Assembly (NCBI GenBank): GCA_012799635.1
Contig: JAAZKW010000023.1
Coordinates: forward strand, 27,135-91,134
DNA length: 64,000 nucleotides
Direction of reading: 5' to 3'
From: Mollicutes bacterium
GTDB taxonomy: Bacteria > Bacillota_I > Bacilli_A > RF39 > UBA660
Shown: one piece after another, positions 1 through 64,000 of the stretch
Layout: the number at the start of each line of letters is the position of its first letter
How positions within the stretch are numbered: position 1 is the first letter of the stretch
Notes under the pieces: generated by a model
The model's database searches: none
What the model saw: only the letters and a program-made list of their open reading frames with translations
Told to the model about the DNA's origin: nothing
Position numbers and translations under genes: made by a program

Positions 1-589
1 ATGATTTTTTAGCGCCTGGAACATTACCACTAACTAAGATGTAATTTTCATCTTTATTAACCTCAACAATTTCAAGATTTTGAATTGTTACTGTTTCATC
101 TCCCATATGACCTGGAAGGTGTTTTCCTTTTTGTACCTTTGCTTGGTGAACATTACCAAGTGATCCGGGTACACGATGATGATGTGATCCATGAGTCATA
201 GGTCCTCTCGAATGTCCCCATCTCTTTACAACTCCCTGAAAACCTTTCCCTTTTGAGGTTCCGGTTACATCAACTATATCTCCCTTTGCAAATAAATCAG
301 CACTTACTACATCTCCAACATTATAAGAACCTTCAAAATTTCTTATTTCTTTTAAGAAGCGCTTAGGTGTTGTATTTGCTTTTTTGCTATTGCCGATTTC
401 GGCTCTTGTTGCATTTTTTTCTTTCTTTTCGAACACGCCAAGTTGAATTGCATTATAACCATCTTTATCAACAGTTTTAACTTGCATTACCACGTTTGGT
501 TCAACTTCAATTACTGTAACAGGTATAAGCTTACCATTTTTGGTAAAAACTTGAGTCATTCCAACTTTACGTCCTAAGATTCCTTTCAT
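1..589 (-). CDS. rplC: 50S ribosomal protein L3, C-terminus cut by the window edge
   Basis: Minus-strand translation from ATG (plus cat 587..589) reads [29 protein letters not shown]...[31 protein letters not shown], typical L3. It lies directly downstream of rpsJ, as in S10 operons. Confidence 0.9.
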
Positions 590-608
590 TATTTTCCTTC
601 TTTCTTAA

Positions 609-917
609 TTATAATTTAATATTGATATCTACACCACTTGGTAAATCTAAATGAGTTAGTGCATCAACCGTTTCTTTGCTTGGATTTTTAATATCAATCA
701 ATCTCTTGTGAGTTCTTTTTTCAAATTGCTCACGAGCATCCTTATATTTATGTACAGCTCTTAACACAGTGATTTTTTCAATCTCCGTAGGTAGAGGTAC
801 AGGGCCCGATATTTCTCCTCCAGTTCTTTTTACTGTTTCGCATATTTTTCCGGCAGCAACATCAAGTACTCTATGATCATAAGCCTTCAAAATAATACGA
901 ACTTGTTTTTCTGACAT
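609..917 (-). CDS. rpsJ: 30S ribosomal protein S10
   Basis: 102 aa. [14 protein letters not shown]...ISGPVPLPT...[26 protein letters not shown] matches the S10 family. First gene of the S10 operon. Confidence 0.95.
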
Positions 918-1085
918 CTCACACGTCTCCTTTCGTCTATATCTAGTATAGACTTGCTCCGCACAAATTCCCTAATACATTACCATTTACCAACTACGCC
1001 TGGCGTATCAGCAACCTTGCACATCATCGCAGTCATACGCATCTAATAATAACACATAATAACTATATAATGCAATACCTTTTTA
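918..1085 (-). promoter_or_regulatory. Putative structured 5' leader and promoter of the S10 ribosomal-protein operon
   Basis: About 170 nt with no ORF, visibly more GC-rich than its surroundings. The minus strand contains stems such as GCGTAT...ATACGC and CCAGGCGTAGTTGG. RBS AAAGGAGA sits before the rpsJ ATG. Confidence 0.35.
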
Positions 1086-1102
1086 AATATAAATAAAAAA
1101 TA

Positions 1103-2602
1103 TTACTCTTTTTTTATTAATAATGACTCGGATTCCATTTGTATTGGGATAGATATATCCATATAATCCAAAAGGGTTGGAGCAACATTGCTTAGGTTTC
1201 CGCCTTCTTTTAATTTAATATTTTGGTCATTTATAATGAAGGGTACTCTTTCTAAACTATGTGTAGTACAAATGCTTCCGTCCTCATTTAACATAGTATC
1301 TGCATTACCATGATCAGATATAAGCACTATTCTATAAAAGTTTTTTTCTGCTGCTTCGATTAGCTCTCCTAGACAAACATCTAGAGTCATACAGGCTTTT
1401 ACTGTAGCATCAAATGACCCCGTATGCCCAACCATATCAGGATTAGCATAATTTGCAAATATAAAATCGTAGCCTTCTTCCATACAATCAATTATTTTTT
1501 TCGTAACTTCTAAAGCACTCATCTCTGGTTTTAAATCATATGTTGGAACCGATGGTGATGGAATGTGAAATTTATCACAATTGTCAATTTTTCCATCATA
1601 ACCACCGTCAAAAAAATATGTAACATGAGGATATTTCTCACTTTCCGCTATCCGTGCTTGTTTTATTCCCAATTCAGAAAAATAAATGCCAAGTGATTTA
1701 TCAAGTGGTTTATTTGGAATAAACACTTCTGTTTTAATGTTTTTATCTATTTCAAAAAAAGAATATATATTAAGATTATTATATTTATTGCGATTAAAAA
1801 TATTAAATTTTGGATTTGCAAGCGCTCCTAAAATTTGAATCGCTCTATCTTTACGATAGTTTAACCAAATCAAAATATCACCATCCGCTATTAAACCATT
1901 TTCATCTAACAACACTGGTTTAATAAACTCATCTGTTATATTATTCATATAAGAAAAGTCAATTGCCGATTTAACATCCTTTGCTTTATTACCATATCCT
2001 GAAGTAATTAAATCATAATAAAGTTTCGTTCTGTCAAAATTTTGGTCGCGATCCATAGCGTAATATCTCCCCGAAATAGTAGCAATATGACCTATATTAT
2101 TATTTTGTATTTCGCTTTGAATTTGTTTTATAAAATTATAAGATACATTGATTTTTGTATCTCTTCCATCAGTAATTAAATGAAAATAAATCTTTTTAAA
2201 ACCATTTTCAATTAAAAGATGATACATTTTAATAAACGATTCAAAATTAGAATGAACATTTCCGTCACTACAAAGCCCCATTATATGCGCTTTTTTATCT
2301 TTATCCTCAAGTAATTTAACAAAAGCCTCGTTCTCTTTTTTTTCAGAATCAAAAAAACCGTTTATGCTATCAACACTTGATTTTATTATTCTTCCAGCAC
2401 CTATTGTCATATGTCCCACTTCGCTAGTACCCATTTGCCCTGGCAAAAGACCAATTTGCTCTTCAGAAGCATATAATAACGTATGAGGATTTTCATTCAT
2501 AAATTTATTAAAATAATGCATATTAGCTTCTTTAATGGCGTTACCATATTCATTTTCTTTAATTCCGAAACCATCAAAAACAATTGTTAAAACTTTTTTC
2601 AT
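1103..2602 (-). CDS. gpmI: 2,3-bisphosphoglycerate-independent phosphoglycerate mutase
   Basis: 499 aa. Family motifs GTSEVGHMTIGAGR, SDGNVHS and DHGNAD. Confidence 0.9.
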   Translation of the reverse strand: MKKVLTIVFDGFGIKENEYGNAIKEANMHYFNKFMNENPHTLLYASEEQIGLLPGQMGTSEVGHMTIGAGRIIKSSVDSINGFFDSEKKENEAFVKLLEDKDKKAHIMGLCSDGNVHSNFESFIKMYHLLIENGFKKIYFHLITDGRDTKINVSYNFIKQIQSEIQNNNIGHIATISGRYYAMDRDQNFDRTKLYYDLITSGYGNKAKDVKSAIDFSYMNNITDEFIKPVLLDENGLIADGDILIWLNYRKDRAIQILGALANPKFNIFNRNKYNNLNIYSFFEIDKNIKTEVFIPNKPLDKSLGIYFSELGIKQARIAESEKYPHVTYFFDGGYDGKIDNCDKFHIPSPSVPTYDLKPEMSALEVTKKIIDCMEEGYDFIFANYANPDMVGHTGSFDATVKACMTLDVCLGELIEAAEKNFYRIVLISDHGNADTMLNEDGSICTTHSLERVPFIINDQNIKLKEGGNLSNVAPTLLDYMDISIPIQMESESLLIKKE

Positions 2603-2643
2603 AAATCACAAACTTTCTGTAAAGAATATAACATAAAGATATT

Positions 2644-2680
2644 AAAAAAACAATAAAAGCAACCGATTGGTAGCTTTTAT
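2644..2680 (-). terminator. Rho-independent terminator after spo0A
   Basis: 8-bp perfect stem ATAAAAGC/GCTTTTAT (2653..2680), followed on the minus strand by a T-run (plus A-run 2644..2650). Confidence 0.6.
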
Positions 2681-2690
2681 TTGACTATAA

Positions 2691-3434
2691 TTAAATATCT
2701 TGATCTAATTTAATTCTTTCTGCAATTGTCGATAGAAACTCAAAGTTAGTAGGTTTTGAATTTTCAAAATCTATGCTAAAACCAAATATTTCTTCCATTA
2801 ATTTTAAATTCCCACGAAAAGAGCTAACTTCAATTGCATGCCTAATACATCTTTCAATTCTTGAGGGTGTCGTAGCATGTCTGTTTGCTAACACAGGATA
2901 AACTTCTTTTGTTATATATTTAACTTTCTGTTTATACATTAAAATTATACCATCCTTAATATACTCGTAACCACTGATATGCGAGGGTATTCCCATATTA
3001 TGAAGAAGTTTACATATCTTCAAATCAATACTATTTGTTATTTTAAAGTCAACCTTTTCAAAAAAACATTTTTTTATTTTTCTTTCTAAAGTTAACAAAG
3101 AATATGGCTTAAGTAAATAACAATTAACATTATATCGACACAAGTTTTCAATAATGTTTCCTTCTTTATAACTAGATGTAATTATTGTTTTAATTTTAAT
3201 CCCTCGTCTTTTTAATTCATTCAGCAAAGATTCTCCATCTAATTTTGGTAAAAGAAGGTCCATTATTATTAAATCGACTTCATTAGAATGTTTAATAATA
3301 TATTCAAGTGCATCCTCTCCATTATCAAATGTTGATAATATTTTAATCCCATTCCCCTCTGAAAAGTGATTTATTAAGTTTTTCTTAATATTATTGTCAT
3401 CATCTACGATAACAACTTTTACAATTTTTTTCAT
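2691..3434 (-). CDS. spo0A: Sporulation master response regulator Spo0A
   Basis: N-terminal receiver domain (VVIVDDD, DLIIMDLLLPKLDG). The C-terminus matches the Spo0A effector domain: GIPSHISGYEYIKDGI...YPVLANRHATTPSRIERCIRHAIEV...SKPTNFEFLSTIAERI. Confidence 0.85.
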   Translation of the reverse strand: MKKIVKVVIVDDDNNIKKNLINHFSEGNGIKILSTFDNGEDALEYIIKHSNEVDLIIMDLLLPKLDGESLLNELKRRGIKIKTIITSSYKEGNIIENLCRYNVNCYLLKPYSLLTLERKIKKCFFEKVDFKITNSIDLKICKLLHNMGIPSHISGYEYIKDGIILMYKQKVKYITKEVYPVLANRHATTPSRIERCIRHAIEVSSFRGNLKLMEEIFGFSIDFENSKPTNFEFLSTIAERIKLDQDI

Positions 3435-3493
3435 TTTTTTCCTTTCTTAATAAACAACTACAATAACACTTTAATTTTAAGACAAAACAAAAG

Positions 3494-3523
3494 AAAAATC
3501 TACAGTATATTTTGTAGATTTTT
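3494..3523 (-). terminator. Hairpin terminator after pgk (bidirectional form)
   Basis: AAAAATCTACA (3494..3504) pairs perfectly with TGTAGATTTTT (3513..3523), with A/T runs on both sides. Confidence 0.6.
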
Positions 3524-3529
3524 GTCGAA
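3523..3529 (+). promoter_or_regulatory. Candidate 0A box (TGTCGAA) upstream of spo0A
   Basis: Exact match to the Spo0A-box consensus TGNCGAA, about 90 nt upstream of the spo0A start codon. A single 7-mer, so a chance match is possible in principle. Confidence 0.3.
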
Positions 3530-3535
3530 TTTAAT

Positions 3536-4675
3536 TTATTTTGCTTTTTTAGATAAAATATAGCTAATTGCTTCTAAGGATAATGAGCTTATATATTCTA
3601 ATGAAGCACCTCCTCCGGAGGACAGAAAGGTAAATGTATGACCGAGATTGAACTTATTAATAGCATTAATTGCATCTCCACCGCCAGCTATTTTGATAGC
3701 ATTGATGCTTGCTATGCCTTCTAAAAAGTTTTTGGTTCCTTTCGCATATTTTTCATCTTCAAATACCCCACAAGTCCCATTAATAAAGATAGTCTTACAT
3801 TTTCTCATATATCGCAAATATTTTGCAATTGATTTAATATTTAAATCTAGTATTTTTTGGTTATCAATTACAAAATCAATCGGCAACACTATTTTTTCTT
3901 TATACTTATTTAATAACACTTTAAGTTCTGAAAGGACTTCCTCACTCTCAGTCTTCAGACTATCTCCAACATCATAACCTGAAGCATATAAAAATGAATT
4001 AGCAATTCCACCACCAACCAAAAGATAATCACATCTGGTTAATAAATTTTTAATATATTTAAGTTTATCATCAACCTTGGCTCCACCCATAAATATTCCA
4101 AATGGATGACTTATGTTCTTAGTAACAAGCGATAAGTTATCAAGTTCTTCTTTAACAAGAAAACCAAAATAAGTGGGTAAAAAATCGCTAATTCCTGTTA
4201 CTGATGCATGGGTTCTATGTAAAGAGCCAAAAGCATCCACTACAAACACATCTCCAAACTTACTCCAATATCTTGATAATTCAATGTCATTTTTACTTTC
4301 TAATTCTGTAGGAAAATCACAGTACCGTGTATTTTCTATTAATAAAAGTTCACCTTTCTTTAATTTTTTAACTTTAGCTAATGTTTTCATCCCAACTGGC
4401 GATGATGCAAATTGAATGTTTTTATTAAGAAGTTCTTCAAGTAAAGTTATAACGGGTTTTAATGTATACTTTTCTTTGTCTTCTTTATTTTTTATTCTTC
4501 CTAAGTGACTCATTAATACTACTGAATTATTATTATCAAGCAAATATTTTATTGTCTTAACACTATTTTTTATTTTAGTATTGTCCATAACTTTTTCATT
4601 TTCAATTGGAACATTAAAATCACATCTTAATATAACTCTTTTATTTGAAATATCTACATCACTAATAAATAACAT
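3536..4675 (-). CDS. pgk: Phosphoglycerate kinase
   Basis: 379 aa. DFNVP, SHLGR and GGGD/GGGASLE motifs. Adjacent to gap. Confidence 0.9.
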   Translation of the reverse strand: MLFISDVDISNKRVILRCDFNVPIENEKVMDNTKIKNSVKTIKYLLDNNNSVVLMSHLGRIKNKEDKEKYTLKPVITLLEELLNKNIQFASSPVGMKTLAKVKKLKKGELLLIENTRYCDFPTELESKNDIELSRYWSKFGDVFVVDAFGSLHRTHASVTGISDFLPTYFGFLVKEELDNLSLVTKNISHPFGIFMGGAKVDDKLKYIKNLLTRCDYLLVGGGIANSFLYASGYDVGDSLKTESEEVLSELKVLLNKYKEKIVLPIDFVIDNQKILDLNIKSIAKYLRYMRKCKTIFINGTCGVFEDEKYAKGTKNFLEGIASINAIKIAGGGDAINAINKFNLGHTFTFLSSGGGASLEYISSLSLEAISYILSKKAK

Positions 4676-4692
4676 AAAAACTCCTATTAAAT

Positions 4693-5700
4693 TTATTTAA
4701 ACATCTCTTTTGCCGTCCTAAGCATTTGTGCTGTATAGCCATATTCATTATCATACCAAGCTACTATTTTTACTAATTGATTTCCATCATCTTCTATAAC
4801 GGAAGTAGAAAGCCCATCAACTAAGCTACCAGCTTTATTACCAATAATGTCACTTGATACAATAGGATCATTGATATATTTAATAACCTCGTTTTGATTG
4901 CTTTTAAAAACTTCATTAATTTCATCTACGGAAACTTTTCTTTCAAGCTCTAAGACTGTGTCAACAATTGAACCATCCGAAACAGGAACTCTAAAAGCCA
5001 TACCATCCATTCTCCCTTTTAATGCCGGAATAACAAGACCGATAGATTTTGCCGCCCCCGTTGATGCTGGGACAATATTATCTGCACAAGCCCTTCCTCT
5101 TCTTGAAGCCACTCCTTTACTATGAATATTATCTAAATTATTTTGATCTGTTGTATAAGCATGAATTGTTGTCATATAACCCTTTTTAATACCATAATTA
5201 TCATTAATAATTTTTAAAATAGGTGCAAGACAATTTGTTGTACAACTTGATGCACTTACTATTTTCATATCATTAGTTAAGATTTGATTGTTTACGCCAT
5301 ATACTATTGTTGGCATCTCGTCTTTACCAGGCGATGAAATTAACACTTTCTTTGCTCCCGCAGTTATATGCTTCGTTGCTCCTTCTATAGATGTAAAGGC
5401 ACCCGTACATTCCAATACCAAATCAACCCCTAAGTCTTTCCATGGCAACTTTTCCGGTTCCTTTTCATTAAAAACGGGAATATACTTTTTTTCACATATA
5501 ATTATATTTTTTTCATCGAATGATATTTTATCCTCATGAAAAGAGCCATGAACAGTATCATATTTTGTGTGATAAGCAAAGTCTTCTGGAGAGCCTGATG
5601 CAGAATTAACAGCTACAACATCAAAATCACTAGAAGTAAGCATTTGCCTAAATGCAAGTCTCCCTATTCTCCCAAAACCATTAATTGCTACTTTAATCAT
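4693..5700 (-). CDS. gap: Glyceraldehyde-3-phosphate dehydrogenase
   Basis: MIKVAINGFGRIGR, SCTTNCLAP, WYDNEYGY. I place the start at the ATG at 5698..5700 (RBS GGAGGTGC at 5706..5713), not the track start at 5715. Confidence 0.92.
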   Translation of the reverse strand: MIKVAINGFGRIGRLAFRQMLTSSDFDVVAVNSASGSPEDFAYHTKYDTVHGSFHEDKISFDEKNIIICEKKYIPVFNEKEPEKLPWKDLGVDLVLECTGAFTSIEGATKHITAGAKKVLISSPGKDEMPTIVYGVNNQILTNDMKIVSASSCTTNCLAPILKIINDNYGIKKGYMTTIHAYTTDQNNLDNIHSKGVASRRGRACADNIVPASTGAAKSIGLVIPALKGRMDGMAFRVPVSDGSIVDTVLELERKVSVDEINEVFKSNQNEVIKYINDPIVSSDIIGNKAGSLVDGLSTSVIEDDGNQLVKIVAWYDNEYGYTAQMLRTAKEMFK

Positions 5701-7360
5701 CAATAGCACCTCCAATAAATTCTCTTAATATTGAGTCATTTGGTATATACTCACTATTTATTGCAAAAAATTGTTTTAAAAAACTTAATAATTTTCTTGA
5801 CTCACTATAATATTTTGAATCTGACGGTACAGAATATAATAAAGGTTCAACAAACACTTTTAATACTCCTACTTCATAAGGCAAAGATGTATTAATTATT
5901 TTGTTTGCTTGATGAATATAAGGAATAATATGTTTTTCCTCTCCATTTCTTACTTTTGTCCAATATTTTATTGTCTCATTAACGGTATATCCCCTAGTTC
6001 TGAAATCTCTTACTATTCTTCTTATTAATCTTAAATCATTTAAAGAAATATAATTGTGTTGATCTAAACATAATGGAATATATGGACTCACATATATTTT
6101 ATATTTAATTAAATCGGATATCATTGGTAAAGCTTCATCATTAAGTGCATGCAATCCCTCAAATAAAACAATACTGTTTTCCTTTAATTGTATTTTTTTA
6201 CCCGATATTTCTTTCGAACCTGTGACAAAGTTAAATTTAGGAACACTAATTTGTTTTCCATTAAATAATTTAACCATTTCATTAGTTAATAATTCTAAAT
6301 CTATTGCTTGTAAACATTCAAAATCATATTCGCCATTTTCATCTTTAGGATTATCTTTTCTTTCATGAAAATAATCATCTAAAGATATAACTATAGGATC
6401 AAGCCCATAAATAGCAAAGTAATTAGCAAGCCTTTTTGTAACTGTAGTTTTTCCACTAGAAGTAGGACCTGCTATCATTACACATTTTATATTGCCTCTT
6501 TTAGCAATTTCCTTAGCAGTTTCATTTATTTCTAAGTTAAAATTTAATTCACAAGATTTGATAAAATTATTTATTTTTCCTTTTGTAATTTCTCTATTTA
6601 CGTCATTAATATAAGGAATGTTCATAGTATCAAGCCATGCTTTTCCGTTTTTATATGATTCAATTACAGCATCATATCCGACATATTCTTTTGTTACTCC
6701 GTTATCCGTCTCTGTTGGCCATGATAAAACAAAATTATTTTTACCTAAATAATGAATTTCAAATTTGCTCAACACTTCCGTAGAATAAGGCATCTCAGAA
6801 TAATAATAATTTACTATATCATCAAGACGATATAAAACTATTGTGGGGTCAGTAATATTTCTTATATTATCTGCTTTAACTTTGTTCTTAAGTTGTTTAT
6901 CATAATAATCTATCCCATCATTATTAGCAACAATCAATTTCTCAATAACATGATTATCAGATACTATTTTACTCATTACTTTGTTAATTTCAGCAACATC
7001 TGTTTTGGTTAAATATTTTTCATAATCAATTTCTGCAACCATTCCGCGAGGAAGACTGTATAAATACCTTACTGTTGCTTTAGGAAATAATCGTTTAAAC
7101 GCATATTCAAAAATCATTTTTAAACCAGCAAGATATATTTTATTACCTGTCTTACTATTAATATCCAAAAATTCTATAGTACAATCGTCCTCTATTCTTT
7201 CATGCAAAGAAACTATCTTATTATTAACAAGAGCTCCCACTATTTGACTTTTAGATTTGTATGCTTTACTTATCTTATAAAAAGGTGTTCCATGTGGAAA
7301 TTTAATAACTTCACCATTTTTAAACGTAATTGTACAATCTTTTAACACACTTTCTTTCAT
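5693..7360 (-). CDS. TGS-like N-terminal domain fused to a uridine-kinase-family P-loop NTPase
   Basis: 555 aa. Walker A IAGPTSSGKTT in the C-terminal half with udk-like context (ISLDDYF). The N-terminal half resembles the TGS/ThrRS-associated domains of this fusion family. Confidence 0.55.
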   Translation of the reverse strand: MKESVLKDCTITFKNGEVIKFPHGTPFYKISKAYKSKSQIVGALVNNKIVSLHERIEDDCTIEFLDINSKTGNKIYLAGLKMIFEYAFKRLFPKATVRYLYSLPRGMVAEIDYEKYLTKTDVAEINKVMSKIVSDNHVIEKLIVANNDGIDYYDKQLKNKVKADNIRNITDPTIVLYRLDDIVNYYYSEMPYSTEVLSKFEIHYLGKNNFVLSWPTETDNGVTKEYVGYDAVIESYKNGKAWLDTMNIPYINDVNREITKGKINNFIKSCELNFNLEINETAKEIAKRGNIKCVMIAGPTSSGKTTVTKRLANYFAIYGLDPIVISLDDYFHERKDNPKDENGEYDFECLQAIDLELLTNEMVKLFNGKQISVPKFNFVTGSKEISGKKIQLKENSIVLFEGLHALNDEALPMISDLIKYKIYVSPYIPLCLDQHNYISLNDLRLIRRIVRDFRTRGYTVNETIKYWTKVRNGEEKHIIPYIHQANKIINTSLPYEVGVLKVFVEPLLYSVPSDSKYYSESRKLLSFLKQFFAINSEYIPNDSILREFIGGAIDD

Positions 7361-7481
7361 ATCAATGCCCCTTTTAATTATATTTTTATTATATCACAAA
7401 TCTTTAAAATATATACCTATACTTTAAATTACAACTTTTATTTGACATTTTATTATAATCTAATTAATTTGTTCAAAATAA

Positions 7482-7504
7482 AATCTACACGTATTATGTA
7501 GATT
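7482..7504 (-). terminator. Hairpin terminator after divIC
   Basis: AATCTACA (7482..7489) pairs with TGTAGATT (7497..7504) around a 7-nt loop. T-rich tail on the minus strand. Confidence 0.45.
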
Positions 7505-7523
7505 CTTTATCAAAAATTTAATT

Positions 7524-7811
7524 TTATTCAACTCTAATAATAATTTCATTATCAGATGAATATAAATATTTTTCTTTAGCATATCTAGCTAAATATTCTG
7601 GATCCTCCATCTTTGCGATTTCAGTTTTTAAACTTTTATTTTCCTTTTGAAGTTTAATATATTCCGAGTTTAATACACTGACCTTTTTTCTATTATTCAT
7701 AATCGTATGAAAATTTCCATAATTTGAATAGCACATAAAAGAAAGCAATAATATCATTATTACTGAGATGGCAATTAATCTTTTTCTTTCCTTTCTAGTC
7801 TTTCTTTTCAT
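7524..7811 (-). CDS. divIC: Septum formation initiator (FtsB/DivIC family)
   Basis: 95 aa. Basic N-terminus, one TM segment, a coiled coil, and EDPEYLARYAKEKYLY typical of DivIC/FtsB. Confidence 0.7.
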   Translation of the reverse strand: MKRKTRKERKRLIAISVIMILLLSFMCYSNYGNFHTIMNNRKKVSVLNSEYIKLQKENKSLKTEIAKMEDPEYLARYAKEKYLYSSDNEIIIRVE

Positions 7812-8007
7812 ATCCCACCAATTATTTACATCTTAAGTATATTTTTTAAAAAAGTCAATAGTTTATCTTTAATTTACAGCTTTTTACATTCTTTTTACAT
7901 AAAATTAATAATTATATCTACCATCAAAAAACCTTGCTTATTTAAAAGCTAGGTTATTAAAGTTTAATTTACTTTTCTCTTAATATTTTACAATAAATTT
8001 GATTAAA

Positions 8008-8313
8008 CTATTCTTCTTCAGTTTCTTCTTCGATTTCTTCTTCTTCTTTTTCAACTACTGTAGGGTTTTCATATTCTTTAAGAATCTCTTTTGTAAAATA
8101 ATCTCTTGTTTCTTGATTAATTGGATGAGCTATATCTTCATACTCACCATCTGCTCTTCTGCGACTTGGCATAGCAATAAACATTTCATCGTCGCCTTCA
8201 ATAATACGAATATTATTAACTACAAAACAATCATCTAATCTTACGCTGGCATATCCTCTTAAGCGTGAACCTTCCCTTTCGATTTTTTTAACATCGACAT
8301 GTGTAATTTCCAT
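8008..8313 (-). CDS. spoVG: Septation/regulatory protein SpoVG
   Basis: MEITHVDVKKIEREGSRLRGYASVRLDDCFVVNNIRIIEG...FIAMPSRR matches SpoVG. Start set at ATG 8311..8313 with RBS AAGGAGTGG. Acidic C-terminal tail. Confidence 0.88.
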   Translation of the reverse strand: MEITHVDVKKIEREGSRLRGYASVRLDDCFVVNNIRIIEGDDEMFIAMPSRRRADGEYEDIAHPINQETRDYFTKEILKEYENPTVVEKEEEEIEEETEEE

Positions 8314-8369
8314 ACTACCACTCCTTCTTGCTATCCACAATTATATTTTAACTTATTTATTTGTTATTT

Positions 8370-9173
8370 TCAAGAAATATCTGCTTTTTTCTTTAATAAT
8401 AAATAAATTTTAATAAACATCTCCTCATTTAAGCTTTCTGCTCTAACCATATCATTAAAACCATTTTCATTAAGCACTCCTTTAATAATACTAAATTTAC
8501 GATTGCCTATATTGTTTTTTAATGTTTTTCTTTTATGAATAAAACATTCTTTTACAAATTCAAAAAACTCTTGTTCATTATCAATCGCTTTTACTTCTTT
8601 TCTAATAAAGGAAATTACTTGACTATCTACTTTTGGCTTTGGTGAAAAATTTTTTTTCGAAACAAATAATTCTTTTTTGATATCAAAATAATGATTCAAA
8701 TAAACCGTTATATACCCATATTTCTTCGTATTAGGAGTCGCAGAAAATCTTTCAGCCACCTCCTTTTGAACCATAAACACCATTTTAATTGGATTAACTT
8801 TACTTTTTATAATATGTTCAATAATTGGAGTCGTTATATAATATGGTAAATTTCCTACTATATAAAGATCATTATATTTATAATCCTTTAATAAAGATTG
8901 AATATCGGTTTTTAATATATCATTATAAATAATTTTACAATTATCATCTTCAAGTAACGATAAATGTTCTTTTAAATTTTTATCTATTTCTATACCAACA
9001 ATTCTTGTATTATGTTTTTTTAATTTTTTTGTTAATATTCCTTTTCCTGGACCAATCTCAATAATTAAGTCTTTTTTAGTTGGAGATAATAAAAAAACTA
9101 TACTATCACATATAGTCTTATTATTTAAAAAATTTTGACCTAAGCTTTTTTTAGCCTTCATTATCCCATCCAA
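8370..9173 (-). CDS. rsmA: 16S rRNA (adenine1518/1519-N6)-dimethyltransferase
   Basis: KKSLGQNFL, EIGPGKGILT, VGNLPYYITTPI. An alternative start at 9161 (MKAKK) is possible. Confidence 0.9.
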   Translation of the reverse strand: MDGIMKAKKSLGQNFLNNKTICDSIVFLLSPTKKDLIIEIGPGKGILTKKLKKHNTRIVGIEIDKNLKEHLSLLEDDNCKIIYNDILKTDIQSLLKDYKYNDLYIVGNLPYYITTPIIEHIIKSKVNPIKMVFMVQKEVAERFSATPNTKKYGYITVYLNHYFDIKKELFVSKKNFSPKPKVDSQVISFIRKEVKAIDNEQEFFEFVKECFIHKRKTLKNNIGNRKFSIIKGVLNENGFNDMVRAESLNEEMFIKIYLLLKKKADIS

Positions 9174-9696
9174 ATCTTAATATATCGTATGAAATTGTAC
9201 TTCTTCCAAGAGCAATAGCATATTGTACATCTTCAGATAATAAATCAATGGCATTACCATTTACACCTCTGTCAAGAACTATTGCTATAATCGGCTCGTT
9301 GGCTATTCTTGCAGAATTAAACCTAATAATCGTTCCACACGGTAAATTAGTGCTTGAGGCAACAATTCTAACATCACCATAAACACTGTCTTTATACGTT
9401 GTTTTACCATCAGATAAATCTAATTTCCACATACAAGCAAGTCTTCCCGTACATAATGGACAATTGTATACATATCCTGTTAAATCTCCAATTAAAGTGT
9501 CTTTCGCCCCATATAATCTATTATAATCGAATTGATATACCTTTTTTGACATCGTATCTAAATTAACTATTTTCGTTAAATTATTGTTGTTTGCATTAAA
9601 TGAAAAAATCCTACTATTAGATGTACCAATAATAACTACACTTATTATTATTATAAACTTAATATAGTTAAGTGTTTTTTTCATTGAAAGCCTCAC
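9151..9696 (-). CDS. Secreted/membrane-anchored 3D (RlpA/YabE-like) domain protein
   Basis: N-terminal TM or signal segment. The C-terminus LPCGTIIRF...IAIVLDRGVNGNAIDLL resembles 3D/DPBB domains. It occupies the yabE position between tatD and rsmA, as in B. subtilis. Confidence 0.5.
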   Translation of the reverse strand: MRLSMKKTLNYIKFIIIISVVIIGTSNSRIFSFNANNNNLTKIVNLDTMSKKVYQFDYNRLYGAKDTLIGDLTGYVYNCPLCTGRLACMWKLDLSDGKTTYKDSVYGDVRIVASSTNLPCGTIIRFNSARIANEPIIAIVLDRGVNGNAIDLLSEDVQYAIALGRSTISYDILRFGWDNEG

Positions 9697-9715
9697 TATT
9701 TCTATATAAAGTATA

Positions 9716-10489
9716 TCATGGCATAATATTTATGTCAAAAACTTTTTTAACATTTTCATTGGTCTTTTTTATAATTTCCTTCTCAGAAATATTTAAATAT
9801 TTACTTAAAAATTCAATGATATATTTTATATTTCCAGGATGATTAATTTTTCCTCTTACAGGATCTGGTGAAAGGTACGGACAATCAGTTTCTAAAACAA
9901 TATTCTCTAGACCTATTGCATTAACAACTTCTTTTAATTTAGCGTTTTTAAAGGTTACAACTCCACCTATACCTAATTTATATCCTAGTTTTATGTATTC
10001 TCTTGCAGTTTCAATAGAGCCAGTAAAGCAATGGATAACACCTGTTACCTTAAATTTTTTTAAACACTTAATGGTGTCATTTGTGGCATCCCTACTGTGA
10101 ATAACTACTGGTAACTTGTGTTTTTGTGCGATAGCCAGCTGTTTTTCAAATAGCATAATTTGCTCTTCTTTATTATAACCTTGATAATGAAAATCTAAAC
10201 CTATTTCACCAATACCTACAACTCTTTCTTCTTTTAAATGTTTAATTATATAGTCAATATTTTTTGTTTTATAATTTGTTGCGTTTTCAGGATGAATGCC
10301 TAGCGTAGCAAATAAGTTATTATATTTTTTTGCTAACAATATTACCTCTTCATTTGTTTCCTGATTACATCCTGCATTAATTACTCCAAAACAATTATCT
10401 TTTTTTATTTGACTAAGCAATTTTTCTATATCATTATAATACTCTTTATATATATGAGCATGAGTATCCATATACATTTTATTTAACAA
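9716..10489 (-). CDS. tatD: TatD-family metal-dependent DNase/hydrolase
   Basis: DTHAHI, GEIGLDFHY, PVVIHSRDA, ETDCPYL. Confidence 0.88.
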   Translation of the reverse strand: MLNKMYMDTHAHIYKEYYNDIEKLLSQIKKDNCFGVINAGCNQETNEEVILLAKKYNNLFATLGIHPENATNYKTKNIDYIIKHLKEERVVGIGEIGLDFHYQGYNKEEQIMLFEKQLAIAQKHKLPVVIHSRDATNDTIKCLKKFKVTGVIHCFTGSIETAREYIKLGYKLGIGGVVTFKNAKLKEVVNAIGLENIVLETDCPYLSPDPVRGKINHPGNIKYIIEFLSKYLNISEKEIIKKTNENVKKVFDINIMP

Positions 10490-11993
10490 TCCTTTTAAAT
10501 AAAATTTCTGGTTTTTCTAAACCTACATTATAATTTTCACTTTTATCTATATCTTGAAACGATTGTTCTTCTAAATTAAGTTGCTTAAATATTTTTTTTG
10601 CTGTCTGGGGCAAAAAAGCGTTTAACATAATACTTCCTTTTCTTATTGATTCAAGAAGATTATATATTATAGTTTCAAGTCTTTTGTTTTCCTTTTCATC
10701 TTTTGAAAGCAACCATGGTGTTGTTTCATCAATATATTTATTGCATTTTCTAAATAAATCAAAAATTAATTCTAAAGCTTCATTAACTTTCAATTCCTCA
10801 ATCTTTTTATCAACACTATCTTTTAGGTTATTTGCAGTAATAATAAGTTCATTATCAATTTTTTCATTTTTGTCCGAAATCGTTATTTTACCATCAAAAT
10901 ATTTTATTGCCATTTGCATGGTTCTACTTAAAAGATTTCCTAAAATATTGCATAAATCATTATTTGTCCTTAATATTAGTGCTTCTTCAGAAAAATTTCC
11001 ATCAGATCCAAAAGGAACTTCCCTTAAGACAAAATACCTTACAGCATCAACACCATATGCATCTATATATTCCCTTGGATCTTTATAATTTCCTAAACTT
11101 TTAGATATTTTTCCACCATCAATAGTAAGCCACCCATGACCATATACTCTTTTAGGCAACGGTAGATCAAGAGCCATTAATAACGCTGGCCAAATAATGG
11201 TGTGAAAACGAACAATTTCTTTCCCAACCAATTGTAAGTCTGCAGGCCAATATTTTTTAAAACTTTCAGTTTCTTTTGGATACCCCAATGAAGTAATATA
11301 ATTTGACAGTGCATCTATCCACACATAAATAACATGTTTATCATCAAAATCAACTGGTATTCCCCATTTAAATGAAGTTCTTGATACACAAAGATCTTCA
11401 AGTCCCGGTTTTATAAAATTATTAATCATTTCATTTTTTCTTGATTTTGGTTCTATGAAATCAGGATGAGTTTCAATATGTTCTTCTAATTGCTTTTGAT
11501 ATTTAGAAAGTTTAAAAAAATATGCCTCCTCACTAACACGAGTTAAATCTCTGCCACAATCTGGACATTTACCAGATGATGATTGGTTCGGAGCCCAAAA
11601 CGATTCACATGGAACACAATATAACCCTTTATATTCACCTTTATAAATATCTCCTTTTTCATATAATTTTTTAAATATTTGTTGAACACTTTTAATATGT
11701 TCTTTATCTGTTGTTCTAATAAAATAATCATAAGAAATGTCTAACTTTTCCCATAAATCTTTTGCATCCGCTATTATTTTATCAACATACTCTTTTGGAC
11801 TTAAACCAACTTCTTTTGCTTTAGTTTCTATCTTAAGACCATGTTCATCCGTACCTGTCTGATAAAACACATCATACCCACTTAATCTTTTATATCTTGC
11901 TAGTGCATCTGCTATTATTGTTGTATAACAATGTCCAATATGAAAATTTGCACTTGGATAATATATAGGTGTTGTAATATAATATTTTTTCAT
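10479..11993 (-). CDS. metG: Methionine--tRNA ligase (short form)
   Basis: HIGH-type motif ANFHIGHCY, a zinc knuckle CVPCESF...CPDCG, and KISKSLGN (KMSKS). Confidence 0.93.
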   Translation of the reverse strand: MKKYYITTPIYYPSANFHIGHCYTTIIADALARYKRLSGYDVFYQTGTDEHGLKIETKAKEVGLSPKEYVDKIIADAKDLWEKLDISYDYFIRTTDKEHIKSVQQIFKKLYEKGDIYKGEYKGLYCVPCESFWAPNQSSSGKCPDCGRDLTRVSEEAYFFKLSKYQKQLEEHIETHPDFIEPKSRKNEMINNFIKPGLEDLCVSRTSFKWGIPVDFDDKHVIYVWIDALSNYITSLGYPKETESFKKYWPADLQLVGKEIVRFHTIIWPALLMALDLPLPKRVYGHGWLTIDGGKISKSLGNYKDPREYIDAYGVDAVRYFVLREVPFGSDGNFSEEALILRTNNDLCNILGNLLSRTMQMAIKYFDGKITISDKNEKIDNELIITANNLKDSVDKKIEELKVNEALELIFDLFRKCNKYIDETTPWLLSKDEKENKRLETIIYNLLESIRKGSIMLNAFLPQTAKKIFKQLNLEEQSFQDIDKSENYNVGLEKPEILFKRIVK

Positions 11994-12002
11994 AAATACC
12001 TT

Positions 12003-12215
12003 CCTTTCATAAAAAAATCATGAACTAAAGGACGAGTTTACCCGCGGTACCACCTTAATTCATGATTAATCATGCTCTTTAATTAATAAAGGAATTACCC
12101 TTAATGCTCAAAGGCTCACTAAATGATCTTTTTTATTTCTTTTCACCTACCAGAAACTCTCTTAAAAACAGTTTTCATTTATCTTCTTATCGATGCACTT
12201 ACAAATTATATTAAC
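12003..12215 (-). promoter_or_regulatory. T-box riboswitch leader controlling metG
   Basis: The minus strand carries the T-box sequence GGTGGTACCGCGGG (plus 12041..12054). A terminator (arms 12017..12031 and 12053..12066) overlaps it and is followed by a U-run (plus A-run 12011..12017). AGAGAG and AGTGA stem-I motifs lie further 5'. Candidate AUG specifier at plus 12071..12073. Possible promoter TTGAAT (12231..12236), 17 nt, TAATAT (12208..12213). Confidence 0.85.
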
Positions 12216-12232
12216 ACAACTTTTTTGATTAT

Positions 12233-15200
12233 TCAATTACTATTTATTTCAATACTATTAAGTAATTTAACAATATATCTAATAAAATGGTTTTCTAAAT
12301 TTTTATAATATAAAGTTATAATAATTTCATCTCTTTTATATACAAGTTTGAAATTTCTTGATATACTCAGCATTTTATATAAAAATTTGTCACCTTTAAT
12401 ATTACATGAAATTTCTTTTGGTAGAGTTATTTCTATCATTCTATCTGTTTGTAATACTTTGGTAATATTTATTTTTTTCGCAATGTTTTCAAACCACTGT
12501 TCATACATATAGTCAATTATTTTATCGTTTAGTTTTCCAAAGCGATCTTCTAATTCATATTTTACTTTATTGAATTTATCAAACGAATCAATACTATTTA
12601 TCATTTGATGTATTTCAATTTTAACAGTTTCATCTGAAACATAATTATCTTCAATATGTGTATCAACATTAATAAGATATTTATCATCCCCACGTTCTTC
12701 TACTTTTTCGCCTTTTTGTCTTCTAATTTCATCCTCAATCATTTTTGTATATAAAGCGACTCCCACACTATCTATAAAACCGGCTTGACTCGAACCAAAT
12801 ATATCTCCTGCACCCCTAATAGAAAGATCTCTCATCGCAATTCTATAACCACTTCCTAATGCAGTAAATTCTTTAATTGTTTCTAATCTCTTTATTGCTG
12901 CATCATTTAATCTTTTATCAATATTAAATAACAGATATGCATACGCAATACGGTCTGATCTTCCAACTCGGCCTCTAAGTTGATATAACTGTGAAAGACC
13001 TAATTGATCCGCCTCATAAACAATTAACGTGTTTACGTTTGGAATGTCTATTCCATTTTCAATAATCGTTGTACAAACTAAAATATTAAATTTTTTATCT
13101 ATAAAATCCTGCATAATATTCTCTAAATCTATTTTACTCATCTTTCCATGAGTATATCTAATTTCTTCACCTACAAGTTTTTTTAATAAATTAGTTTTTC
13201 TTTCAATGTTTTCAACATTGTTATATAAAACAAAAATTTGCCCATCCCTTGAAAGCTCTTTATAAATTGCATCTTTAACTATTAAGTCATCTGCTGCTAT
13301 CACATATGTTTGAACAGGATATCTATTTATTGGTGGAGTTTCTATTATTGATAAATCTCTAAACCCGGATAACGCCATTTTTAATGTCCTTGGGATTGGT
13401 GTTGCTGATAAAGTTAATACATTAACATCTTTTCTTAATTCTTTAATTATTTCTTTTTGTTTTACACCAAATCTTTGTTCTTCATCAACTACAAGCAAAC
13501 CTAAGTTTTTAAATTTAATTTTTTTATTAAACAACTTATGAGTTCCAAAAACAATGTCAATAGTTCCTTTTTTTAATTTATCAATTATTTCGTTTTCTTC
13601 TTTTTTGGTTGTAAATCTATTAAATAGTGCAATAGTTATTGGATGATCTTTTAATCTTTCTATAGCAACATTATATTGTTGCTTTGAAAGGATTGTCGTT
13701 GGACAAAGATACACAACTTGATCACCATTGTAAACCGCGTTTATCATTGCTCTTAAGGCAATCTCTGTTTTTCCAAATCCAACATCTCCACATAATAATC
13801 GGTCCATAGGATATTCAGCTGCTAAATCTTCATAAATATCGTTAATTGCTTTTTTTTGATCGGTTGTTAATTCAAAATCAAAGTTGGCTGCTAATAATTC
13901 TTCTTCTTCATATCTTTTATATGGTTTTTTCTTTATTAATATTCTTTCCTTATATAATTTTATCAATTCCTTAGAAATATCTTTTACTTTCTTTTCCACA
14001 TATGCTCTTGTTTTAAGCCAAGCCGTAGAATTTAAAGCATTTATTTTCGGAACAGTTCCATCTTTATCTGAGTATTTATAAATGTTGTTAATCTTTTCAA
14101 CGGGAATATATATTTTATCTCCTTTTAAATACAATAATTCAATATAATCTTTGCTAATAAAGTTTTTTGTTAATTTCTTAATGCCATTATAAACTCCAAT
14201 CCCATGAGATATGTGAACAATATAATCCCCAACAGTAAGTTCTCCATAATCTTTAATTCTTTTTCCACCATAAAAATAGTTCTTATATTTGTAATTGTGA
14301 GTTGTTTTTTCAATATCAAACTCAGAAATTACAACTTCATTTCCTATAATAAAACCACGGTTGATTTTTTTATTTACTATTTTAGGATTTTTAATTTTCT
14401 CTTTAATTATTTTAATTTGTTTATCACTAGAAAGAAAAAAAGTAATCTTCTTTTTGTTTTTTTCCCATTCTATAACTTTTTTTTGAAGTAAGCTATAATT
14501 TTGATTAAAATTTTCAATTTCTTGTGCGTCATATACTATATCTTTTTTACTTGTTTGAAATTTGTTTAAAGATACTTCCTTTTCTATATATAAATCTTCA
14601 AGCAAGAAAATAAAATCCTTATCAACATTGTTTTTTTCTTTATACTCTAAAATATCGGACATCAACTTTTTATATGAGGTTTTAATTTGAATTTTATCAA
14701 TATTAACTAAAACCGGATTTTTTAAATAGTCGATTAATGAACTGTTTTCTTGATCCTCTGTTTCTGTAATTGGGGTTATGGTTATTTCTTTTATTTCTTC
14801 ATTTGATATTTGAGTATCTTCATCAAAAGATCTTATTTCTATGATTATGTTATCTTCATATTCTATTCTAATTGGGTGTTTTTTATTAAGTAAAAATATA
14901 TCGACAATCATTCCTCTAACTGAATATTCCCCAGTAGTTGTGGTAATGGACTCTCTATGATATCCCAAACTTTCAATTTTTTCTATTAATTCTTTTCTTC
15001 CAATTTTTGAATTTTTATATAACTTTACTTTACTTTTATTGCTTTTCTCCTTACTTGGTAAATATTTTAAATAACCCATTAAATTAGTAACTACAATATA
15101 ATTTTTTTTCTCAAGTTTATTTAAAGTGTTTAATCTTACAAATTTTAATTCTGGAGATATAGCTTTTACCATTGTTGATAAAAAATCATCCATAACAAAT

Positions 15201-15394
15201 AATAATACATCCTTCGTATATGTCTGAAGGAGATTATAATATTTATTTGCTTCATATAATGAAGAAGCAAGAAGAACTAAATCACCTTTATTTCTTTTAA
15301 ACAATTCTAATACATAAAAAACGTTTAACTCGTTTGTTAAACCACATATTACAGTTTTATTATCATATTTAAAATGTTTAGTTATAAAATCCAT
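12233..15394 (-). CDS. mfd: Transcription-repair coupling factor
   Basis: 1053 aa. CarD-like domain (VGDYIVHISHGIGVY), helicase motifs GDVGFGKTE, VVDEEQRFG, LSATPIPRT, QLRGRVGR. Confidence 0.93.
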   Translation of the reverse strand: MDFITKHFKYDNKTVICGLTNELNVFYVLELFKRNKGDLVLLASSLYEANKYYNLLQTYTKDVLLFVMDDFLSTMVKAISPELKFVRLNTLNKLEKKNYIVVTNLMGYLKYLPSKEKSNKSKVKLYKNSKIGRKELIEKIESLGYHRESITTTTGEYSVRGMIVDIFLLNKKHPIRIEYEDNIIIEIRSFDEDTQISNEEIKEITITPITETEDQENSSLIDYLKNPVLVNIDKIQIKTSYKKLMSDILEYKEKNNVDKDFIFLLEDLYIEKEVSLNKFQTSKKDIVYDAQEIENFNQNYSLLQKKVIEWEKNKKKITFFLSSDKQIKIIKEKIKNPKIVNKKINRGFIIGNEVVISEFDIEKTTHNYKYKNYFYGGKRIKDYGELTVGDYIVHISHGIGVYNGIKKLTKNFISKDYIELLYLKGDKIYIPVEKINNIYKYSDKDGTVPKINALNSTAWLKTRAYVEKKVKDISKELIKLYKERILIKKKPYKRYEEEELLAANFDFELTTDQKKAINDIYEDLAAEYPMDRLLCGDVGFGKTEIALRAMINAVYNGDQVVYLCPTTILSKQQYNVAIERLKDHPITIALFNRFTTKKEENEIIDKLKKGTIDIVFGTHKLFNKKIKFKNLGLLVVDEEQRFGVKQKEIIKELRKDVNVLTLSATPIPRTLKMALSGFRDLSIIETPPINRYPVQTYVIAADDLIVKDAIYKELSRDGQIFVLYNNVENIERKTNLLKKLVGEEIRYTHGKMSKIDLENIMQDFIDKKFNILVCTTIIENGIDIPNVNTLIVYEADQLGLSQLYQLRGRVGRSDRIAYAYLLFNIDKRLNDAAIKRLETIKEFTALGSGYRIAMRDLSIRGAGDIFGSSQAGFIDSVGVALYTKMIEDEIRRQKGEKVEERGDDKYLINVDTHIEDNYVSDETVKIEIHQMINSIDSFDKFNKVKYELEDRFGKLNDKIIDYMYEQWFENIAKKINITKVLQTDRMIEITLPKEISCNIKGDKFLYKMLSISRNFKLVYKRDEIIITLYYKNLENHFIRYIVKLLNSIEINSN

Positions 15395-15402
15395 TTTAGC
15401 CT

Positions 15403-15942
15403 CTAATTAAAATTATTAATAGTATCAGCCACTCCTTTTTCAATAAAGTTTATGATTATATTTTTATAAATATCTTTATTTAAATTTTCAAACTCTATTT
15501 TCGGAAGTTTCCCTAAAACATAATCCGAGGTAAGCATTTCCTTATTGTTTCCAACACCTATTTTTAATCTTAAAAAATCATTTCCATTTAAATATTTAAT
15601 TATACTCTTTATTCCGTTATGACCACCAGAAGTTGAATTTATTTTAAGTTTATAATTCCCTTCTTTTAAATCGATATCATCATGTATTACCAAAATATCT
15701 TCATTTTTAATTTTATAAAAATCAGCTATTTTTTTAACAGTAAGACCAGATAAATTCATATATTGTTGGGGCTTTAAAAAAATTGTTTTTTCTCCATTAA
15801 TATTTTTTTCGTAAACAAGATATTCTTTTTGGTTTTTCCATTTAACATTACCTAAAAAATTATCCAAAACAATAAATCCCACATTATGACGGGTTTTTTT
15901 ATATTCTTTTCCTGGATTTCCCAAACCAACAACCATTTTCAT
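15403..15942 (-). CDS. pth: Peptidyl-tRNA hydrolase
   Basis: VVGLGNPGKEYKKTRHNVGF, SGGHNGIKSI. Confidence 0.92.
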   Translation of the reverse strand: MKMVVGLGNPGKEYKKTRHNVGFIVLDNFLGNVKWKNQKEYLVYEKNINGEKTIFLKPQQYMNLSGLTVKKIADFYKIKNEDILVIHDDIDLKEGNYKLKINSTSGGHNGIKSIIKYLNGNDFLRLKIGVGNNKEMLTSDYVLGKLPKIEFENLNKDIYKNIIINFIEKGVADTINNFN

Positions 15943-15945
15943 AAT

Positions 15946-16656
15946 TTATTCCTTTCTAAAAATATTTTTATAAGACTTTAAGTTTTCGATACATATAATA
16001 TTTTGGATTTTTATTCCTGGCTTACTATTTTTAATCCCCTTCACTAGAACTAATGATGGCTCTAATTTTTGTTTTGTTTTAATTAAAGTTACTTTTTTTA
16101 TATTTAATTTATACATAAAACCATAATAAATTATTTCATCTAATCTATCACATTTATGAACTAAATACAACACTCCCTTATTCTGCAACATTTCTGAAGA
16201 AATTTTAAAAATTTCTTCAAGGTTTATTTTAATCTCATGTCTTGCTATAGATAATATTTTGTTTTTATTTATTAAATTTGTATTACTTATTTTATAGTAC
16301 GGTGGATTGCATGTTATTGTGTCTATTTGTCCTTTTGAAAAATAGTTTTTAATATTTCTAACATCATCATTTATAATCGCCAATTTTTTTTCTAATTTAT
16401 TTAATTTAATCGATTTTAATCCGAGTTTATATATTTCAGACTGAATTTCAAAACCAGTTATTTTCGAATTTGTATATGTTGATAAAATTAAAGGAACAAC
16501 CATATTACCTGAACAAAAATCCACAATATTCTTATTATCTAATGGTAAATCAACATACTCGGCTAATAATATGGAATCAAGGGAAAATTTAAAAAAATCA
16601 CCATCTTGATATATATATCTGTTTTCGTAATCAAACAAATCATTTTTCTGCAACAT
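15946..16656 (-). CDS. SAM-dependent methyltransferase, TrmN6/YabB-like
   Basis: ITCNPPYY catalytic motif and a DFCSGN SAM-binding-like motif. It occupies the yabB position after yaaT. Confidence 0.65.
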   Translation of the reverse strand: MLQKNDLFDYENRYIYQDGDFFKFSLDSILLAEYVDLPLDNKNIVDFCSGNMVVPLILSTYTNSKITGFEIQSEIYKLGLKSIKLNKLEKKLAIINDDVRNIKNYFSKGQIDTITCNPPYYKISNTNLINKNKILSIARHEIKINLEEIFKISSEMLQNKGVLYLVHKCDRLDEIIYYGFMYKLNIKKVTLIKTKQKLEPSLVLVKGIKNSKPGIKIQNIICIENLKSYKNIFRKE

Positions 16657-17437
16657 TATTTACATCTTCAGCATCTATTGTTATTTTTTCGTCATTAAGA
16701 AGAATTTTATATTTTCTACTTAAAATATCCACATTTATTATTTTTGCCTCTTCTCCCTTATATTTAATTATTGATCCAATTTGTTTAAGCCCTTTACTAC
16801 ACCTAGTATACTCTTCGTCTTCATAACAAAGACAGCACAAAAGTCTTCCACAAGCCCCATTAATTTTTGATGGATTAAGAGCTAAATTTTGATTTTTTGC
16901 TTTATTCATAGAAATTGATTCAATGTGATTTAAAAAAGCAGAACAACAAAGATTTTGCCCGCATATACCTATACCACCAATTTGCCTCGCTTTATCCCTT
17001 GCACCAATTTGCCTTAGTTCAATTCTTGTTTTATAAATGCTCGCAAGTTTTTTTGCAAGTTCTCTAAAATCAACTCTGTCATCGGCAGAAAAATTAATTA
17101 ATAGCTGACTTTTGTCAAGATTAAATGATGCATTTATAACATACATTTCCAATTTTAATTTTTTCACTATTTCTTTACATTTTTCTGCTGCTTTTATACC
17201 TTCTTCTAGGTTTTCTTGATGCTTTTTTCTTTCTTCTTTACTTGCAAGCCTTATTATATCATCAAAAATCATATCATCTTTTACAGCATCATAAATAGAA
17301 ACTACTTTTCCAAATTGTTCACCATTTTGTGTATTAACAATTACTTCTTCGGATATTTGATAATCTTTTTCCGATTTAAATATATAAACTTTACAATTGT
17401 TGTTAAAAATAATTCCATAATATCTATATTTTTTCAT
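16640..17437 (-). CDS. yaaT: PSP1-domain protein YaaT/RicT (stage 0 sporulation protein)
   Basis: Cys-rich PSP1 C-terminus: GGIGICGQNLCCSAFL and GACGRLLCCLCYE. Follows holB, as in B. subtilis. Confidence 0.85.
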   Translation of the reverse strand: MKKYRYYGIIFNNNCKVYIFKSEKDYQISEEVIVNTQNGEQFGKVVSIYDAVKDDMIFDDIIRLASKEERKKHQENLEEGIKAAEKCKEIVKKLKLEMYVINASFNLDKSQLLINFSADDRVDFRELAKKLASIYKTRIELRQIGARDKARQIGGIGICGQNLCCSAFLNHIESISMNKAKNQNLALNPSKINGACGRLLCCLCYEDEEYTRCSKGLKQIGSIIKYKGEEAKIINVDILSRKYKILLNDEKITIDAEDVNNVAEK

Positions 17438-18209
17438 TTAATTCACTCATTTCTATTCCAAAACTATTTAATAAAATATTAACATTGACATTGTAGTTAA
17501 GTTGTTCAATATACTTGTTAATAATTTGTATTTTTGAATAATTATTAACATATATATTTTTATTATATAAATCATCACGATAAATATTTAATAAATAATT
17601 CAAAAATTTAATTACCATTTCCCTTTCAGTAATCTTCTTAAAAAGATTATTATTATTATACCATAAAATATTGCTCTTTTTTTCAATATTTTCAATAAAT
17701 TCCATTGCTCTTAAATATAATTCTTCATCTTCATAATAACATTGATCTTCCTCATATTTACTTTTTATTATTTCGCATCTACTAACAATTGTTTCTGGAA
17801 CCATAATTTTATTTTTTGTAACAAAAAAACCAAATATGTTTTTTTCAGGTTCTTCAATAAATTTTAACAATCTATTATATGCTGTGCTATTCATTTTCTC
17901 TGGTTCACAAATAATATAAACATTGTAACTAATCATCGTCGGTTTCAAAGAAAATGCTCTTTTTAAATTATCTATTGAATCTTTTTTAATTTTATTTTCT
18001 TTAGGCTTTATAATAACAACATTTGGGTGGCTATCAGTATTTAAAAGTTTTTTAAAATTATTATCTTTTTTATCAAAAATATTACACAAAAACCTTTTTA
18101 TTTCATTAACTGTTTGCTCAATATTTGTTGTAACAACTAAATAAGAATGAGAAAGTTTATTCTCAACAAAAACTTTTGTTAACTGACTAATTTGGTCATC
18201 TTTTTTCAA
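17424..18209 (-). CDS. holB: DNA polymerase III delta' subunit
   Basis: 261 aa. LSHSYLV at the N-terminus, LLKFIEEPE and IVSRC motifs. Positional synteny also supports the call. Confidence 0.75.
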   Translation of the reverse strand: MKKDDQISQLTKVFVENKLSHSYLVVTTNIEQTVNEIKRFLCNIFDKKDNNFKKLLNTDSHPNVVIIKPKENKIKKDSIDNLKRAFSLKPTMISYNVYIICEPEKMNSTAYNRLLKFIEEPEKNIFGFFVTKNKIMVPETIVSRCEIIKSKYEEDQCYYEDEELYLRAMEFIENIEKKSNILWYNNNNLFKKITEREMVIKFLNYLLNIYRDDLYNKNIYVNNYSKIQIINKYIEQLNYNVNVNILLNSFGIEMSELNEKI

Positions 18210-18220
18210 ATCAGCCTCCT

Positions 18221-18817
18221 TTATAATATTTTTCGATCTTGCAAAGCCTTATCAAGCGTTAAAACATCTAAATAATCTATTTCTGCCCCCATTGGTATTC
18301 CATATGAAAGCCTAGATATTGTCACATTTTTATCTTCAAATATTTTTTTAATATATAGCGTTGTTGTCTCACCTTCAATCGATGATTTTAATGCAAGAAT
18401 TATTTCAGGATTATCAAGTTTATCAATCCTATCTATTAAACTTCTTATATTGATATCTTCAGGACCAATATCTTTCATTGGTGAAATTAAACCATTTAAA
18501 ATATGATACATCCCTTTATAATTTCCGGCTTTCTCAAAAGAATAAACACTTTTATAATCTTCAATAACACATATTAAGTTTTTGTTTCGAGAACTATCGT
18601 TACATATTGAACAAGTTTCTTTATCTGTCAAATTATTGCATATTTTACAAGGAACAAGATTTTGTTTTGCTAAAACTATGTTTTTTGAAAAACTAACTAT
18701 TTCATCATCATCAAGTTCTATTGTTGCAAGCGCGAGTCTTTCAGCACTTTTTTCACCAATTGTAGGCAATTTCTTATAAAAAGAAATTAGTTTTTCCAAC
18801 AAGTTCGGATAGACCAT
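18221..18817 (-). CDS. recR: Recombination protein RecR
   Basis: LPTIGEKSAERLA, zinc finger CKICNN...CSIC, Toprim VIEDYKSVYSFEK. Confidence 0.93.
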   Translation of the reverse strand: MVYPNLLEKLISFYKKLPTIGEKSAERLALATIELDDDEIVSFSKNIVLAKQNLVPCKICNNLTDKETCSICNDSSRNKNLICVIEDYKSVYSFEKAGNYKGMYHILNGLISPMKDIGPEDINIRSLIDRIDKLDNPEIILALKSSIEGETTTLYIKKIFEDKNVTISRLSYGIPMGAEIDYLDVLTLDKALQDRKIL

Positions 18818-19113
18818 TAGAATAAACCGCCCATTTTGGAATACTCACCCATTTGATTTTCAGTTTCTTTATCAATCTTATTCATAGCATCTTTAATAGC
18901 AAGAATTAACATATCCGTCAATATTTCTTTGTTTTCTTTTTCAAAAGCATCATCGCATGTTATTTCAAGCTCCGTAATTTCCTTTTTTCCATTGAATTTT
19001 ACCGTTACCCACTCTGACTTTCCTTCAAAGCTCATTGCATCAAGTTTTTCTTTTTTACTCATTATGTCTCTTTGCATTTTCTGTGCTTGAGCCATTATTT
19101 GTTGCATATTCAT
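18817..19113 (-). CDS. ybaB: Nucleoid-associated protein YbaB/EbfC
   Basis: 98 aa. MQQIMAQAQKMQ at the N-terminus and a MGGLF C-terminus. Lies between dnaX and recR. Confidence 0.88.
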   Translation of the reverse strand: MNMQQIMAQAQKMQRDIMSKKEKLDAMSFEGKSEWVTVKFNGKKEITELEITCDDAFEKENKEILTDMLILAIKDAMNKIDKETENQMGEYSKMGGLF

Positions 19114-19121
19114 ATTTTCTC

Positions 19122-20666
19122 CTATCTCATTTCTACAATTTTATCATCAAATACATTATCAATTAAGTCCTCTTTTTTCTTCGGTTCTTCTATCATATTA
19201 TATTTTATTTTATTTTTAATATTTTCTTTATATTTTTTTACTTCCATCTCCCATCTAACGCTTGATATTGCAATAAAATTTAATATTGAGTCATTCTTTT
19301 TATTAAATTTTGTAGTAATTTCCTCAATATTTTCGTTAATTTCATCTACTATATCTTGAATTTCTGTTTTTATTACCAATATTATGTCTGATGCAAGCAC
19401 AATCTCAGAATCACTCAATAATGATTTCATTTTCTTGCTTGTACTTTCATTTACAAAATTATACCACTGTTCTTTTGCTTTTGCTAAGCGCGTTTTTTTA
19501 GCATCAACAAAGCAATTATTTACTCTTATATCCACTAACGTTTTAATATACTTTTGTTTTTTTTCTCGCTCTTCTGTTGTCTTGGTAACGTTTGTTTCTA
19601 TTGCTTCCTTTTTTTCCTCTTTTCTCATGTTTTTTTCAAAATCAATGTTATCAATTAAAATTAATTCTAACAAATCATAAGAATCAAAGCCAACGTTTGC
19701 TTTATATAGTGTAGAAGCTATATCAAAAGCCATTTTTTTATAATCTTCATATTCCAACCTTTTAATATCATTGGATATTTTAATTTCTATAGCTTTCTCT
19801 TTTATTGAATCTATCATATTTTTACAAACCATTTTATAGTCTGCTGCAAGAGATTTAACTTTTTTGATAAATTTTCTTACTTCATCAATATTATTATCCT
19901 CAACTGAGTTAAAAAGATTTTTTATTTCTTTTTTTGAAACAATACCAACTGTTTTTAAAACATCTTCTTCTGTTATTTCTTTGGTTATTTTTGACATTTG
20001 ATCAAGCATGCTTAATGCATCTCTTAATGCTCCATCTGAATATTTTGATATTTGTTCTATCGCATCATCGGTTATTTTTATTTTTTCAGACTTTGCAACT
20101 TTTAAGATTTGCTTTGCTATCGTTTCATCTGCAATTCTACGAAAGTCAAGTCTTTGACATCTAGATAGTATCGTTATTGGAACACTTTCAACATTCGTAG
20201 TGGCAAGAACAAATACAACGTGCGAAGGAGGTTCTTCTAATGTTAATAACAATGCATTAAAAGCACTTGGGCTCAACATATGAACCTCATCAACAATGTA
20301 TACTTTATATTTTGAATTAAGTGGTGCTAACTTTATGTTATCTATAATTTCACGAATTTGATCTACACCATTATTAGAGGCAGCATCTATTTCATATATA
20401 TCACTACTTTGTAAGTAATTTATGCATTTTTCACATTTATTACAAGGATTTCCTTTTTTTAATTCAAGACAATTTATTGCTTTTGCAAAAATTTTTGCTG
20501 TGCTTGTTTTTCCTGTCCCTCTTGGACCAGAAAAAATATATGCATGTGATATTTTTGCATTACTGACACTTTCTTTTAATATATTTATAGTTGTGTTTTG
20601 GCCCAGAACCTCGTCAAACGTTGCCGGCCTATATTTTCTGTATAATACTTTGTAGTCTTTTGTCAT
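19122..20666 (-). CDS. dnaX: DNA polymerase III gamma/tau subunit
   Basis: YRKYRP, SGPRGTGKTS, zinc module CNKCEKC, VYIVDEVHML, SRCQR. Confidence 0.93.
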   Translation of the reverse strand: MTKDYKVLYRKYRPATFDEVLGQNTTINILKESVSNAKISHAYIFSGPRGTGKTSTAKIFAKAINCLELKKGNPCNKCEKCINYLQSSDIYEIDAASNNGVDQIREIIDNIKLAPLNSKYKVYIVDEVHMLSPSAFNALLLTLEEPPSHVVFVLATTNVESVPITILSRCQRLDFRRIADETIAKQILKVAKSEKIKITDDAIEQISKYSDGALRDALSMLDQMSKITKEITEEDVLKTVGIVSKKEIKNLFNSVEDNNIDEVRKFIKKVKSLAADYKMVCKNMIDSIKEKAIEIKISNDIKRLEYEDYKKMAFDIASTLYKANVGFDSYDLLELILIDNIDFEKNMRKEEKKEAIETNVTKTTEEREKKQKYIKTLVDIRVNNCFVDAKKTRLAKAKEQWYNFVNESTSKKMKSLLSDSEIVLASDIILVIKTEIQDIVDEINENIEEITTKFNKKNDSILNFIAISSVRWEMEVKKYKENIKNKIKYNMIEEPKKKEDLIDNVFDDKIVEMR

Positions 20667-20710
20667 TGTTTCTCCCTCGTATTTATTATATCAATTGTAT
20701 CCCTTTTTTT

Positions 20711-21124
20711 CTATCTTTTGTTTTTAAAAAAACTTTTTATTAATTTTAAAAATTCACTAGAGAAAATTGAATTTTCATATATATATTCAATATTTTTTTG
20801 TTCTTCATTAATAAAATTTGTTTTTACAAAATATACAACCCTTTTTATTCTTGCTTGTCTAATAACTTCTTTACACATATTACAAGGTTCTAATGTCACA
20901 TATAATTCGCAATCAGTTAATCTCCAATCTTTTACTTTTTTCGATGCTTTTTGAATAGCAATTATTTCCGCATGCCCTGTGCATAGTTTTGTTTTATTTT
21001 TATTGTTATAGGCTTTTGATATTATTTTATTTTTTTTTACTATAATAGCACCTACCGGGATTTCGTTTAAAGAGTTTGCTTTTTTTGAAAGTTTTAATAG
21101 TTCTTTTGTAACTTTGTTAATCAT
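20711..21124 (-). CDS. tadA: tRNA-specific adenosine deaminase
   Basis: CDA motifs TGHAEIIAI and PCNMC. Start set at ATG 21122..21124 (RBS GGAGGTGTG). The first 30 codons of the track ORF are actually the SRP RNA. Confidence 0.88.
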   Translation of the reverse strand: MINKVTKELLKLSKKANSLNEIPVGAIIVKKNKIISKAYNNKNKTKLCTGHAEIIAIQKASKKVKDWRLTDCELYVTLEPCNMCKEVIRQARIKRVVYFVKTNFINEEQKNIEYIYENSIFSSEFLKLIKSFFKNKR

Positions 21125-21143
21125 ACACACCTCCATAAAAAAA

Positions 21144-21214
21144 GTGCACACAAGCAGGGGTTGATGAGGCTGCTTTCTTCCGAACCTAACCTGATTACAA
21201 CATGCTTGTTGCAC
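21144..21214 (-). ncRNA. ffs: Signal recognition particle RNA, minimal 4.5S-like form
   Basis: The minus strand reads GTGCAACAAGCATGTTGTAATCAGGTTAGGTTCGGAAGAAAGCAGCCTCATCAACCCCTGCTTGTGTGCAC followed by a T7 run. The core matches the universal domain IV motif cAGGUnAGGUnCGGAAGnAAGCAGCC with a GGAA tetraloop. The 5' and 3' ends pair (GTGCA/TGCAC, AAGCA/TGCTT, GTTG/CAAC). Promoter TTGATA (21244..21249), 17 nt, TATTAT (21221..21226). Confidence 0.85.
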
Positions 21215-21252
21215 AACTTAATAATACCAACTTTTTTTCTTTTTATCAACAA

Positions 21253-21342
21253 TGTTTCACGTGAAACATTGCGTTTCGTTTTTTATTTATGTTTCACGTG
21301 AAACATTGTGTTTTGTTTTTTATCTATGTTTCACGTGAAACA
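21253..21342. repeat. Three tandem perfect parS (ParB/Spo0J-binding) sites with a 37-bp period
   Basis: TGTTTCACGTGAAACA occurs at 21253..21268, 21290..21305 and 21327..21342. Each is a perfect 16-bp palindrome equal to the Firmicutes parS consensus, extended to ATGTTTCACGTGAAACAT, and each is followed by a T-rich spacer. Confidence 0.85.
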
Positions 21343-21351
21343 TTACGTTTT

Positions 21352-23811
21352 TTATTTATCTTCTGCATCCTCTTTTTCAACAACGCTCGCCACCGCAACG
21401 GTTTGATCGCTTTTTAAATTAATTAATTTTACGCCTTGCGTTACTCTACCAAGAGTAGATATTTGTGAAATTGGCATTCTCATTGTTGTACCAAAATTAG
21501 TCATTAAAATTAAATCCTTCTCTTGATCGGCATATTTAACACCTATTAGCTTTCCGGTTTTTTCAGTCATGTTAAGAGCTTTTACACCTTTGCTTCCCCT
21601 TTTTGTTTGCCTATATTCACTGACTTTTGTTTGCTTTCCATATCCTTTTTCAGTAACTATAATAATTGTATCATCATCTTTTACTGTTTCTAAACAAATG
21701 CACTCTGAGTTATCAAGAGTTATTCCCTTTACGCCTGTAGCATTTCTTCCCATTGGTCTTACTTCGTTCCCATCAAATTTAACTAACTTTCCATCGCTTG
21801 ATCCTAGTAAGATTAAATGTTCATCCACACATTTTTTAACGCCTAACAGCTCATCCCCTTCACGAAGTGTAATACATATTTTACCAGATTTACGTATACT
21901 TTCAAATTCTTCTACTAAGGTTTTCTTTACTATTCCTTTCTTCGTAGCAAATAATAAAAATTCTGCTTTATGATCATTAGGAATTGAAGTTATTGAGGTT
22001 ATTTTTTCCTCTTTTTCAAGAGGTAGTAAGTTTATAATTGGTAATCCTTTAGAAACTCTTGAATATTCAGGAACTTCATATCCCTTTAATCTATACACTT
22101 TTCCTCTGTTTGAAAAAAACATTACATAATCATGTGTACTTAAATTAATTAAGTGATCAACAAAGTCCTCGTCGTTTGTAGAAATTCCTTTAACACCAAC
22201 CCCACCTCTATTTTGCACTTTAAAGGTTTCTGCTGCTGTTCTCTTAACATATCCTTTGTTTGTTAACATAATCATTATGTTTTCTTCTGGAATTAAAGAC
22301 TCATCTTCAATAAATTCAATTGCTGTCATATCAATCTTTGTTCTTCTTTCATCACCAAACCTTTGTTTAATATCTAATAATTCTTCTTTTATTATATTTA
22401 AAACCTTTTGACTGTCAGCTAAAATTGATTTAAGTTCTAAAATTTTTTGAAGTAAATCCTTTAACTCTTCTTCTACCTTGTTCCTCTCAAGATTTGTAAG
22501 CCTTCTTAGTTTCATTTCCAGAATTGCATCCGTTTGAATTTCATCAAGATTGAATTTTTTCATTAACTCTTCCTTTGCTGTTTTGTCATCCTCAGACTCT
22601 TTAATTATTCTAATAACTTCATCAATATTATCTAAAGCAATCTTAAATCCCTCTAAAAGATGTACTCTTACTTCCGATTTTTCTAAATCAAATTGTGTTC
22701 TTCTAATAATTACTTCTTTTTGATGATCAATATATTTTACAATAATATCCTTAAGTGGTAGTGTTTTGGGAGTTAACCCATCAAGCATTAATAATATTAT
22801 GCCATAAGAAATTTGAAAATTTGTTAATTTATATAAATTATTTAAAATTACTTGAGCATTTGCATCCCTTTTTAAAGTAATAGTTATTTTAACACCATCT
22901 TTTTTTAAATCGGTATGGTAATCTGATATTCCTTCAATTACTTTGTTATTAACTAATTCTGCAACTTTAGTTTTAAGATTCATTGTATTAACACCATATG
23001 GAACTTCTGTAATAACTATAGTATCGTGATTCCCTTCAGTAATAATTTCTGCCTTACTTCTAATCGTAATTGAGCCTCTTCCTGTTTCATATGCTTTTTT
23101 AATTCCAGAATTACCTAAAATTATTCCTCCTGTAGGAAAATCTGGCCCTTTAATATATTGCATCAACTCCAAGGTATCAATTTCATGATTATCGATATAA
23201 GCAACACATCCATCAATCACTTCACTTAAATTATGTGGAGGAATATTGGTTGCCATACCAACCGCTATACCCATAGTTCCGTTTACTAAAATATTTGGAT
23301 ATCTGCTTGGTAACACATGTGGTTCTAGCCTTAGTTCATCAAAATTTTTATCCATATCAATCGTGTTTTTATCAATATCTCTCAATAATTCTAATGATAA
23401 TTTTGATAATCTTGCTTCGGTATATCGCATAGCTGCGGCGCCATCACCATCTATATTACCAAAATTCCCTTGTCCATCTATAAGAACATATCTTTGATTA
23501 AAATCTTGTGCAAGTCTCACCATCGCATCATAAATTGATGCATCTCCATGTGGATGATAATTACCCATTACTTCTCCAACTGTTTTAGCAGATTTAAATG
23601 GTGGTTTATCTGGTGTATAACCTTTTTCATACATAGACCACAAAATTCTTCTATGCACTGGTTTTAAGCCATCTCTAAGGTCTGGTAAGGCTCTTGCTTT
23701 AATAACACTAACAGAATACTCTAAAAATGAATTTTTTACTTCTTCCACTATGTTTTTTTCTGAAAAAACATCTTTGTTTTTTATTTCTTCTATATTATTT
23801 TCGGTCTTCAT
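21352..23811 (-). CDS. gyrA: DNA gyrase subunit A
   Basis: 819 aa. LPDLRDGLKPVHRRIL, HPHGDASIYDAMVRLAQDF, AAMRYTEARL. Confidence 0.95.
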   Translation of the reverse strand: MKTENNIEEIKNKDVFSEKNIVEEVKNSFLEYSVSVIKARALPDLRDGLKPVHRRILWSMYEKGYTPDKPPFKSAKTVGEVMGNYHPHGDASIYDAMVRLAQDFNQRYVLIDGQGNFGNIDGDGAAAMRYTEARLSKLSLELLRDIDKNTIDMDKNFDELRLEPHVLPSRYPNILVNGTMGIAVGMATNIPPHNLSEVIDGCVAYIDNHEIDTLELMQYIKGPDFPTGGIILGNSGIKKAYETGRGSITIRSKAEIITEGNHDTIVITEVPYGVNTMNLKTKVAELVNNKVIEGISDYHTDLKKDGVKITITLKRDANAQVILNNLYKLTNFQISYGIILLMLDGLTPKTLPLKDIIVKYIDHQKEVIIRRTQFDLEKSEVRVHLLEGFKIALDNIDEVIRIIKESEDDKTAKEELMKKFNLDEIQTDAILEMKLRRLTNLERNKVEEELKDLLQKILELKSILADSQKVLNIIKEELLDIKQRFGDERRTKIDMTAIEFIEDESLIPEENIMIMLTNKGYVKRTAAETFKVQNRGGVGVKGISTNDEDFVDHLINLSTHDYVMFFSNRGKVYRLKGYEVPEYSRVSKGLPIINLLPLEKEEKITSITSIPNDHKAEFLLFATKKGIVKKTLVEEFESIRKSGKICITLREGDELLGVKKCVDEHLILLGSSDGKLVKFDGNEVRPMGRNATGVKGITLDNSECICLETVKDDDTIIIVTEKGYGKQTKVSEYRQTKRGSKGVKALNMTEKTGKLIGVKYADQEKDLILMTNFGTTMRMPISQISTLGRVTQGVKLINLKSDQTVAVASVVEKEDAEDK

Positions 23812-23822
23812 TATTTACCTCC

Positions 23823-25742
23823 TTATGCATCAATATTTTTTGTATATATTGCATTTTCCTCAATAAACTTTCTTCTTGGTTCTACCTCATCCCCCATTAG
23901 TTTTTCAAAAATCGCATCTGCTGCAACACAATCTGGTACCGTTATTTTCTTTAATACCCTTTTGTTTATATCCATCGTTGTTTCATATAAATCATCTGGA
24001 TTCATCTCTCCTAAACCTTTCATTCTTGAAATTATGGGTTTTATATTTGGATTAAGGGTTTTCATGTATTCATCAAACTCTTCATCATTCAATACATATT
24101 TCTCAGTTTTACCGTGTTTTATTTTATAAAGCGGTGGTTGAGCTGCATAAATGTGTCCTTTTTCAACTAAAGGTCTAAAAAACCTATAAAATAAAGTTAA
24201 TAAAAGAACTCTAATATGTGAACCATCAACGTCGGCATCGGTCATTATTATAATTTTGTCATATCTTAACTTATTAATGTCAAATTCTTCACCTATTCCC
24301 GTACCAAATGCAGTAATAATTGTTCTTATTTCTTCATTTGATAGAGCTTTATCTAATCTCGCTTTTTCTACATTTAATATTTTCCCCCTTAATGGTAAAA
24401 TTGCTTGAGTATTAGAATCTCTGCCCATTTTTGCAGAACCACCTGCCGAATCTCCTTCGACTAAAAATATTTCACATTCTTTTGGATCTTTACTTTTACA
24501 ATCATTTAGTTTTCCAAATGTATTTCCTAATGAAAGATCGCTTTTCCTTGTAATTTCTCTAGCTTTCTTTGCTGCGTTTCTAGCTCTACATGCAAGAATA
24601 GCTTTTCCAATGATTGCTTTTGCTTCTTCTGGATTTTCTAATAAAAAACGTTCAAAACCTTTTGCAAAGATACTATCAGAAAGTCTTCTTACTTCGCTAT
24701 TTCCAAGTCTTCCTTTAGTTTGTCCTTCAAACTGTGGATTTGGGTGTTTACAAGAAATAATCATTGTTAATCCTTCTTTAACATCATCACCTATTAAAGA
24801 TTCGTCTTTTTCTTTTAAAATATTTGCTTTTCTTGCATAACTATTTATAACCCTAGTTAAAGCTCTTTTTACACCTTCCTCATGTGTTCCACCGTCATGA
24901 GTATTAATATTATTAACAAAAGAATAAGTGTTTTCATTATATGTGGTATTATACTGCATAGCAATTTCTAAAAACACATTATCTTCCATACCTTCAAAAT
25001 GAATTACATCGTTATGAACTGGTGTTTTATTTTGATTAATAAAATTAACATATTCTTTTATTCCACCCTCATATAAAAAAGTTTCTCCTGTAGTGTCTTC
25101 TTCATCCCTATCATCTCTAATAGTTAATGATAGACCTTTATTTAAAAAAGCAAGCTCTCTTATTCTTACCATTAAAGTATCATAATCATATACATCTGTA
25201 ACAAATATCTCTGGATCCGGTTTAAATGTAACTGAAGTGCCCGTTCTTTTTTCTTCACATTCTCCAATTATTGATAAAGGTTTTTTCGTTTTTCCTCCAT
25301 TTTCAAAACGTATAAAATGTACTTTTTCATCTTTATATACCGTTACTTCTACCCATTTTGATAATGCATTAACAACTGCAGCACCTACTCCATGTAGTCC
25401 TCCAGATACTTTATATCCTCCACCACCAAACTTTCCTCCTGCATGTAAAATAGTATAAACTGTTTCAACAGTTGAAATACCTGTTTTAGGATGATTTTCT
25501 ACTGGAATTCCACGCCCATCATCTTTTACTGTTATAGAATTGTCTTTATTTATTATAACTTCAATATTTTGACAATACCCTGCTAATGCTTCATCTATTG
25601 AATTATCAACAATTTCCCATACTAAATGATGCAACCCTTTAACATCTGTTGTTCCAATATACATTCCTGGCCTTTTTCTTATTGCTTCAAGCCCACCAAG
25701 AACTTGAATATCTTTAGCATCATAATGTTGTTCATTGCTCAT
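23823..25742 (-). CDS. gyrB: DNA gyrase subunit B
   Basis: [61 protein letters not shown]. Start set at MSNEQ (ATG 25740..25742, RBS AAAGGAGAG). Overlaps the recF stop by 11 nt. Confidence 0.95.
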
Positions 25743-26835
25743 ATATATCTCTCCTTTGTACACTTGCATTATCTATGTAATATATAATACTATTTTTAAT
25801 TAATTTTTTATTTATTTTATCTATGTCTGTTGTTGTAATAAATGTTTGTACTTCTTTATTTAACATTGTAATAATGTTATTAATTTTTATGTCGTCAAGT
25901 TCTGAAAATAAATCATCAAGTATTAATATCGGATATTCCCCGGTTTTTTTCTTTATTATTATAATTTCAGATAATTTAAATGCTATAAAAGCATTTTTTT
26001 GTTGACCTATGCTTCCAAAATCTTTCAAGAGTTTTTTATCAAGAATAAATTTTATATCATCTCGATTAATTCCATATAAAGTCTTTCCAAAAGAAAGCTC
26101 TTTAATAAGATTTTTTTTATAAAACGCAATTAATTCTTCTTTCGTTTTGTTATTATAAAAACTTTCATATTTAACAGTGAGTTCACCATATCCAAATATA
26201 TTTTTATAAATTTGTGAAATATTAGAATTAATCATTTCAATATAGTTTTCTCTAATATTATTAATTTTAAGACCATATTCTATGAGTTTATTTGTAAGAA
26301 TATTAATATATTCCATTGAACTATTCCCATTTATATGCATCTGTTTTAAATAAATATTACGGTTTTTCAATAATTTATTATAATTAGATAATAACATTAA
26401 ATATTCTTTATTTATCTGTGATATTTCCACATTTAATAATTTTCTTCTCATTGAAGGAGAATCATTATAGATTTTAACATCTAAGGGATTAAATAAAACA
26501 ACATTTATTTTAGTTATATAATCACTAATTTTCTTTACCTTATCATCGTTATAATAAACACATTTTCCTTCTTTAAAAATTTCAATCTTAAATTTTTCTT
26601 TATCTTTTTTTTCAATCTCCGCAGAAACTGATGCAAAGTCAGTACCAATTTTAATCAAATTTTGATCGTTATTTGTTCTAAATGATTTTGTTAATGCCAG
26701 TATATAAATGGCTTCAACTATGTTTGTTTTTCCTGAACCGTTATTTCCATAAATAATGTTTAAATCATCAAAAAAATCTAATTTTAATTTTTCATAATTT
26801 CTATAATTTTTTAATTCTATTTTTTTAATTTTCAT
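25732..26835 (-). CDS. recF: DNA replication and repair protein RecF
   Basis: [11 protein letters not shown] Walker A, signature-like [20 protein letters not shown]. Confidence 0.92.
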
Positions 26836-26947
26836 TTAAACATGTTTTTAAAACAAAATTATGTTAATTATTAATTTTGCGTACTCCTCTACACATTTAA
26901 ATTATAACATAAAATATGCTATTTAAAAAGTTTTTTATAAAGTTTTT

Positions 26948-27394
26948 TTAACTATTTATTTTTTCTTTAAGTAATGAATAAAGTCTTGATGCTTTGTATA
27001 ATTGATTTAAAAATATATATTTTGAAATATTTATTTTAACTATATTATTATCCTTCAATGTTAAAGTAATTGTATAATTATTATCTATATTATATTTTTT
27101 TATAGATTTATAATTTATTAAAATACAATCTTCACTAGAAATTGCTGTTGTTGAAAATAAAATTATTTCTTTTTTCTCACTTACTATAAAAGGACATTTG
27201 TAATTTATTCCTAATAAATATTTTGTTGCTAAACATCTTCCTTTATAAGAACTACCATAATTAAGACAACTGTTATTAACAATATTAATAATATTATTTT
27301 TTATTAAAATATATTTTTCTTTGTCGATTACCTTAATAAAATTTTTCGAATTTTTAATCATATGAGTATTTTCATTTATAATGTATTCTTCCAT
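26948..27394 (-). CDS. comK: ComK-family competence transcription factor-like protein
   Basis: The stretch SCLNYGSSYKGRCLATKYLLGINYKCPFIVSEKKEIILFSTTAISSEDC aligns by eye with B. subtilis ComK SCRFFGSSYAGRKAGTYEVTKISHKPPIMVDPSNQIFLFPTLSSTRPQC. Confidence 0.6.
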   Translation of the reverse strand: MEEYIINENTHMIKNSKNFIKVIDKEKYILIKNNIINIVNNSCLNYGSSYKGRCLATKYLLGINYKCPFIVSEKKEIILFSTTAISSEDCILINYKSIKKYNIDNNYTITLTLKDNNIVKINISKYIFLNQLYKASRLYSLLKEKINS

Positions 27395-27456
27395 AAAGAA
27401 TCCCCCTTAAATAATTAATATCATATTTTAGGGAAAATTAAATGTTATCTTTTGTC

Positions 27457-28572
27457 TTAAAATGTCTTAATTGGTGAAATCAACTCTACAATAGTATCAT
27501 CATCTACTGCATTTATAATAATTGGTTTATCATCTTCGTTAATTAAGATAATAATATTTTCAGTATTTAATACTTTTAATGCATCAAGCATATATTTGGA
27601 TGAAAAACTAATATCAAGTTTTTCTTTATTATTACATTCTATTTTTACTTCTTCTTTTGTTTTACCATTTTCAATTGAACTTCCATAAATAACTAATTTA
27701 TTACCATTAATTGACATCTTTACTATATTTTTATCTTTACTTACAGTAATAATAGATGCACGATCTATTGCATCATAAAAATCATTTAGTGTAACATTTA
27801 TCATGTATTTAAATTCCTTTGGAATAAAATTAGAAGTGTCGGGGTAAGTTCCATTTAATAATGTTGTTTGAAACATTATATTATCATATATAAATAATAC
27901 TTTATTATTAAACAGATGAATATCCACATCAATATCCTCTTTTAAAGTTGAAACTAATTCATTAACACTTTTTCCTGGAATTATGATATTTACAGATTCT
28001 TCGATAGCTTGGGTTAGTTTAATTGTCTTTTTTGCTAATCTATATGAGTCTGTTGCTATACATTCAAATATATCTCCATTTATTTTCATATTTAATCCTG
28101 TTAATAGTGGTCTTACTTCTTGTTGAGACATTGCATAAGAAGTTTGATTTATACATTCTTTTAATATATTTGAATTTAAGGTAATTACATTTTTACTTTT
28201 TTCAATATTAATATTTGGATATTCAGAAAGTTCATAACAATTTAATATAAACTCATTTATATCTGAATATATTTTTATATTATTGTTGTATTCTTCAAAA
28301 GATATTACGTCTGAAGGCATCTTTTTTATTATATCTAATATATATCTACTTTGAATAATAATTTTTCCTTCTGATTCAATATTTATAATATCTTTTTTAT
28401 CTATTAAAATTTTAATAGATAATTCACTATCACTTGCAAGTAATTCTATTCCTTTTTTAGTAACATTTAATACTATTCCATTTAATACTGGTATTGTTAT
28501 TTTTTGAGATAAAGCTTTAACAGTATTATTTAAAGCATTAAGTATTATGGTTTTGTCAATTGTAAATTTCAT
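27457..28572 (-). CDS. dnaN: DNA polymerase III beta sliding clamp
   Basis: 371 aa. MKF..D......L at the N-terminus, an LNG.YPD-type motif (LLNGTYPD), and the position after dnaA. Confidence 0.92.
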   Translation of the reverse strand: MKFTIDKTIILNALNNTVKALSQKITIPVLNGIVLNVTKKGIELLASDSELSIKILIDKKDIINIESEGKIIIQSRYILDIIKKMPSDVISFEEYNNNIKIYSDINEFILNCYELSEYPNINIEKSKNVITLNSNILKECINQTSYAMSQQEVRPLLTGLNMKINGDIFECIATDSYRLAKKTIKLTQAIEESVNIIIPGKSVNELVSTLKEDIDVDIHLFNNKVLFIYDNIMFQTTLLNGTYPDTSNFIPKEFKYMINVTLNDFYDAIDRASIITVSKDKNIVKMSINGNKLVIYGSSIENGKTKEEVKIECNNKEKLDISFSSKYMLDALKVLNTENIIILINEDDKPIIINAVDDDTIVELISPIKTF

Positions 28573-28626
28573 TTTTTTCCTTCTTTCTTTTATTTATATT
28601 TATTATTATAATTATACTGTTATATT

Positions 28627-28635
28627 TGTGGATAA
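28627..28635 (-). promoter_or_regulatory. Perfect DnaA box in the dnaA-dnaN spacer
   Basis: Plus TGTGGATAA is the reverse complement of TTATCCACA. It sits in an extremely AT-rich 116-nt spacer. Confidence 0.6.
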
Positions 28636-28688
28636 TTTTAAACATTAACTGATATTATGCATTTATATGAATAAAATTATTAACAATA

Positions 28689-30041
28689 TTATAACTTATT
28701 TTTTATTTCTTTAACAATAGCATTTAATTTTTCATCATTTCTAATTTCTCTTGATATTTTTTCTGCAGAAGCATGTATAGTGGAATGATCTCTACCTCCA
28801 AATCTAGCTCCTATTTTAACAAGTCCTTCATCAGACATTTCTCTACACAAATATATTGCAATATGTCTTGGTTTAGTAATATCAGCTGTTTTTCTTTTGC
28901 TTTTTAGATCATTTACTGTGATATTAAAATAATCTGCAACAACTTTTTGAATTTTAGAAATAGAATTATCGGCATATATATTAACAGATAAATAATCTTT
29001 TAAAGCTTCAACTGCAAAATCCAGATCAACTTTTTTAGGAACCATCATAGCAGTATATGCCATTAATCTATTTATAGTTCCTTTTATAAATCTTACATCA
29101 TTTTGACAAGAGTTTGCGATATATTCTATAACTTCTTCTTTTAATTTATCTTCTAAAATAGTGTTTTTTATATTATCTTTTATTATTTTACATCTTAATT
29201 CATAATCAGGAGGATAAATATCTACAGGAAGTCCACTCATAAATCTACTACGAAGTCTTTCTTCAATTTTTTTCAAATCATCTGGTGATTTATCAGAACT
29301 TATTATAATTTGTTTTTGATTGTTATAAAGAGCAGTAAAAGTATAAAAAAATTCTTGTTGAGATTTATCAGCACCAACTAAAAATTGGATATCATCTATT
29401 AATAAAACATCAACGTTTTGATATTTTTCTTTAAAATTTTTAGCATAGTTAATTGATTCGTTACCTTTTTCTGTATAAGCAATACCAATATAATCATTAA
29501 CAAAATCATTACTTGTACAATATAAAACTTTTTTATTTGAATTTTGTACAATGAAATTACCAATTGCATGCATTAAATGGGTTTTACCTATTCCACTTTT
29601 ACCATAAAGAAAAAAGGGATTATGAAGTTTTCCAGGATTTTCTGCAACTTTGTGGGCAGATATAACAGCTAAATTATTACTTTTCCCAACTATAAAATTA
29701 TCAAAAGTAAGAGAAGGATTAAGATTAGTGCTCCATTCTTCCTTAATATCCAAAGAGTTTTCTTTTTCATCTTCATTTGCCATATCATTTTTAAATTCTT
29801 CTTCAGTAATATATTCAATCTTAATTTTCTTACCAGTAATTTCAAAAAAAATTTTATCTATTAAATCTATGTAATTATTAGAAAGCATATCCCTGTGAAC
29901 TCCCATAGGAACTTTAGCTTTAAATTTATCATCCAAAAAAGATATGGGTTCTATAGTTGAAAACCACAAATTATACGAATTTTCGCTAACTGCTTGTTCG
30001 GCTTCTTTTAAAAAGTTTTTAAAAATAATATCTATATTCAT
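28689..30041 (-). CDS. dnaA: Chromosomal replication initiator DnaA
   Basis: FLYGKSGIGKTHLMHAIGN, LLIDDIQFL, RFGGRDHSTIHAS. Start set at MNIDI (ATG 30039..30041). Confidence 0.95.
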   Translation of the reverse strand: MNIDIIFKNFLKEAEQAVSENSYNLWFSTIEPISFLDDKFKAKVPMGVHRDMLSNNYIDLIDKIFFEITGKKIKIEYITEEEFKNDMANEDEKENSLDIKEEWSTNLNPSLTFDNFIVGKSNNLAVISAHKVAENPGKLHNPFFLYGKSGIGKTHLMHAIGNFIVQNSNKKVLYCTSNDFVNDYIGIAYTEKGNESINYAKNFKEKYQNVDVLLIDDIQFLVGADKSQQEFFYTFTALYNNQKQIIISSDKSPDDLKKIEERLRSRFMSGLPVDIYPPDYELRCKIIKDNIKNTILEDKLKEEVIEYIANSCQNDVRFIKGTINRLMAYTAMMVPKKVDLDFAVEALKDYLSVNIYADNSISKIQKVVADYFNITVNDLKSKRKTADITKPRHIAIYLCREMSDEGLVKIGARFGGRDHSTIHASAEKISREIRNDEKLNAIVKEIKNKL

Positions 30042-30342
30042 ACCTATACCCCGCATAATTAATTTTCCACACTTTAATTTTAACTTATTTTTAAAAAAAG
30101 ATAAAGTTTAAATAATTGATTTACAAGTTTTCCACAAAAAAGAAACAGCGTTTTTTCTTATAAATACTACTCTAACATAAGTTTTCCACACTTTCAACAA
30201 AATGAAGTTGTTAATAAAAAAAAGATATCAACAAAATAAAAAAGAAGATGTTGTTTGTTTGTTGGTAACTTTTAGTTTGTTAACCTTGACAGTGTATCTA
30301 ATAAGATGTTATGCTATATAAACGAAAAAAGGAGTGATTATT
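30042..30342. promoter_or_regulatory. oriC upstream module: DnaA-box cluster, AT-rich stretch and rpmH promoter region
   Basis: Three co-oriented TTTTCCACA boxes (30063..30071, 30128..30136, 30182..30190), each one mismatch from TTATCCACA. An A/T-rich tract follows. TTGACA lies at 30286..30291. Gene-strand polarity switches here. Confidence 0.8.
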
Positions 30343-30465
30343 ATGAAGAGAACATTTCAAAGAAATAAAAGAAAAATGAAAAAGAAACATGGTTTTTTTG
30401 CAAGAAAAGGCGGAAATATATTAAATTCTCGTCGTAGAAAAGGAAGAAAAAAATTATCAAAATAA
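30343..30465 (+). CDS. rpmH: 50S ribosomal protein L34 (absent from the ORF track)
   Basis: 40 aa: MKRTFQRNKRKMKKKHGFFARKGGNILNSRRRKGRKKLSK. RBS AAAGGAG lies 8 nt upstream. Canonical position before rnpA. Confidence 0.9.
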   Translation: MKRTFQRNKRKMKKKHGFFARKGGNILNSRRRKGRKKLSK

Positions 30466-30487
30466 CCACTTTTTAGTGGGTTTTTTT
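30465..30487 (+). terminator. Weak hairpin plus T7 run between rpmH and rnpA
   Basis: CCACT-tttt-AGTGG followed by TTTTTTT. The stem is only 5 bp. Confidence 0.3.
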
Positions 30488-30489
30488 CT

Positions 30490-30834
30490 ATGTGGAATAT
30501 TATGAAAAAGAAAGACAGGATTAAATCAAGTATTGAGTTTAATAAAATTATTAAAATAGGAAAAAAAATTTCTAATGCTTTTTATGCTATATTTTACATT
30601 GAAAAAGAAGAAGAAAATCCAAAGTTTGGAATAGGAGTGTCTAAAAAATTTAAAAAAGCAGTATTAAGAAATAAAGTAAAAAGACAAATGAGAGAAATAA
30701 TTTTTAAGACAAAAAATTTATTTCCAAAAAATAAAAATTATATTATAATAGTAAAGGAAGAGTTTACAAAAATATCATTTGATGAAAAATTAAATAATTT
30801 TAAAAAAGTAATAGGAGAAATACATGAAAAATAA
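30490..30834 (+). CDS. rnpA: Ribonuclease P protein component
   Basis: Basic 114-aa protein with an RNR-type motif (VLRNKVKRQMRE), directly after rpmH. An alternative start at 30502 is possible. Confidence 0.88.
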   Translation: MWNIMKKKDRIKSSIEFNKIIKIGKKISNAFYAIFYIEKEEENPKFGIGVSKKFKKAVLRNKVKRQMREIIFKTKNLFPKNKNYIIIVKEEFTKISFDEKLNNFKKVIGEIHEK

Positions 30835-31882
30835 ATTTAAAATAATAATATTATTGTTTCTAATGTTATGTATAACTGGATGTGGTGCTAAAAATTTAAT
30901 AATTGATAAGAATAATAAAATAGTAACAAGTAAAGAAACAGGACAAAGTTTACAAAGAGAAATATATTGTAAACCATCGAAAAATACAGAAACATATAAA
31001 CTTTATGAAAAATATTCTGATCAAATGAAAACTAAACTAGAGGATTTACCAGAATGTAATAAATTTAAGATGAATTCTACAAAAACGAGCAGTTTATGGC
31101 AATTTTTATTTGTAAAACCTTTAGCATTTATATTATTAAAATTAGGAAATTTATTTAAATATATGGGATTAACAAAATCATATTTAGCAGTGTCATTAAT
31201 AGTTATTGGTTTATTAATAAGAATAATTATATTACCATTTAATATAAAAAGTCAAAATCAAAGTAAACAAATGCAAAAAGCAATGCCGGAAATAAAAAGG
31301 ATAGAAAAAAAATATGCTAATTCAAATGATAAGACAGAAATGATGATGCGTGCTTCTGAAATTCAAAAAATATATAATAAATATAAAATAAATCCAGTAT
31401 TAAGTTGTTTGTTAGCATTAATTCAATTACCAATCTTTTTCGCTTTTTTACAAGCTATATATAAAATACCAGCAATTTATGAGGGAGAAATTTTTGGTTA
31501 TAATTTAGGCACAACACCAAGCGTTGGTTTATTTGAAAAACAACAATATGGATATATAATTTTAATTTTATTAATTATATTAACTACGTTCTTTTCGTTT
31601 AAATACACAATGAAACAATCACAAGCTTCTAATCAAGAAGATGGTAAAAATCAAATGAATACAATGTTAATAGTTATGACTGTACTTATAGGTTTTACAT
31701 CCTTTTCTCTTCCTACAGCTATAGCAATTTATTGGATAGTTACATATTCTTTTATAATTATACAAACATATATAATGAAAGTAATTGAAAAAAACAAAGA
31801 TATAAAAAGGAATCCAAGAAAAAAGAAAATAAATGATAAATTAAAATTGAAAGAAGGGCTAAAATATGGAAAAAATAGTTAA
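30824..31882 (+). CDS. yidC: Membrane protein insertase YidC/SpoIIIJ (lipoprotein form)
   Basis: Lipobox LMLCITGCG, multiple TM segments, and QMQKAMPEIKRIEKKY typical of the 60-kDa inner membrane insertase core. Confidence 0.88.
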   Translation: MKNKFKIIILLFLMLCITGCGAKNLIIDKNNKIVTSKETGQSLQREIYCKPSKNTETYKLYEKYSDQMKTKLEDLPECNKFKMNSTKTSSLWQFLFVKPLAFILLKLGNLFKYMGLTKSYLAVSLIVIGLLIRIIILPFNIKSQNQSKQMQKAMPEIKRIEKKYANSNDKTEMMMRASEIQKIYNKYKINPVLSCLLALIQLPIFFAFLQAIYKIPAIYEGEIFGYNLGTTPSVGLFEKQQYGYIILILLIILTTFFSFKYTMKQSQASNQEDGKNQMNTMLIVMTVLIGFTSFSLPTAIAIYWIVTYSFIIIQTYIMKVIEKNKDIKRNPRKKKINDKLKLKEGLKYGKNS

Positions 31883-32474
31883 AAAAGGAAAAGACATCGA
31901 TTCTATTTTAGAAGAGTTTTGTGAAGAGACAGGTTTGACAAAAGATGATATTGTTTATAAGGATTCAGAACAAAAAAAAGGTCTTTTTAAAGGGACAGTA
32001 AATGAAGTAACAATATATAAAAAAGCAGATATATATTCGTATGCTAAAGAATTTTTAAAAGAAATTGTTGAAAAATTAGGTCTTGAGGTATCTTTTGAAA
32101 CAAAGAAACAAGAAGATAAAGTTATAATAAGAATGTATTCTGATAATAACAATATTTTAATAGGACATAACGGGAACACGTTAAGAGCTTTAGAAACAAT
32201 TGTTAAACAAAAAATTCAATTAGAAACAGATTTATATTTTATGATTTTTCTTGATGTTGAAAATTATAAAGATAAAAAAGAAGCAAGAATTAAAAGACTT
32301 GCAAGACAAATCGCAAGAGAGGTAAAAAGAACTAATATTGAAGTTAAAATGGAAAACATGAATGCCTATGAAAGAAGAATAGTTCATAGCGCTTTAACAA
32401 AATTTAAAGGAGTTTCTACAAAAAGCGAAGGAGTAGAACCAAACCGTCATGTTGTTATTAGTCCAGTAAAATAA
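31866..32474 (+). CDS. jag: Jag/KhpB RNA-binding protein (KH + R3H)
   Basis: R3H motif MNAYERRIVHSAL, a KH-like central domain, and a position after yidC. Confidence 0.85.
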   Translation: MEKIVKKGKDIDSILEEFCEETGLTKDDIVYKDSEQKKGLFKGTVNEVTIYKKADIYSYAKEFLKEIVEKLGLEVSFETKKQEDKVIIRMYSDNNNILIGHNGNTLRALETIVKQKIQLETDLYFMIFLDVENYKDKKEARIKRLARQIAREVKRTNIEVKMENMNAYERRIVHSALTKFKGVSTKSEGVEPNRHVVISPVK

Positions 32475-32498
32475 ACTATGTTAAAGCATAGTTTTTTT
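32473..32498 (+). terminator. Rho-independent terminator after jag
   Basis: AAACTATG-ttaaag-CATAGTTT followed by a T-run. Confidence 0.7.
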
Positions 32499-32555
32499 AT
32501 TATAATTACATATATCTGTGGATTTATGCTATAATACCGTTGCAAAGGAAAAAAT

Positions 32556-33896
32556 ATGGATGATACAATTTGTGCCATTTCAACAGCACAAGGAATAGGT
32601 GCTATATCTATTATTAGAGTAAGTGGATCTGAAGCAATTAAAATAGTTCAGAGTATTTTTTCTAATGAAATAAAAAGTAAAGAAACACATGTTATTAAGT
32701 ATGGAAAAATAATTTATAATAAGGAAATAATTGATGAAGTTCTATTAATGGTTATGAGAAGTCCCAAAACATATACAAAAGAAGACATTGTAGAAATAAA
32801 TTGTCATGGAGGATATAACACTACCAATATGATACTTAGAATTTTACTTGATAAAGGCTGTAGACTTGCAGAACCAGGGGAATTTACTAAACGAGCTTTC
32901 TTAAATGGAAGAATTAATTTATTAGAATCAGAAGCAGTTAATGATCTTATTATGGCTAAAACAGATTCTAAAAGAAAACTTTCTCTTAATCAAATAGGGG
33001 GTAAACTAACAATAAAAATTAACGAGATTAGAGATATGTTATTATCTTTAATGGCAAATATTGAAGTAAATATTGATTATCCTGAATATACAGATAATTT
33101 AGTTATTACAAAGAAATTATTAAATGAAAAATTAAATGAAATAGCCAAATATTTATCTAAATTAGTAAAAGAATCTGAATATGGAAGAATTGTTTCAAAT
33201 GGGATAATGGTCGCTATAGTTGGTAAGCCTAATGTTGGAAAAAGTAGTATATTAAATAGTTTATTAGATGAAGAAAGAGCAATTGTAACAGATGTTGCAG
33301 GCACTACTAGAGATATTGTTGAGGGAGTAGTATCATTAAATGGTATTGAGGTTAAATTAGTAGATACTGCAGGAATAAGAGAGACAAAAGATGTTGTAGA
33401 GAAAATTGGTGTTGAAAAGAGTTTGGAAATTATTCAAAAGTGTGATGTTATATTATTTGTAATTGATGCAACAACAGGGATTACAAAGGAAGATAAAAAA
33501 ATTTTAAATAAATTAGACATTAATAAAACAATAATTTTCGCAAATAAAGATGATCTAAAACATAAGAAGATAATTACAAATTTTGAAATTGTTTATGGTA
33601 ATGCTAAAACATTAGACGGACTAGATAATCTTAAAAATAAATTAATAGAAAAATTTAACATAAGTGAAATCAATAGGGACTTAACTTATCTTTCAAATTC
33701 AAGACAATTAGACTTAATAAAAAAAGCTAATGATTCATTAATTAATGGATTAAATTCTTTAAAAAATAATATTCCTATAGATATGATTGAAACTGACTTA
33801 CGAGCATGTTATGAATATTTAAGTGAGATATTAGGTGAAAGATATGAAGAAGATCTTGTAAATAGATTATTTAAAGATTTTTGCGTAGGGAAGTGA
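32556..33896 (+). CDS. mnmE: tRNA modification GTPase MnmE
   Basis: DTICAISTAQG, GKPNVGKSS, DTAGIR, C-terminal FCVGK. Confidence 0.93.
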   Translation: MDDTICAISTAQGIGAISIIRVSGSEAIKIVQSIFSNEIKSKETHVIKYGKIIYNKEIIDEVLLMVMRSPKTYTKEDIVEINCHGGYNTTNMILRILLDKGCRLAEPGEFTKRAFLNGRINLLESEAVNDLIMAKTDSKRKLSLNQIGGKLTIKINEIRDMLLSLMANIEVNIDYPEYTDNLVITKKLLNEKLNEIAKYLSKLVKESEYGRIVSNGIMVAIVGKPNVGKSSILNSLLDEERAIVTDVAGTTRDIVEGVVSLNGIEVKLVDTAGIRETKDVVEKIGVEKSLEIIQKCDVILFVIDATTGITKEDKKILNKLDINKTIIFANKDDLKHKKIITNFEIVYGNAKTLDGLDNLKNKLIEKFNISEINRDLTYLSNSRQLDLIKKANDSLINGLNSLKNNIPIDMIETDLRACYEYLSEILGERYEEDLVNRLFKDFCVGK

Positions 33897-33903
33897 AAAT
33901 ATT

Positions 33904-35781
33904 ATGTACGATATAATTGTAGTTGGTGCTGGTCATGCAGGAATAGAAGCAGCTCATATTTGTGCTAAAATGGGATTTAATACATTACTATTATCATCAA
34001 ATTTAAATAATATTGCTGATATGGCGTGTAATCCATCTATTGGAGGAAGTGCAAAAGGAGTTATAGTAAGAGAAATAGATGCTTTGGGTGGTCTAATGGG
34101 AAAAGCATCCGATGAATCACATTTTCAAATAAAAATGTTAAATAATTCTAAAGGACCAGTTATAAGGGCATTAAGAGCACAAATAGATAAAAAAGTTTAT
34201 CCTAAAGTTATGAGAAGATATCTTGATGAAACAAAAAAATTAATTCTTAAAGAAGGAATGGTAGAAGATATAATTATTAAAAATAATCAAGTTAAGGGAG
34301 TAATTTTATCAGATAACAAGAGATTTGAAAGTAAAATTGTAATTCTTACAACAGGAACATACTTAAATTCAAATATACTAATAGGCGATGAAAACATAGT
34401 AAGTGGACCACATGGAGAAAAAAGAAGTAACTTTTTATCATTAAATTTAAAAAAATATGGTATTAATATTAAAAGATTAAAAACAGGAACACCTCAAAGA
34501 ATAAAAGGAGATAGCATTAATTTTAATGTTTTAAAAGAGGAAAAGGGTGATGATCATTACTGGACTTTTTCTTTTGATATAAAACCACAATATAAAATAA
34601 ATGAACAGCAAAAATGTTATTTGGTTTATACAAATGCAAAAACACATAAGATAATTAATGAAAATTTAGATAGAAGCGCTATGTATGGAGGATATCTTAC
34701 AAAAGGGGCAGTAGGGCCAAGATATTGTCCATCTATTGAAGATAAGATTGTGCGTTTTTCAGATAAGGAAAGACATCAACTATTTTTAGAACCAGAAAGT
34801 ATCTATTATGATGAATGGTATTTACAAGGTTTTTCAACATCAATGCCAAGAGATGTTCAAGAAAAAATGCTTCATTCTTTAGAAGGTTTGGAAAATGCAG
34901 TAATTTCAAAATATGCTTATGCAATTGAATATGATTCTATTGATCCAATTCAAATTAACGCTAGTTTAGAAAATAAAATTATAAAAAATTTATTTACTGC
35001 CGGACAAATAAATGGAACTTCCGGTTATGAAGAGGCAGCAGCTCAAGGAATTATGGCAGGTATTAATGCTGTTTTGAAATTAAAAAAGAAAGAACCATTT
35101 ATTTTGAAAAGATATGATGCATATATTGGAGTATTAATAGATGATTTAGTTACAAAAGGAATTATTGATCCATATAGAATGCTTACATCACGAGCGGAAT
35201 ATAGATTAATATTAAGACATGATAATGCTGATATAAGACTTACTGAAAAAGGTTATAAAATAGGATCGGTATCTAAAGAAAAATATGAGATTTTTAAAAA
35301 AAGAGTTAATGAAATAGAAAAACTAAAACAGATATTAAAAGATAAAAAACTTCACATAAATGAAGAAGTTAAAGAAATTTTTAAAATTAATAATATTAAT
35401 GTGCCAGCTAGTAATATAAATTTGTTAAGTTTATTAAATAGACCTGAGATAAGTATTGAATTTTTAAAAAACTTTGTTGATTTATCAATGTTTAGTAAAG
35501 ATGCAATAGAAGAAGTAGAGATAGAAACAAAATATTCTGGTTATATTCAAAAAGAGTATAGGGCAATCGAAAAATTAGCAAAACTAGAAGAAAAAAAGAT
35601 TCCCGAAGATATAGATTATACTAAAATAAAAAACATCGCTTCTGAAGCAAGAAGCAAACTTGAAGAAATAAGACCTTTAAATATAGCTCAAGCATCAAGA
35701 ATTAGTGGTGTTAATCCTGTAGATATCTCACTTTTATTAATTTATTTAAAAAAGGAATATAGCAAAGATGAAAATAAATAA
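33904..35781 (+). CDS. mnmG: tRNA uridine 5-carboxymethylaminomethyl modification enzyme MnmG
   Basis: YDIIVVGAGHAGIEAA, NPSIGG, GPRYCPSIEDK, QINGTSGYEEAAAQG. Confidence 0.95.
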   Translation: MYDIIVVGAGHAGIEAAHICAKMGFNTLLLSSNLNNIADMACNPSIGGSAKGVIVREIDALGGLMGKASDESHFQIKMLNNSKGPVIRALRAQIDKKVYPKVMRRYLDETKKLILKEGMVEDIIIKNNQVKGVILSDNKRFESKIVILTTGTYLNSNILIGDENIVSGPHGEKRSNFLSLNLKKYGINIKRLKTGTPQRIKGDSINFNVLKEEKGDDHYWTFSFDIKPQYKINEQQKCYLVYTNAKTHKIINENLDRSAMYGGYLTKGAVGPRYCPSIEDKIVRFSDKERHQLFLEPESIYYDEWYLQGFSTSMPRDVQEKMLHSLEGLENAVISKYAYAIEYDSIDPIQINASLENKIIKNLFTAGQINGTSGYEEAAAQGIMAGINAVLKLKKKEPFILKRYDAYIGVLIDDLVTKGIIDPYRMLTSRAEYRLILRHDNADIRLTEKGYKIGSVSKEKYEIFKKRVNEIEKLKQILKDKKLHINEEVKEIFKINNINVPASNINLLSLLNRPEISIEFLKNFVDLSMFSKDAIEEVEIETKYSGYIQKEYRAIEKLAKLEEKKIPEDIDYTKIKNIASEARSKLEEIRPLNIAQASRISGVNPVDISLLLIYLKKEYSKDENK

Positions 35782-36508
35782 ATTTATAAATAAACTTAGA
35801 GAAATAGGTATTGAAGTTGATGAAAAAAAATTAAACTTGCTTGAAAAGTATTACAATATTCTAATAGAGTATAATACTCATACTAATCTAACATCAATTA
35901 TAAAAAAAGAAGAAGTATATTTGAAACATTTTTATGATTCATTAACGGCCTATAAAGCACATGATTTTAAACAAAACACCTCGGTAATTGATGTTGGTTC
36001 TGGAGCCGGATTTCCAGGCGTTGTCCTAAAAATCTTTTTCCCAAACATAAGACTTACAATAATTGATTCTAATAACAAGAAAACAAAATTTATTTTAGAA
36101 CTTATTAGACTATTAAATTTAAAAGATATTAATGTGATAAATGATAGGGCAGAAAATTATGCAAAAAATAATCTTAATAAATATGATATATGTATATCAA
36201 GAGCAGTAGCATTTATAGATATAATTTCAGAGCTTTGTATTCCTTTAATAAAAAAAGAAGGAAAAGTTATATTGATGAAGGGAGCTTTTGATGAAGAAAA
36301 GATTATTTTAGAAAAACATAAAAAGGATTTAAACATAGAAAAATACGATATTATAAATTGTGATTTAGATGAAAATAATGTAAGAAATCTTGTAATATTA
36401 TTTAAAAAAACAATTTCAAAAGATATAAAAGATTATAATACAATTTTAAAAAGAAATAAAAAATGGAAAACCAAATATTTAAGGGAAAACATTATTGCAA
36501 AAAACTAA
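35768..36508 (+). CDS. rsmG: 16S rRNA (guanine527-N7)-methyltransferase
   Basis: HFYDSL, DVGSGAGFPGVVLKI, SRAVA. Confidence 0.9.
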   Translation: MKINKFINKLREIGIEVDEKKLNLLEKYYNILIEYNTHTNLTSIIKKEEVYLKHFYDSLTAYKAHDFKQNTSVIDVGSGAGFPGVVLKIFFPNIRLTIIDSNNKKTKFILELIRLLNLKDINVINDRAENYAKNNLNKYDICISRAVAFIDIISELCIPLIKKEGKVILMKGAFDEEKIILEKHKKDLNIEKYDIINCDLDENNVRNLVILFKKTISKDIKDYNTILKRNKKWKTKYLRENIIAKN

Positions 36509-36548
36509 AAATTAGAGTATTATTGATATAAAGATAAGGGGCAGTACT

Positions 36549-37511
36549 ATGAATTTTGATTCTAGTGTTTTAAATATTGCTATAGAAGATATATTGCCAA
36601 ATCGTTTTCAACCACGATTGAATTTTAATGATGGTGGATTAGAAGACCTAGCAAATTCAATAAAAGAGCATGGTATTATTCAACCTCTTGTTTTAAGAAG
36701 AATGGGCGATAAATATGAAATAATAGCAGGAGAAAGAAGATATAAGGCGGCTACAATGGCAGGCCTTACTTCTGTGCCTGCTGTAATTGCTAACATAGAT
36801 GATAAAAAAAGTGCTGAAATTTCTGTTGTTGAGAATGTTCAAAGGGAAGAATTATCTGCAATTGAAGAAGCAAAATCGTATAAAGCGCTTTTAGATCAAG
36901 GATTTATGTCCGAAGAACAATTATCAAAAAAAATAGGTATTCCTTTAGATGTTTTACAATCAAAGCTTAAATTGCTTAATTTACATCCTGATGTTCAAGA
37001 TGCTATAACGACGAAAAAAATATCAGAAAGACATGGTAGATCGTTATTATCAATTGAAAAAGAAGAAGATCAGAAAAAACTTCTAGAGGCAATTATTAAT
37101 GAAAGACTCACTGTAAAACAATTAAATGATAAAATAAATTTAGAATATAAGGTTCATGAAAAGCCAAAGCCAAAAAAAGTGGCATCTTCAAATCCAGCAA
37201 CAATACCAATTCAAAGGTCATCAACATCTATGGGTATAGAACTTGGTGAAACTAGAAAAAACAAGTTTTTTAATGCTCTTGAAGATGAAAGTGCAAATAT
37301 GGTTATGACAGATGCAATAAATCCGCTTTTTACTTTTAATACAACAACTGCAGAGGAGTCAAAAATAGAACCTTTGAAAAATTTAAGTGAAATAGATAAT
37401 ATATTTAGTAGTGCGCCTTCGGTAAGTAAAGAACCAAAAATTGAAGTATTAGATACACTTTCTGATGATAATAGTAGCGATTTGGTTGATACGGAAATAG
37501 ATACTCTTTAA
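36549..37511 (+). CDS. parB: ParB/Spo0J-family partition protein (no adjacent ParA)
   Basis: LPNRFQPR, IIQPLVLR, AGERRYKAA (GERRxRA CTP-binding motif), VENVQREELSAIEEA. Long Ser/Thr/acidic C-terminal tail. Confidence 0.85.
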   Translation: MNFDSSVLNIAIEDILPNRFQPRLNFNDGGLEDLANSIKEHGIIQPLVLRRMGDKYEIIAGERRYKAATMAGLTSVPAVIANIDDKKSAEISVVENVQREELSAIEEAKSYKALLDQGFMSEEQLSKKIGIPLDVLQSKLKLLNLHPDVQDAITTKKISERHGRSLLSIEKEEDQKKLLEAIINERLTVKQLNDKINLEYKVHEKPKPKKVASSNPATIPIQRSSTSMGIELGETRKNKFFNALEDESANMVMTDAINPLFTFNTTTAEESKIEPLKNLSEIDNIFSSAPSVSKEPKIEVLDTLSDDNSSDLVDTEIDTL

Positions 37512-37604
37512 ATATAAAATTAAATATAATAATAAAAAACAAGATATATGATGCATTTTAAAATCTTGTATGCTATAATGTTTTAGAAAAAAAGCGAAAA
37601 GGAA

Positions 37605-39221
37605 ATGATGTTTATGACAGAAACAATAACTGCTTTAATTAATGAAGCATTAAAAAAAATGGGCATAACGGATGAAGAAGTAAGCGTTGAAGTTCCAAAA
37701 ACAAAAGAAAATGGTGACTATAGCTCTAATATAGGTATGAGATTAGCAAAAAAATTTAAAAAAAGACCAATGGAAATAGCTCAAGAAATTGCTTTTTTAA
37801 TAAAAAACGACAACATTGAAAAAATAGCGATAGTTGAACCTGGATTTATAAATTTTTATTTAAAAAAAGATTATTTATTTAAAAATATAAATACCATATT
37901 AAAAGAAAAAAATAAATATGGCTCTTCTTTGTGTGGAAAGGGAAAAAAAATAAATATTGAGTTTGTTAGTGCTAATCCAACAGGAATACTTCATGTTGGT
38001 AATGCAAGAGGGGCTGCATATGGTGATTCGCTTGCTCGCATCTTAAAATTCCTTGGTTATGATGTTACTAAAGAATATTATATGAATGATGCGGGTGTTC
38101 AAGTAAACAAATTAGGAAAATCTATAAAAAGTAATTATTTAGATTTGTGTAAGATTGAAAATGAATTCCCAGAAGATGGTTATCCCGGAAAAGAAATCAA
38201 ACAAATTGCAGAACAATTATATGAGAAGTATAAGTGTTCTTTAAAAGATAATGATTTAGACATATTTAAAGATGCAGGAATTAAATATATTAGTGATCAA
38301 ATATTTCAAGATTTAAAAGAATTTAGAGTTGAATATGATACTATAACTTCAGAAAAAGAGATTCGTGAAAAATATTCAATTAAAGATTTGATTAAAACGA
38401 TGAGAAAAAATGGTTATATATATGAAAAGGATGGCGCAACTTGGTTTAAAAGTAGTGATATATATGATACCGAGGATCGTGTTCTAATAAAAAGTGATGG
38501 AAATCCAACATATATAGTACCAGATATTTTATATCATCAAGACAAGTTTAAAAGGGGTTTTGATAGACTTTATACTATTTTAGGGACAGATCATCATGGA
38601 TATGTTCCAAGAATGAAAAGCTCTTTAAAAGCGCTGGATTATGATGATTCTAAACTAGATGTTAAATTATTGCAGTTAGTTAGAATTGTTAAAAACAATA
38701 AAGTAGTAACAATGCATAAAAGAGAAGGTAATATAATTTATCTAAGAGATCTTATAAGAGAAGTAGGAGTAAATGCATCAAGATATTACTTTTCCAAAAG
38801 CTCTCTTGATACTCAAATGGATTTTGATATAGAATTAGCTAAGTCAAAAACAAATGAAAATCCTATATATTATGTAAGCTATGCTTATGCTAGAATGTGT
38901 TCTATCTTAAATGTAAATAAAGAAATTACTAATATAGAAGAATATAAATATATTAAAGATGATACAGCAATAGAGTTATTAAGTTTAATATATAGATTTC
39001 CTGAAATTGTTAAAAAAGCGGGAAATAAAGAAGAACCACATTTAATAACAAATTATATATTTAACTTGGCAACATTGTTTCATTCATTTTATGAAAAATA
39101 TCGCATAATAACAGATAATAAAACAGAAACAAATGAAAATTTAAATTTATTAAAAGCAACAAAGATAACATTATTTAATGCTTTAAATTTAATTGGGGTT
39201 ATACCTGAAGAAAGGATGTAA
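37605..39221 (+). CDS. argS: Arginine--tRNA ligase
   Basis: SANPTGILHVGNARGAA (HIGH region), GTDHHGY, YYVSYAYAR. Alternative in-frame starts at 37608 and 37614. Confidence 0.92.
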   Translation: MMFMTETITALINEALKKMGITDEEVSVEVPKTKENGDYSSNIGMRLAKKFKKRPMEIAQEIAFLIKNDNIEKIAIVEPGFINFYLKKDYLFKNINTILKEKNKYGSSLCGKGKKINIEFVSANPTGILHVGNARGAAYGDSLARILKFLGYDVTKEYYMNDAGVQVNKLGKSIKSNYLDLCKIENEFPEDGYPGKEIKQIAEQLYEKYKCSLKDNDLDIFKDAGIKYISDQIFQDLKEFRVEYDTITSEKEIREKYSIKDLIKTMRKNGYIYEKDGATWFKSSDIYDTEDRVLIKSDGNPTYIVPDILYHQDKFKRGFDRLYTILGTDHHGYVPRMKSSLKALDYDDSKLDVKLLQLVRIVKNNKVVTMHKREGNIIYLRDLIREVGVNASRYYFSKSSLDTQMDFDIELAKSKTNENPIYYVSYAYARMCSILNVNKEITNIEEYKYIKDDTAIELLSLIYRFPEIVKKAGNKEEPHLITNYIFNLATLFHSFYEKYRIITDNKTETNENLNLLKATKITLFNALNLIGVIPEERM

Positions 39222-39226
39222 TTAAT

Positions 39227-39661
39227 ATGACTAATGTATTATCTAATGAAGAATTAGAAACTATGAATTATAGTGAACTTGCGGAATTAATTTTAAAAGA
39301 AGAAAAAAGAAAAATGAAAATAGTTGATATTTTTAAAACTATTTGTAAAATTAAAAATTTAAGTGATGATGTTTTTGAAACAAAAATAAGTGATTTTTTT
39401 GAACTCATTTCAACTGATAAAAGATTTATAATACTAGAGCAAGGCTTTTGTGATTTAAAAATAAAACACACTCCTAACGTTTTAATCGAAGATGAAGAAG
39501 ATCTTCTTGAACTGGATACAAATATTTTAACAGATGATTTTGATGAAGATGAGGGAGACATTTATTATGACAGCTCAAGCGATGACGATGATATAACCGA
39601 TGATGATAGTGACGGGCTTGAGGGATTATATGTAATTGATGAAGATGAAACAAACTCATAA
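39227..39661 (+). CDS. rpoE: DNA-directed RNA polymerase delta subunit
   Basis: N-terminal HARE-HTH-like domain (MNYSELAELILKE...DFFELISTDKRFI) plus a strongly acidic D/E-rich C-terminal tail. Confidence 0.8.
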   Translation: MTNVLSNEELETMNYSELAELILKEEKRKMKIVDIFKTICKIKNLSDDVFETKISDFFELISTDKRFIILEQGFCDLKIKHTPNVLIEDEEDLLELDTNILTDDFDEDEGDIYYDSSSDDDDITDDDSDGLEGLYVIDEDETNS

Positions 39662-39696
39662 TATTATGTAACAATTAAATCAAAGGAAGTGAAAAT

Positions 39697-40758
39697 ATGA
39701 TTGAAAGGCTTGAAGCAATAATCGATAAATATAATGAATTAGATAGACTTTTGTTGAAGCAAGAAGTATTAAATGACTATAATTTATTAAAAAAGTATTC
39801 AAAAGAAAAAAGTGATTTAGAAAAGACGGTTACTATATATAAAAAATACAAAAAGGTTTTATCTTCGATTGATGAAGCAAATAAAATGCTTGCGGACCCA
39901 GAGTTAAACGAGATAGCCTCTGAGGAGCTTATTGTTTTGGAAAAAGAGAAAGAAACATTATTTAATAAACTTGAAATATTGTTAGTTCCTCAAGATGAAA
40001 ATGATGGAAAAAATGTTATTATGGAAATAAGAGGAGCTGCTGGAGGAGATGAAGCAAATATTTTTTCTGGGGATCTTTTTAGAATGTATTCTTATTATGC
40101 AGAAAAGAATGGATGGAAAATAGAAATTATTAATTCAATCGAAGGAACTTCGGGTGGTTTTTCTCAAATAGAATATTTAATTAAAGGAGAAAATGTTTAT
40201 TCTAAACTGAAATACGAAAGTGGATCACATAGAGTTCAAAGAGTTCCAGAAACCGAAAGTCAAGGCAGAGTACATACTTCAACGGTAACTGTTTTGGTGA
40301 TGCCAGAATATGAAGATGTAAATGTGGAAATAAAAGAAAGTGATTTAAAAATAGATGTGTTCCATTCCTCTGGTGCAGGAGGGCAATCAGTTAATACAAG
40401 TAATTCTGCAGTAAGAATTACACATGTTCCAACAGGAATCGTAGTTACATGTCAAACAGAAAGAAGTCAACTTAAAAATAAGGAGATAGCAATGTCGTTA
40501 TTAAAAAATAAAATTAATAATGATTTAATGGAAAAACAACAGTTGTCAGAAGCAGAAGAAAGAAAAAGTAAAATAGGCACGGGTGACAGGAGTGAAAAAA
40601 TTAGAACTTATAATTATTCACAAAATAGAGTTACCGATCATCGAATAAATTTTTCTATTATGGAACTTGATAAGGTTATGGACGGTTATTTAGATCCAAT
40701 CATTGAAGCTTTAATTAACGAAGATATGCGTTTAAAGTTAGCAGGTATTAAAAAATGA
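39697..40758 (+). CDS. prfA: Peptide chain release factor 1
   Basis: ESGSHRVQRVPETESQGRVHTS and the GGQ motif SGAGGQSVN. Confidence 0.93.
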   Translation: MIERLEAIIDKYNELDRLLLKQEVLNDYNLLKKYSKEKSDLEKTVTIYKKYKKVLSSIDEANKMLADPELNEIASEELIVLEKEKETLFNKLEILLVPQDENDGKNVIMEIRGAAGGDEANIFSGDLFRMYSYYAEKNGWKIEIINSIEGTSGGFSQIEYLIKGENVYSKLKYESGSHRVQRVPETESQGRVHTSTVTVLVMPEYEDVNVEIKESDLKIDVFHSSGAGGQSVNTSNSAVRITHVPTGIVVTCQTERSQLKNKEIAMSLLKNKINNDLMEKQQLSEAEERKSKIGTGDRSEKIRTYNYSQNRVTDHRINFSIMELDKVMDGYLDPIIEALINEDMRLKLAGIKK

Positions 40759-41474
40759 ATAATTATGATATCGATTTAATAAAAAAATATATAGAAAAAA
40801 GTAAACAAGAAGAAGCTATAAAAAAATATAAAGAAGGGTATCCAGTACAATATTTAATTGGAAATGTAGATTTTTTTGGTAATAAAATTATTGTTAATGA
40901 AAAAGTTTTAATTCCGAGATTTGAAACCGAATATTTAGTTGATGACACCTTGAAATTATTAAAAAAATATAATTTTATAAATCCGAAAACTCTTGATATT
41001 GGTACTGGGAGCGGCTGTATTAGTATTGCTTTGAAAAAAAATATTAAATGTGAAGTTACAGCTGTTGATATTTCAAGGGATGCTCTTGAGGTTGCGAAAA
41101 AAAATGCCGAGATTAATAATGTAGAAATTAATTTTGTAAAGCAAGCCATAGAGGATTTTTCTTCTTTTGGTAATTTTGATGTAATAATTTCAAATCCACC
41201 ATATATTTCTATGAAAGAGAAAATAGATCCTAAAACAAAGCATGAACCCCATAATGCTCTTTATTCAAATGAAGATGGAACATATTTTTATAGGGTAATT
41301 TTAGAAAAAGCAATTGATATATTAGCAAAAAAGAGTATTATTGCTTTTGAAATTGGAGACAAACAAGGATCAAAGGTTATAAAGATGGCCAAAGAGTTGT
41401 TTCCTAAAGCAAATATTGAAATAAAAAAAGATTTAAATGATTTTGAAAGATATATATATATTATAAATAAATAA
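40755..41474 (+). CDS. prmC: Release factor glutamine methyltransferase (HemK)
   Basis: DIGTGSGCI SAM motif and NPPYI. Overlaps the prfA stop (ATGA). Confidence 0.88.
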   Translation: MNNYDIDLIKKYIEKSKQEEAIKKYKEGYPVQYLIGNVDFFGNKIIVNEKVLIPRFETEYLVDDTLKLLKKYNFINPKTLDIGTGSGCISIALKKNIKCEVTAVDISRDALEVAKKNAEINNVEINFVKQAIEDFSSFGNFDVIISNPPYISMKEKIDPKTKHEPHNALYSNEDGTYFYRVILEKAIDILAKKSIIAFEIGDKQGSKVIKMAKELFPKANIEIKKDLNDFERYIYIINK

Positions 41475-41528
41475 AAACAAGTGTTACCAATTGTTATAAA
41501 GTAAATTTACATTAAGTTTGTAAAGCAT

Positions 41529-41557
41529 TTGACAAGCAATATAAAACAGACTATAAT
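41529..41557 (+). promoter_or_regulatory. Consensus sigma-A promoter for murA
   Basis: TTGACA (41529..41534), exactly 17 nt, TATAAT (41552..41557), about 30 nt upstream of the murA RBS. Confidence 0.7.
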
Positions 41558-41588
41558 AAAAACAAAAAAACTTTTGAATAGAAGGTGA

Positions 41589-42857
41589 ATGATGAAAAAG
41601 ATAAAAATCGTTGGAGGTAAAAAGCTTTCAGGCGAGATTACTATTGGTGGGGCAAAAAATAGTGCAGTAGCATTAATGCCTGCGTCTCTCCTAGCTGATG
41701 GGCCTTGTGAGATTAAAAACGTTCCAGATATTTCAGATAGAGATGCTTTGTTTGAAATTATTAGATTGCTAGATGTAAAAGTAGAAATAGAAAAAGATGT
41801 TGTTAGAATTGATTCCACAAATATGAATAACAAATTAATTCCAGAAGATTTATCTCATAAACTTAGAGCTTCTTATTATTTTATTGGGGTTCTTTTAGCC
41901 AAATATAAATATGTTGAAGTTTTTTTTCCTGGTGGATGTAATATAGGTAGTAGACCAATTAATTTACATTTAAGTGGTTTTGAGGCACTAGGTGCAACGA
42001 TTACCCATTGTGAGGAAAATCATAAATATATAATAAAAGCAGATGAATTAATTGGAACAACAATTAATTTAGGTTTCGCATCAGTAGGCGCAACAATTAA
42101 TATTATGTTTGCAGCAACAAAAGCTAAAGGAATAACAATAATTAAAAATGCTGCCAAAGAACCAGAAATTATTAACATAGCAGATTATCTAAATTTAATG
42201 GGGGCTAAGATTAAAGGAGCAGGTACTTCGGAAATAATTATTGAAGGTGTGAAAAAAATGCACGCAGCAAATATTAGTGTTTTGCCAGACCGTATAGAAG
42301 CGGGAACTTATGTATTGATAGGCGCCTTGTTAGGAGAAAATTTAAGAATAGTTGATTTTGAAGCTAAAACAAATGAAGCATTATTAAGCAAACTAAAAGA
42401 TATGGGAATAAAATATCATATTGATGAGAAAGGGTTGATTATTAGTAAAACAGATAATTTTAAACCAATAAATATAAAAACATTGGTATACCCAGGCTTT
42501 CCAACCGATTTGGGACAACCAATGACGGTTTTACTTACTCAAGCTAATGGAAAATCTTATTTTGAAGAAACCATATGGGAAAATAGAATGCAACATATTC
42601 CTTATCTAACTGATATGGGAGCAAATATTGAATTAGTAGATAATAATCATTTAATTATAACAGGTAAAACAAAATTAAAAGGTGGAAGAGTAAATGCAAC
42701 AGATTTAAGAGGTGGAGGAGCCTTAGTAGTAGCAGGACTTATTGCTGAAGGAACAACAATTATCAGTGATATTGAACATATATTAAGAGGTTATGAAAAA
42801 ATAATTTCTAAACTAAAAAAGATTGGTGCCCAAATCGAGTTTATAGAAGAAGATTAA
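41589..42857 (+). CDS. murA: UDP-N-acetylglucosamine 1-carboxyvinyltransferase
   Basis: GGAKNSAVALM, active-site region PGGCNIGSRPINLH, DLRGGGALVVAGL. Confidence 0.93.
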   Translation: MMKKIKIVGGKKLSGEITIGGAKNSAVALMPASLLADGPCEIKNVPDISDRDALFEIIRLLDVKVEIEKDVVRIDSTNMNNKLIPEDLSHKLRASYYFIGVLLAKYKYVEVFFPGGCNIGSRPINLHLSGFEALGATITHCEENHKYIIKADELIGTTINLGFASVGATINIMFAATKAKGITIIKNAAKEPEIINIADYLNLMGAKIKGAGTSEIIIEGVKKMHAANISVLPDRIEAGTYVLIGALLGENLRIVDFEAKTNEALLSKLKDMGIKYHIDEKGLIISKTDNFKPINIKTLVYPGFPTDLGQPMTVLLTQANGKSYFEETIWENRMQHIPYLTDMGANIELVDNNHLIITGKTKLKGGRVNATDLRGGGALVVAGLIAEGTTIISDIEHILRGYEKIISKLKKIGAQIEFIEED

Positions 42858-42950
42858 CAATAAAAAAACTTGCGTTAGCATAATAGTATGATATACTATT
42901 CTAGTAATGCGGAACTATACTAATCGTTTAGTATGGGAAGGAGGATAAAG

Positions 42951-43166
42951 ATGAAAACTAATATACATCCAGAAATGAAAGATGCGACAGTAACTTGTAT
43001 ATGTGGAAACACATTTAAAACAAAAGCAACAAAAGAAGAAATTAATGTTGAAATTTGTTCAGACTGTCATCCTTTTTACACAGGGGCCCAAGGAAAGGCT
43101 AAGAAGACAGGAAATATAGAAAAATTCAATCGTAGATATGGTATTGACGACAAACAAAAAGCATAA
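42951..43166 (+). CDS. rpmE: 50S ribosomal protein L31 (zinc-binding form)
   Basis: MKTNIHPE..., CxC and CSDCHPFYTG. RBS GGAAGGAGG. Start set at the internal ATG of the track ORF. Confidence 0.9.
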   Translation: MKTNIHPEMKDATVTCICGNTFKTKATKEEINVEICSDCHPFYTGAQGKAKKTGNIEKFNRRYGIDDKQKA

Positions 43167-43220
43167 AGTTTTTTGTTTTTATTTGCTTGATTATGTTATA
43201 TAATGACAATAGGAGGAAAT

Positions 43221-43676
43221 ATGAAAATATATGTAGCATCTGATCATCGTGGAGTAGATATTGAAGCAAAAATAATTAAATATTTAAAAAAGAATAACAA
43301 AGAAGCCTTTGGTCCTGTAAAAAAACATAATGAAACAGATGATTATCCTGACTTTGCTTTTGAGGTTGCAAAAAATGTTTTAAAAGATAAAGATAATCTT
43401 GGTGTATTAATTTGTGGAACCGGTATAGGAATGAGTATTGCTGCTAATAAAGTTCCAGGAATTAGAGCTGCTCGATGTTTAAACATTGATGATGCCTTTT
43501 TTTCAAGAAATCATAATTCAGCAAATATTATATGTATTTCTAGTAATTCTTCTTTTGATGAAATATGTAAAATAGTTGATACCTTTATTAATACTAAACC
43601 TGCTTATGAATATAAACATTTAAGAAGAATAAATAAAATAAATAATATAGAGCAAGGAATGCATAATGAATTATAA
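43221..43676 (+). CDS. rpiB: Ribose-5-phosphate isomerase B
   Basis: MKIYVASDHRG, ICGTGIGMSIAANK, RNHNSANI. RBS AGGAGG. Confidence 0.88.
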   Translation: MKIYVASDHRGVDIEAKIIKYLKKNNKEAFGPVKKHNETDDYPDFAFEVAKNVLKDKDNLGVLICGTGIGMSIAANKVPGIRAARCLNIDDAFFSRNHNSANIICISSNSSFDEICKIVDTFINTKPAYEYKHLRRINKINNIEQGMHNEL

Positions 43677-43854
43677 AATATATATTTATTTTTTAGTATT
43701 AATAGTAACTATTTTTAGTTTAACTGGTATAAATTTTAATGGTTTTTTTAAAAAGAACCATATTATTGAAGCCAAAATATTTGTTATGTTAATAGCATTT
43801 GCTATTAGTTTTTTAGTTTCAGAATTTATAATTAAGATTATAGAGCTTACTTAA
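43666..43854 (+). CDS. Small two-TM membrane protein (possibly DUF1146/YwzB-like)
   Basis: 62 aa with two hydrophobic segments. Its start overlaps the rpiB end. Family assignment rests on memory of similar small genes near murA in Bacilli. Confidence 0.4.
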   Translation: MNYKIYIYFLVLIVTIFSLTGINFNGFFKKNHIIEAKIFVMLIAFAISFLVSEFIIKIIELT

Positions 43855-43907
43855 CTATATAGATATTTCTTAAAAAATTTGTTATAATTTTTTTAGGAGA
43901 TGATATA

Positions 43908-44435
43908 TTGAAAATTAGTATTCGTGGCGATAAAATTGAAGTCACAAAAGCAATTAAAGAACATATTGAGGAAAAGATTTCTAAACTTGATAAATACTTT
44001 GAAAATAGTGAAGAAATAAAATGCAATGTTATTATTCGCGTAAAAAATAATAATCAAACTGTTGAAGTTACTATTCCAACATCAAGGTTTACCATCAGAT
44101 CTGAAGAAAGCCATAATGATTTATATGCAGCGGTTGATTTAATTATTGATAAATTAGAAAGACAAATAAGAAAGAACAAAACTAGATTAAAGAAAATATA
44201 TAAAAGTGTTCCGGAATTTGAAATGAATTTAGATTATGAAGGCTTAGAAGAGCCCGAAGAAAAAATAGTTAAGAGAAAAAACATTATTTCAAAACCAATG
44301 GATGAGGAAGAAGCAATAATGCAAATGGAACTACTTAACCATGACTTCTTCGCTTTTAAAAACTTGGATGAAAATTGTGTGTCGGTATTATATCTTCGAA
44401 AAGATGGTTCATACGGAATAATGAATGTTAAATAA
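43908..44435 (+). CDS. hpf: Ribosome hibernation promoting factor, long form (YvyD)
   Basis: TTG start. IRGDKIEVTKAIKEHIEEKISKLDKYF is S30AE-like. The C-terminal dimerisation domain ends YGIMNV. Precedes secA, as in B. subtilis. Confidence 0.88.
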   Translation: MKISIRGDKIEVTKAIKEHIEEKISKLDKYFENSEEIKCNVIIRVKNNNQTVEVTIPTSRFTIRSEESHNDLYAAVDLIIDKLERQIRKNKTRLKKIYKSVPEFEMNLDYEGLEEPEEKIVKRKNIISKPMDEEEAIMQMELLNHDFFAFKNLDENCVSVLYLRKDGSYGIMNVK

Positions 44436-44455
44436 GAGGTTAGTTCCTCTTTTTA
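44434..44455 (+). terminator. Rho-independent terminator after hpf
   Basis: AAGAGG-ttagtt-CCTCTT followed by TTTT. Confidence 0.6.
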
Positions 44456-44500
44456 AATGTTGTGTTGTTATGTTATAATATTTAAGCGAGGTGATAAACA

Positions 44501-46987
44501 ATGAGTTTTTTTAAAAAACTTTTTGATAATGAATATAAGGAATTAAAAAGATTTGAAAAAATTGCTGACAATATAGATAATCTTTCAGAAGAAATGAGTA
44601 AACTTAAAGATTCAGATTTTTCTAAAAAAACAGAAGAGTTTAAAAAAAGAATTTCTAAAGGAGAAACAGAGGAAGATATTTTGGTTGAGGCAATGGCTCT
44701 TGCAAGGGAAGCTTGTTTTAGAGGAATAGGGGAAAAACCATTTTATGTTCAATTAATCGGAGCTCTTGCTATTCATTATGGAAATATAGCTGAAATGAAA
44801 ACTGGTGAAGGGAAAACCTTAACAACAGTTCTTCCTGCTTATTTAAATTCTTTATCTGGTAAAGGAGTTCACGTTGTAACTACAAACGAATACTTATCAG
44901 AAAGAAACGCCGAATGGATGAAGCCAATTTATGATCTTTTAGGAATAACAGTAGGAGTAAACCTACAAGCTTTGTCGTCAAAAGAAAAAAAAGAAATATA
45001 TGACTGTGATATTACATATTCAACAAACAATGAAATAGGATTTGACTATTTAAGAGATAATATGGTTGTTGATGCATCAGAAAGAAGTCAGAGACCACTT
45101 AATTACTGTATTATTGACGAAGTAGACTCAATATTAATAGATGAGGCTAGAACCCCTCTTATTATAAGTGGTGAGCCTATGAAGTCTCAAAGGTTATATG
45201 CTGATGCAAATAGAGCTGTTCAGAAATTACAAGAAGATACTGATTATACAGTAGATGCAAAAACTAAAAATGCTTCATTAACTGAAGAAGGTAGTAAAAA
45301 AGTTGAAGCCATTTTAAATATAAAAAACTTATATGATATAAATAATTCAGCAATGGTTCATCTTATTAATCAAGCATTAAAAGCTAATTATGGTTTTGCT
45401 AAAGACGTTGATTATGTTATTGAAAATGGTGAAGTTATAATAGTGGACCAATTTACAGGCCGATTAATGTATGGAAAACAATATTCTGAAGGGCTACATC
45501 AAGCAATAGAAGCTAAAGAAGGTGTTCAAATCAATGAGGAAACAAGAACTATGGCAACAATTACTTTTCAAAACTTATTTAGAATGTACAATAAATTATC
45601 AGGCATGACTGGAACAGCTAAGACCGAAGAGGAAGAATTTAGAAATATTTATAATATGTATGTTATTCAAATACCTACGAATAAGCCCGTTATTAGGGAA
45701 GATTTAGCTGATCTTGTTTATGCAAATGAAAAAGGGAAATATAACGCTATTATAAAAACTATAAAGGAAATTCATGCAACAAAAAGACCTATTCTTATTG
45801 GTACAATATCAGTTGAGTCAAACGAAAGACTATCAGAACTTTTAAAAAAGGCAGGATTAAAACACGAAATATTAAATGCTAAAAATCATCAAAGAGAGGC
45901 GGAAATAATAGCAAAAGCAGGCCAGCAAGGAGCAATAACTCTTGCCACAAACATGGCTGGTCGTGGAACCGATATTAAGCTTGGTGAAGGTGTAAGAGAA
46001 CTCGGAGGCCTTTGTGTTATAGGAACAGAAAGACATGAAGCAAGAAGAATAGATAATCAGCTTCGTGGTCGTTCAGGAAGACAAGGAGACCCTGGAATGA
46101 GTCAGTTCTTTGTTTCTTTTGAAGATGATTTAATGAGAAGATTTGGTACTGATAGAATAAAAAATATGCTAGTATCACTTGGCGTTGATGAAACAATGGC
46201 TATAAGAAGTAAAACATTAACAAGAAGTATTGAAACAGCTCAAAAAAGAGTGGAAGGGAATAACTATGATATAAGAAAGAATCTTCTTGATTATGATAAT
46301 GTTTTAAATGAACAACGAGAAATTATTTATCAAAAAAGAAATGAAATAATAGATTCAGAAGATATTCATGAAAATATTTTAGGAAATTTTAAAGATGCTA
46401 TAGCAGCTCTTTGTGAATCACATTTAGCTCCAGAAGGTTTTCTAACTGAATTTGATAAATCAGAAATAGTAGAATATGTAAACACTAATTTTTTAAGAAA
46501 TAAAAATTTAAAAACAAAAGATATATTAAATTTTAAAGATGAAGAAGTAGTAGAATATATTACTAAACTTGTGGTTAAAGATTATGAAAAGAAAATAAAA
46601 GATTTACCAAATGTTAACATTTTTGAAAAAAGTATTTATCTTAGAGTAATTGATTCAAATTGGGTAGAACATATGAATACCATGGAACACCTAAAAGAAG
46701 GTATAGGACTTAGAGGATATAGTCAAACAAACCCTATAAGAGCTTATACACTAGAAGGATATGAATTGTTTGAAAACCTTCTTGATAAAATAGCAAATGA
46801 TACAGTGTTATTTCTTCTTAAAGTAGAGATAAGGCAAGTACAAACAGTCAAACAAACCCTTAAAGGATCAGCTGATGATGGAAAGGAAAAAGTAAGTAGA
46901 ACAGTTAAAAAGAAGAATAAAGTTGGTAGAAATGATCCATGTCCATGTGGAAGTGGGAAAAAATATAAGCAATGCTGTGGCAAATAG
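44501..46987 (+). CDS. secA: Preprotein translocase ATPase SecA
   Basis: 828 aa. EMKTGEGKTL, IIDEVDSILIDEARTPLIISG, TNMAGRGTDIKLG, C-terminal zinc finger CPCGSGKKYKQCCGK. Confidence 0.95.
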   Translation: MSFFKKLFDNEYKELKRFEKIADNIDNLSEEMSKLKDSDFSKKTEEFKKRISKGETEEDILVEAMALAREACFRGIGEKPFYVQLIGALAIHYGNIAEMKTGEGKTLTTVLPAYLNSLSGKGVHVVTTNEYLSERNAEWMKPIYDLLGITVGVNLQALSSKEKKEIYDCDITYSTNNEIGFDYLRDNMVVDASERSQRPLNYCIIDEVDSILIDEARTPLIISGEPMKSQRLYADANRAVQKLQEDTDYTVDAKTKNASLTEEGSKKVEAILNIKNLYDINNSAMVHLINQALKANYGFAKDVDYVIENGEVIIVDQFTGRLMYGKQYSEGLHQAIEAKEGVQINEETRTMATITFQNLFRMYNKLSGMTGTAKTEEEEFRNIYNMYVIQIPTNKPVIREDLADLVYANEKGKYNAIIKTIKEIHATKRPILIGTISVESNERLSELLKKAGLKHEILNAKNHQREAEIIAKAGQQGAITLATNMAGRGTDIKLGEGVRELGGLCVIGTERHEARRIDNQLRGRSGRQGDPGMSQFFVSFEDDLMRRFGTDRIKNMLVSLGVDETMAIRSKTLTRSIETAQKRVEGNNYDIRKNLLDYDNVLNEQREIIYQKRNEIIDSEDIHENILGNFKDAIAALCESHLAPEGFLTEFDKSEIVEYVNTNFLRNKNLKTKDILNFKDEEVVEYITKLVVKDYEKKIKDLPNVNIFEKSIYLRVIDSNWVEHMNTMEHLKEGIGLRGYSQTNPIRAYTLEGYELFENLLDKIANDTVLFLLKVEIRQVQTVKQTLKGSADDGKEKVSRTVKKKNKVGRNDPCPCGSGKKYKQCCGK

Positions 46988-47140
46988 CTTATAAATAAAG
47001 GGTTTGCGAGGATTTAAAGATTTTAAAAAATCGTAAAAAAAGCCAAAATGTTTGTAATTTGTTTGTAAAAATTACAAAATGTTTGTAAAAAATGGCTCTT
47101 GCCCTTATAAATAAAGGAAAAAACATTTACAAACAAATTT
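46988..47140. repeat. Repeat-dense junction: candidate attL core duplication plus arm-type integrase sites
   Basis: CTTATAAATAAAGG occurs twice (46988..47001 and 47104..47117). AAAATGTTTGTAA is at 47045..47057 and 47076..47088. ATTTGTTTGTAA is at 47057..47068, with an inverted copy at 47127..47138. Confidence 0.5.
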
Positions 47141-47151
47141 AAAAAAACATT

Positions 47152-47180
47152 AAGATAGCATTCAATTGCTATCTTTTTTT
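47152..47180 (+). terminator. Strong terminator immediately upstream of the integrase RBS
   Basis: AAGATAGCA-ttcaat-TGCTATCTT (9 bp) followed by a T-run. It lies only about 30 nt from the int ATG, with no recognisable promoter in between. Confidence 0.7.
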
Positions 47181-47212
47181 CTCCAATTCATATTAGAAAA
47201 GGAGGAAAAACA

Positions 47213-48484
47213 ATGGGTAATGTTTATGTTCAAAAAAGAGGTAATGTTTTTCAATATCAATTTCAAATTGCCTCAGTAGATGGTAAAAGAAAGTATCAAA
47301 ATAAGAGTGGATTTCCTACAAGAAATGAAGCGATGAAAGCAGGAATTAAAGCATATTCAGAATATATGAATACTGGTCATGCTTTTACTCCAAATGAAAT
47401 ATCTTATAGTGATTATCTAGACTATTGGATGAAAGAACACTGTGAAATAAATTTAAAATATCATACAATAGAAGCATATAAAAGTATTATAAGAATTCAT
47501 ATTAAACCAAAAATAGGGTGTTATAAATTATCAACTATTACTACTGCAACACTTCAAGAGTTTATTAATAAGGTATATTTGGATGGTAGTTATTCTAAAA
47601 ATTTTTTGAAGAATATATTAAAAGTATTAAAAACATCATTTGGATATGCATACGAGATTGTTCATTTTATTAAATCTAATCCAGCTGATAAAGTAAGATT
47701 ACCTAGATATGATATTCCAGATAGTGATCCAGCACATATATTTACAAAAGAAGAAATAGATAAAATACTTAATAGATTTACTAACAATCCGTGTGCCTAT
47801 TATGCTTTTTTAACTGCATACCATACTGGACTTCGTGTATCAGAAGTATTTGGATTAACTTGGGAAGATATTGATTTTGAAAAGAAAACATTAAGGGTTG
47901 ATAGGAATATTTTAAAAAAGAATCAAGCTGGTGGAACTAAGAAAAGACATATCAGTGGTAATTCAACAACAGTGTGGTATTTTGGAACTTGTAAAACACC
48001 TAGTAGTCATAGAACTATTGAAATAGGAGATACTCTTGTAAATGCACTAAGAGAATATAAAAATCAGCAAGAAAAGAATAAAGAGGAATATGGAGATATG
48101 TATATGAAACATTATGCTAAAGAAGTAATAAATCCATATAATAATAAGAAAGAAATAAAAATAGTAAATGCTAATACTGAAATAGAAGTTTCATTACCAG
48201 AAGTACATTTTGTATTTGTTAAGAAAAATGGGATATATGAGGGAACTGATACTGTTAAATATCCATTTAAAGTTATTCATTATGAGTTAGGAATACCATG
48301 TAGATTCCACGATTTTAGAGATACTCATGCAACTAGATTAATAGAAGCTGGAGCTGATATAAAAGCTGTTTCAAAAAGACTAGGTCATAGTACAATTGAA
48401 ACAACTTATAATATATATGTAAGAGTAACTACTAAAATGGAATCTGACATAGTAACTAAATTTGAAGCATATGCAACTTCCTAG
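47213..48484 (+). CDS. Tyrosine site-specific recombinase/integrase with an N-terminal arm-binding (AP2-like) domain
   Basis: The N-terminus VYVQKRGNVFQYQF...GKRKYQNKSGFPTRNEA is Tn916-Int-like. The catalytic region includes HTGLRVSEVFGLTWEDID, HDFRDTHATRLIEAG, LGHSTIETTYNIY (R..HxxR..Y). Confidence 0.88.
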   Translation: MGNVYVQKRGNVFQYQFQIASVDGKRKYQNKSGFPTRNEAMKAGIKAYSEYMNTGHAFTPNEISYSDYLDYWMKEHCEINLKYHTIEAYKSIIRIHIKPKIGCYKLSTITTATLQEFINKVYLDGSYSKNFLKNILKVLKTSFGYAYEIVHFIKSNPADKVRLPRYDIPDSDPAHIFTKEEIDKILNRFTNNPCAYYAFLTAYHTGLRVSEVFGLTWEDIDFEKKTLRVDRNILKKNQAGGTKKRHISGNSTTVWYFGTCKTPSSHRTIEIGDTLVNALREYKNQQEKNKEEYGDMYMKHYAKEVINPYNNKKEIKIVNANTEIEVSLPEVHFVFVKKNGIYEGTDTVKYPFKVIHYELGIPCRFHDFRDTHATRLIEAGADIKAVSKRLGHSTIETTYNIYVRVTTKMESDIVTKFEAYATS

Positions 48485-48498
48485 TGCATATGTTTTTT
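48467..48498 (+). terminator. Terminator after int
   Basis: CATATGCA/TGCATATG 8-bp stem with the int stop codon in the loop, then a T6 run. Confidence 0.65.
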
Positions 48499-48565
48499 CT
48501 CTGATTTTACCTCATATCAATGATTAAAGCATGAAAATATGATATAATTTAATAAGAGAGTTATT

Positions 48566-49558
48566 ATGGAGGTGATCATATTGTTTGAAGAAAAAATTGA
48601 TATAAAAGAAAATAATATTTTTCAATTTGACTATGATTTACTATCCATATTATTAAAAGATAATACTACTGGAAAAAACATATTATGGGGGACAGATAAT
48701 TATATTAATAGAGGCAACTATTACAAACCAAATGATGAAATAAAAATAGAACAAATAATCAGTTACAATGGTAGTGTTATTAAACCAAGAATAAAAAAGA
48801 GTAAGATGGAACAAGAAAAAAGATCAAAGGATAAAGGAGAAGTGTTTACTCCTGCTTGGGTTTGTAATATGCAAAACAATATTGTAGATACCTGTTGGTT
48901 TGGTTACGAAAATGTATTTAATAAAGAATTAACGGATAGTTGGAAGACTAATAAAAAAAAGATAGAATTTCCAAAAAATAAAACTTGGAAAGATTATGTT
49001 AATGATATTAGACTAGAAATAACATGTGGAGAAGCTCCGTATTTAATAAGTCGATATGATACTACTTCAGGAGATATTATTCCAGTTATTGATAGAATAG
49101 GAATGTTAGACAGAAAATTGAGAGTAATTAATGAAAATGTAAATAATGAAAACGAATGGATTGAGTATTCAATTATGGCATTTAAAAGTACATATGGATA
49201 TGAGTGGCAAGGAGATAGCTTACTTATTGCAAGAGAAAACATGCTATATACCTTTTGCGACAATTATTATTATAAATTTAATTGCTACCCATCAAAGGAT
49301 TTATTAAAGGAAATAGCAAGTATTATATCATGGAATTTATTTCAAATGGATGGATTAAAATATGTTATTCCATATAGTTGTAAAAATGAAGAAAGAATTA
49401 ATTATACTTTGTTCGGAGAAGAGATAGAAAAAATTGAATGCGATGGTTGTAAAAAAGATAATTGTCATTTACATAATGGAATATATGCAAAAATAATGAA
49501 TTGGCAGACAAATAGAAAAGTTAAATTTATTTCTATTTTGAAAAATAGTAATAATTAG
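48566..49558 (+). CDS. Methyltransferase-like protein lacking the catalytic (D/N)PPY motif, with a C-terminal Cys/His knuckle
   Basis: GEVFTPAWVCNMQN (motif-X-like FTPxxV..M) and LEITCGEAPYL (degenerate motif I). No NPPY or DPPY anywhere. C-terminal CDGCKKDNCHLH. An extended -10 TGATATAAT lies upstream. An alternative TTG start at 48581 sits behind RBS GGAGGTGA. Confidence 0.45.
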   Translation: MEVIILFEEKIDIKENNIFQFDYDLLSILLKDNTTGKNILWGTDNYINRGNYYKPNDEIKIEQIISYNGSVIKPRIKKSKMEQEKRSKDKGEVFTPAWVCNMQNNIVDTCWFGYENVFNKELTDSWKTNKKKIEFPKNKTWKDYVNDIRLEITCGEAPYLISRYDTTSGDIIPVIDRIGMLDRKLRVINENVNNENEWIEYSIMAFKSTYGYEWQGDSLLIARENMLYTFCDNYYYKFNCYPSKDLLKEIASIISWNLFQMDGLKYVIPYSCKNEERINYTLFGEEIEKIECDGCKKDNCHLHNGIYAKIMNWQTNRKVKFISILKNSNN

Positions 49559-49568
49559 AGGTGAACAT

Positions 49569-52500
49569 ATGAGAGATGATAGTTTATTAGATAAAATTAT
49601 TGTAGGAAGAGTTGATCCTTATATTTATGCTTTTACAACAAATACTGTTCCAAATTATCTAAAAGTAGGAGATACTTATAGACCTATTAGTGTTAGATTA
49701 AATGAATGGAAAAAGCATTATCCAGATTTAGAAAAGAAGTTTGAACATAAAGCACTGGTATCTGATAATGTATTTTATAGAGATTATTCAATTCATCAAT
49801 ATTTGGAAAATGATTTAGATAAAAAAAGACTAACAACTGAAGATATTGATTCTAATATTTATTATTCAAATGAATTTTTTAAAGAAACATCTGTATATGA
49901 TGTGGAAGAGGCAATAAATGATATTCAAAAAGATTTTGAAGAAAACTTAATGAAGTATCAATTCTATAATGCTGATGAAAATCTAAGATTAATAACTCAA
50001 TATGCTTCAACAGGACTATGGAAATTAAGACCTAATCAAAAACAAGTAGTTGAGAATTTTAAGAAGGCACTAGAAAAAGGAAGAAATAATCTTTTGTTAT
50101 ATGCTGTAATGAGATTTGGTAAAAGTTTTACATCAATGTGTTGTGCAGTTGAAATGGGGGCAAATATTGTTCTTATTGTTTCTGCAAAAGCAGATGTAAA
50201 AGAAGAATGGAAAAAAACAGTACAAAGTGCTGATAATTTCAATGAGTATGATTTTATTGAAAGTGAAGAACTATTGAGAGATTCAGAAATCATAAAACAT
50301 AAATTGGAACAAAATAAAAAAGTAGTTATATTTGCAACATTACAAGATTTACAAGGAAATGAAATAAAAGAAAAACATAAAGAATTATTTGAATCTAATA
50401 TTGATTTAATATTGGTTGATGAAACACATTTTGGAGCTAGAGCTGAAAAATATGGTGCTGTATTAAGAGATATAAAAGACAACAGAGATGATTCATATAT
50501 TGATTTTAAGACAGCAAATGAGCAAATAAAAACATTAAATTCAAAAGTTAAAATTCATTTATCAGGGACACCATATAGAATTTTAATGGGATCTGAATTT
50601 ACTAAAGATGATATCATTGGATTTTATCAATTTACTGATATAGTTAATGAACAAGAAAAATGGGATAATGAGCATATTTTAGATGACAATTATAAAGAGT
50701 GGGATAATCCCTATTATGGTTTTCCTCAAATGATTAGATTTGCTTTTAATCCAAGTAAATCAATAAGAGAAAAAATGGAAGAATTAAGGAATAATGGTGT
50801 ATCGTTTGCATTTTCAGAATTATTAAAACCATTATCTATAAAAAAAGATGAAAATAATAATCACAAAAAATTTAAGTATGAAAATGAAGTCTTTGAATTA
50901 TTAGAAGTTATAGATGGGAGTAAAACGGACTCAGAAGTATTAAGCTTTCTAGATTATGATAAAATTAAAGAAGGAAATATGTGTAGGCATATAGTCATAG
51001 TTTTACCATATTGTGCATCTTGTGATGCTATGGAGAACTTAATAAAAACAAACTCCACACATTTTAAGAATTTAAATGAATATGAAATAATTAATATATC
51101 TGGTGTTGACAAATTCAATTTATATAAAAAGGTTACAGATGTAAAAAACAAGATAAAAGAATGTGAAAAAAATAATAAAAAAACTATTACATTAACTGTT
51201 AATAGAATGCTTACAGGTTCAACTGTAGAAGAATGGGATACAATGATTTATTTAAAGGATACTTCTTCTCCTCAAGAATATGATCAAGCAATTTTTAGAT
51301 TACAAAATCAATATATTAAACAGTATATTTCAGAAGATGGAGATATTATAAAATATAATAAAAAACCACAAACATTGTTAGTAGATTTTGATCCAAATAG
51401 AATGTTTGTTATGCAAGAAGCTAAATCATTAATCTATAATGTTAATACAGAAAAGAATGGTAATCAAAAACTAAATGAAAGATTAGAAAGGGAGCTTCAA
51501 GTATCTCCTATAATTGTAATTAATAAGGACAAAATAAAAGAAATAACTGCTGTAGACATTTTACAATATATAAGCAATTATTCTAATGAAAGAAGTGTAC
51601 TTGAAGAAACTAATGACTTGCCTGTAGACTTCAAGTTATTAAATATTGATGAAATAAGAGAAGTAATTTTACGACAATCTCAATTAGGAACAAAAGGTGG
51701 CTTAAAAATTGCGAATACAGATGATGAACCTGATGATGATTTAAATATTGAAGTATTATCACTTGATTTAGGCGATACTCAATCTTCTTCTATTCAAGAA
51801 AATGATAATGAGAATAATCCAACTACAGAAGATGATAAAATTAAAAAATCTATAGTAAATAAATTTAGAACATATTATATAAGAATTTTATTCTATTCAT
51901 TTTTATCAAATTCAGTGTTAAATTCTTTGGAAACACTTATAGAATCACTTGAAAAAGAAAATAATGAAAGAATAGCTAAGAATTTAGGATTAGAAAAAAA
52001 TACATTGCAATTAATATATGAAAATATAGATCCATTTATACTAAGTCAATTGGATTATAAAATTCAAAACATTAATCATTTATCTAATGATGAAACCTTA
52101 AACGAAATTGATAGAGCTTTGGTTGCAATTAATAAGTTTTATAAATTGTCTGAATCAGAAATTGTTACACCACAAAATGTATGTAATGAAATGATATCAT
52201 TATTTTCTAAAGAAGAATTTAAAAATATTTTATGCAATGGGAAAATATTAGATATAGCAAGTAAAGAAGGAGAATTTGCATTAGCTTTATATACAAAAGC
52301 ATTACAACTTGGAATTGAAAAGGGAAAAATAGTTAATTCAATTTACTCTATTCCAACTTCTCCTGTTGCATATGAATTTACAAGAAAAATCTATGAAATA
52401 CTAGGTTTAAATATTAAAAATATATCAAGAAATGTCAATACATATAATATGCTGGATATTCATGACAATAACGATAATATTGATTTTGATACAGTAGCTA

Positions 52501-53627
52501 ATATAATTTGTAGTAGTATTAATAATTTTGATGAATTTGTTTTAGAGCAAAATTTATTTACGGAAACGGAGGGAAATAAGATGAAATTTAATGCTGTTGT
52601 TGGTAATCCACCATATCAAGAAGAAACTGTTGTTAATAGTAATTCAAATGGACAAAACCCAAGAAGAAATATATTTCACTATTTCCAACTTCAATCTATG
52701 AAACTAACCGACAATAAAACTGTATTAATTTATCCAGGTATAAGATGGATTCATCAATCTGGTAAAGGATTGAAACAGTTTGGTCATGATCTTATAAATG
52801 ATAATCGTTTAGAAACTCTTATTTTTTATCCAAACGGTAAACAAGTTTTCCCTAATACTGATTTACCAGATGGAATTTCAATTGTAGATATTAATCTTAA
52901 TAAAACAAAATCAGGATTTAATTATAAATTTGTTAATGATAGTATTAACTTAGAAATAGAACAATCAAATCCTGGAGATAGTCTATTAGTTGTAAATCCA
53001 TCTGATAATATCATAAGTAAAAAAATAGATTCGTTTGTAGAAAAAAATAATCTTAAATATTTACACGATAGTGTTTTATCTCGTTCATTATTTGGTATAG
53101 AAAGTGATTTTGTAGATAAGAATAAAACAAAAATTGAATTGTTTGATGATAATAAAAAATATGATTTTAATAAAAAAATAAAGTTATTAACAAATGACAA
53201 ATCTGGACCTGCAGGAAGAAGCAAGTGGTTTGTTGCAGATAGAAATGTTATAAGTCAAAATCAAGAACTTATTTCACAATATCAAGTAGTTGTATCAAGT
53301 GCACATCCAGGAGGACAAGATGGAAGAGATAATCAATTATCTATTATAGATAATAATAGTGTATTTGGTAGAGCTCGTGTTGCCTTAAAATCATTTAAAA
53401 CATTAAAAGAAGCTGAAAATTTTTATAAATATATAAATAGTAAAATAATAAAGTTTGCTTTCTTATTAACTGATGAAAATTTATCTTCTTTAGGTAAAGC
53501 AGTACCAGATGTATTGGATTATTCGTCAAACTCAATTATTGATTTTACTAAAGATATTGATAAACAATTGATTGAATTATTAAAAATCACTAAGGAAGAA
53601 TATGAATATATATTATCAAGATTATAG
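49569..53627 (+). CDS. Fusion protein: T5orf172/GIY-YIG-like domain + SF2 (ResIII-type) helicase + gamma-class N6-adenine DNA methyltransferase with a target-recognition tail
   Basis: 1352 aa. N-terminus PYIYAF...YLKVGDTYRPISVRLNEW...HQYL...SNEFF. Helicase motifs MRFGKSFT (GKS at 50118..50126), LILVDETHFG (DETH at 50418..50429), LSGTPYR, QAIFRLQN. MTase motifs VTPQNVCNEM, ILDIASKEGEF, VGNPPYQ (NPPY at 52605..52616, aa 1013-1016). Its start lies 10 nt after the upstream gene. Confidence 0.7.
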   Translation: MRDDSLLDKIIVGRVDPYIYAFTTNTVPNYLKVGDTYRPISVRLNEWKKHYPDLEKKFEHKALVSDNVFYRDYSIHQYLENDLDKKRLTTEDIDSNIYYSNEFFKETSVYDVEEAINDIQKDFEENLMKYQFYNADENLRLITQYASTGLWKLRPNQKQVVENFKKALEKGRNNLLLYAVMRFGKSFTSMCCAVEMGANIVLIVSAKADVKEEWKKTVQSADNFNEYDFIESEELLRDSEIIKHKLEQNKKVVIFATLQDLQGNEIKEKHKELFESNIDLILVDETHFGARAEKYGAVLRDIKDNRDDSYIDFKTANEQIKTLNSKVKIHLSGTPYRILMGSEFTKDDIIGFYQFTDIVNEQEKWDNEHILDDNYKEWDNPYYGFPQMIRFAFNPSKSIREKMEELRNNGVSFAFSELLKPLSIKKDENNNHKKFKYENEVFELLEVIDGSKTDSEVLSFLDYDKIKEGNMCRHIVIVLPYCASCDAMENLIKTNSTHFKNLNEYEIINISGVDKFNLYKKVTDVKNKIKECEKNNKKTITLTVNRMLTGSTVEEWDTMIYLKDTSSPQEYDQAIFRLQNQYIKQYISEDGDIIKYNKKPQTLLVDFDPNRMFVMQEAKSLIYNVNTEKNGNQKLNERLERELQVSPIIVINKDKIKEITAVDILQYISNYSNERSVLEETNDLPVDFKLLNIDEIREVILRQSQLGTKGGLKIANTDDEPDDDLNIEVLSLDLGDTQSSSIQENDNENNPTTEDDKIKKSIVNKFRTYYIRILFYSFLSNSVLNSLETLIESLEKENNERIAKNLGLEKNTLQLIYENIDPFILSQLDYKIQNINHLSNDETLNEIDRALVAINKFYKLSESEIVTPQNVCNEMISLFSKEEFKNILCNGKILDIASKEGEFALALYTKALQLGIEKGKIVNSIYSIPTSPVAYEFTRKIYEILGLNIKNISRNVNTYNMLDIHDNNDNIDFDTVANIICSSINNFDEFVLEQNLFTETEGNKMKFNAVVGNPPYQEETVVNSNSNGQNPRRNIFHYFQLQSMKLTDNKTVLIYPGIRWIHQSGKGLKQFGHDLINDNRLETLIFYPNGKQVFPNTDLPDGISIVDINLNKTKSGFNYKFVNDSINLEIEQSNPGDSLLVVNPSDNIISKKIDSFVEKNNLKYLHDSVLSRSLFGIESDFVDKNKTKIELFDDNKKYDFNKKIKLLTNDKSGPAGRSKWFVADRNVISQNQELISQYQVVVSSAHPGGQDGRDNQLSIIDNNSVFGRARVALKSFKTLKEAENFYKYINSKIIKFAFLLTDENLSSLGKAVPDVLDYSSNSIIDFTKDIDKQLIELLKITKEEYEYILSRL

Positions 53628-53630
53628 AAA

Positions 53631-53663
53631 AAGAACTTATACTTTATTTGGTATAAGTTTCTT
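53631..53663. terminator. Bidirectional terminator between convergent genes
   Basis: AAGAACTTATAC-tttatttg-GTATAAGTT(T)CTT with T/A runs on both sides. Confidence 0.6.
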
Positions 53664-54101
53664 TTATTTTAATAATTTATCAATAGATAACTTGTGATTA
53701 AAACATATTGTATATAATACAAGAGAAGTAACAAGTGTTTTACCATTTTCATACAAACTATATGATTGTTGAGTTATCATACATTCATCAGCAATTTGTT
53801 TTTGAGTTAAACCTAATTGCTTTCTAATAGATTTAAGTTTTGCTCCTACATCTTCTTTATTAAGTTTCTTTATTGTTGAATAGTCATTCTTTCTAGATAG
53901 TCCAGTAATATAATCTAAAGAGTAGTGATACATGTTTGCAAACTTAACCATTTTAGGAAGAGGCATAGTATCGTTATTATTTTCCCATCCAGATACAGTT
54001 GCTCCAGTAACTCCAAAAACATATCCAAGTTCCTCTTGTGTCATTTCAAGTTCTTCTCTACAATATTTGATATTATTATTTAACATCATATTATCACCCA
54101 T
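53664..54101 (-). CDS. XRE-family repressor with two HTH_3 domains
   Basis: Two Cro/CI-type HTH units: MTQEELGYVFGVTGATVSGWENN and LTQKQIADECMITQQSYSLYENG. Start moved to MGDNM (or the MM at 54089) because the track's extension covers the divergent promoter. Confidence 0.8.
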   Translation of the reverse strand: MGDNMMLNNNIKYCREELEMTQEELGYVFGVTGATVSGWENNNDTMPLPKMVKFANMYHYSLDYITGLSRKNDYSTIKKLNKEDVGAKLKSIRKQLGLTQKQIADECMITQQSYSLYENGKTLVTSLVLYTICFNHKLSIDKLLK

Positions 54102-54121
54102 ATTAATTTTCCCATTTTTTC

Positions 54122-54141
54122 TAGAAATACTACTATTTCTA
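54122..54141. promoter_or_regulatory. Palindromic candidate operator in the divergent promoter region
   Basis: TAGAAATA-ctac-TATTTCTA (8-bp perfect arms) between the XRE gene and the extended -10 TGCTATAAT (54162..54170) of the plus-strand operon. Confidence 0.5.
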
Positions 54142-54199
54142 TGGGTCATATTGTGAAAATATGCTATAATTAAAGTGCAGTACAAGAAAAGAGGTTATT

Positions 54200-54868
54200 A
54201 TGAACAAATACGAAGAATTAAGAAGTATGTGTAGTAGTAGTAAAATTTTGTGTGGTACAGATGTATATAATCTTTTAGAAGAAGATTATATGAAAGAGTT
54301 AGTTTCAAAGATCAAGGATGGTACAGTTACAGTAAAATCTAAAATGGCTCTTGGAACTAATAAGGTTCAAAGATATGAAATATTTCTCCATAACCTAGAT
54401 AGATTTGTCTATTATTTAAGAGATAGATTATTTATTAATCCTACTGAATTTAGAATTTATTTAGGATATTTAATTGAAAGTAATTACATAGATAAAATAT
54501 TATTTTCTAAAGAATTGTTTGAAGATGATTCATTCAAGTTTGAAGTATATTTTTGGCAAATAGCTAGTGAAAGATTGCTTGGAGTATTAGGAGTTATGTC
54601 TATGCTAGATCCAATTAGAGAAAGATTAGAAGAATTAAAGTTTAATCCAAAAGATTACAACCTTAAAAAGAAAGATGATGCTAGAGAAGTATTTAACTTC
54701 TTTAGTGGAATGATATGTTGCAGACATGATAATTTATTTAATCTTTTTATAGATAATAAAACTATAGAAACTGAAAGAATAGATTTTTATATGTGGGCTT
54801 GGTGTAGTGTTTTAGATGAATATATAAAAAAGAGAGAATACTACAAAAAGTTAATTGAAATTAATTAA
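54200..54868 (+). CDS. Hypothetical protein (ICE, divergent from the XRE repressor)
   Basis: 222-aa clean ORF with RBS AAGAGG. I recognise no motif. Confidence 0.5.
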   Translation: MNKYEELRSMCSSSKILCGTDVYNLLEEDYMKELVSKIKDGTVTVKSKMALGTNKVQRYEIFLHNLDRFVYYLRDRLFINPTEFRIYLGYLIESNYIDKILFSKELFEDDSFKFEVYFWQIASERLLGVLGVMSMLDPIRERLEELKFNPKDYNLKKKDDAREVFNFFSGMICCRHDNLFNLFIDNKTIETERIDFYMWAWCSVLDEYIKKREYYKKLIEIN

Positions 54869-54910
54869 TTGTTTTAAATAATATAATATTGTGTATAATA
54901 TGAATAAGAG

Positions 54911-55396
54911 GTGAATCTGATGGATAGTTATGAAGAACTAAAACAGATTATAAAAAGCCAACAAGACAAAAGAGAAAAAGAATTTTTAGATAAATTAAAT
55001 AGTCATGGTAAAAAACGATTTAATTCAAAAGATGATATTAATAATTTTGTTGATAATATAATAGATAACAAATCAAATAGTAATAAAGAAGATATAAAAA
55101 AGAATATAGTAAATCTAAATGAAATAGAAAAAGATGGTTTTATATTTGGTATTGTAACTACAAAAAGTAGATTTAAAGATTATAAGTCTTTAGAAGAACT
55201 AGGTAAAAAAGTTCCAACAATAACTATATATAGAACATATATGATTATTAATAAAGATGATGATATAATTGATAATTTGTTATATAAACAATTTAAAGAA
55301 AAAAATCTTGCTATTGAATATTATAATGAATTATTAGAATATGTCCAAAAAAGTGAAGTTTCAGAAATTTTTAAAAAAATTAAAGAAAGTTTATAA
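54911..55396 (+). CDS. Hypothetical protein
   Basis: 161-aa ORF with a GTG start (or ATG at 54920) behind AAGAGGTGA. Lys/Asp-rich N-terminal half. No recognised motif. Confidence 0.45.
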   Translation: MNLMDSYEELKQIIKSQQDKREKEFLDKLNSHGKKRFNSKDDINNFVDNIIDNKSNSNKEDIKKNIVNLNEIEKDGFIFGIVTTKSRFKDYKSLEELGKKVPTITIYRTYMIINKDDDIIDNLLYKQFKEKNLAIEYYNELLEYVQKSEVSEIFKKIKESL

Positions 55397-55502
55397 AATT
55401 TGTGGTATAATCAATATATAAGTTAAAAATATACAGAGGTAGTATTATTCTGTTTTTGAGTAGTACTACCTCTTTTTTTGATTTTAGAAAGAGGTTGACA
55501 TT

Positions 55503-55724
55503 ATGAATCAAGATGTAGAAATAGAATTATGTGTAAAAGAAGTAATGGATAATAAAGGAATAAGTATTAGTGAATTAAGTAGAAAAGCTAATATAAAATA
55601 TGATATTGTTAAAAGATATTACAATGGCGAAATGTTAAGATATGATAGTGAAGTTTTAAAAAAATTTTGTGTATATCTGGATTGTAAGATTGAAGATCTG
55701 ATAAAAATTAAAGAAAAAATTTAA
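55503..55724 (+). CDS. Small Cro/CI-type HTH protein
   Basis: 73 aa. ISISELSRKANIKYDIVKRYYNGE...LKKFCVYLDCKIEDLI. RBS AGAGG. Confidence 0.7.
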   Translation: MNQDVEIELCVKEVMDNKGISISELSRKANIKYDIVKRYYNGEMLRYDSEVLKKFCVYLDCKIEDLIKIKEKI

Positions 55725-55874
55725 TTTTTTTTTTGCGATTTTTTAAAAAATTGTAATTTTTTATTTTGCAGAAGCTCTTATTTTATAAGGCATTACAGAG
55801 TTTTAGTGAAGTATAAATGAAGTTTAAAATGTAGTTTAAAACGAATGGACAATCATAATTTTTTATGGTAAATT

Positions 55875-55883
55875 TGCTATAAT
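55875..55883 (+). promoter_or_regulatory. Extended -10 promoter element at the head of a long untranslated leader
   Basis: TGCTATAAT, with no ORF of 60 codons or more over the next 270 nt. Confidence 0.45.
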
Positions 55884-56026
55884 GAGTGAAAACTCTAGGA
55901 GATAGATGAACACATCCATCCTATAGATACAAAAGTTCATTCCCTAAATAAGGAATTGACTTTAAAAATATCGAGTGATAGTATAGAAATCAATTAATTA
56001 CATAGGTTCTACTATCAAAGGATGTG

Positions 56027-56143
56027 ATGAAAATGGTTATGACATCTAAGTTAAACTTAATTAATTTTAACAATTCAAATGTTGTTTATTTAGTATCCGT
56101 TTTTTTTGGAGTTGTTGACTATATAAGAGGGAAAAAGTCTTAG
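56027..56143 (+). CDS. 38-aa leader peptide or small hydrophobic peptide (not in the ORF track)
   Basis: MKMVMTSKLNLINFNNSNVVYLVSVFFGVVDYIRGKKS. RBS AAAGGA lies 4-5 nt upstream. The last five sense codons plus the stop lie inside the terminator 5' arm and loop. Confidence 0.4.
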   Translation: MKMVMTSKLNLINFNNSNVVYLVSVFFGVVDYIRGKKS

Positions 56144-56162
56144 TGGCTTTTGCCCTCTTTTT
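56126..56162 (+). terminator. Rho-independent terminator directly upstream of the sigma-like regulator
   Basis: AGAGGGAAAAAG (56126..56137) pairs with CTTTTGCCCTCT (56147..56158) in 11 of 12 positions around a 9-nt loop, then TTTTT. The RBS GGGGAGG of the next gene follows within 10 nt. Confidence 0.7.
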
Positions 56163-56179
56163 CGTTCGGGGAGGTTACT

Positions 56180-56632
56180 ATGAAAATTAAAAGAAGTCCA
56201 TATTTAAGTGAGGAAATTTCTAAACAATATCCGATTGAAAAGTTTAAGGGGTTAATAATTAATGTAATAGATATAGTAGAAAACTTTATTTTAGAATTAG
56301 GGGATGAAAATAAATACAATTCATCTTCAACAGCTAAATATGAAGAATGTATTGGCTCTCATCAATTTAGTACTACTTCTAAAATAGAAAGTATGCTGAT
56401 AAGAATGTATGATGAAGAAGAGAAAAAAAGACAATTTATTGATAAATACTTTAAAGCATTGGAATCTTTAGAAAAAACAGAAAGAAAAGTAATAATATAT
56501 ACTTTTATTAATTGTATAGAATTTGAGGTAATATGTGAGAAGATAGAATGTTCTCCTCAAACATTAAGTAAAATTAAAAAAAGTGCAATAGTGAGATTTG
56601 CATTAAAACTAGGATTAGATAAATTTGTTTAG
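56180..56632 (+). CDS. Sigma-70 region-4-like / ArpU-type transcriptional regulator (Tn916 Orf7-like)
   Basis: C-terminus LEKTERKVIIYTFINCIEFEVICEKIECSPQTLSKIKKSAIVRFA resembles a sigma region 4 HTH. Start set at MKIKRSP (ATG 56180) behind GGGGAGG. Confidence 0.5.
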   Translation: MKIKRSPYLSEEISKQYPIEKFKGLIINVIDIVENFILELGDENKYNSSSTAKYEECIGSHQFSTTSKIESMLIRMYDEEEKKRQFIDKYFKALESLEKTERKVIIYTFINCIEFEVICEKIECSPQTLSKIKKSAIVRFALKLGLDKFV

Positions 56633-56754
56633 GAAGTCTTGGACTTCTTTTTATTTGCATTAAAGGAGGTGGTTTTATGATTGTAAACAAGGATTGTTAG
56701 TAATTTGACTTTTTTAACAAGTGATGGTAACATGCCATCAAGGAGAAGAAGGTT

Positions 56755-57348
56755 ATGAAGAAAAAATTATTATTAATAATACCAGCCGTTATTATTTTAA
56801 TTGTTTCTATAACTGTGGTATTAACTAAAAAATCTGACAATCCAAAACAAGTATTTCAAAATAATAAGATAGAAGAAACTTCTAAAAAGAAAGAAACTCA
56901 AATTATAGAAGAATCAAAACAAGAAACAGTTGAAGAGAAGAAAGAAGAGGTACAACCAGTAGTTGAACCTAAAAAAGAAGAAGTAAAGACAGAACAAAAG
57001 CAATCAACTAATAATGAAACTAAGAATACTACACCTACTCAACCTAAAGAACAACCTAAACAGGAAAGTGTTCCAGTTGCTCCAGTACAACAACCAGTAC
57101 AAGAACAACCTAAACAACAAACTGAATGGGAGAAATTAGGTATTAGTGAATATGATTATTACCATAAACCAATGTGGAGTTGGGCTAGAGTTGATTATAA
57201 GATTGAAGATTATGGTTCTTTTGATGCAACACATAATGCTTGTATAACAGCTGGAGATCAAATGGAAGATATAATTAGTTATTCTTGTACTAATATAAAT
57301 AGTTATTCTGGAGATTATTTAGGAGATATGCTTAGAGTTAAATACTAG
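56755..57348 (+). CDS. Membrane-anchored secreted protein with an E/K/P/Q-rich linker and a Cys-containing C-terminal domain
   Basis: N-terminal TM or signal segment (LLLIIPAVIILIVSITVVL), a low-complexity KEE/PKQ linker, and an 80-aa globular tail with 3 Cys. Confidence 0.55.
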   Translation: MKKKLLLIIPAVIILIVSITVVLTKKSDNPKQVFQNNKIEETSKKKETQIIEESKQETVEEKKEEVQPVVEPKKEEVKTEQKQSTNNETKNTTPTQPKEQPKQESVPVAPVQQPVQEQPKQQTEWEKLGISEYDYYHKPMWSWARVDYKIEDYGSFDATHNACITAGDQMEDIISYSCTNINSYSGDYLGDMLRVKY

Positions 57349-57361
57349 AAAGGATAATTAT

Positions 57362-60145
57362 ATGAAATCAAAGATAGGTAAGTATGCTATGATGAGCATA
57401 CTTTTTTTGTTGACTATTTTTGGTATTCAGACAGTTCATGCTGAACAGTACACAGGACAAGCAATTTGGCCTAGTGAACATATTAGCAATATCTATATTA
57501 AAAAAGATAGAAATGATGGATATTCAAAATGGCAACAAGCAAGATTTATTAGAAGAAGTGAAGATAATAAATTCGTTTATTGTTTGCAACCTTATGCTGA
57601 TATAGATAATAATTTACCATATTATGATGTAATTAGATCTGATTATGAAAGAGTATTAGGATTTAGTGAAGCACAATGGGAAAGAATTTCACTTTTAGCA
57701 TATTATGGATATCAATATAATGATAATGGTTATAATCATAATGATCAAAAATGGTATGCTATTACTCAAGTAATGATTTGGAGAACAACAAATCCAGATT
57801 CAAATATATATTTTACTGATACATTAAATGGTAATTATACTTCTAAATTTGATGGAGAAATGGCTGAATTAGAATCTTTAGTATCTAATCATTATAAAAC
57901 TCCTAATTTAGAAAGTGGTATAGTTTTACCAATAGGACAAACTAAAGAATTAAATGATCCAAATGGAGTTCTAAGTAATTATACAATAACTGGAACTGAA
58001 AATGTTACTGCTTCAATTAATGGTAATACATTATCAGTAACAGCAAATAGTATTGGTGAAGGTAAAGTAACTTTTGAAAAGAGAGCTACTAAATATGAAA
58101 TACCACCAATAGTATATTTTAGTGATCATTCTCAAAATGTATTTAGAGTTGGTAATTATGATCCAGTTAGAACAAAATTCACTTTAAAAGTAATTGGTGG
58201 AAGAGTTACACCAGCAAAGGTTGATGTGGAAACAAAAACCAATACTCCACAAGGAGAAGCAAAACTTGGTGGAGCTGTATATGGTATTTATAAAGTAGAT
58301 GGAACTAGAGTTGGTTCTGTTACTACTAATGATGATGGTAGAAATACTTCTGATTATTTACCAGAACTTGGTAGGTTCTACCTATTAGAAGAAAAACCAT
58401 CTGAAGGATATTTATTAGATAGTAATAAATACTATTTTGAAATAACTGAAGATAATTTAAATCCTGAAGTACAAGTATTTGAGCAAGTAATTAAATTAGA
58501 TTTTGAATTTACAAAAGTATATGCTAGTGCTGAAACTCAAATTATGGAACCTGAAGTAGGAATTAAGTTTGGTATTTACAATAAATCTGGAGAACAAGTT
58601 AAAGAAATAACAACAGATTCTCAAGGTGTATTTAGATTTACTTTACCTTATGGAACTTATACAGTTAAACAATTAACAACAACAAAAGGTCATGAAAAAA
58701 TAGAAGATTTTAATGTTGAAGTTAAAACAACAGGAGAAGTTGTAAAGAAAGTTATTTCAAATGCTCCTATTACTGCTAAATTAAGAGTAGTTAAAATAGA
58801 TGCAGAAACTAAAGAAGTAATTAAAAGAGCAAATATTAAGTTTAAAATATTTGATATTAAAAACAATGAATATGTATGTCAAACAATTACATATCCAAAT
58901 AAAACAACAATCTGTGAATGGGAAACTGATTCAGAGGGGGAATTTACAACAGCTTATCCATTGATGACAGGTACATATAGACTTGAAGAAGTAGATCAAG
59001 TTGTAGAGGGTTATTTATGGAATAGCCAATCACATGAATTTTCAATTGATGAGAATTCTAAATTAAGAACTGATTCTGAGTATGGAATTATATTTGATAC
59101 AGCTTTTGAAAATCAACCAGTTAAAGGAGAAATTCAAATAAAGAAAACTGGAGAAGTAGCAGAATTAACTGATAATGGTTTTGAATTTAAAACAGATTCA
59201 TTAGAAGGAGTTAAGTTCGGATTATATGCACAAGAGGACATTATTTGGAATGATAAAGTGATTTATACTAAAGATTCTTTAGTGGAAGAAAAAATAACAG
59301 ATAAAGATGGAAACATTGTGTTTGATAATCTTTACTTAGGTAAATACTATGTTAAAGAACTTTCGACTTTAGATAATTATGTTTTAGATGAAAATACATA
59401 TGAAGCAGAGTTAATTTATAAGGATCAATATACACCAGTTATTGTATATTCTGAATCAATTTTAAATATATTAAAAACTGGAAAATTAGAATTCACAAAA
59501 ACTGATATATCCGAATCAAAAACATTACCAAATACACTTATAGAAATATATACTGAAAACGATGAACTAGTATTCTCTGGTAGAACAGATGAAAATGGTA
59601 AGATAGTTATTGAAAGACTTCCACAAGGAAAATATTACATTTTAGAAAAGGAAGCTCCTGAGGGTTATAAGTTGAATGAAGAAAAAATGCCATTTGAAAT
59701 AAAAGAAAATGGAGAAATAATTAAATCAACAATGAAAGATGAAGATATCACTGGTACTTTAGAATTTACTAAAGTAGATATTTCAACAGATGAACCACTT
59801 CCAAATACACTAATTGAAATTTACAATGCTGAAAACGATGAACTAGTATTCTCTGGTAGAACAGATGAAAATGGTAATATCACAATTGATAAAATCAAAT
59901 ATGGTAAATATTACATTTTAGAAAAAGAAGCTCCAGCAGGATATCAACTAAATCCTGAAAAAATGTATTTTGAAATTACTGAAGATGGACAAGTAATTAA
60001 GTCTGTTATGAAAGATGAAAAGATTGTTGAAGTTCCAAACACAGGTTTATCAGAAATAAATTATGATAAGGTAACTCCTATTATTGTTATTGTATTAGGA
60101 GCTGGATTAATTATCTATGCAACAAAGAAAAACAAAAAGAAATAG
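57362..60145 (+). CDS. Sortase-anchored surface adhesin: N-terminal thioester (TQXA) domain plus repeated Cna-B/SpaA-type stalk domains
   Basis: Signal peptide. Thioester Cys context FVYCLQPYA and YAITQVMIWR (TQxxxW). At least 6 prealbumin-like repeats (GxYxLxExxAPxGY). C-terminal VPNTG, then a hydrophobic segment, then KKNKKK. Confidence 0.8.
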   Translation: MKSKIGKYAMMSILFLLTIFGIQTVHAEQYTGQAIWPSEHISNIYIKKDRNDGYSKWQQARFIRRSEDNKFVYCLQPYADIDNNLPYYDVIRSDYERVLGFSEAQWERISLLAYYGYQYNDNGYNHNDQKWYAITQVMIWRTTNPDSNIYFTDTLNGNYTSKFDGEMAELESLVSNHYKTPNLESGIVLPIGQTKELNDPNGVLSNYTITGTENVTASINGNTLSVTANSIGEGKVTFEKRATKYEIPPIVYFSDHSQNVFRVGNYDPVRTKFTLKVIGGRVTPAKVDVETKTNTPQGEAKLGGAVYGIYKVDGTRVGSVTTNDDGRNTSDYLPELGRFYLLEEKPSEGYLLDSNKYYFEITEDNLNPEVQVFEQVIKLDFEFTKVYASAETQIMEPEVGIKFGIYNKSGEQVKEITTDSQGVFRFTLPYGTYTVKQLTTTKGHEKIEDFNVEVKTTGEVVKKVISNAPITAKLRVVKIDAETKEVIKRANIKFKIFDIKNNEYVCQTITYPNKTTICEWETDSEGEFTTAYPLMTGTYRLEEVDQVVEGYLWNSQSHEFSIDENSKLRTDSEYGIIFDTAFENQPVKGEIQIKKTGEVAELTDNGFEFKTDSLEGVKFGLYAQEDIIWNDKVIYTKDSLVEEKITDKDGNIVFDNLYLGKYYVKELSTLDNYVLDENTYEAELIYKDQYTPVIVYSESILNILKTGKLEFTKTDISESKTLPNTLIEIYTENDELVFSGRTDENGKIVIERLPQGKYYILEKEAPEGYKLNEEKMPFEIKENGEIIKSTMKDEDITGTLEFTKVDISTDEPLPNTLIEIYNAENDELVFSGRTDENGNITIDKIKYGKYYILEKEAPAGYQLNPEKMYFEITEDGQVIKSVMKDEKIVEVPNTGLSEINYDKVTPIIVIVLGAGLIIYATKKNKKK

Positions 60146-60752
60146 TATAATTACTGTTGTAGGAATATTACTAATATTTTTTGGTGCTTCATATCTAATA
60201 TTTAATCATTTTTCTAATGAAAGATTAAAGCAAAAAGATAATAATAAAATTGAAGAATTTTTTGAAATAGAAGATGAAGAACCAGAAGAAGAAATAGAAG
60301 AAGTTATAGAACAACCTAAAGAAGAAAAACAAACAATTAATTATGATTATATTGCAGTATTAGAAATACCAAAAATAAATCTTAAGAGAGGTTTAGTTAG
60401 TACAGACAGTAGATATAATAATGTTAATTACAATATTAAAATAGTTGATGGCTCTTTAATGCCTTATGTCAGAAATGGTAATCTAATACTTGCAGGTCAT
60501 AATGGATCTGCTTATATTTCTTTTTTTAAAAATCTATATAAGTTAGATATAAATGATAGTGTCTATGTTTTTTTTGATGGTATAAAATATGAATATAAAA
60601 TAGCTGACATATATGATGTGGATAAAACTGGAACTGTTAACATATCTAGAGATAAAAATAGAACTACTATAACTCTAATTACTTGTAAAAAATATAGTAA
60701 AGATAAACAAACAGTTTTTATTGGATATTTAAGTAATAAGGAATCTTATTAA
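60117..60752 (+). CDS. Sortase-family transpeptidase
   Basis: N-terminal TM. LILAGHNG (catalytic His) and TTITLITCKK (catalytic Cys). Overlaps the adhesin 3' end. Confidence 0.8.
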   Translation: MQQRKTKRNSIITVVGILLIFFGASYLIFNHFSNERLKQKDNNKIEEFFEIEDEEPEEEIEEVIEQPKEEKQTINYDYIAVLEIPKINLKRGLVSTDSRYNNVNYNIKIVDGSLMPYVRNGNLILAGHNGSAYISFFKNLYKLDINDSVYVFFDGIKYEYKIADIYDVDKTGTVNISRDKNRTTITLITCKKYSKDKQTVFIGYLSNKESY

Positions 60753-61045
60753 TGGATGATAAAGATTATGTTATTATTCCTCAAAGAATATTAGAGGATA
60801 ATAATTTAACCAGTACAGATAAACTTGTTTATGGAATTATTTTAAGATTAACAAGAAGTAACGGATATTGTTGGGCTACTAATCAATACATGGCTGATAT
60901 TTTAAAAATAAATCCTAGAACAGTATCTTCTTGTATAAGAAAATTACGAGAATTGGGATATATTAATTCTTGTAAAAATAAGAACGATAAGTTCAAAACA
61001 TTTAGAAAAATAAGTTTTGATAAAGAGGAAGAATACATCTATTAA
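60752..61045 (+). CDS. Winged-helix/HTH_36-type DNA-binding protein (replication- or relaxosome-associated)
   Basis: YVIIPQRILEDNNLTSTDKLVYGIILRL...CWATNQYMADILKINPRTVSSCIRKLRELGYI. Confidence 0.55.
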   Translation: MDDKDYVIIPQRILEDNNLTSTDKLVYGIILRLTRSNGYCWATNQYMADILKINPRTVSSCIRKLRELGYINSCKNKNDKFKTFRKISFDKEEEYIY

Positions 61046-61055
61046 GTATAGAAAA

Positions 61056-61098
61056 AGACATCCTATAAATATAGATGCAGACATCCTACTAATATAGA
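61056..61098 (+). repeat. Two 20-bp direct repeats (iteron-like) with a 23-bp period
   Basis: AGACATCCTATAAATATAGA (61056..61075) and AGACATCCTACTAATATAGA (61079..61098). TTAAAACATTTA direct repeats follow at about 61140..61175. Confidence 0.6.
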
Positions 61099-61189
61099 AT
61101 AGAATAAAGAATATAATAGAGAATTATATCATTTAATCTTTTTAAAACATTTAAACTTATTTAAAACATTTATTTGTAGGAGGCATGAA

Positions 61190-61594
61190 ATGTTAAAAGA
61201 ATATATTAATTCATTTTCATTAGTTGGGAACATTTCTTATATTGGGGATATTCAAGAACAAAAGAATGGAACTAAATATAGATATTTTCAATTAGCACAA
61301 AATAATAAGTATAAAGATAAAGATGGCAATCTAGTAGATGAGCCATCTTTTATTAATATTAAACTATTTGAAAGTCAATTTAAGAACTTTGAAAAAGTAT
61401 TAGAAGTTGGTAAATATTTAAATATTTTTGGAAAAATCAAAGTATATAAAGATTCAGATAATAAGAACAATATTATTTTAATAGCAAATAATTATCGTGA
61501 TTTAAATAAACAAAAACAATACACTGAAATATTTGACTATGATTGGTTAAATGAAGGTGATGATAGAGAAGAGAGTAACGATTATGGGTTATAG
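61190..61594 (+). CDS. Divergent OB-fold SSB-like protein
   Basis: Pattern LVGNI...KNGTKYRYFQLAQNN..DKDGN...FINIKLF......VGKYLNIFGKIKVY parallels the SSB OB fold. It has no canonical acidic tip. Confidence 0.45.
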   Translation: MLKEYINSFSLVGNISYIGDIQEQKNGTKYRYFQLAQNNKYKDKDGNLVDEPSFINIKLFESQFKNFEKVLEVGKYLNIFGKIKVYKDSDNKNNIILIANNYRDLNKQKQYTEIFDYDWLNEGDDREESNDYGL

Positions 61595-61997
61595 ATCTGA
61601 TGTTAGAATTGTTACTTCACAAAAAGGTTTTGAAAAGTTAAAAGACTTTGTTACAAATAAAATAGCAAATAGTCAAAATCCTAATATGTACAATTTAATG
61701 GAAAACTTAGGCTTTGAACATAATAATAGTTATTCAAAATATTTTGGTTGGAATAATGTTAAATGGTACTACGAGGATGTTGATATAGTTATGGAAGGAC
61801 TTCATAAATTAAAAGATGAAGATTTCTCTTATAGATTTGCTAGACTTGGAGAAAACTTTGATGATTACGAAGAAGAATCTTATGAATCAGAAAAGGAAGA
61901 AGAACAAGATTTAGAATATCCTTGTGTAGAACGATATTTTGATGATGATTATGTTAAAGATAATATGAATTCTAATGATATGGATATAAGTTCTTAA
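61584..61997 (+). CDS. Hypothetical protein with an acidic C-terminus
   Basis: ORF from MGYRSDVRIVTSQKGFEKL. Overlaps the upstream gene by 11 nt. No recognised motif. Confidence 0.45.
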   Translation: MGYRSDVRIVTSQKGFEKLKDFVTNKIANSQNPNMYNLMENLGFEHNNSYSKYFGWNNVKWYYEDVDIVMEGLHKLKDEDFSYRFARLGENFDDYEEESYESEKEEEQDLEYPCVERYFDDDYVKDNMNSNDMDISS

Positions 61998-62012
61998 AGG
62001 AGGTGATGAAAT

Positions 62013-62387
62013 ATAGCTAAGAACATAAGAGTTCTCGTAGTAGAACCTTATAAACTACCTTATGAAAAAGAAATACCAAATACATTAAAAGCAAAACAAG
62101 AAATAGTAGATGGATATATAGAATATACATATCTAAATGAAGATGAAAATGTTGCTTTAATATGTAATGAAGAAGGTAAATGTATAGGGTTACCACTAAA
62201 TAGAGATATTGGTCATGACATTATTGCAGGTACTTTTATTTTAGTAGGCGATGATGGTTGTGGCGAAGATTTGTCATTAACAGATGAACAAATTGAAAAG
62301 TATAAAAAAAGATTCGATAAAGAATCAATTAAAGAAACTGATATAGCAATTGGAAAGATTGCTTTATCAAATAGTTTAGGTTTATAA
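62013..62387 (+). CDS. DUF3846-like protein without an ATG start (ATA start or +1 shifted from ATG 62006)
   Basis: An open 125-codon frame with no Met: IAKNIRVLVVEPYKLPYEKEIPNTLKAKQEIVDGYIEY...ALICNEEGKCIGLPLNRD...IAGTFILVG...LSLTDEQ, which fits the DUF3846 pattern common on ICEs and plasmids. RBS AGGAGG at 61998..62003. Confidence 0.6.
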   Translation: MAKNIRVLVVEPYKLPYEKEIPNTLKAKQEIVDGYIEYTYLNEDENVALICNEEGKCIGLPLNRDIGHDIIAGTFILVGDDGCGEDLSLTDEQIEKYKKRFDKESIKETDIAIGKIALSNSLGL

Positions 62388-62399
62388 GGAGGTAAAGAT

Positions 62400-62777
62400 A
62401 TGATGAACCAAACATGTATTATAGGTAGATTAGTTCGTGAGCCTGAAGTAAAAGAACTAGAAGATGGCAAAAAAGTAAGTAATATTACTCTTGCTGTTCC
62501 AAGAAGTTATAAAAATGAAAATGGAGAGTATGAAACTGACTTCATCGATTGTACTTTATGGGGTGGTGTTGCTGACAGAACAGCTGAATACTGCAGAAAA
62601 GGAGATTTGGTTGGAGTTAAAGGAAGACTTCAAACAAATAATTATGAGAATGAAAAAGGCGAAAAGAGAAAAATTACAGAAGTAATCGCTGAAAAACTTA
62701 CATTCTTATCAAGTAATAGAGAGATTCTTGAAAAAGAAGGAGTTAATAAAACCAAAGAAGAAGATTTAGAGGTTTAG
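62400..62777 (+). CDS. ssb: Single-stranded DNA-binding protein
   Basis: NQTCIIGRLVREPEVKEL.DGKKVSNITLAV.R...N.NGE.ETDFIDCTLWG..A......KGDLVGVKGRLQT. The tail ends EEDLEV instead of D-D-(I/L)-P-F. Confidence 0.85.
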   Translation: MMNQTCIIGRLVREPEVKELEDGKKVSNITLAVPRSYKNENGEYETDFIDCTLWGGVADRTAEYCRKGDLVGVKGRLQTNNYENEKGEKRKITEVIAEKLTFLSSNREILEKEGVNKTKEEDLEV

Positions 62778-62789
62778 TTATATGAGAAT

Positions 62790-62866
62790 AAGCAAAGAAA
62801 AAAGAGTTAAATCGCCAGCCAGCAAAATAACTCTAGTGGTATTATATCACTTCTTTGCTTTTTTCT
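62790..62866 (+). terminator. Branched hairpin plus T-run after ssb
   Basis: Outer stem AAGCAAAGAA (62790..62799) pairs with TTCTTTGCTT (62851..62860). Inner stem AGAGTTA/TAACTCT. Then TTTTT. Confidence 0.45.
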
Positions 62867-62890
62867 TCAAATTTTTAAGGAGGAAACAAC

Positions 62891-63148
62891 ATGAATTTAT
62901 TTTATCAACTTATCAGTGATGATGCTGGTAAACGATTAAAATATGAAAGAAGAGCATGGGGAATGTCTAGAAGAAAGTTAGCGAAATTAGCTTTTACAGA
63001 TCCTGAAACAATAGAAGATATAGAAAAAGGATATGTTTGTATGTTAGATTTCCATTTACTCAGAAATCTAAGTAAAGTTCTTCAAATTAGCCCATTTGAC
63101 TTCTTCATAAAAAGATTAACAAAAGAAGAAATATTAGCAATGGTTTAA
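62891..63148 (+). CDS. XRE-family HTH protein
   Basis: LKYERRAWGMSRRKLAKLAFTDPETIEDIEKGY. RBS AAGGAGG. Confidence 0.65.
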   Translation: MNLFYQLISDDAGKRLKYERRAWGMSRRKLAKLAFTDPETIEDIEKGYVCMLDFHLLRNLSKVLQISPFDFFIKRLTKEEILAMV

Positions 63149-63159
63149 GGAGGAATATA

Positions 63160-63447
63160 ATGTACAAATTAGCAAATTATTTTAATATGTTAAAAATTGA
63201 ACATCTTGAAGGTGGAAGTTATGATGTTAACTCTATCCTAAAAGCAATTAAAACTCTTACTAGTTGGGCTTTATCAATTGGTATTGCAGCTGCAGGTGTT
63301 TCACTGGTCATTGGATTTATATTATATGCAATTGCTGATGTTGAACAAAAAGCAAGAGTTAAGCAAAGAATTATTCAAACAATGTTAGGTATTGCTGGAA
63401 TAATCTTAGCAATATCTTTGGTAAATTTAATCATAGACTTATTTTAA
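63160..63447 (+). CDS. T4SS pilin-like (VirB2/TrbC-like) two-TM protein
   Basis: 95 aa with two long hydrophobic helices (WALSIGIAAAGVSLVIGFILYAI and MLGIAGIILAISLVNLII) separated by a charged loop. RBS AAGGAGG. Precedes a polytopic membrane protein. Confidence 0.5.
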   Translation: MYKLANYFNMLKIEHLEGGSYDVNSILKAIKTLTSWALSIGIAAAGVSLVIGFILYAIADVEQKARVKQRIIQTMLGIAGIILAISLVNLIIDLF

Positions 63448-63466
63448 ATGAAAGAGGGTGTTAAAT

Positions 63467-64000
63467 ATGCTTATGAAAGCACTCGACCTTTTAAGAACAT
63501 TAGGTTGGGGAATAGTAGATTTTATTTATTCTTTAATAGACTCTTTATTTGATATTTTAAAAGAAATCAATGCACTTGATATTGTTAATTCAGTATCAAA
63601 TGAATCAATGTTTACGAAGTTCTATACTGGATTAATGGCAATAGCTGTTACAGTTCTTGGATTATTTGCAATATGGAGTTTTGTAAAAAAGATAATGGAT
63701 CCAGATGAAGGATTATCTACAGGACAAATAGTAAAAGAAATAATTAAGTGTGGAATGTTAGTAATAATGTCCACATTTTTATTTGTTCAATCTTCTACTT
63801 TTTCAATTAAACTTAGTGGATATACTGCAAATATATTTACAACTAATAATGGTTCAATTGGAGATAATATGCTTGTTCAATATGTATCATATAAGGAAGC
63901 TTATAAAGTTTCAGATGAATTTAAAAATGATGATTATGAAAAAGCAATAAAGAATGATACATTCACAAAAAAGAAAATGTATAAAGATAAGTTTGTTACT
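63467..64000 (+). CDS. Polytopic membrane protein, VirB6/TrbL-like; 3' end outside the window
   Basis: The ORF is open to the window end, has several hydrophobic segments, and follows the pilin-like gene, as in Gram-positive T4SS clusters. Confidence 0.45.
   Translation, partial: MLMKALDLLRTLGWGIVDFIYSLIDSLFDILKEINALDIVNSVSNESMFTKFYTGLMAIAVTVLGLFAIWSFVKKIMDPDEGLSTGQIVKEIIKCGMLVIMSTFLFVQSSTFSIKLSGYTANIFTTNNGSIGDNMLVQYVSYKEAYKVSDEFKNDDYEKAIKNDTFTKKKMYKDKFVT

Follow-up and report, generated by a model that had tools for sequence, protein, structure and literature searches.

The window analysed here is a stretch of 64,000 nucleotides from a Mollicutes bacterium. We have identified in it two co-oriented genes on the forward strand, ORFs 48566..49558 (330 aa) and 49569..53627 (1352 aa), whose coordinates and spacing of 10 nt reproduce those of an earlier note on this DNA. 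The operon adjoins the tyrosine integrase gene of a mobile element (47213..48484, + strand; Phage_integrase 4e-28, Phage_int_SAM_3), which also carries an Xre repressor, SSBs, a sortase, an adhesin and a T4SS pilin. The position on a conjugative element, beside its integrase, is as proposed in that note, and the two genes are cargo of this element. An extended -10 of the TGnTATAAT type, TGATATAAT, can be read directly at 48540..48548 (+ strand), 33-41 nt 5' of the likely TTG start of the small gene; the operon thus has the extended -10 of its own that had been claimed, but not at about 48542..48550. The two hairpins said to bracket it are both real. One terminates the integrase gene (48464..48496, + strand, with a U-run to 48505; dG -14.3 kcal/mol, z -4.9), and the other is bidirectional and closes the operon (53629..53665, with a U-run to 53673; dG -13.5 kcal/mol on the + strand and -10.9 kcal/mol on the − strand, z -5.05). 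A consensus terminator scan missed both because of their AT-rich stems. The ATG of the large gene is preceded by a Shine-Dalgarno sequence, AGAGGTG. The product of the small gene, hereafter N1, had been given as 330 aa; this ORF, with its ATG at 48566, is present, but translation most likely starts at TTG 48581 and yields 325 aa (48581..49558, + strand), because GGAGGTG (48568-48574) is found 6 nt before it and the N-termini of homologues read MF-E---DIKEN. Residue numbers of N1 refer to the ATG (330 aa) form.

The large protein of 1352 aa (49569..53627, + strand) matches a PADLOC profile over its full length and comprises the following parts, all on the forward strand. Residues 18-119 (49620..49925) form a T5orf172 nuclease domain of the GIY-YIG superfamily, with PF10544 at 30.9 bits versus a cutoff of 20 over profile positions 2-100 of 101 when the N-terminus was scanned alone; the same domain was found in 19 of 30 relatives, and Y20, K32, G34, R38, R43, E46, H76 and E102 are invariant. 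A Pfam domain search gave no Mrr match in the large protein, in line with the proposal that T5orf172 takes the place of the Mrr nuclease of Type ISP enzymes. It is followed by an SF2/Snf2-like ATPase motor (residues ~152-640, 50022..51488; ResIII 3e-13 at 152-336) with Walker A GKS (184-186), DETH (284-287), SGTP (332-335) and QAIFRLQN (573-580). The GKS, DETH, SGTP and QxxFRLQ motifs, together with NPPYQ of the methylase, are invariant among 33-58 relatives. The helicase is as complete as first described. The linker (51489..52145) consists, in the AlphaFold model, of a disordered acidic stretch (~713-752) and a helical bundle (pLDDT <50 at model residues 561-600, then helices 602-705).

The methylase begins with an N-terminal half, N2 (residues 860-1004, 52146..52580), defined by motifs X (EIVTPQNVCNEM), I (ILDIASKEGEF), II (IYSIPTSP) and III (YNMLDI) and by predicted strands beta1 and beta2 with pLDDT of ~90. 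N2 has no motif II acid (P929-T-S at this place), the glycine of its motif I and the aspartate of its motif III are not constant among relatives, and residue N960 in the window is D in 47 of 58 of them. The catalytic half (residues 1005-1100, 52581..52868) contains FNAVVGNPPYQ, with NPPY at 52605..52616 and G1012-Q1017 invariant in 58/58 relatives. Eco57I (PF07669) matched residues 923-1094 at 4e-20 over the full profile (positions 1-171), unlike MmeI_Mtase, for which the Pfam domain search gave no match in the large protein. The earlier reading as a gamma-class methylase with NPPY therefore stands, but its motif I, then called atypical, is not very unusual, because it follows the pattern of M.TaqI (LEPACAHGPF). 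The C-terminal tail (residues 1101-1352, 52869..53624) is, on homology and fold matches, the presumed target-recognition domain, although it varies less than a specificity domain might be expected to. Judged by motifs and model, the large protein is predicted to be a complete gamma-class N6-adenine methylase of Eco57I/TaqI-like fold, with motif order X-I-II-III-IV(NPPY).

The parallel to Type ISP enzymes drawn at the outset was confirmed at the level of fold. When residues 153-1352 were modelled with AlphaFold (pLDDT 80), the top PDB match was LlaBIII (4xqk), E 2e-20, aligned end to end, the likeness to LlaGI/LlaBIII amounting to a TM of ~0.3 and an identity of 11-12%. Later matches were CamA and M.TaqI for methylase and tail, and ISWI, Chd1 and INO80 for the motor. 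Neither 4xqk nor 5ffj was found at E<=1 by phmmer and a profile search of PDB chains, where the large protein found only DrdV (E 9e-4).

N1 deserves separate attention. Motif X, EVFTP (residues 92-96, 48839..48853, + strand as for all N1 features), is invariant in 56/56 sequences and aligns with EVFTP of a Paenisporosarcina half-methylase. In motif I, LEITCGEAPYL (150-160, 49013..49045), E151 and C154-Y159 are invariant in the 56 sequences. Its counterpart in a canonical half-methylase, which itself matches N6_Mtase profile positions 9-118, is LEPAAGEGAFL (hhalign probability 84%, E 7e-6). Motif II, YGYEWQGD (210-217), through motif III, FQMDG (259-263), occupy 49193..49354, and E/D213, Q215-G-D217 and Q260-M-D262 are all invariant. 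The region of motifs IV-VIII is absent: the chain stops before beta4/NPPY, ~20 residues short of the NPPY position, where long relatives have KFDFVIGNPPYQ, and a (N/D/S)PP(Y/F/W) motif after motif I is missing in 80 of 84 short N1 representatives. The presence of EVFTP and LEITCGEAPYL and the lack of NPPY had been noticed before. Short forms and NPPY-bearing long forms do not differ in motifs X and I-III, and CGEAPY is invariant in both. The Cys/His knuckle proposed at the C-terminus proved to be a zinc site, but its ligands are C272, C292, C295 and H303 (49379..49474), a Cys3His ribbon kept in 56/56 sequences; C300 occurs in only 7/56 and is not conserved. The Pediococcus pRS5 homologue is devoid of the ribbon.

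Pfam and NCBIfam scans of N1 gave no match, and a fold search with its AlphaFold model (pLDDT 87) gave nothing significant (best E 0.37; top-ranked BrxX, DrdV and LlaGI). Few parts of the system are as well conserved as N1, which has ~70 invariant columns. It has no similarity to the large protein by BLASTP (E 0.72) or hhalign (probability 1%), and the idea of a degenerate paralogue was consequently abandoned. By its motifs, N1 reads as the free-standing N-terminal half of a methylase with a Cys3His zinc site, predicted to be unable to methylate alone because the catalytic half is absent.

The operon had also been thought to represent an undescribed system without a name. This is not the case: REBASE-derived PADLOC HMMs match the two proteins from one end to the other, MTase_II in the case of N1 (1e-118) and REase_MTase_IIG in that of the large protein (PDLC03626; 1260 bits, residues 6-1350 versus profile positions 11-1354), and relatives are entered at NCBI as "restriction endonuclease subunit M" or "Eco57I ... 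domain-containing protein". The family is already in databases as a putative Type IIG R-M enzyme with a Type II M. For the small protein, the labels "methyltransferase" and "restriction endonuclease" are probably both wrong. Our literature search for experimental characterisation found none for any member; helicase or GIY-YIG relatives of this kind have been named as uncharacterised (Morgan 2009, PMC2731913; Sisakova 2013, PMC3553950).

The large gene has more than 6900 relatives and is carried by at least 500 species from many phyla. Our survey of co-occurrence upheld the pairing, with the small gene directly upstream of the large one in 78/78 informative loci, at intergenic gaps of 0-50 nt or with overlapping genes. 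Divergence of one protein is correlated with that of the other (r = 0.66, n = 48), and a natural fusion of N1 with a helicase protein exists (P0313). In distant plasmid clades, the giant is likewise paired with an N-half of 230-306 aa. Besides ICEs, the pair occurs in chromosomal islands, small non-mobilizable plasmids and prophage-like contigs, once beside Lamassu, and the family, which is frequently located on mobile elements, is also found on plasmids of dairy lactic acid bacteria and in prophages.

A different arrangement, layout B (P0297/L007, P0279/L008 and P0287/L094), has the catalytic half and tail fused to N1, which makes a complete methylase of 650-710 aa, while the T5orf172-helicase protein (~1120 aa) terminates in an orphan N2 in 3/3 complete cases. 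N1 of layout B is 48-60% identical to that of the window, and the C-terminal half of P0297, a methylase of layout B, has 49% identity (E 2e-103) to residues 1005-1352 of the window protein. Reduced derivatives exist as well, in phages and prophages. Phage PTm1 lacks nuclease and helicase but has N1 and N2 together with the NPPY half and the tail; its methylase gene has a frameshift, gp277 being annotated as free-standing, with MKFDIIVGNPPYQ at its start, beside a free-standing N1, and the N2 block lies upstream of gp277 in a different reading frame. The IMG/VR contig L106 has N1 and a large protein from which the helicase is deleted, and N1 alone (cores of ~200 aa) is present on virome contigs. 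This evidence suggests that N1 belongs to the modification arm; it may still be the sensor or specificity subunit first envisaged. The argument that N1 is kept with the methylase is only suggestive, given the PTm1 frameshift and a deletion in L106 that may be recent.

LlaGI and LlaBIII, the Type ISP enzymes of Lactococcus plasmids, share with the large protein the succession of nuclease, SF2 motor, gamma-class N6A methylase and target-recognition domain in one chain, and by analogy the properties expected of that type, i.e., m6A on one strand, ATP-driven translocation and distant cutting, would be expected here. However, their nuclease is of the Mrr/PD-(D/E)XK and not of the T5orf172 (GIY-YIG superfamily) type, they resemble the large protein in fold only, with sequence-level similarity undetected, and the methylase and tail are nearer in fold to CamA and M.TaqI. 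A single polypeptide is enough in LlaGI/LlaBIII, whereas here every informative locus has the partner gene. DnmA(YeeA)-YeeB-YeeC, the helicase-associated branch of the MmeI family, likewise combines an N6A methylase with target-recognition domain, an SF2 helicase and a T5orf172/GIY-YIG protein (PMC2731913; PMC9973331), but as three separate proteins with an MmeI-type methylase, in contrast to one fused chain of Eco57I type; a half-methylase partner, present here, is not described for it. Type IIG enzymes of the Eco57I class also unite restriction and an Eco57I-type methylase in one polypeptide, but in the classical ones an ATPase motor is lacking and the cutting distance is fixed, whereas the SF2 motifs are intact and invariant here. 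With an intact helicase, the Type IIG label reflects database filing and not the likely mechanism.

Altogether, a restriction-modification or defence enzyme of Type ISP-like design is very likely. The fuller reading, which we consider probable, is that the operon encodes a two-subunit ATP-dependent Type ISP-like R-M system with a non-catalytic half-methylase subunit in its modification arm; as to whether N1 acts in modification at all, the scales are evenly balanced. By analogy with Type ISP enzymes, methylase and tail would read an asymmetric site and place m6A on one strand of host DNA, and on unmodified DNA the motor would translocate along dsDNA and the T5orf172 domain cut away from the site. 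From comparative genomics we infer that the large enzyme would be bound by N1, as a subunit that is obligate, has no catalytic role and forms part of the modification arm. The methylase of the large protein looks complete (full Eco57I profile; beta1, beta2 and beta4 confident), so the structure gives no reason for N1. It could supply or gate S-adenosylmethionine binding, or it could serve as a second, inactive methylase-like protomer, comparable to DNMT3L with DNMT3A or to the recognising Mod of Type III enzymes. DNMT3A/DNMT3L, METTL3/METTL14 and the Type III Mod dimer all combine an active methylase with an inactive methylase-like partner. In such pairs, as may apply here, a catalytically incompetent protein of methylase fold accompanies, and may activate or position, the active one; N1 differs from DNMT3L-type partners in having only the N-terminal half of the fold, and its interaction with the large protein, like any activation of it, is putative.

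A bolder and rather doubtful version makes N1 a trans-acting switch, N1 and N2 being alternative cofactor halves for one catalytic half, with N1 choosing between methylation and restriction and phages exploiting it. Phages that carry N1, either by itself as on the virome contigs or together with the methylase part as in the jumbo phage PTm1, would then push the host enzyme to modification or poison it, much as lambda Ral acts, except that they would do so by mimicking a subunit.

It is unlikely that the methylase is instead split between the two proteins, with N1 as the true S-adenosylmethionine-binding half that completes the NPPY half in trans, and N2 as a pseudo-half serving as scaffold or adapter. 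In layout B, N1 and the NPPY half form the sole complete methylase and N2 is left an orphan; the acids of motifs I-III never vary in N1, whereas N2 shows the irregular motifs described above; and gp277 of PTm1 is annotated as free-standing beside a free-standing N1. However, AlphaFold and Pfam present N2 and the NPPY half as one contiguous domain of canonical type, whose beta1-beta4 interface has no space for N1, motif I of N2 matches the M.TaqI pattern, and the PTm1 N2 block exists after all, upstream of gp277.

That restriction has been lost and only an orphan m6A methylase with an epigenetic role remains, as proposed for DnmA-YeeB-YeeC of B. subtilis, is highly improbable. This analogue restricts neither phage nor plasmid (PMC9973331), and methylase-only derivatives are known (PTm1, L106), but a related Vibrio system is cited in the same paper as protecting against phage. 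Moreover, the 33-58 diverse relatives show no variation in the residues of the nuclease, Walker A/B, motif VI and NPPY, and the window copy has every one of these; both of its genes are intact, in an operon with its own promoter and terminator. The same invariance of nuclease, motor and methylase motifs, and the wide occurrence of the pair outside ICEs, leave the anti-restriction role once suggested without support. A function in establishment of the element, where the methylase-helicase would protect or process transferred DNA in the recipient and not defend the host, is scarcely credible. The operon does adjoin the integrase of the element with the genes listed above, and large helicase-methylase proteins are known from conjugative plasmids; yet the same pair resides in chromosomal islands, non-mobilizable plasmids and prophage-like contigs and beside Lamassu, protection needs no conserved nuclease, and the operon has terminators of its own on either side, as cargo would. 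Least credible of all is N1 as an independent second-strand Type II methyltransferase, on which PADLOC, REBASE-type labels and NCBI names agree and which would parallel Eco57I, an R-M fusion with a separate M, since N1 ends before the catalytic motifs, 80/84 short representatives have no NPPY-like motif and no Pfam methylase matched it.

Annotation pipelines file this family, present in at least 500 species-level genomes, as an ordinary "Type IIG + M". If the two-subunit Type ISP-like reading is true, the Type ISP design reaches a second nuclease fold with no relation to the first, a half-methylase subunit that is conserved but non-catalytic would be a new feature among restriction enzymes, and the catalytic half would have moved between the N1 subunit and the motor protein in evolution. 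The pair would offer a natural system for the choice between methylation and cleavage in enzymes that modify a single strand, and may expose a phage counter-measure based on subunit copying. In gut Bacillota and lactic acid bacteria, members of the family probably impede transformation and conjugation.

The operon comprises two co-oriented ORFs 10 nt apart, as the earlier note had stated: the first (48566..49558, + strand, in the ATG form of the ORF call) encodes the small protein, designated N1, and the second (49569..53627, + strand) the large protein of 1352 aa, whose ATG is preceded by an AGAGGTG ribosome-binding site. A perfect extended -10 promoter element, TGATATAAT, is located at 48540..48548. 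The terminators that had been proposed to bracket the unit were recovered on folding, at 48464..48496 (dG -14.3 kcal/mol, z -4.9) and 53629..53665 (dG -13.5 kcal/mol, z -5.05); each hairpin is far more stable than shuffled controls and has a U-run behind it, and both were missed by a consensus terminator scan because their stems are AT-rich. The small gene most likely starts not at the ATG at 48566 but at an in-frame TTG at 48581, which is preceded at a distance of 6 nt by GGAGGTG (48568..48574). All homologues of the small protein begin with 'MF-E---DIKEN', the N-terminus that the TTG start yields, and the five additional residues of the ATG start, MEVII, have no counterpart in them. The spacing and the homologous N-termini therefore point to a product of 325 aa; residue numbers of the small protein nevertheless follow the ATG form here.

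The Pfam scan of the full-length large protein identified ResIII (residues 152-336) and Eco57I (residues 923-1094, covering the whole profile), with T5orf172 absent from the list. When the first 150 residues were scanned in isolation, T5orf172 was found with 30.9 bits against a cutoff of 20, over profile positions 2-100 of 101, which bears out the initial assignment of the N-terminus; the domain is also matched in 19 of 30 diverse relatives. Among 33-58 relatives, 50-67% identical to the window protein, the core residues of all three activities are invariant or nearly so: Y20, K32-x-G34-D-T, R38, R43, E46, H76 and E102-F-F in the nuclease, Walker A (G184-K-S), DETH (284-287), SGTP (332-335) and QxxFRLQ (573-579) in the motor, and GNPPYQ (1012-1017) in the methylase. 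An AlphaFold model of residues 153-1352, built on a 58-sequence alignment, has a mean pLDDT of 80, with methylase strands beta1, beta2 and beta4 confidently predicted. Its top whole-length fold match in the PDB is the lactococcal Type ISP enzyme LlaBIII (4xqk; E 2e-20, about 1500 aligned columns), in agreement with the Type ISP parallel drawn previously, followed by CamA and M.TaqI for the methylase and C-terminal domain and by Snf2-type motors for the ATPase. The likeness to LlaBIII is one of fold only: single-protein and profile searches of PDB chains with both proteins gave no LlaBIII match, and nothing except DrdV at E 9e-4 with the large-protein profile. NCBIfam has no match for either protein. 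We regard the module content, the conserved catalytic motifs and the Type ISP-like fold as established.

The small protein has no sequence match in Pfam, NCBIfam or the PDB. Its conservation is extreme: about 70 columns are invariant across 56 sequences. Invariant in all 56 are E92-V-F-T-P of motif X, E151 and C154-G-E-A-P-Y159 of motif I, E/D213 and Q215-G-D217 of motif II, Q260-M-D262 of motif III, and a Cys3His zinc site formed by C272, C292, C295 and H303. This corrects the CxxCx4CxH knuckle of the earlier note: C300 (7/56) lies outside the site. The CGEAPYL stretch, read there as the remnant of a motif I, contains the normal motif I of the family, CGEAPY; hhalign (E 7e-6) matches it to LEPAAGEGAFL in a canonical half-methylase. 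The small and large proteins share no detectable similarity (BLASTP E 0.72; hhalign probability 1%), and the idea of a degenerate paralogue therefore fails. An exhaustive search with the small protein yielded 1801 representatives; in the top 150, classed by length, 84 proteins have 300-420 aa and about 30 are long forms of 600-800 aa. The long forms carry the same module, continued about 20 residues past the end of the window protein by 'KFDFVIGNPPYQ' and a C-terminal half; that of the related protein P0297 shares 49% identity with residues 1005-1352 of the window large protein (E 2e-103). The comparison thus identifies the small protein as the N-terminal half of a full methylase, the putative cofactor-binding part, which bears motifs X, I, II and III. 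Nothing significant was retrieved when folds were searched with the small-protein model (best E 0.37), and the result served as a ranking hint only. A candidate PD-(D/E)XK nuclease in the small protein (VIDRIGMLDRK) was rejected, as its residues are not correctly spaced and this stretch aligns to a helix of a methylase.

Proteins of both families are abundant in databases. For the large protein we retrieved more than 6900 relatives, for the small protein about 8000, and a scan of one genome per species confirmed 500 loci in Bacillota, Bacteroidota, Spirochaetota, Campylobacter, Mycoplasma, Lentisphaeria and Propionibacteriaceae, among others. The system cannot be called undescribed, since the REBASE-derived models of PADLOC already match both proteins end to end (MTase_II, 1e-118, for the small; REase_MTase_IIG, 1260 bits, for the large). 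Literature searches returned passing mentions and work on DnmA, the methylase of a split-gene analogue in B. subtilis, and no characterisation of the fused family or its partner. Such enzymes are mentioned as uncharacterised by Sisakova et al. (PMC3553950) and Morgan et al. (PMC2731913); the latter in addition note MmeI-like methylases with a helicase and a GIY-YIG protein on their flanks (the YeeA/B/C cluster). On plasmids and phages, the small protein's homologues bear conflicting labels: 'restriction endonuclease', 'type II restriction endonuclease', 'restriction endonuclease subunit M', 'N-6 DNA methylase' and 'hypothetical'. A half-methylase fits none of these.

The pairing of the two genes is obligatory in the genomic comparison. 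In all 78 informative genome loci the small gene immediately precedes the large one and has the same orientation, a count that leaves out two further loci with less than 120 nt of upstream sequence, and the genes are closely spaced or overlapping in the loci examined. Only in L062, from a Campylobacter sp. MAG, is the small gene about 1 kb rather than a few nt upstream, and something may have been inserted between the two. The proteins co-diverge (r = 0.66, n = 48), and in the related protein P0313 N1 is naturally fused to a helicase-N2 protein, N2 being the methylase N-half of the large protein itself.

Two layouts of the pair exist. In layout A (the window, loci L001, L003 and L005, and 54 of 80 viral-collection loci) gene 1 is N1, and gene 2 encodes T5orf172, helicase, linker, N2, NPPY half and tail, with the N2 motifs EIVTPQNVCNEM, ILDIASKEGEF, IYSIPTSP and YNMLDI. 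In layout B (L007, L008/L009, L094, L098 and 14 of the 80) gene 1 comprises N1, NPPY half and tail, i.e., a complete methylase, and gene 2 encodes T5orf172, helicase, linker and N2, ending exactly where beta4 would come. Two N-halves and a single catalytic half are thus common to both layouts. A similar pattern recurs in remoter clades on plasmids of Paenisporosarcina, Limosilactobacillus, Lactococcus and Pediococcus, where a giant of 1417-1480 aa accompanies a protein of 230-306 aa. The latter either is a direct homologue of N1 or matches the N6_Mtase profile over its first third only. The nuclease module differs among them: it is T5orf172 in most, and DUF4145 takes its place at the N-terminus of the giant on an L. 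lactis plasmid (L092, 2126..7178). In L. reuteri pAN417A (L011, 3095..9187) an additional Mrr_N+Mrr_cat gene is situated between giant and half-methylase. The Lactococcus plasmid matches are not LlaGI or LlaBIII; they form a separate clade with a DUF4145 or T5orf172 N-terminus and their own 230-aa half-methylase.

The operon is flanked by a tyrosine integrase (47213..48484) on one side and an Xre repressor on the other, past which are encoded a TED/SpaA adhesin, a sortase, two SSBs and a T4SS pilin. This setting fits cargo of a Gram-positive conjugative element whose far end falls outside the window. At 57362..60752 and 63160..63447 we observed a surface protein of 927 aa that carries a thioester (TED) domain and six repeats of the SpaA type, then the sortase, with the pilin gene further on; these look like the adhesion and mating apparatus of such an element. 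The window also contains the chromosomal replication origin (27457..35781), with a sign change of GC skew at about 30 kb, dnaA (28689..30056) and dnaN on the - strand, and rnpA, yidC, mnmE and mnmG nearby on the + strand, which places the mobile element about 17 kb from oriC. Elsewhere the pair occurs on plasmids of 10 kb, in prophage-like contigs and, in Alistipes, as a neighbour of Mob and integrase genes. In a metagenomic chromosome (L001, 1903..5574) it adjoins a Lamassu-like cluster (LmuB_C, MC3, CTD7), the mark of a defence island.

Some derivatives have dispensed with motor and nuclease. The jumbo phages PTm1 and PTm5 encode an N1 50.6% identical to the window small protein and, two genes upstream of it, an N2 block joined via a frameshift, which may be real or a sequencing error, to a gene beginning with 'MKFDIIVGNPPYQ'. 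In Tenacibaculum phage PTm1 (NC_049340, 4143..6999) N1 is gp279, the gene with this beginning is gp277, and an HTH gene lies between them; there is neither nuclease nor helicase. That PTm1 is devoid of any N2 was considered and rejected, as the N2 block lies in another reading frame than gp277. The IMG/VR contig 3300029856_000001 (L106, 6986..9760) is a natural deletion derivative: adjoining an integrase, it carries an intact N1 and, after it, a protein of 584 aa that joins a T5orf172 remnant (LIYVFR...CLKIGEAT) straight to N2, NPPY half and tail, the helicase being gone. A further locus, L157, encodes N1 and a catalytic half, with no motor within 4.8 kb. Two virome contigs, MT836051 (L099, 7181..7777) and MT836154 (L100, 7103..7705), encode N1 on its own, as cores of about 200 aa that retain motifs X, I, II and III and lack the N-extension and the zinc ribbon; no homologue of the large protein or catalytic half was detected within 7 kb. 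Phages might use these cores as decoys of the subunit.

By analogy with LlaGI and LlaBIII, the enzyme would recognise an asymmetric site and put m6A on one strand, and ATP-driven translocation would be followed by cutting away from the site by the T5orf172 nuclease. Comparative genomics suggests that the small protein belongs to the modification arm as a subunit without catalytic activity. Three derivatives deprived of nuclease and motor all keep N1 with the methylase part, which ties N1 to modification; that it serves modification, and not translocation or cutting, we consider an evenly balanced proposition, the cases being few and some perhaps recent deletions. In a split methylase, N1 would complete the active site in trans. 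N1 strictly keeps the acidic residues of motifs I-III, and N2 lacks the motif II acid and varies at the glycine of motif I (48/58) and the aspartate of motif III (47/58; replaced by N in the window), as such a split would have it; N2 and the NPPY half are, however, predicted by Pfam and AlphaFold as a normal contiguous domain, and we consider the split unlikely. Alternatively, N1 may be an accessory or regulatory methylase-like protomer. It is quite improbable that the operon is a relic epigenetic methylase, and somewhat more so that it has an establishment function for the ICE; the anti-restriction reading does not hold. That the small protein is an independent second methylase is the least credible of all. 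What appears to be undescribed is a conserved half-methylase subunit, a catalytic half that shifts between two genes, and the phage-borne copies.
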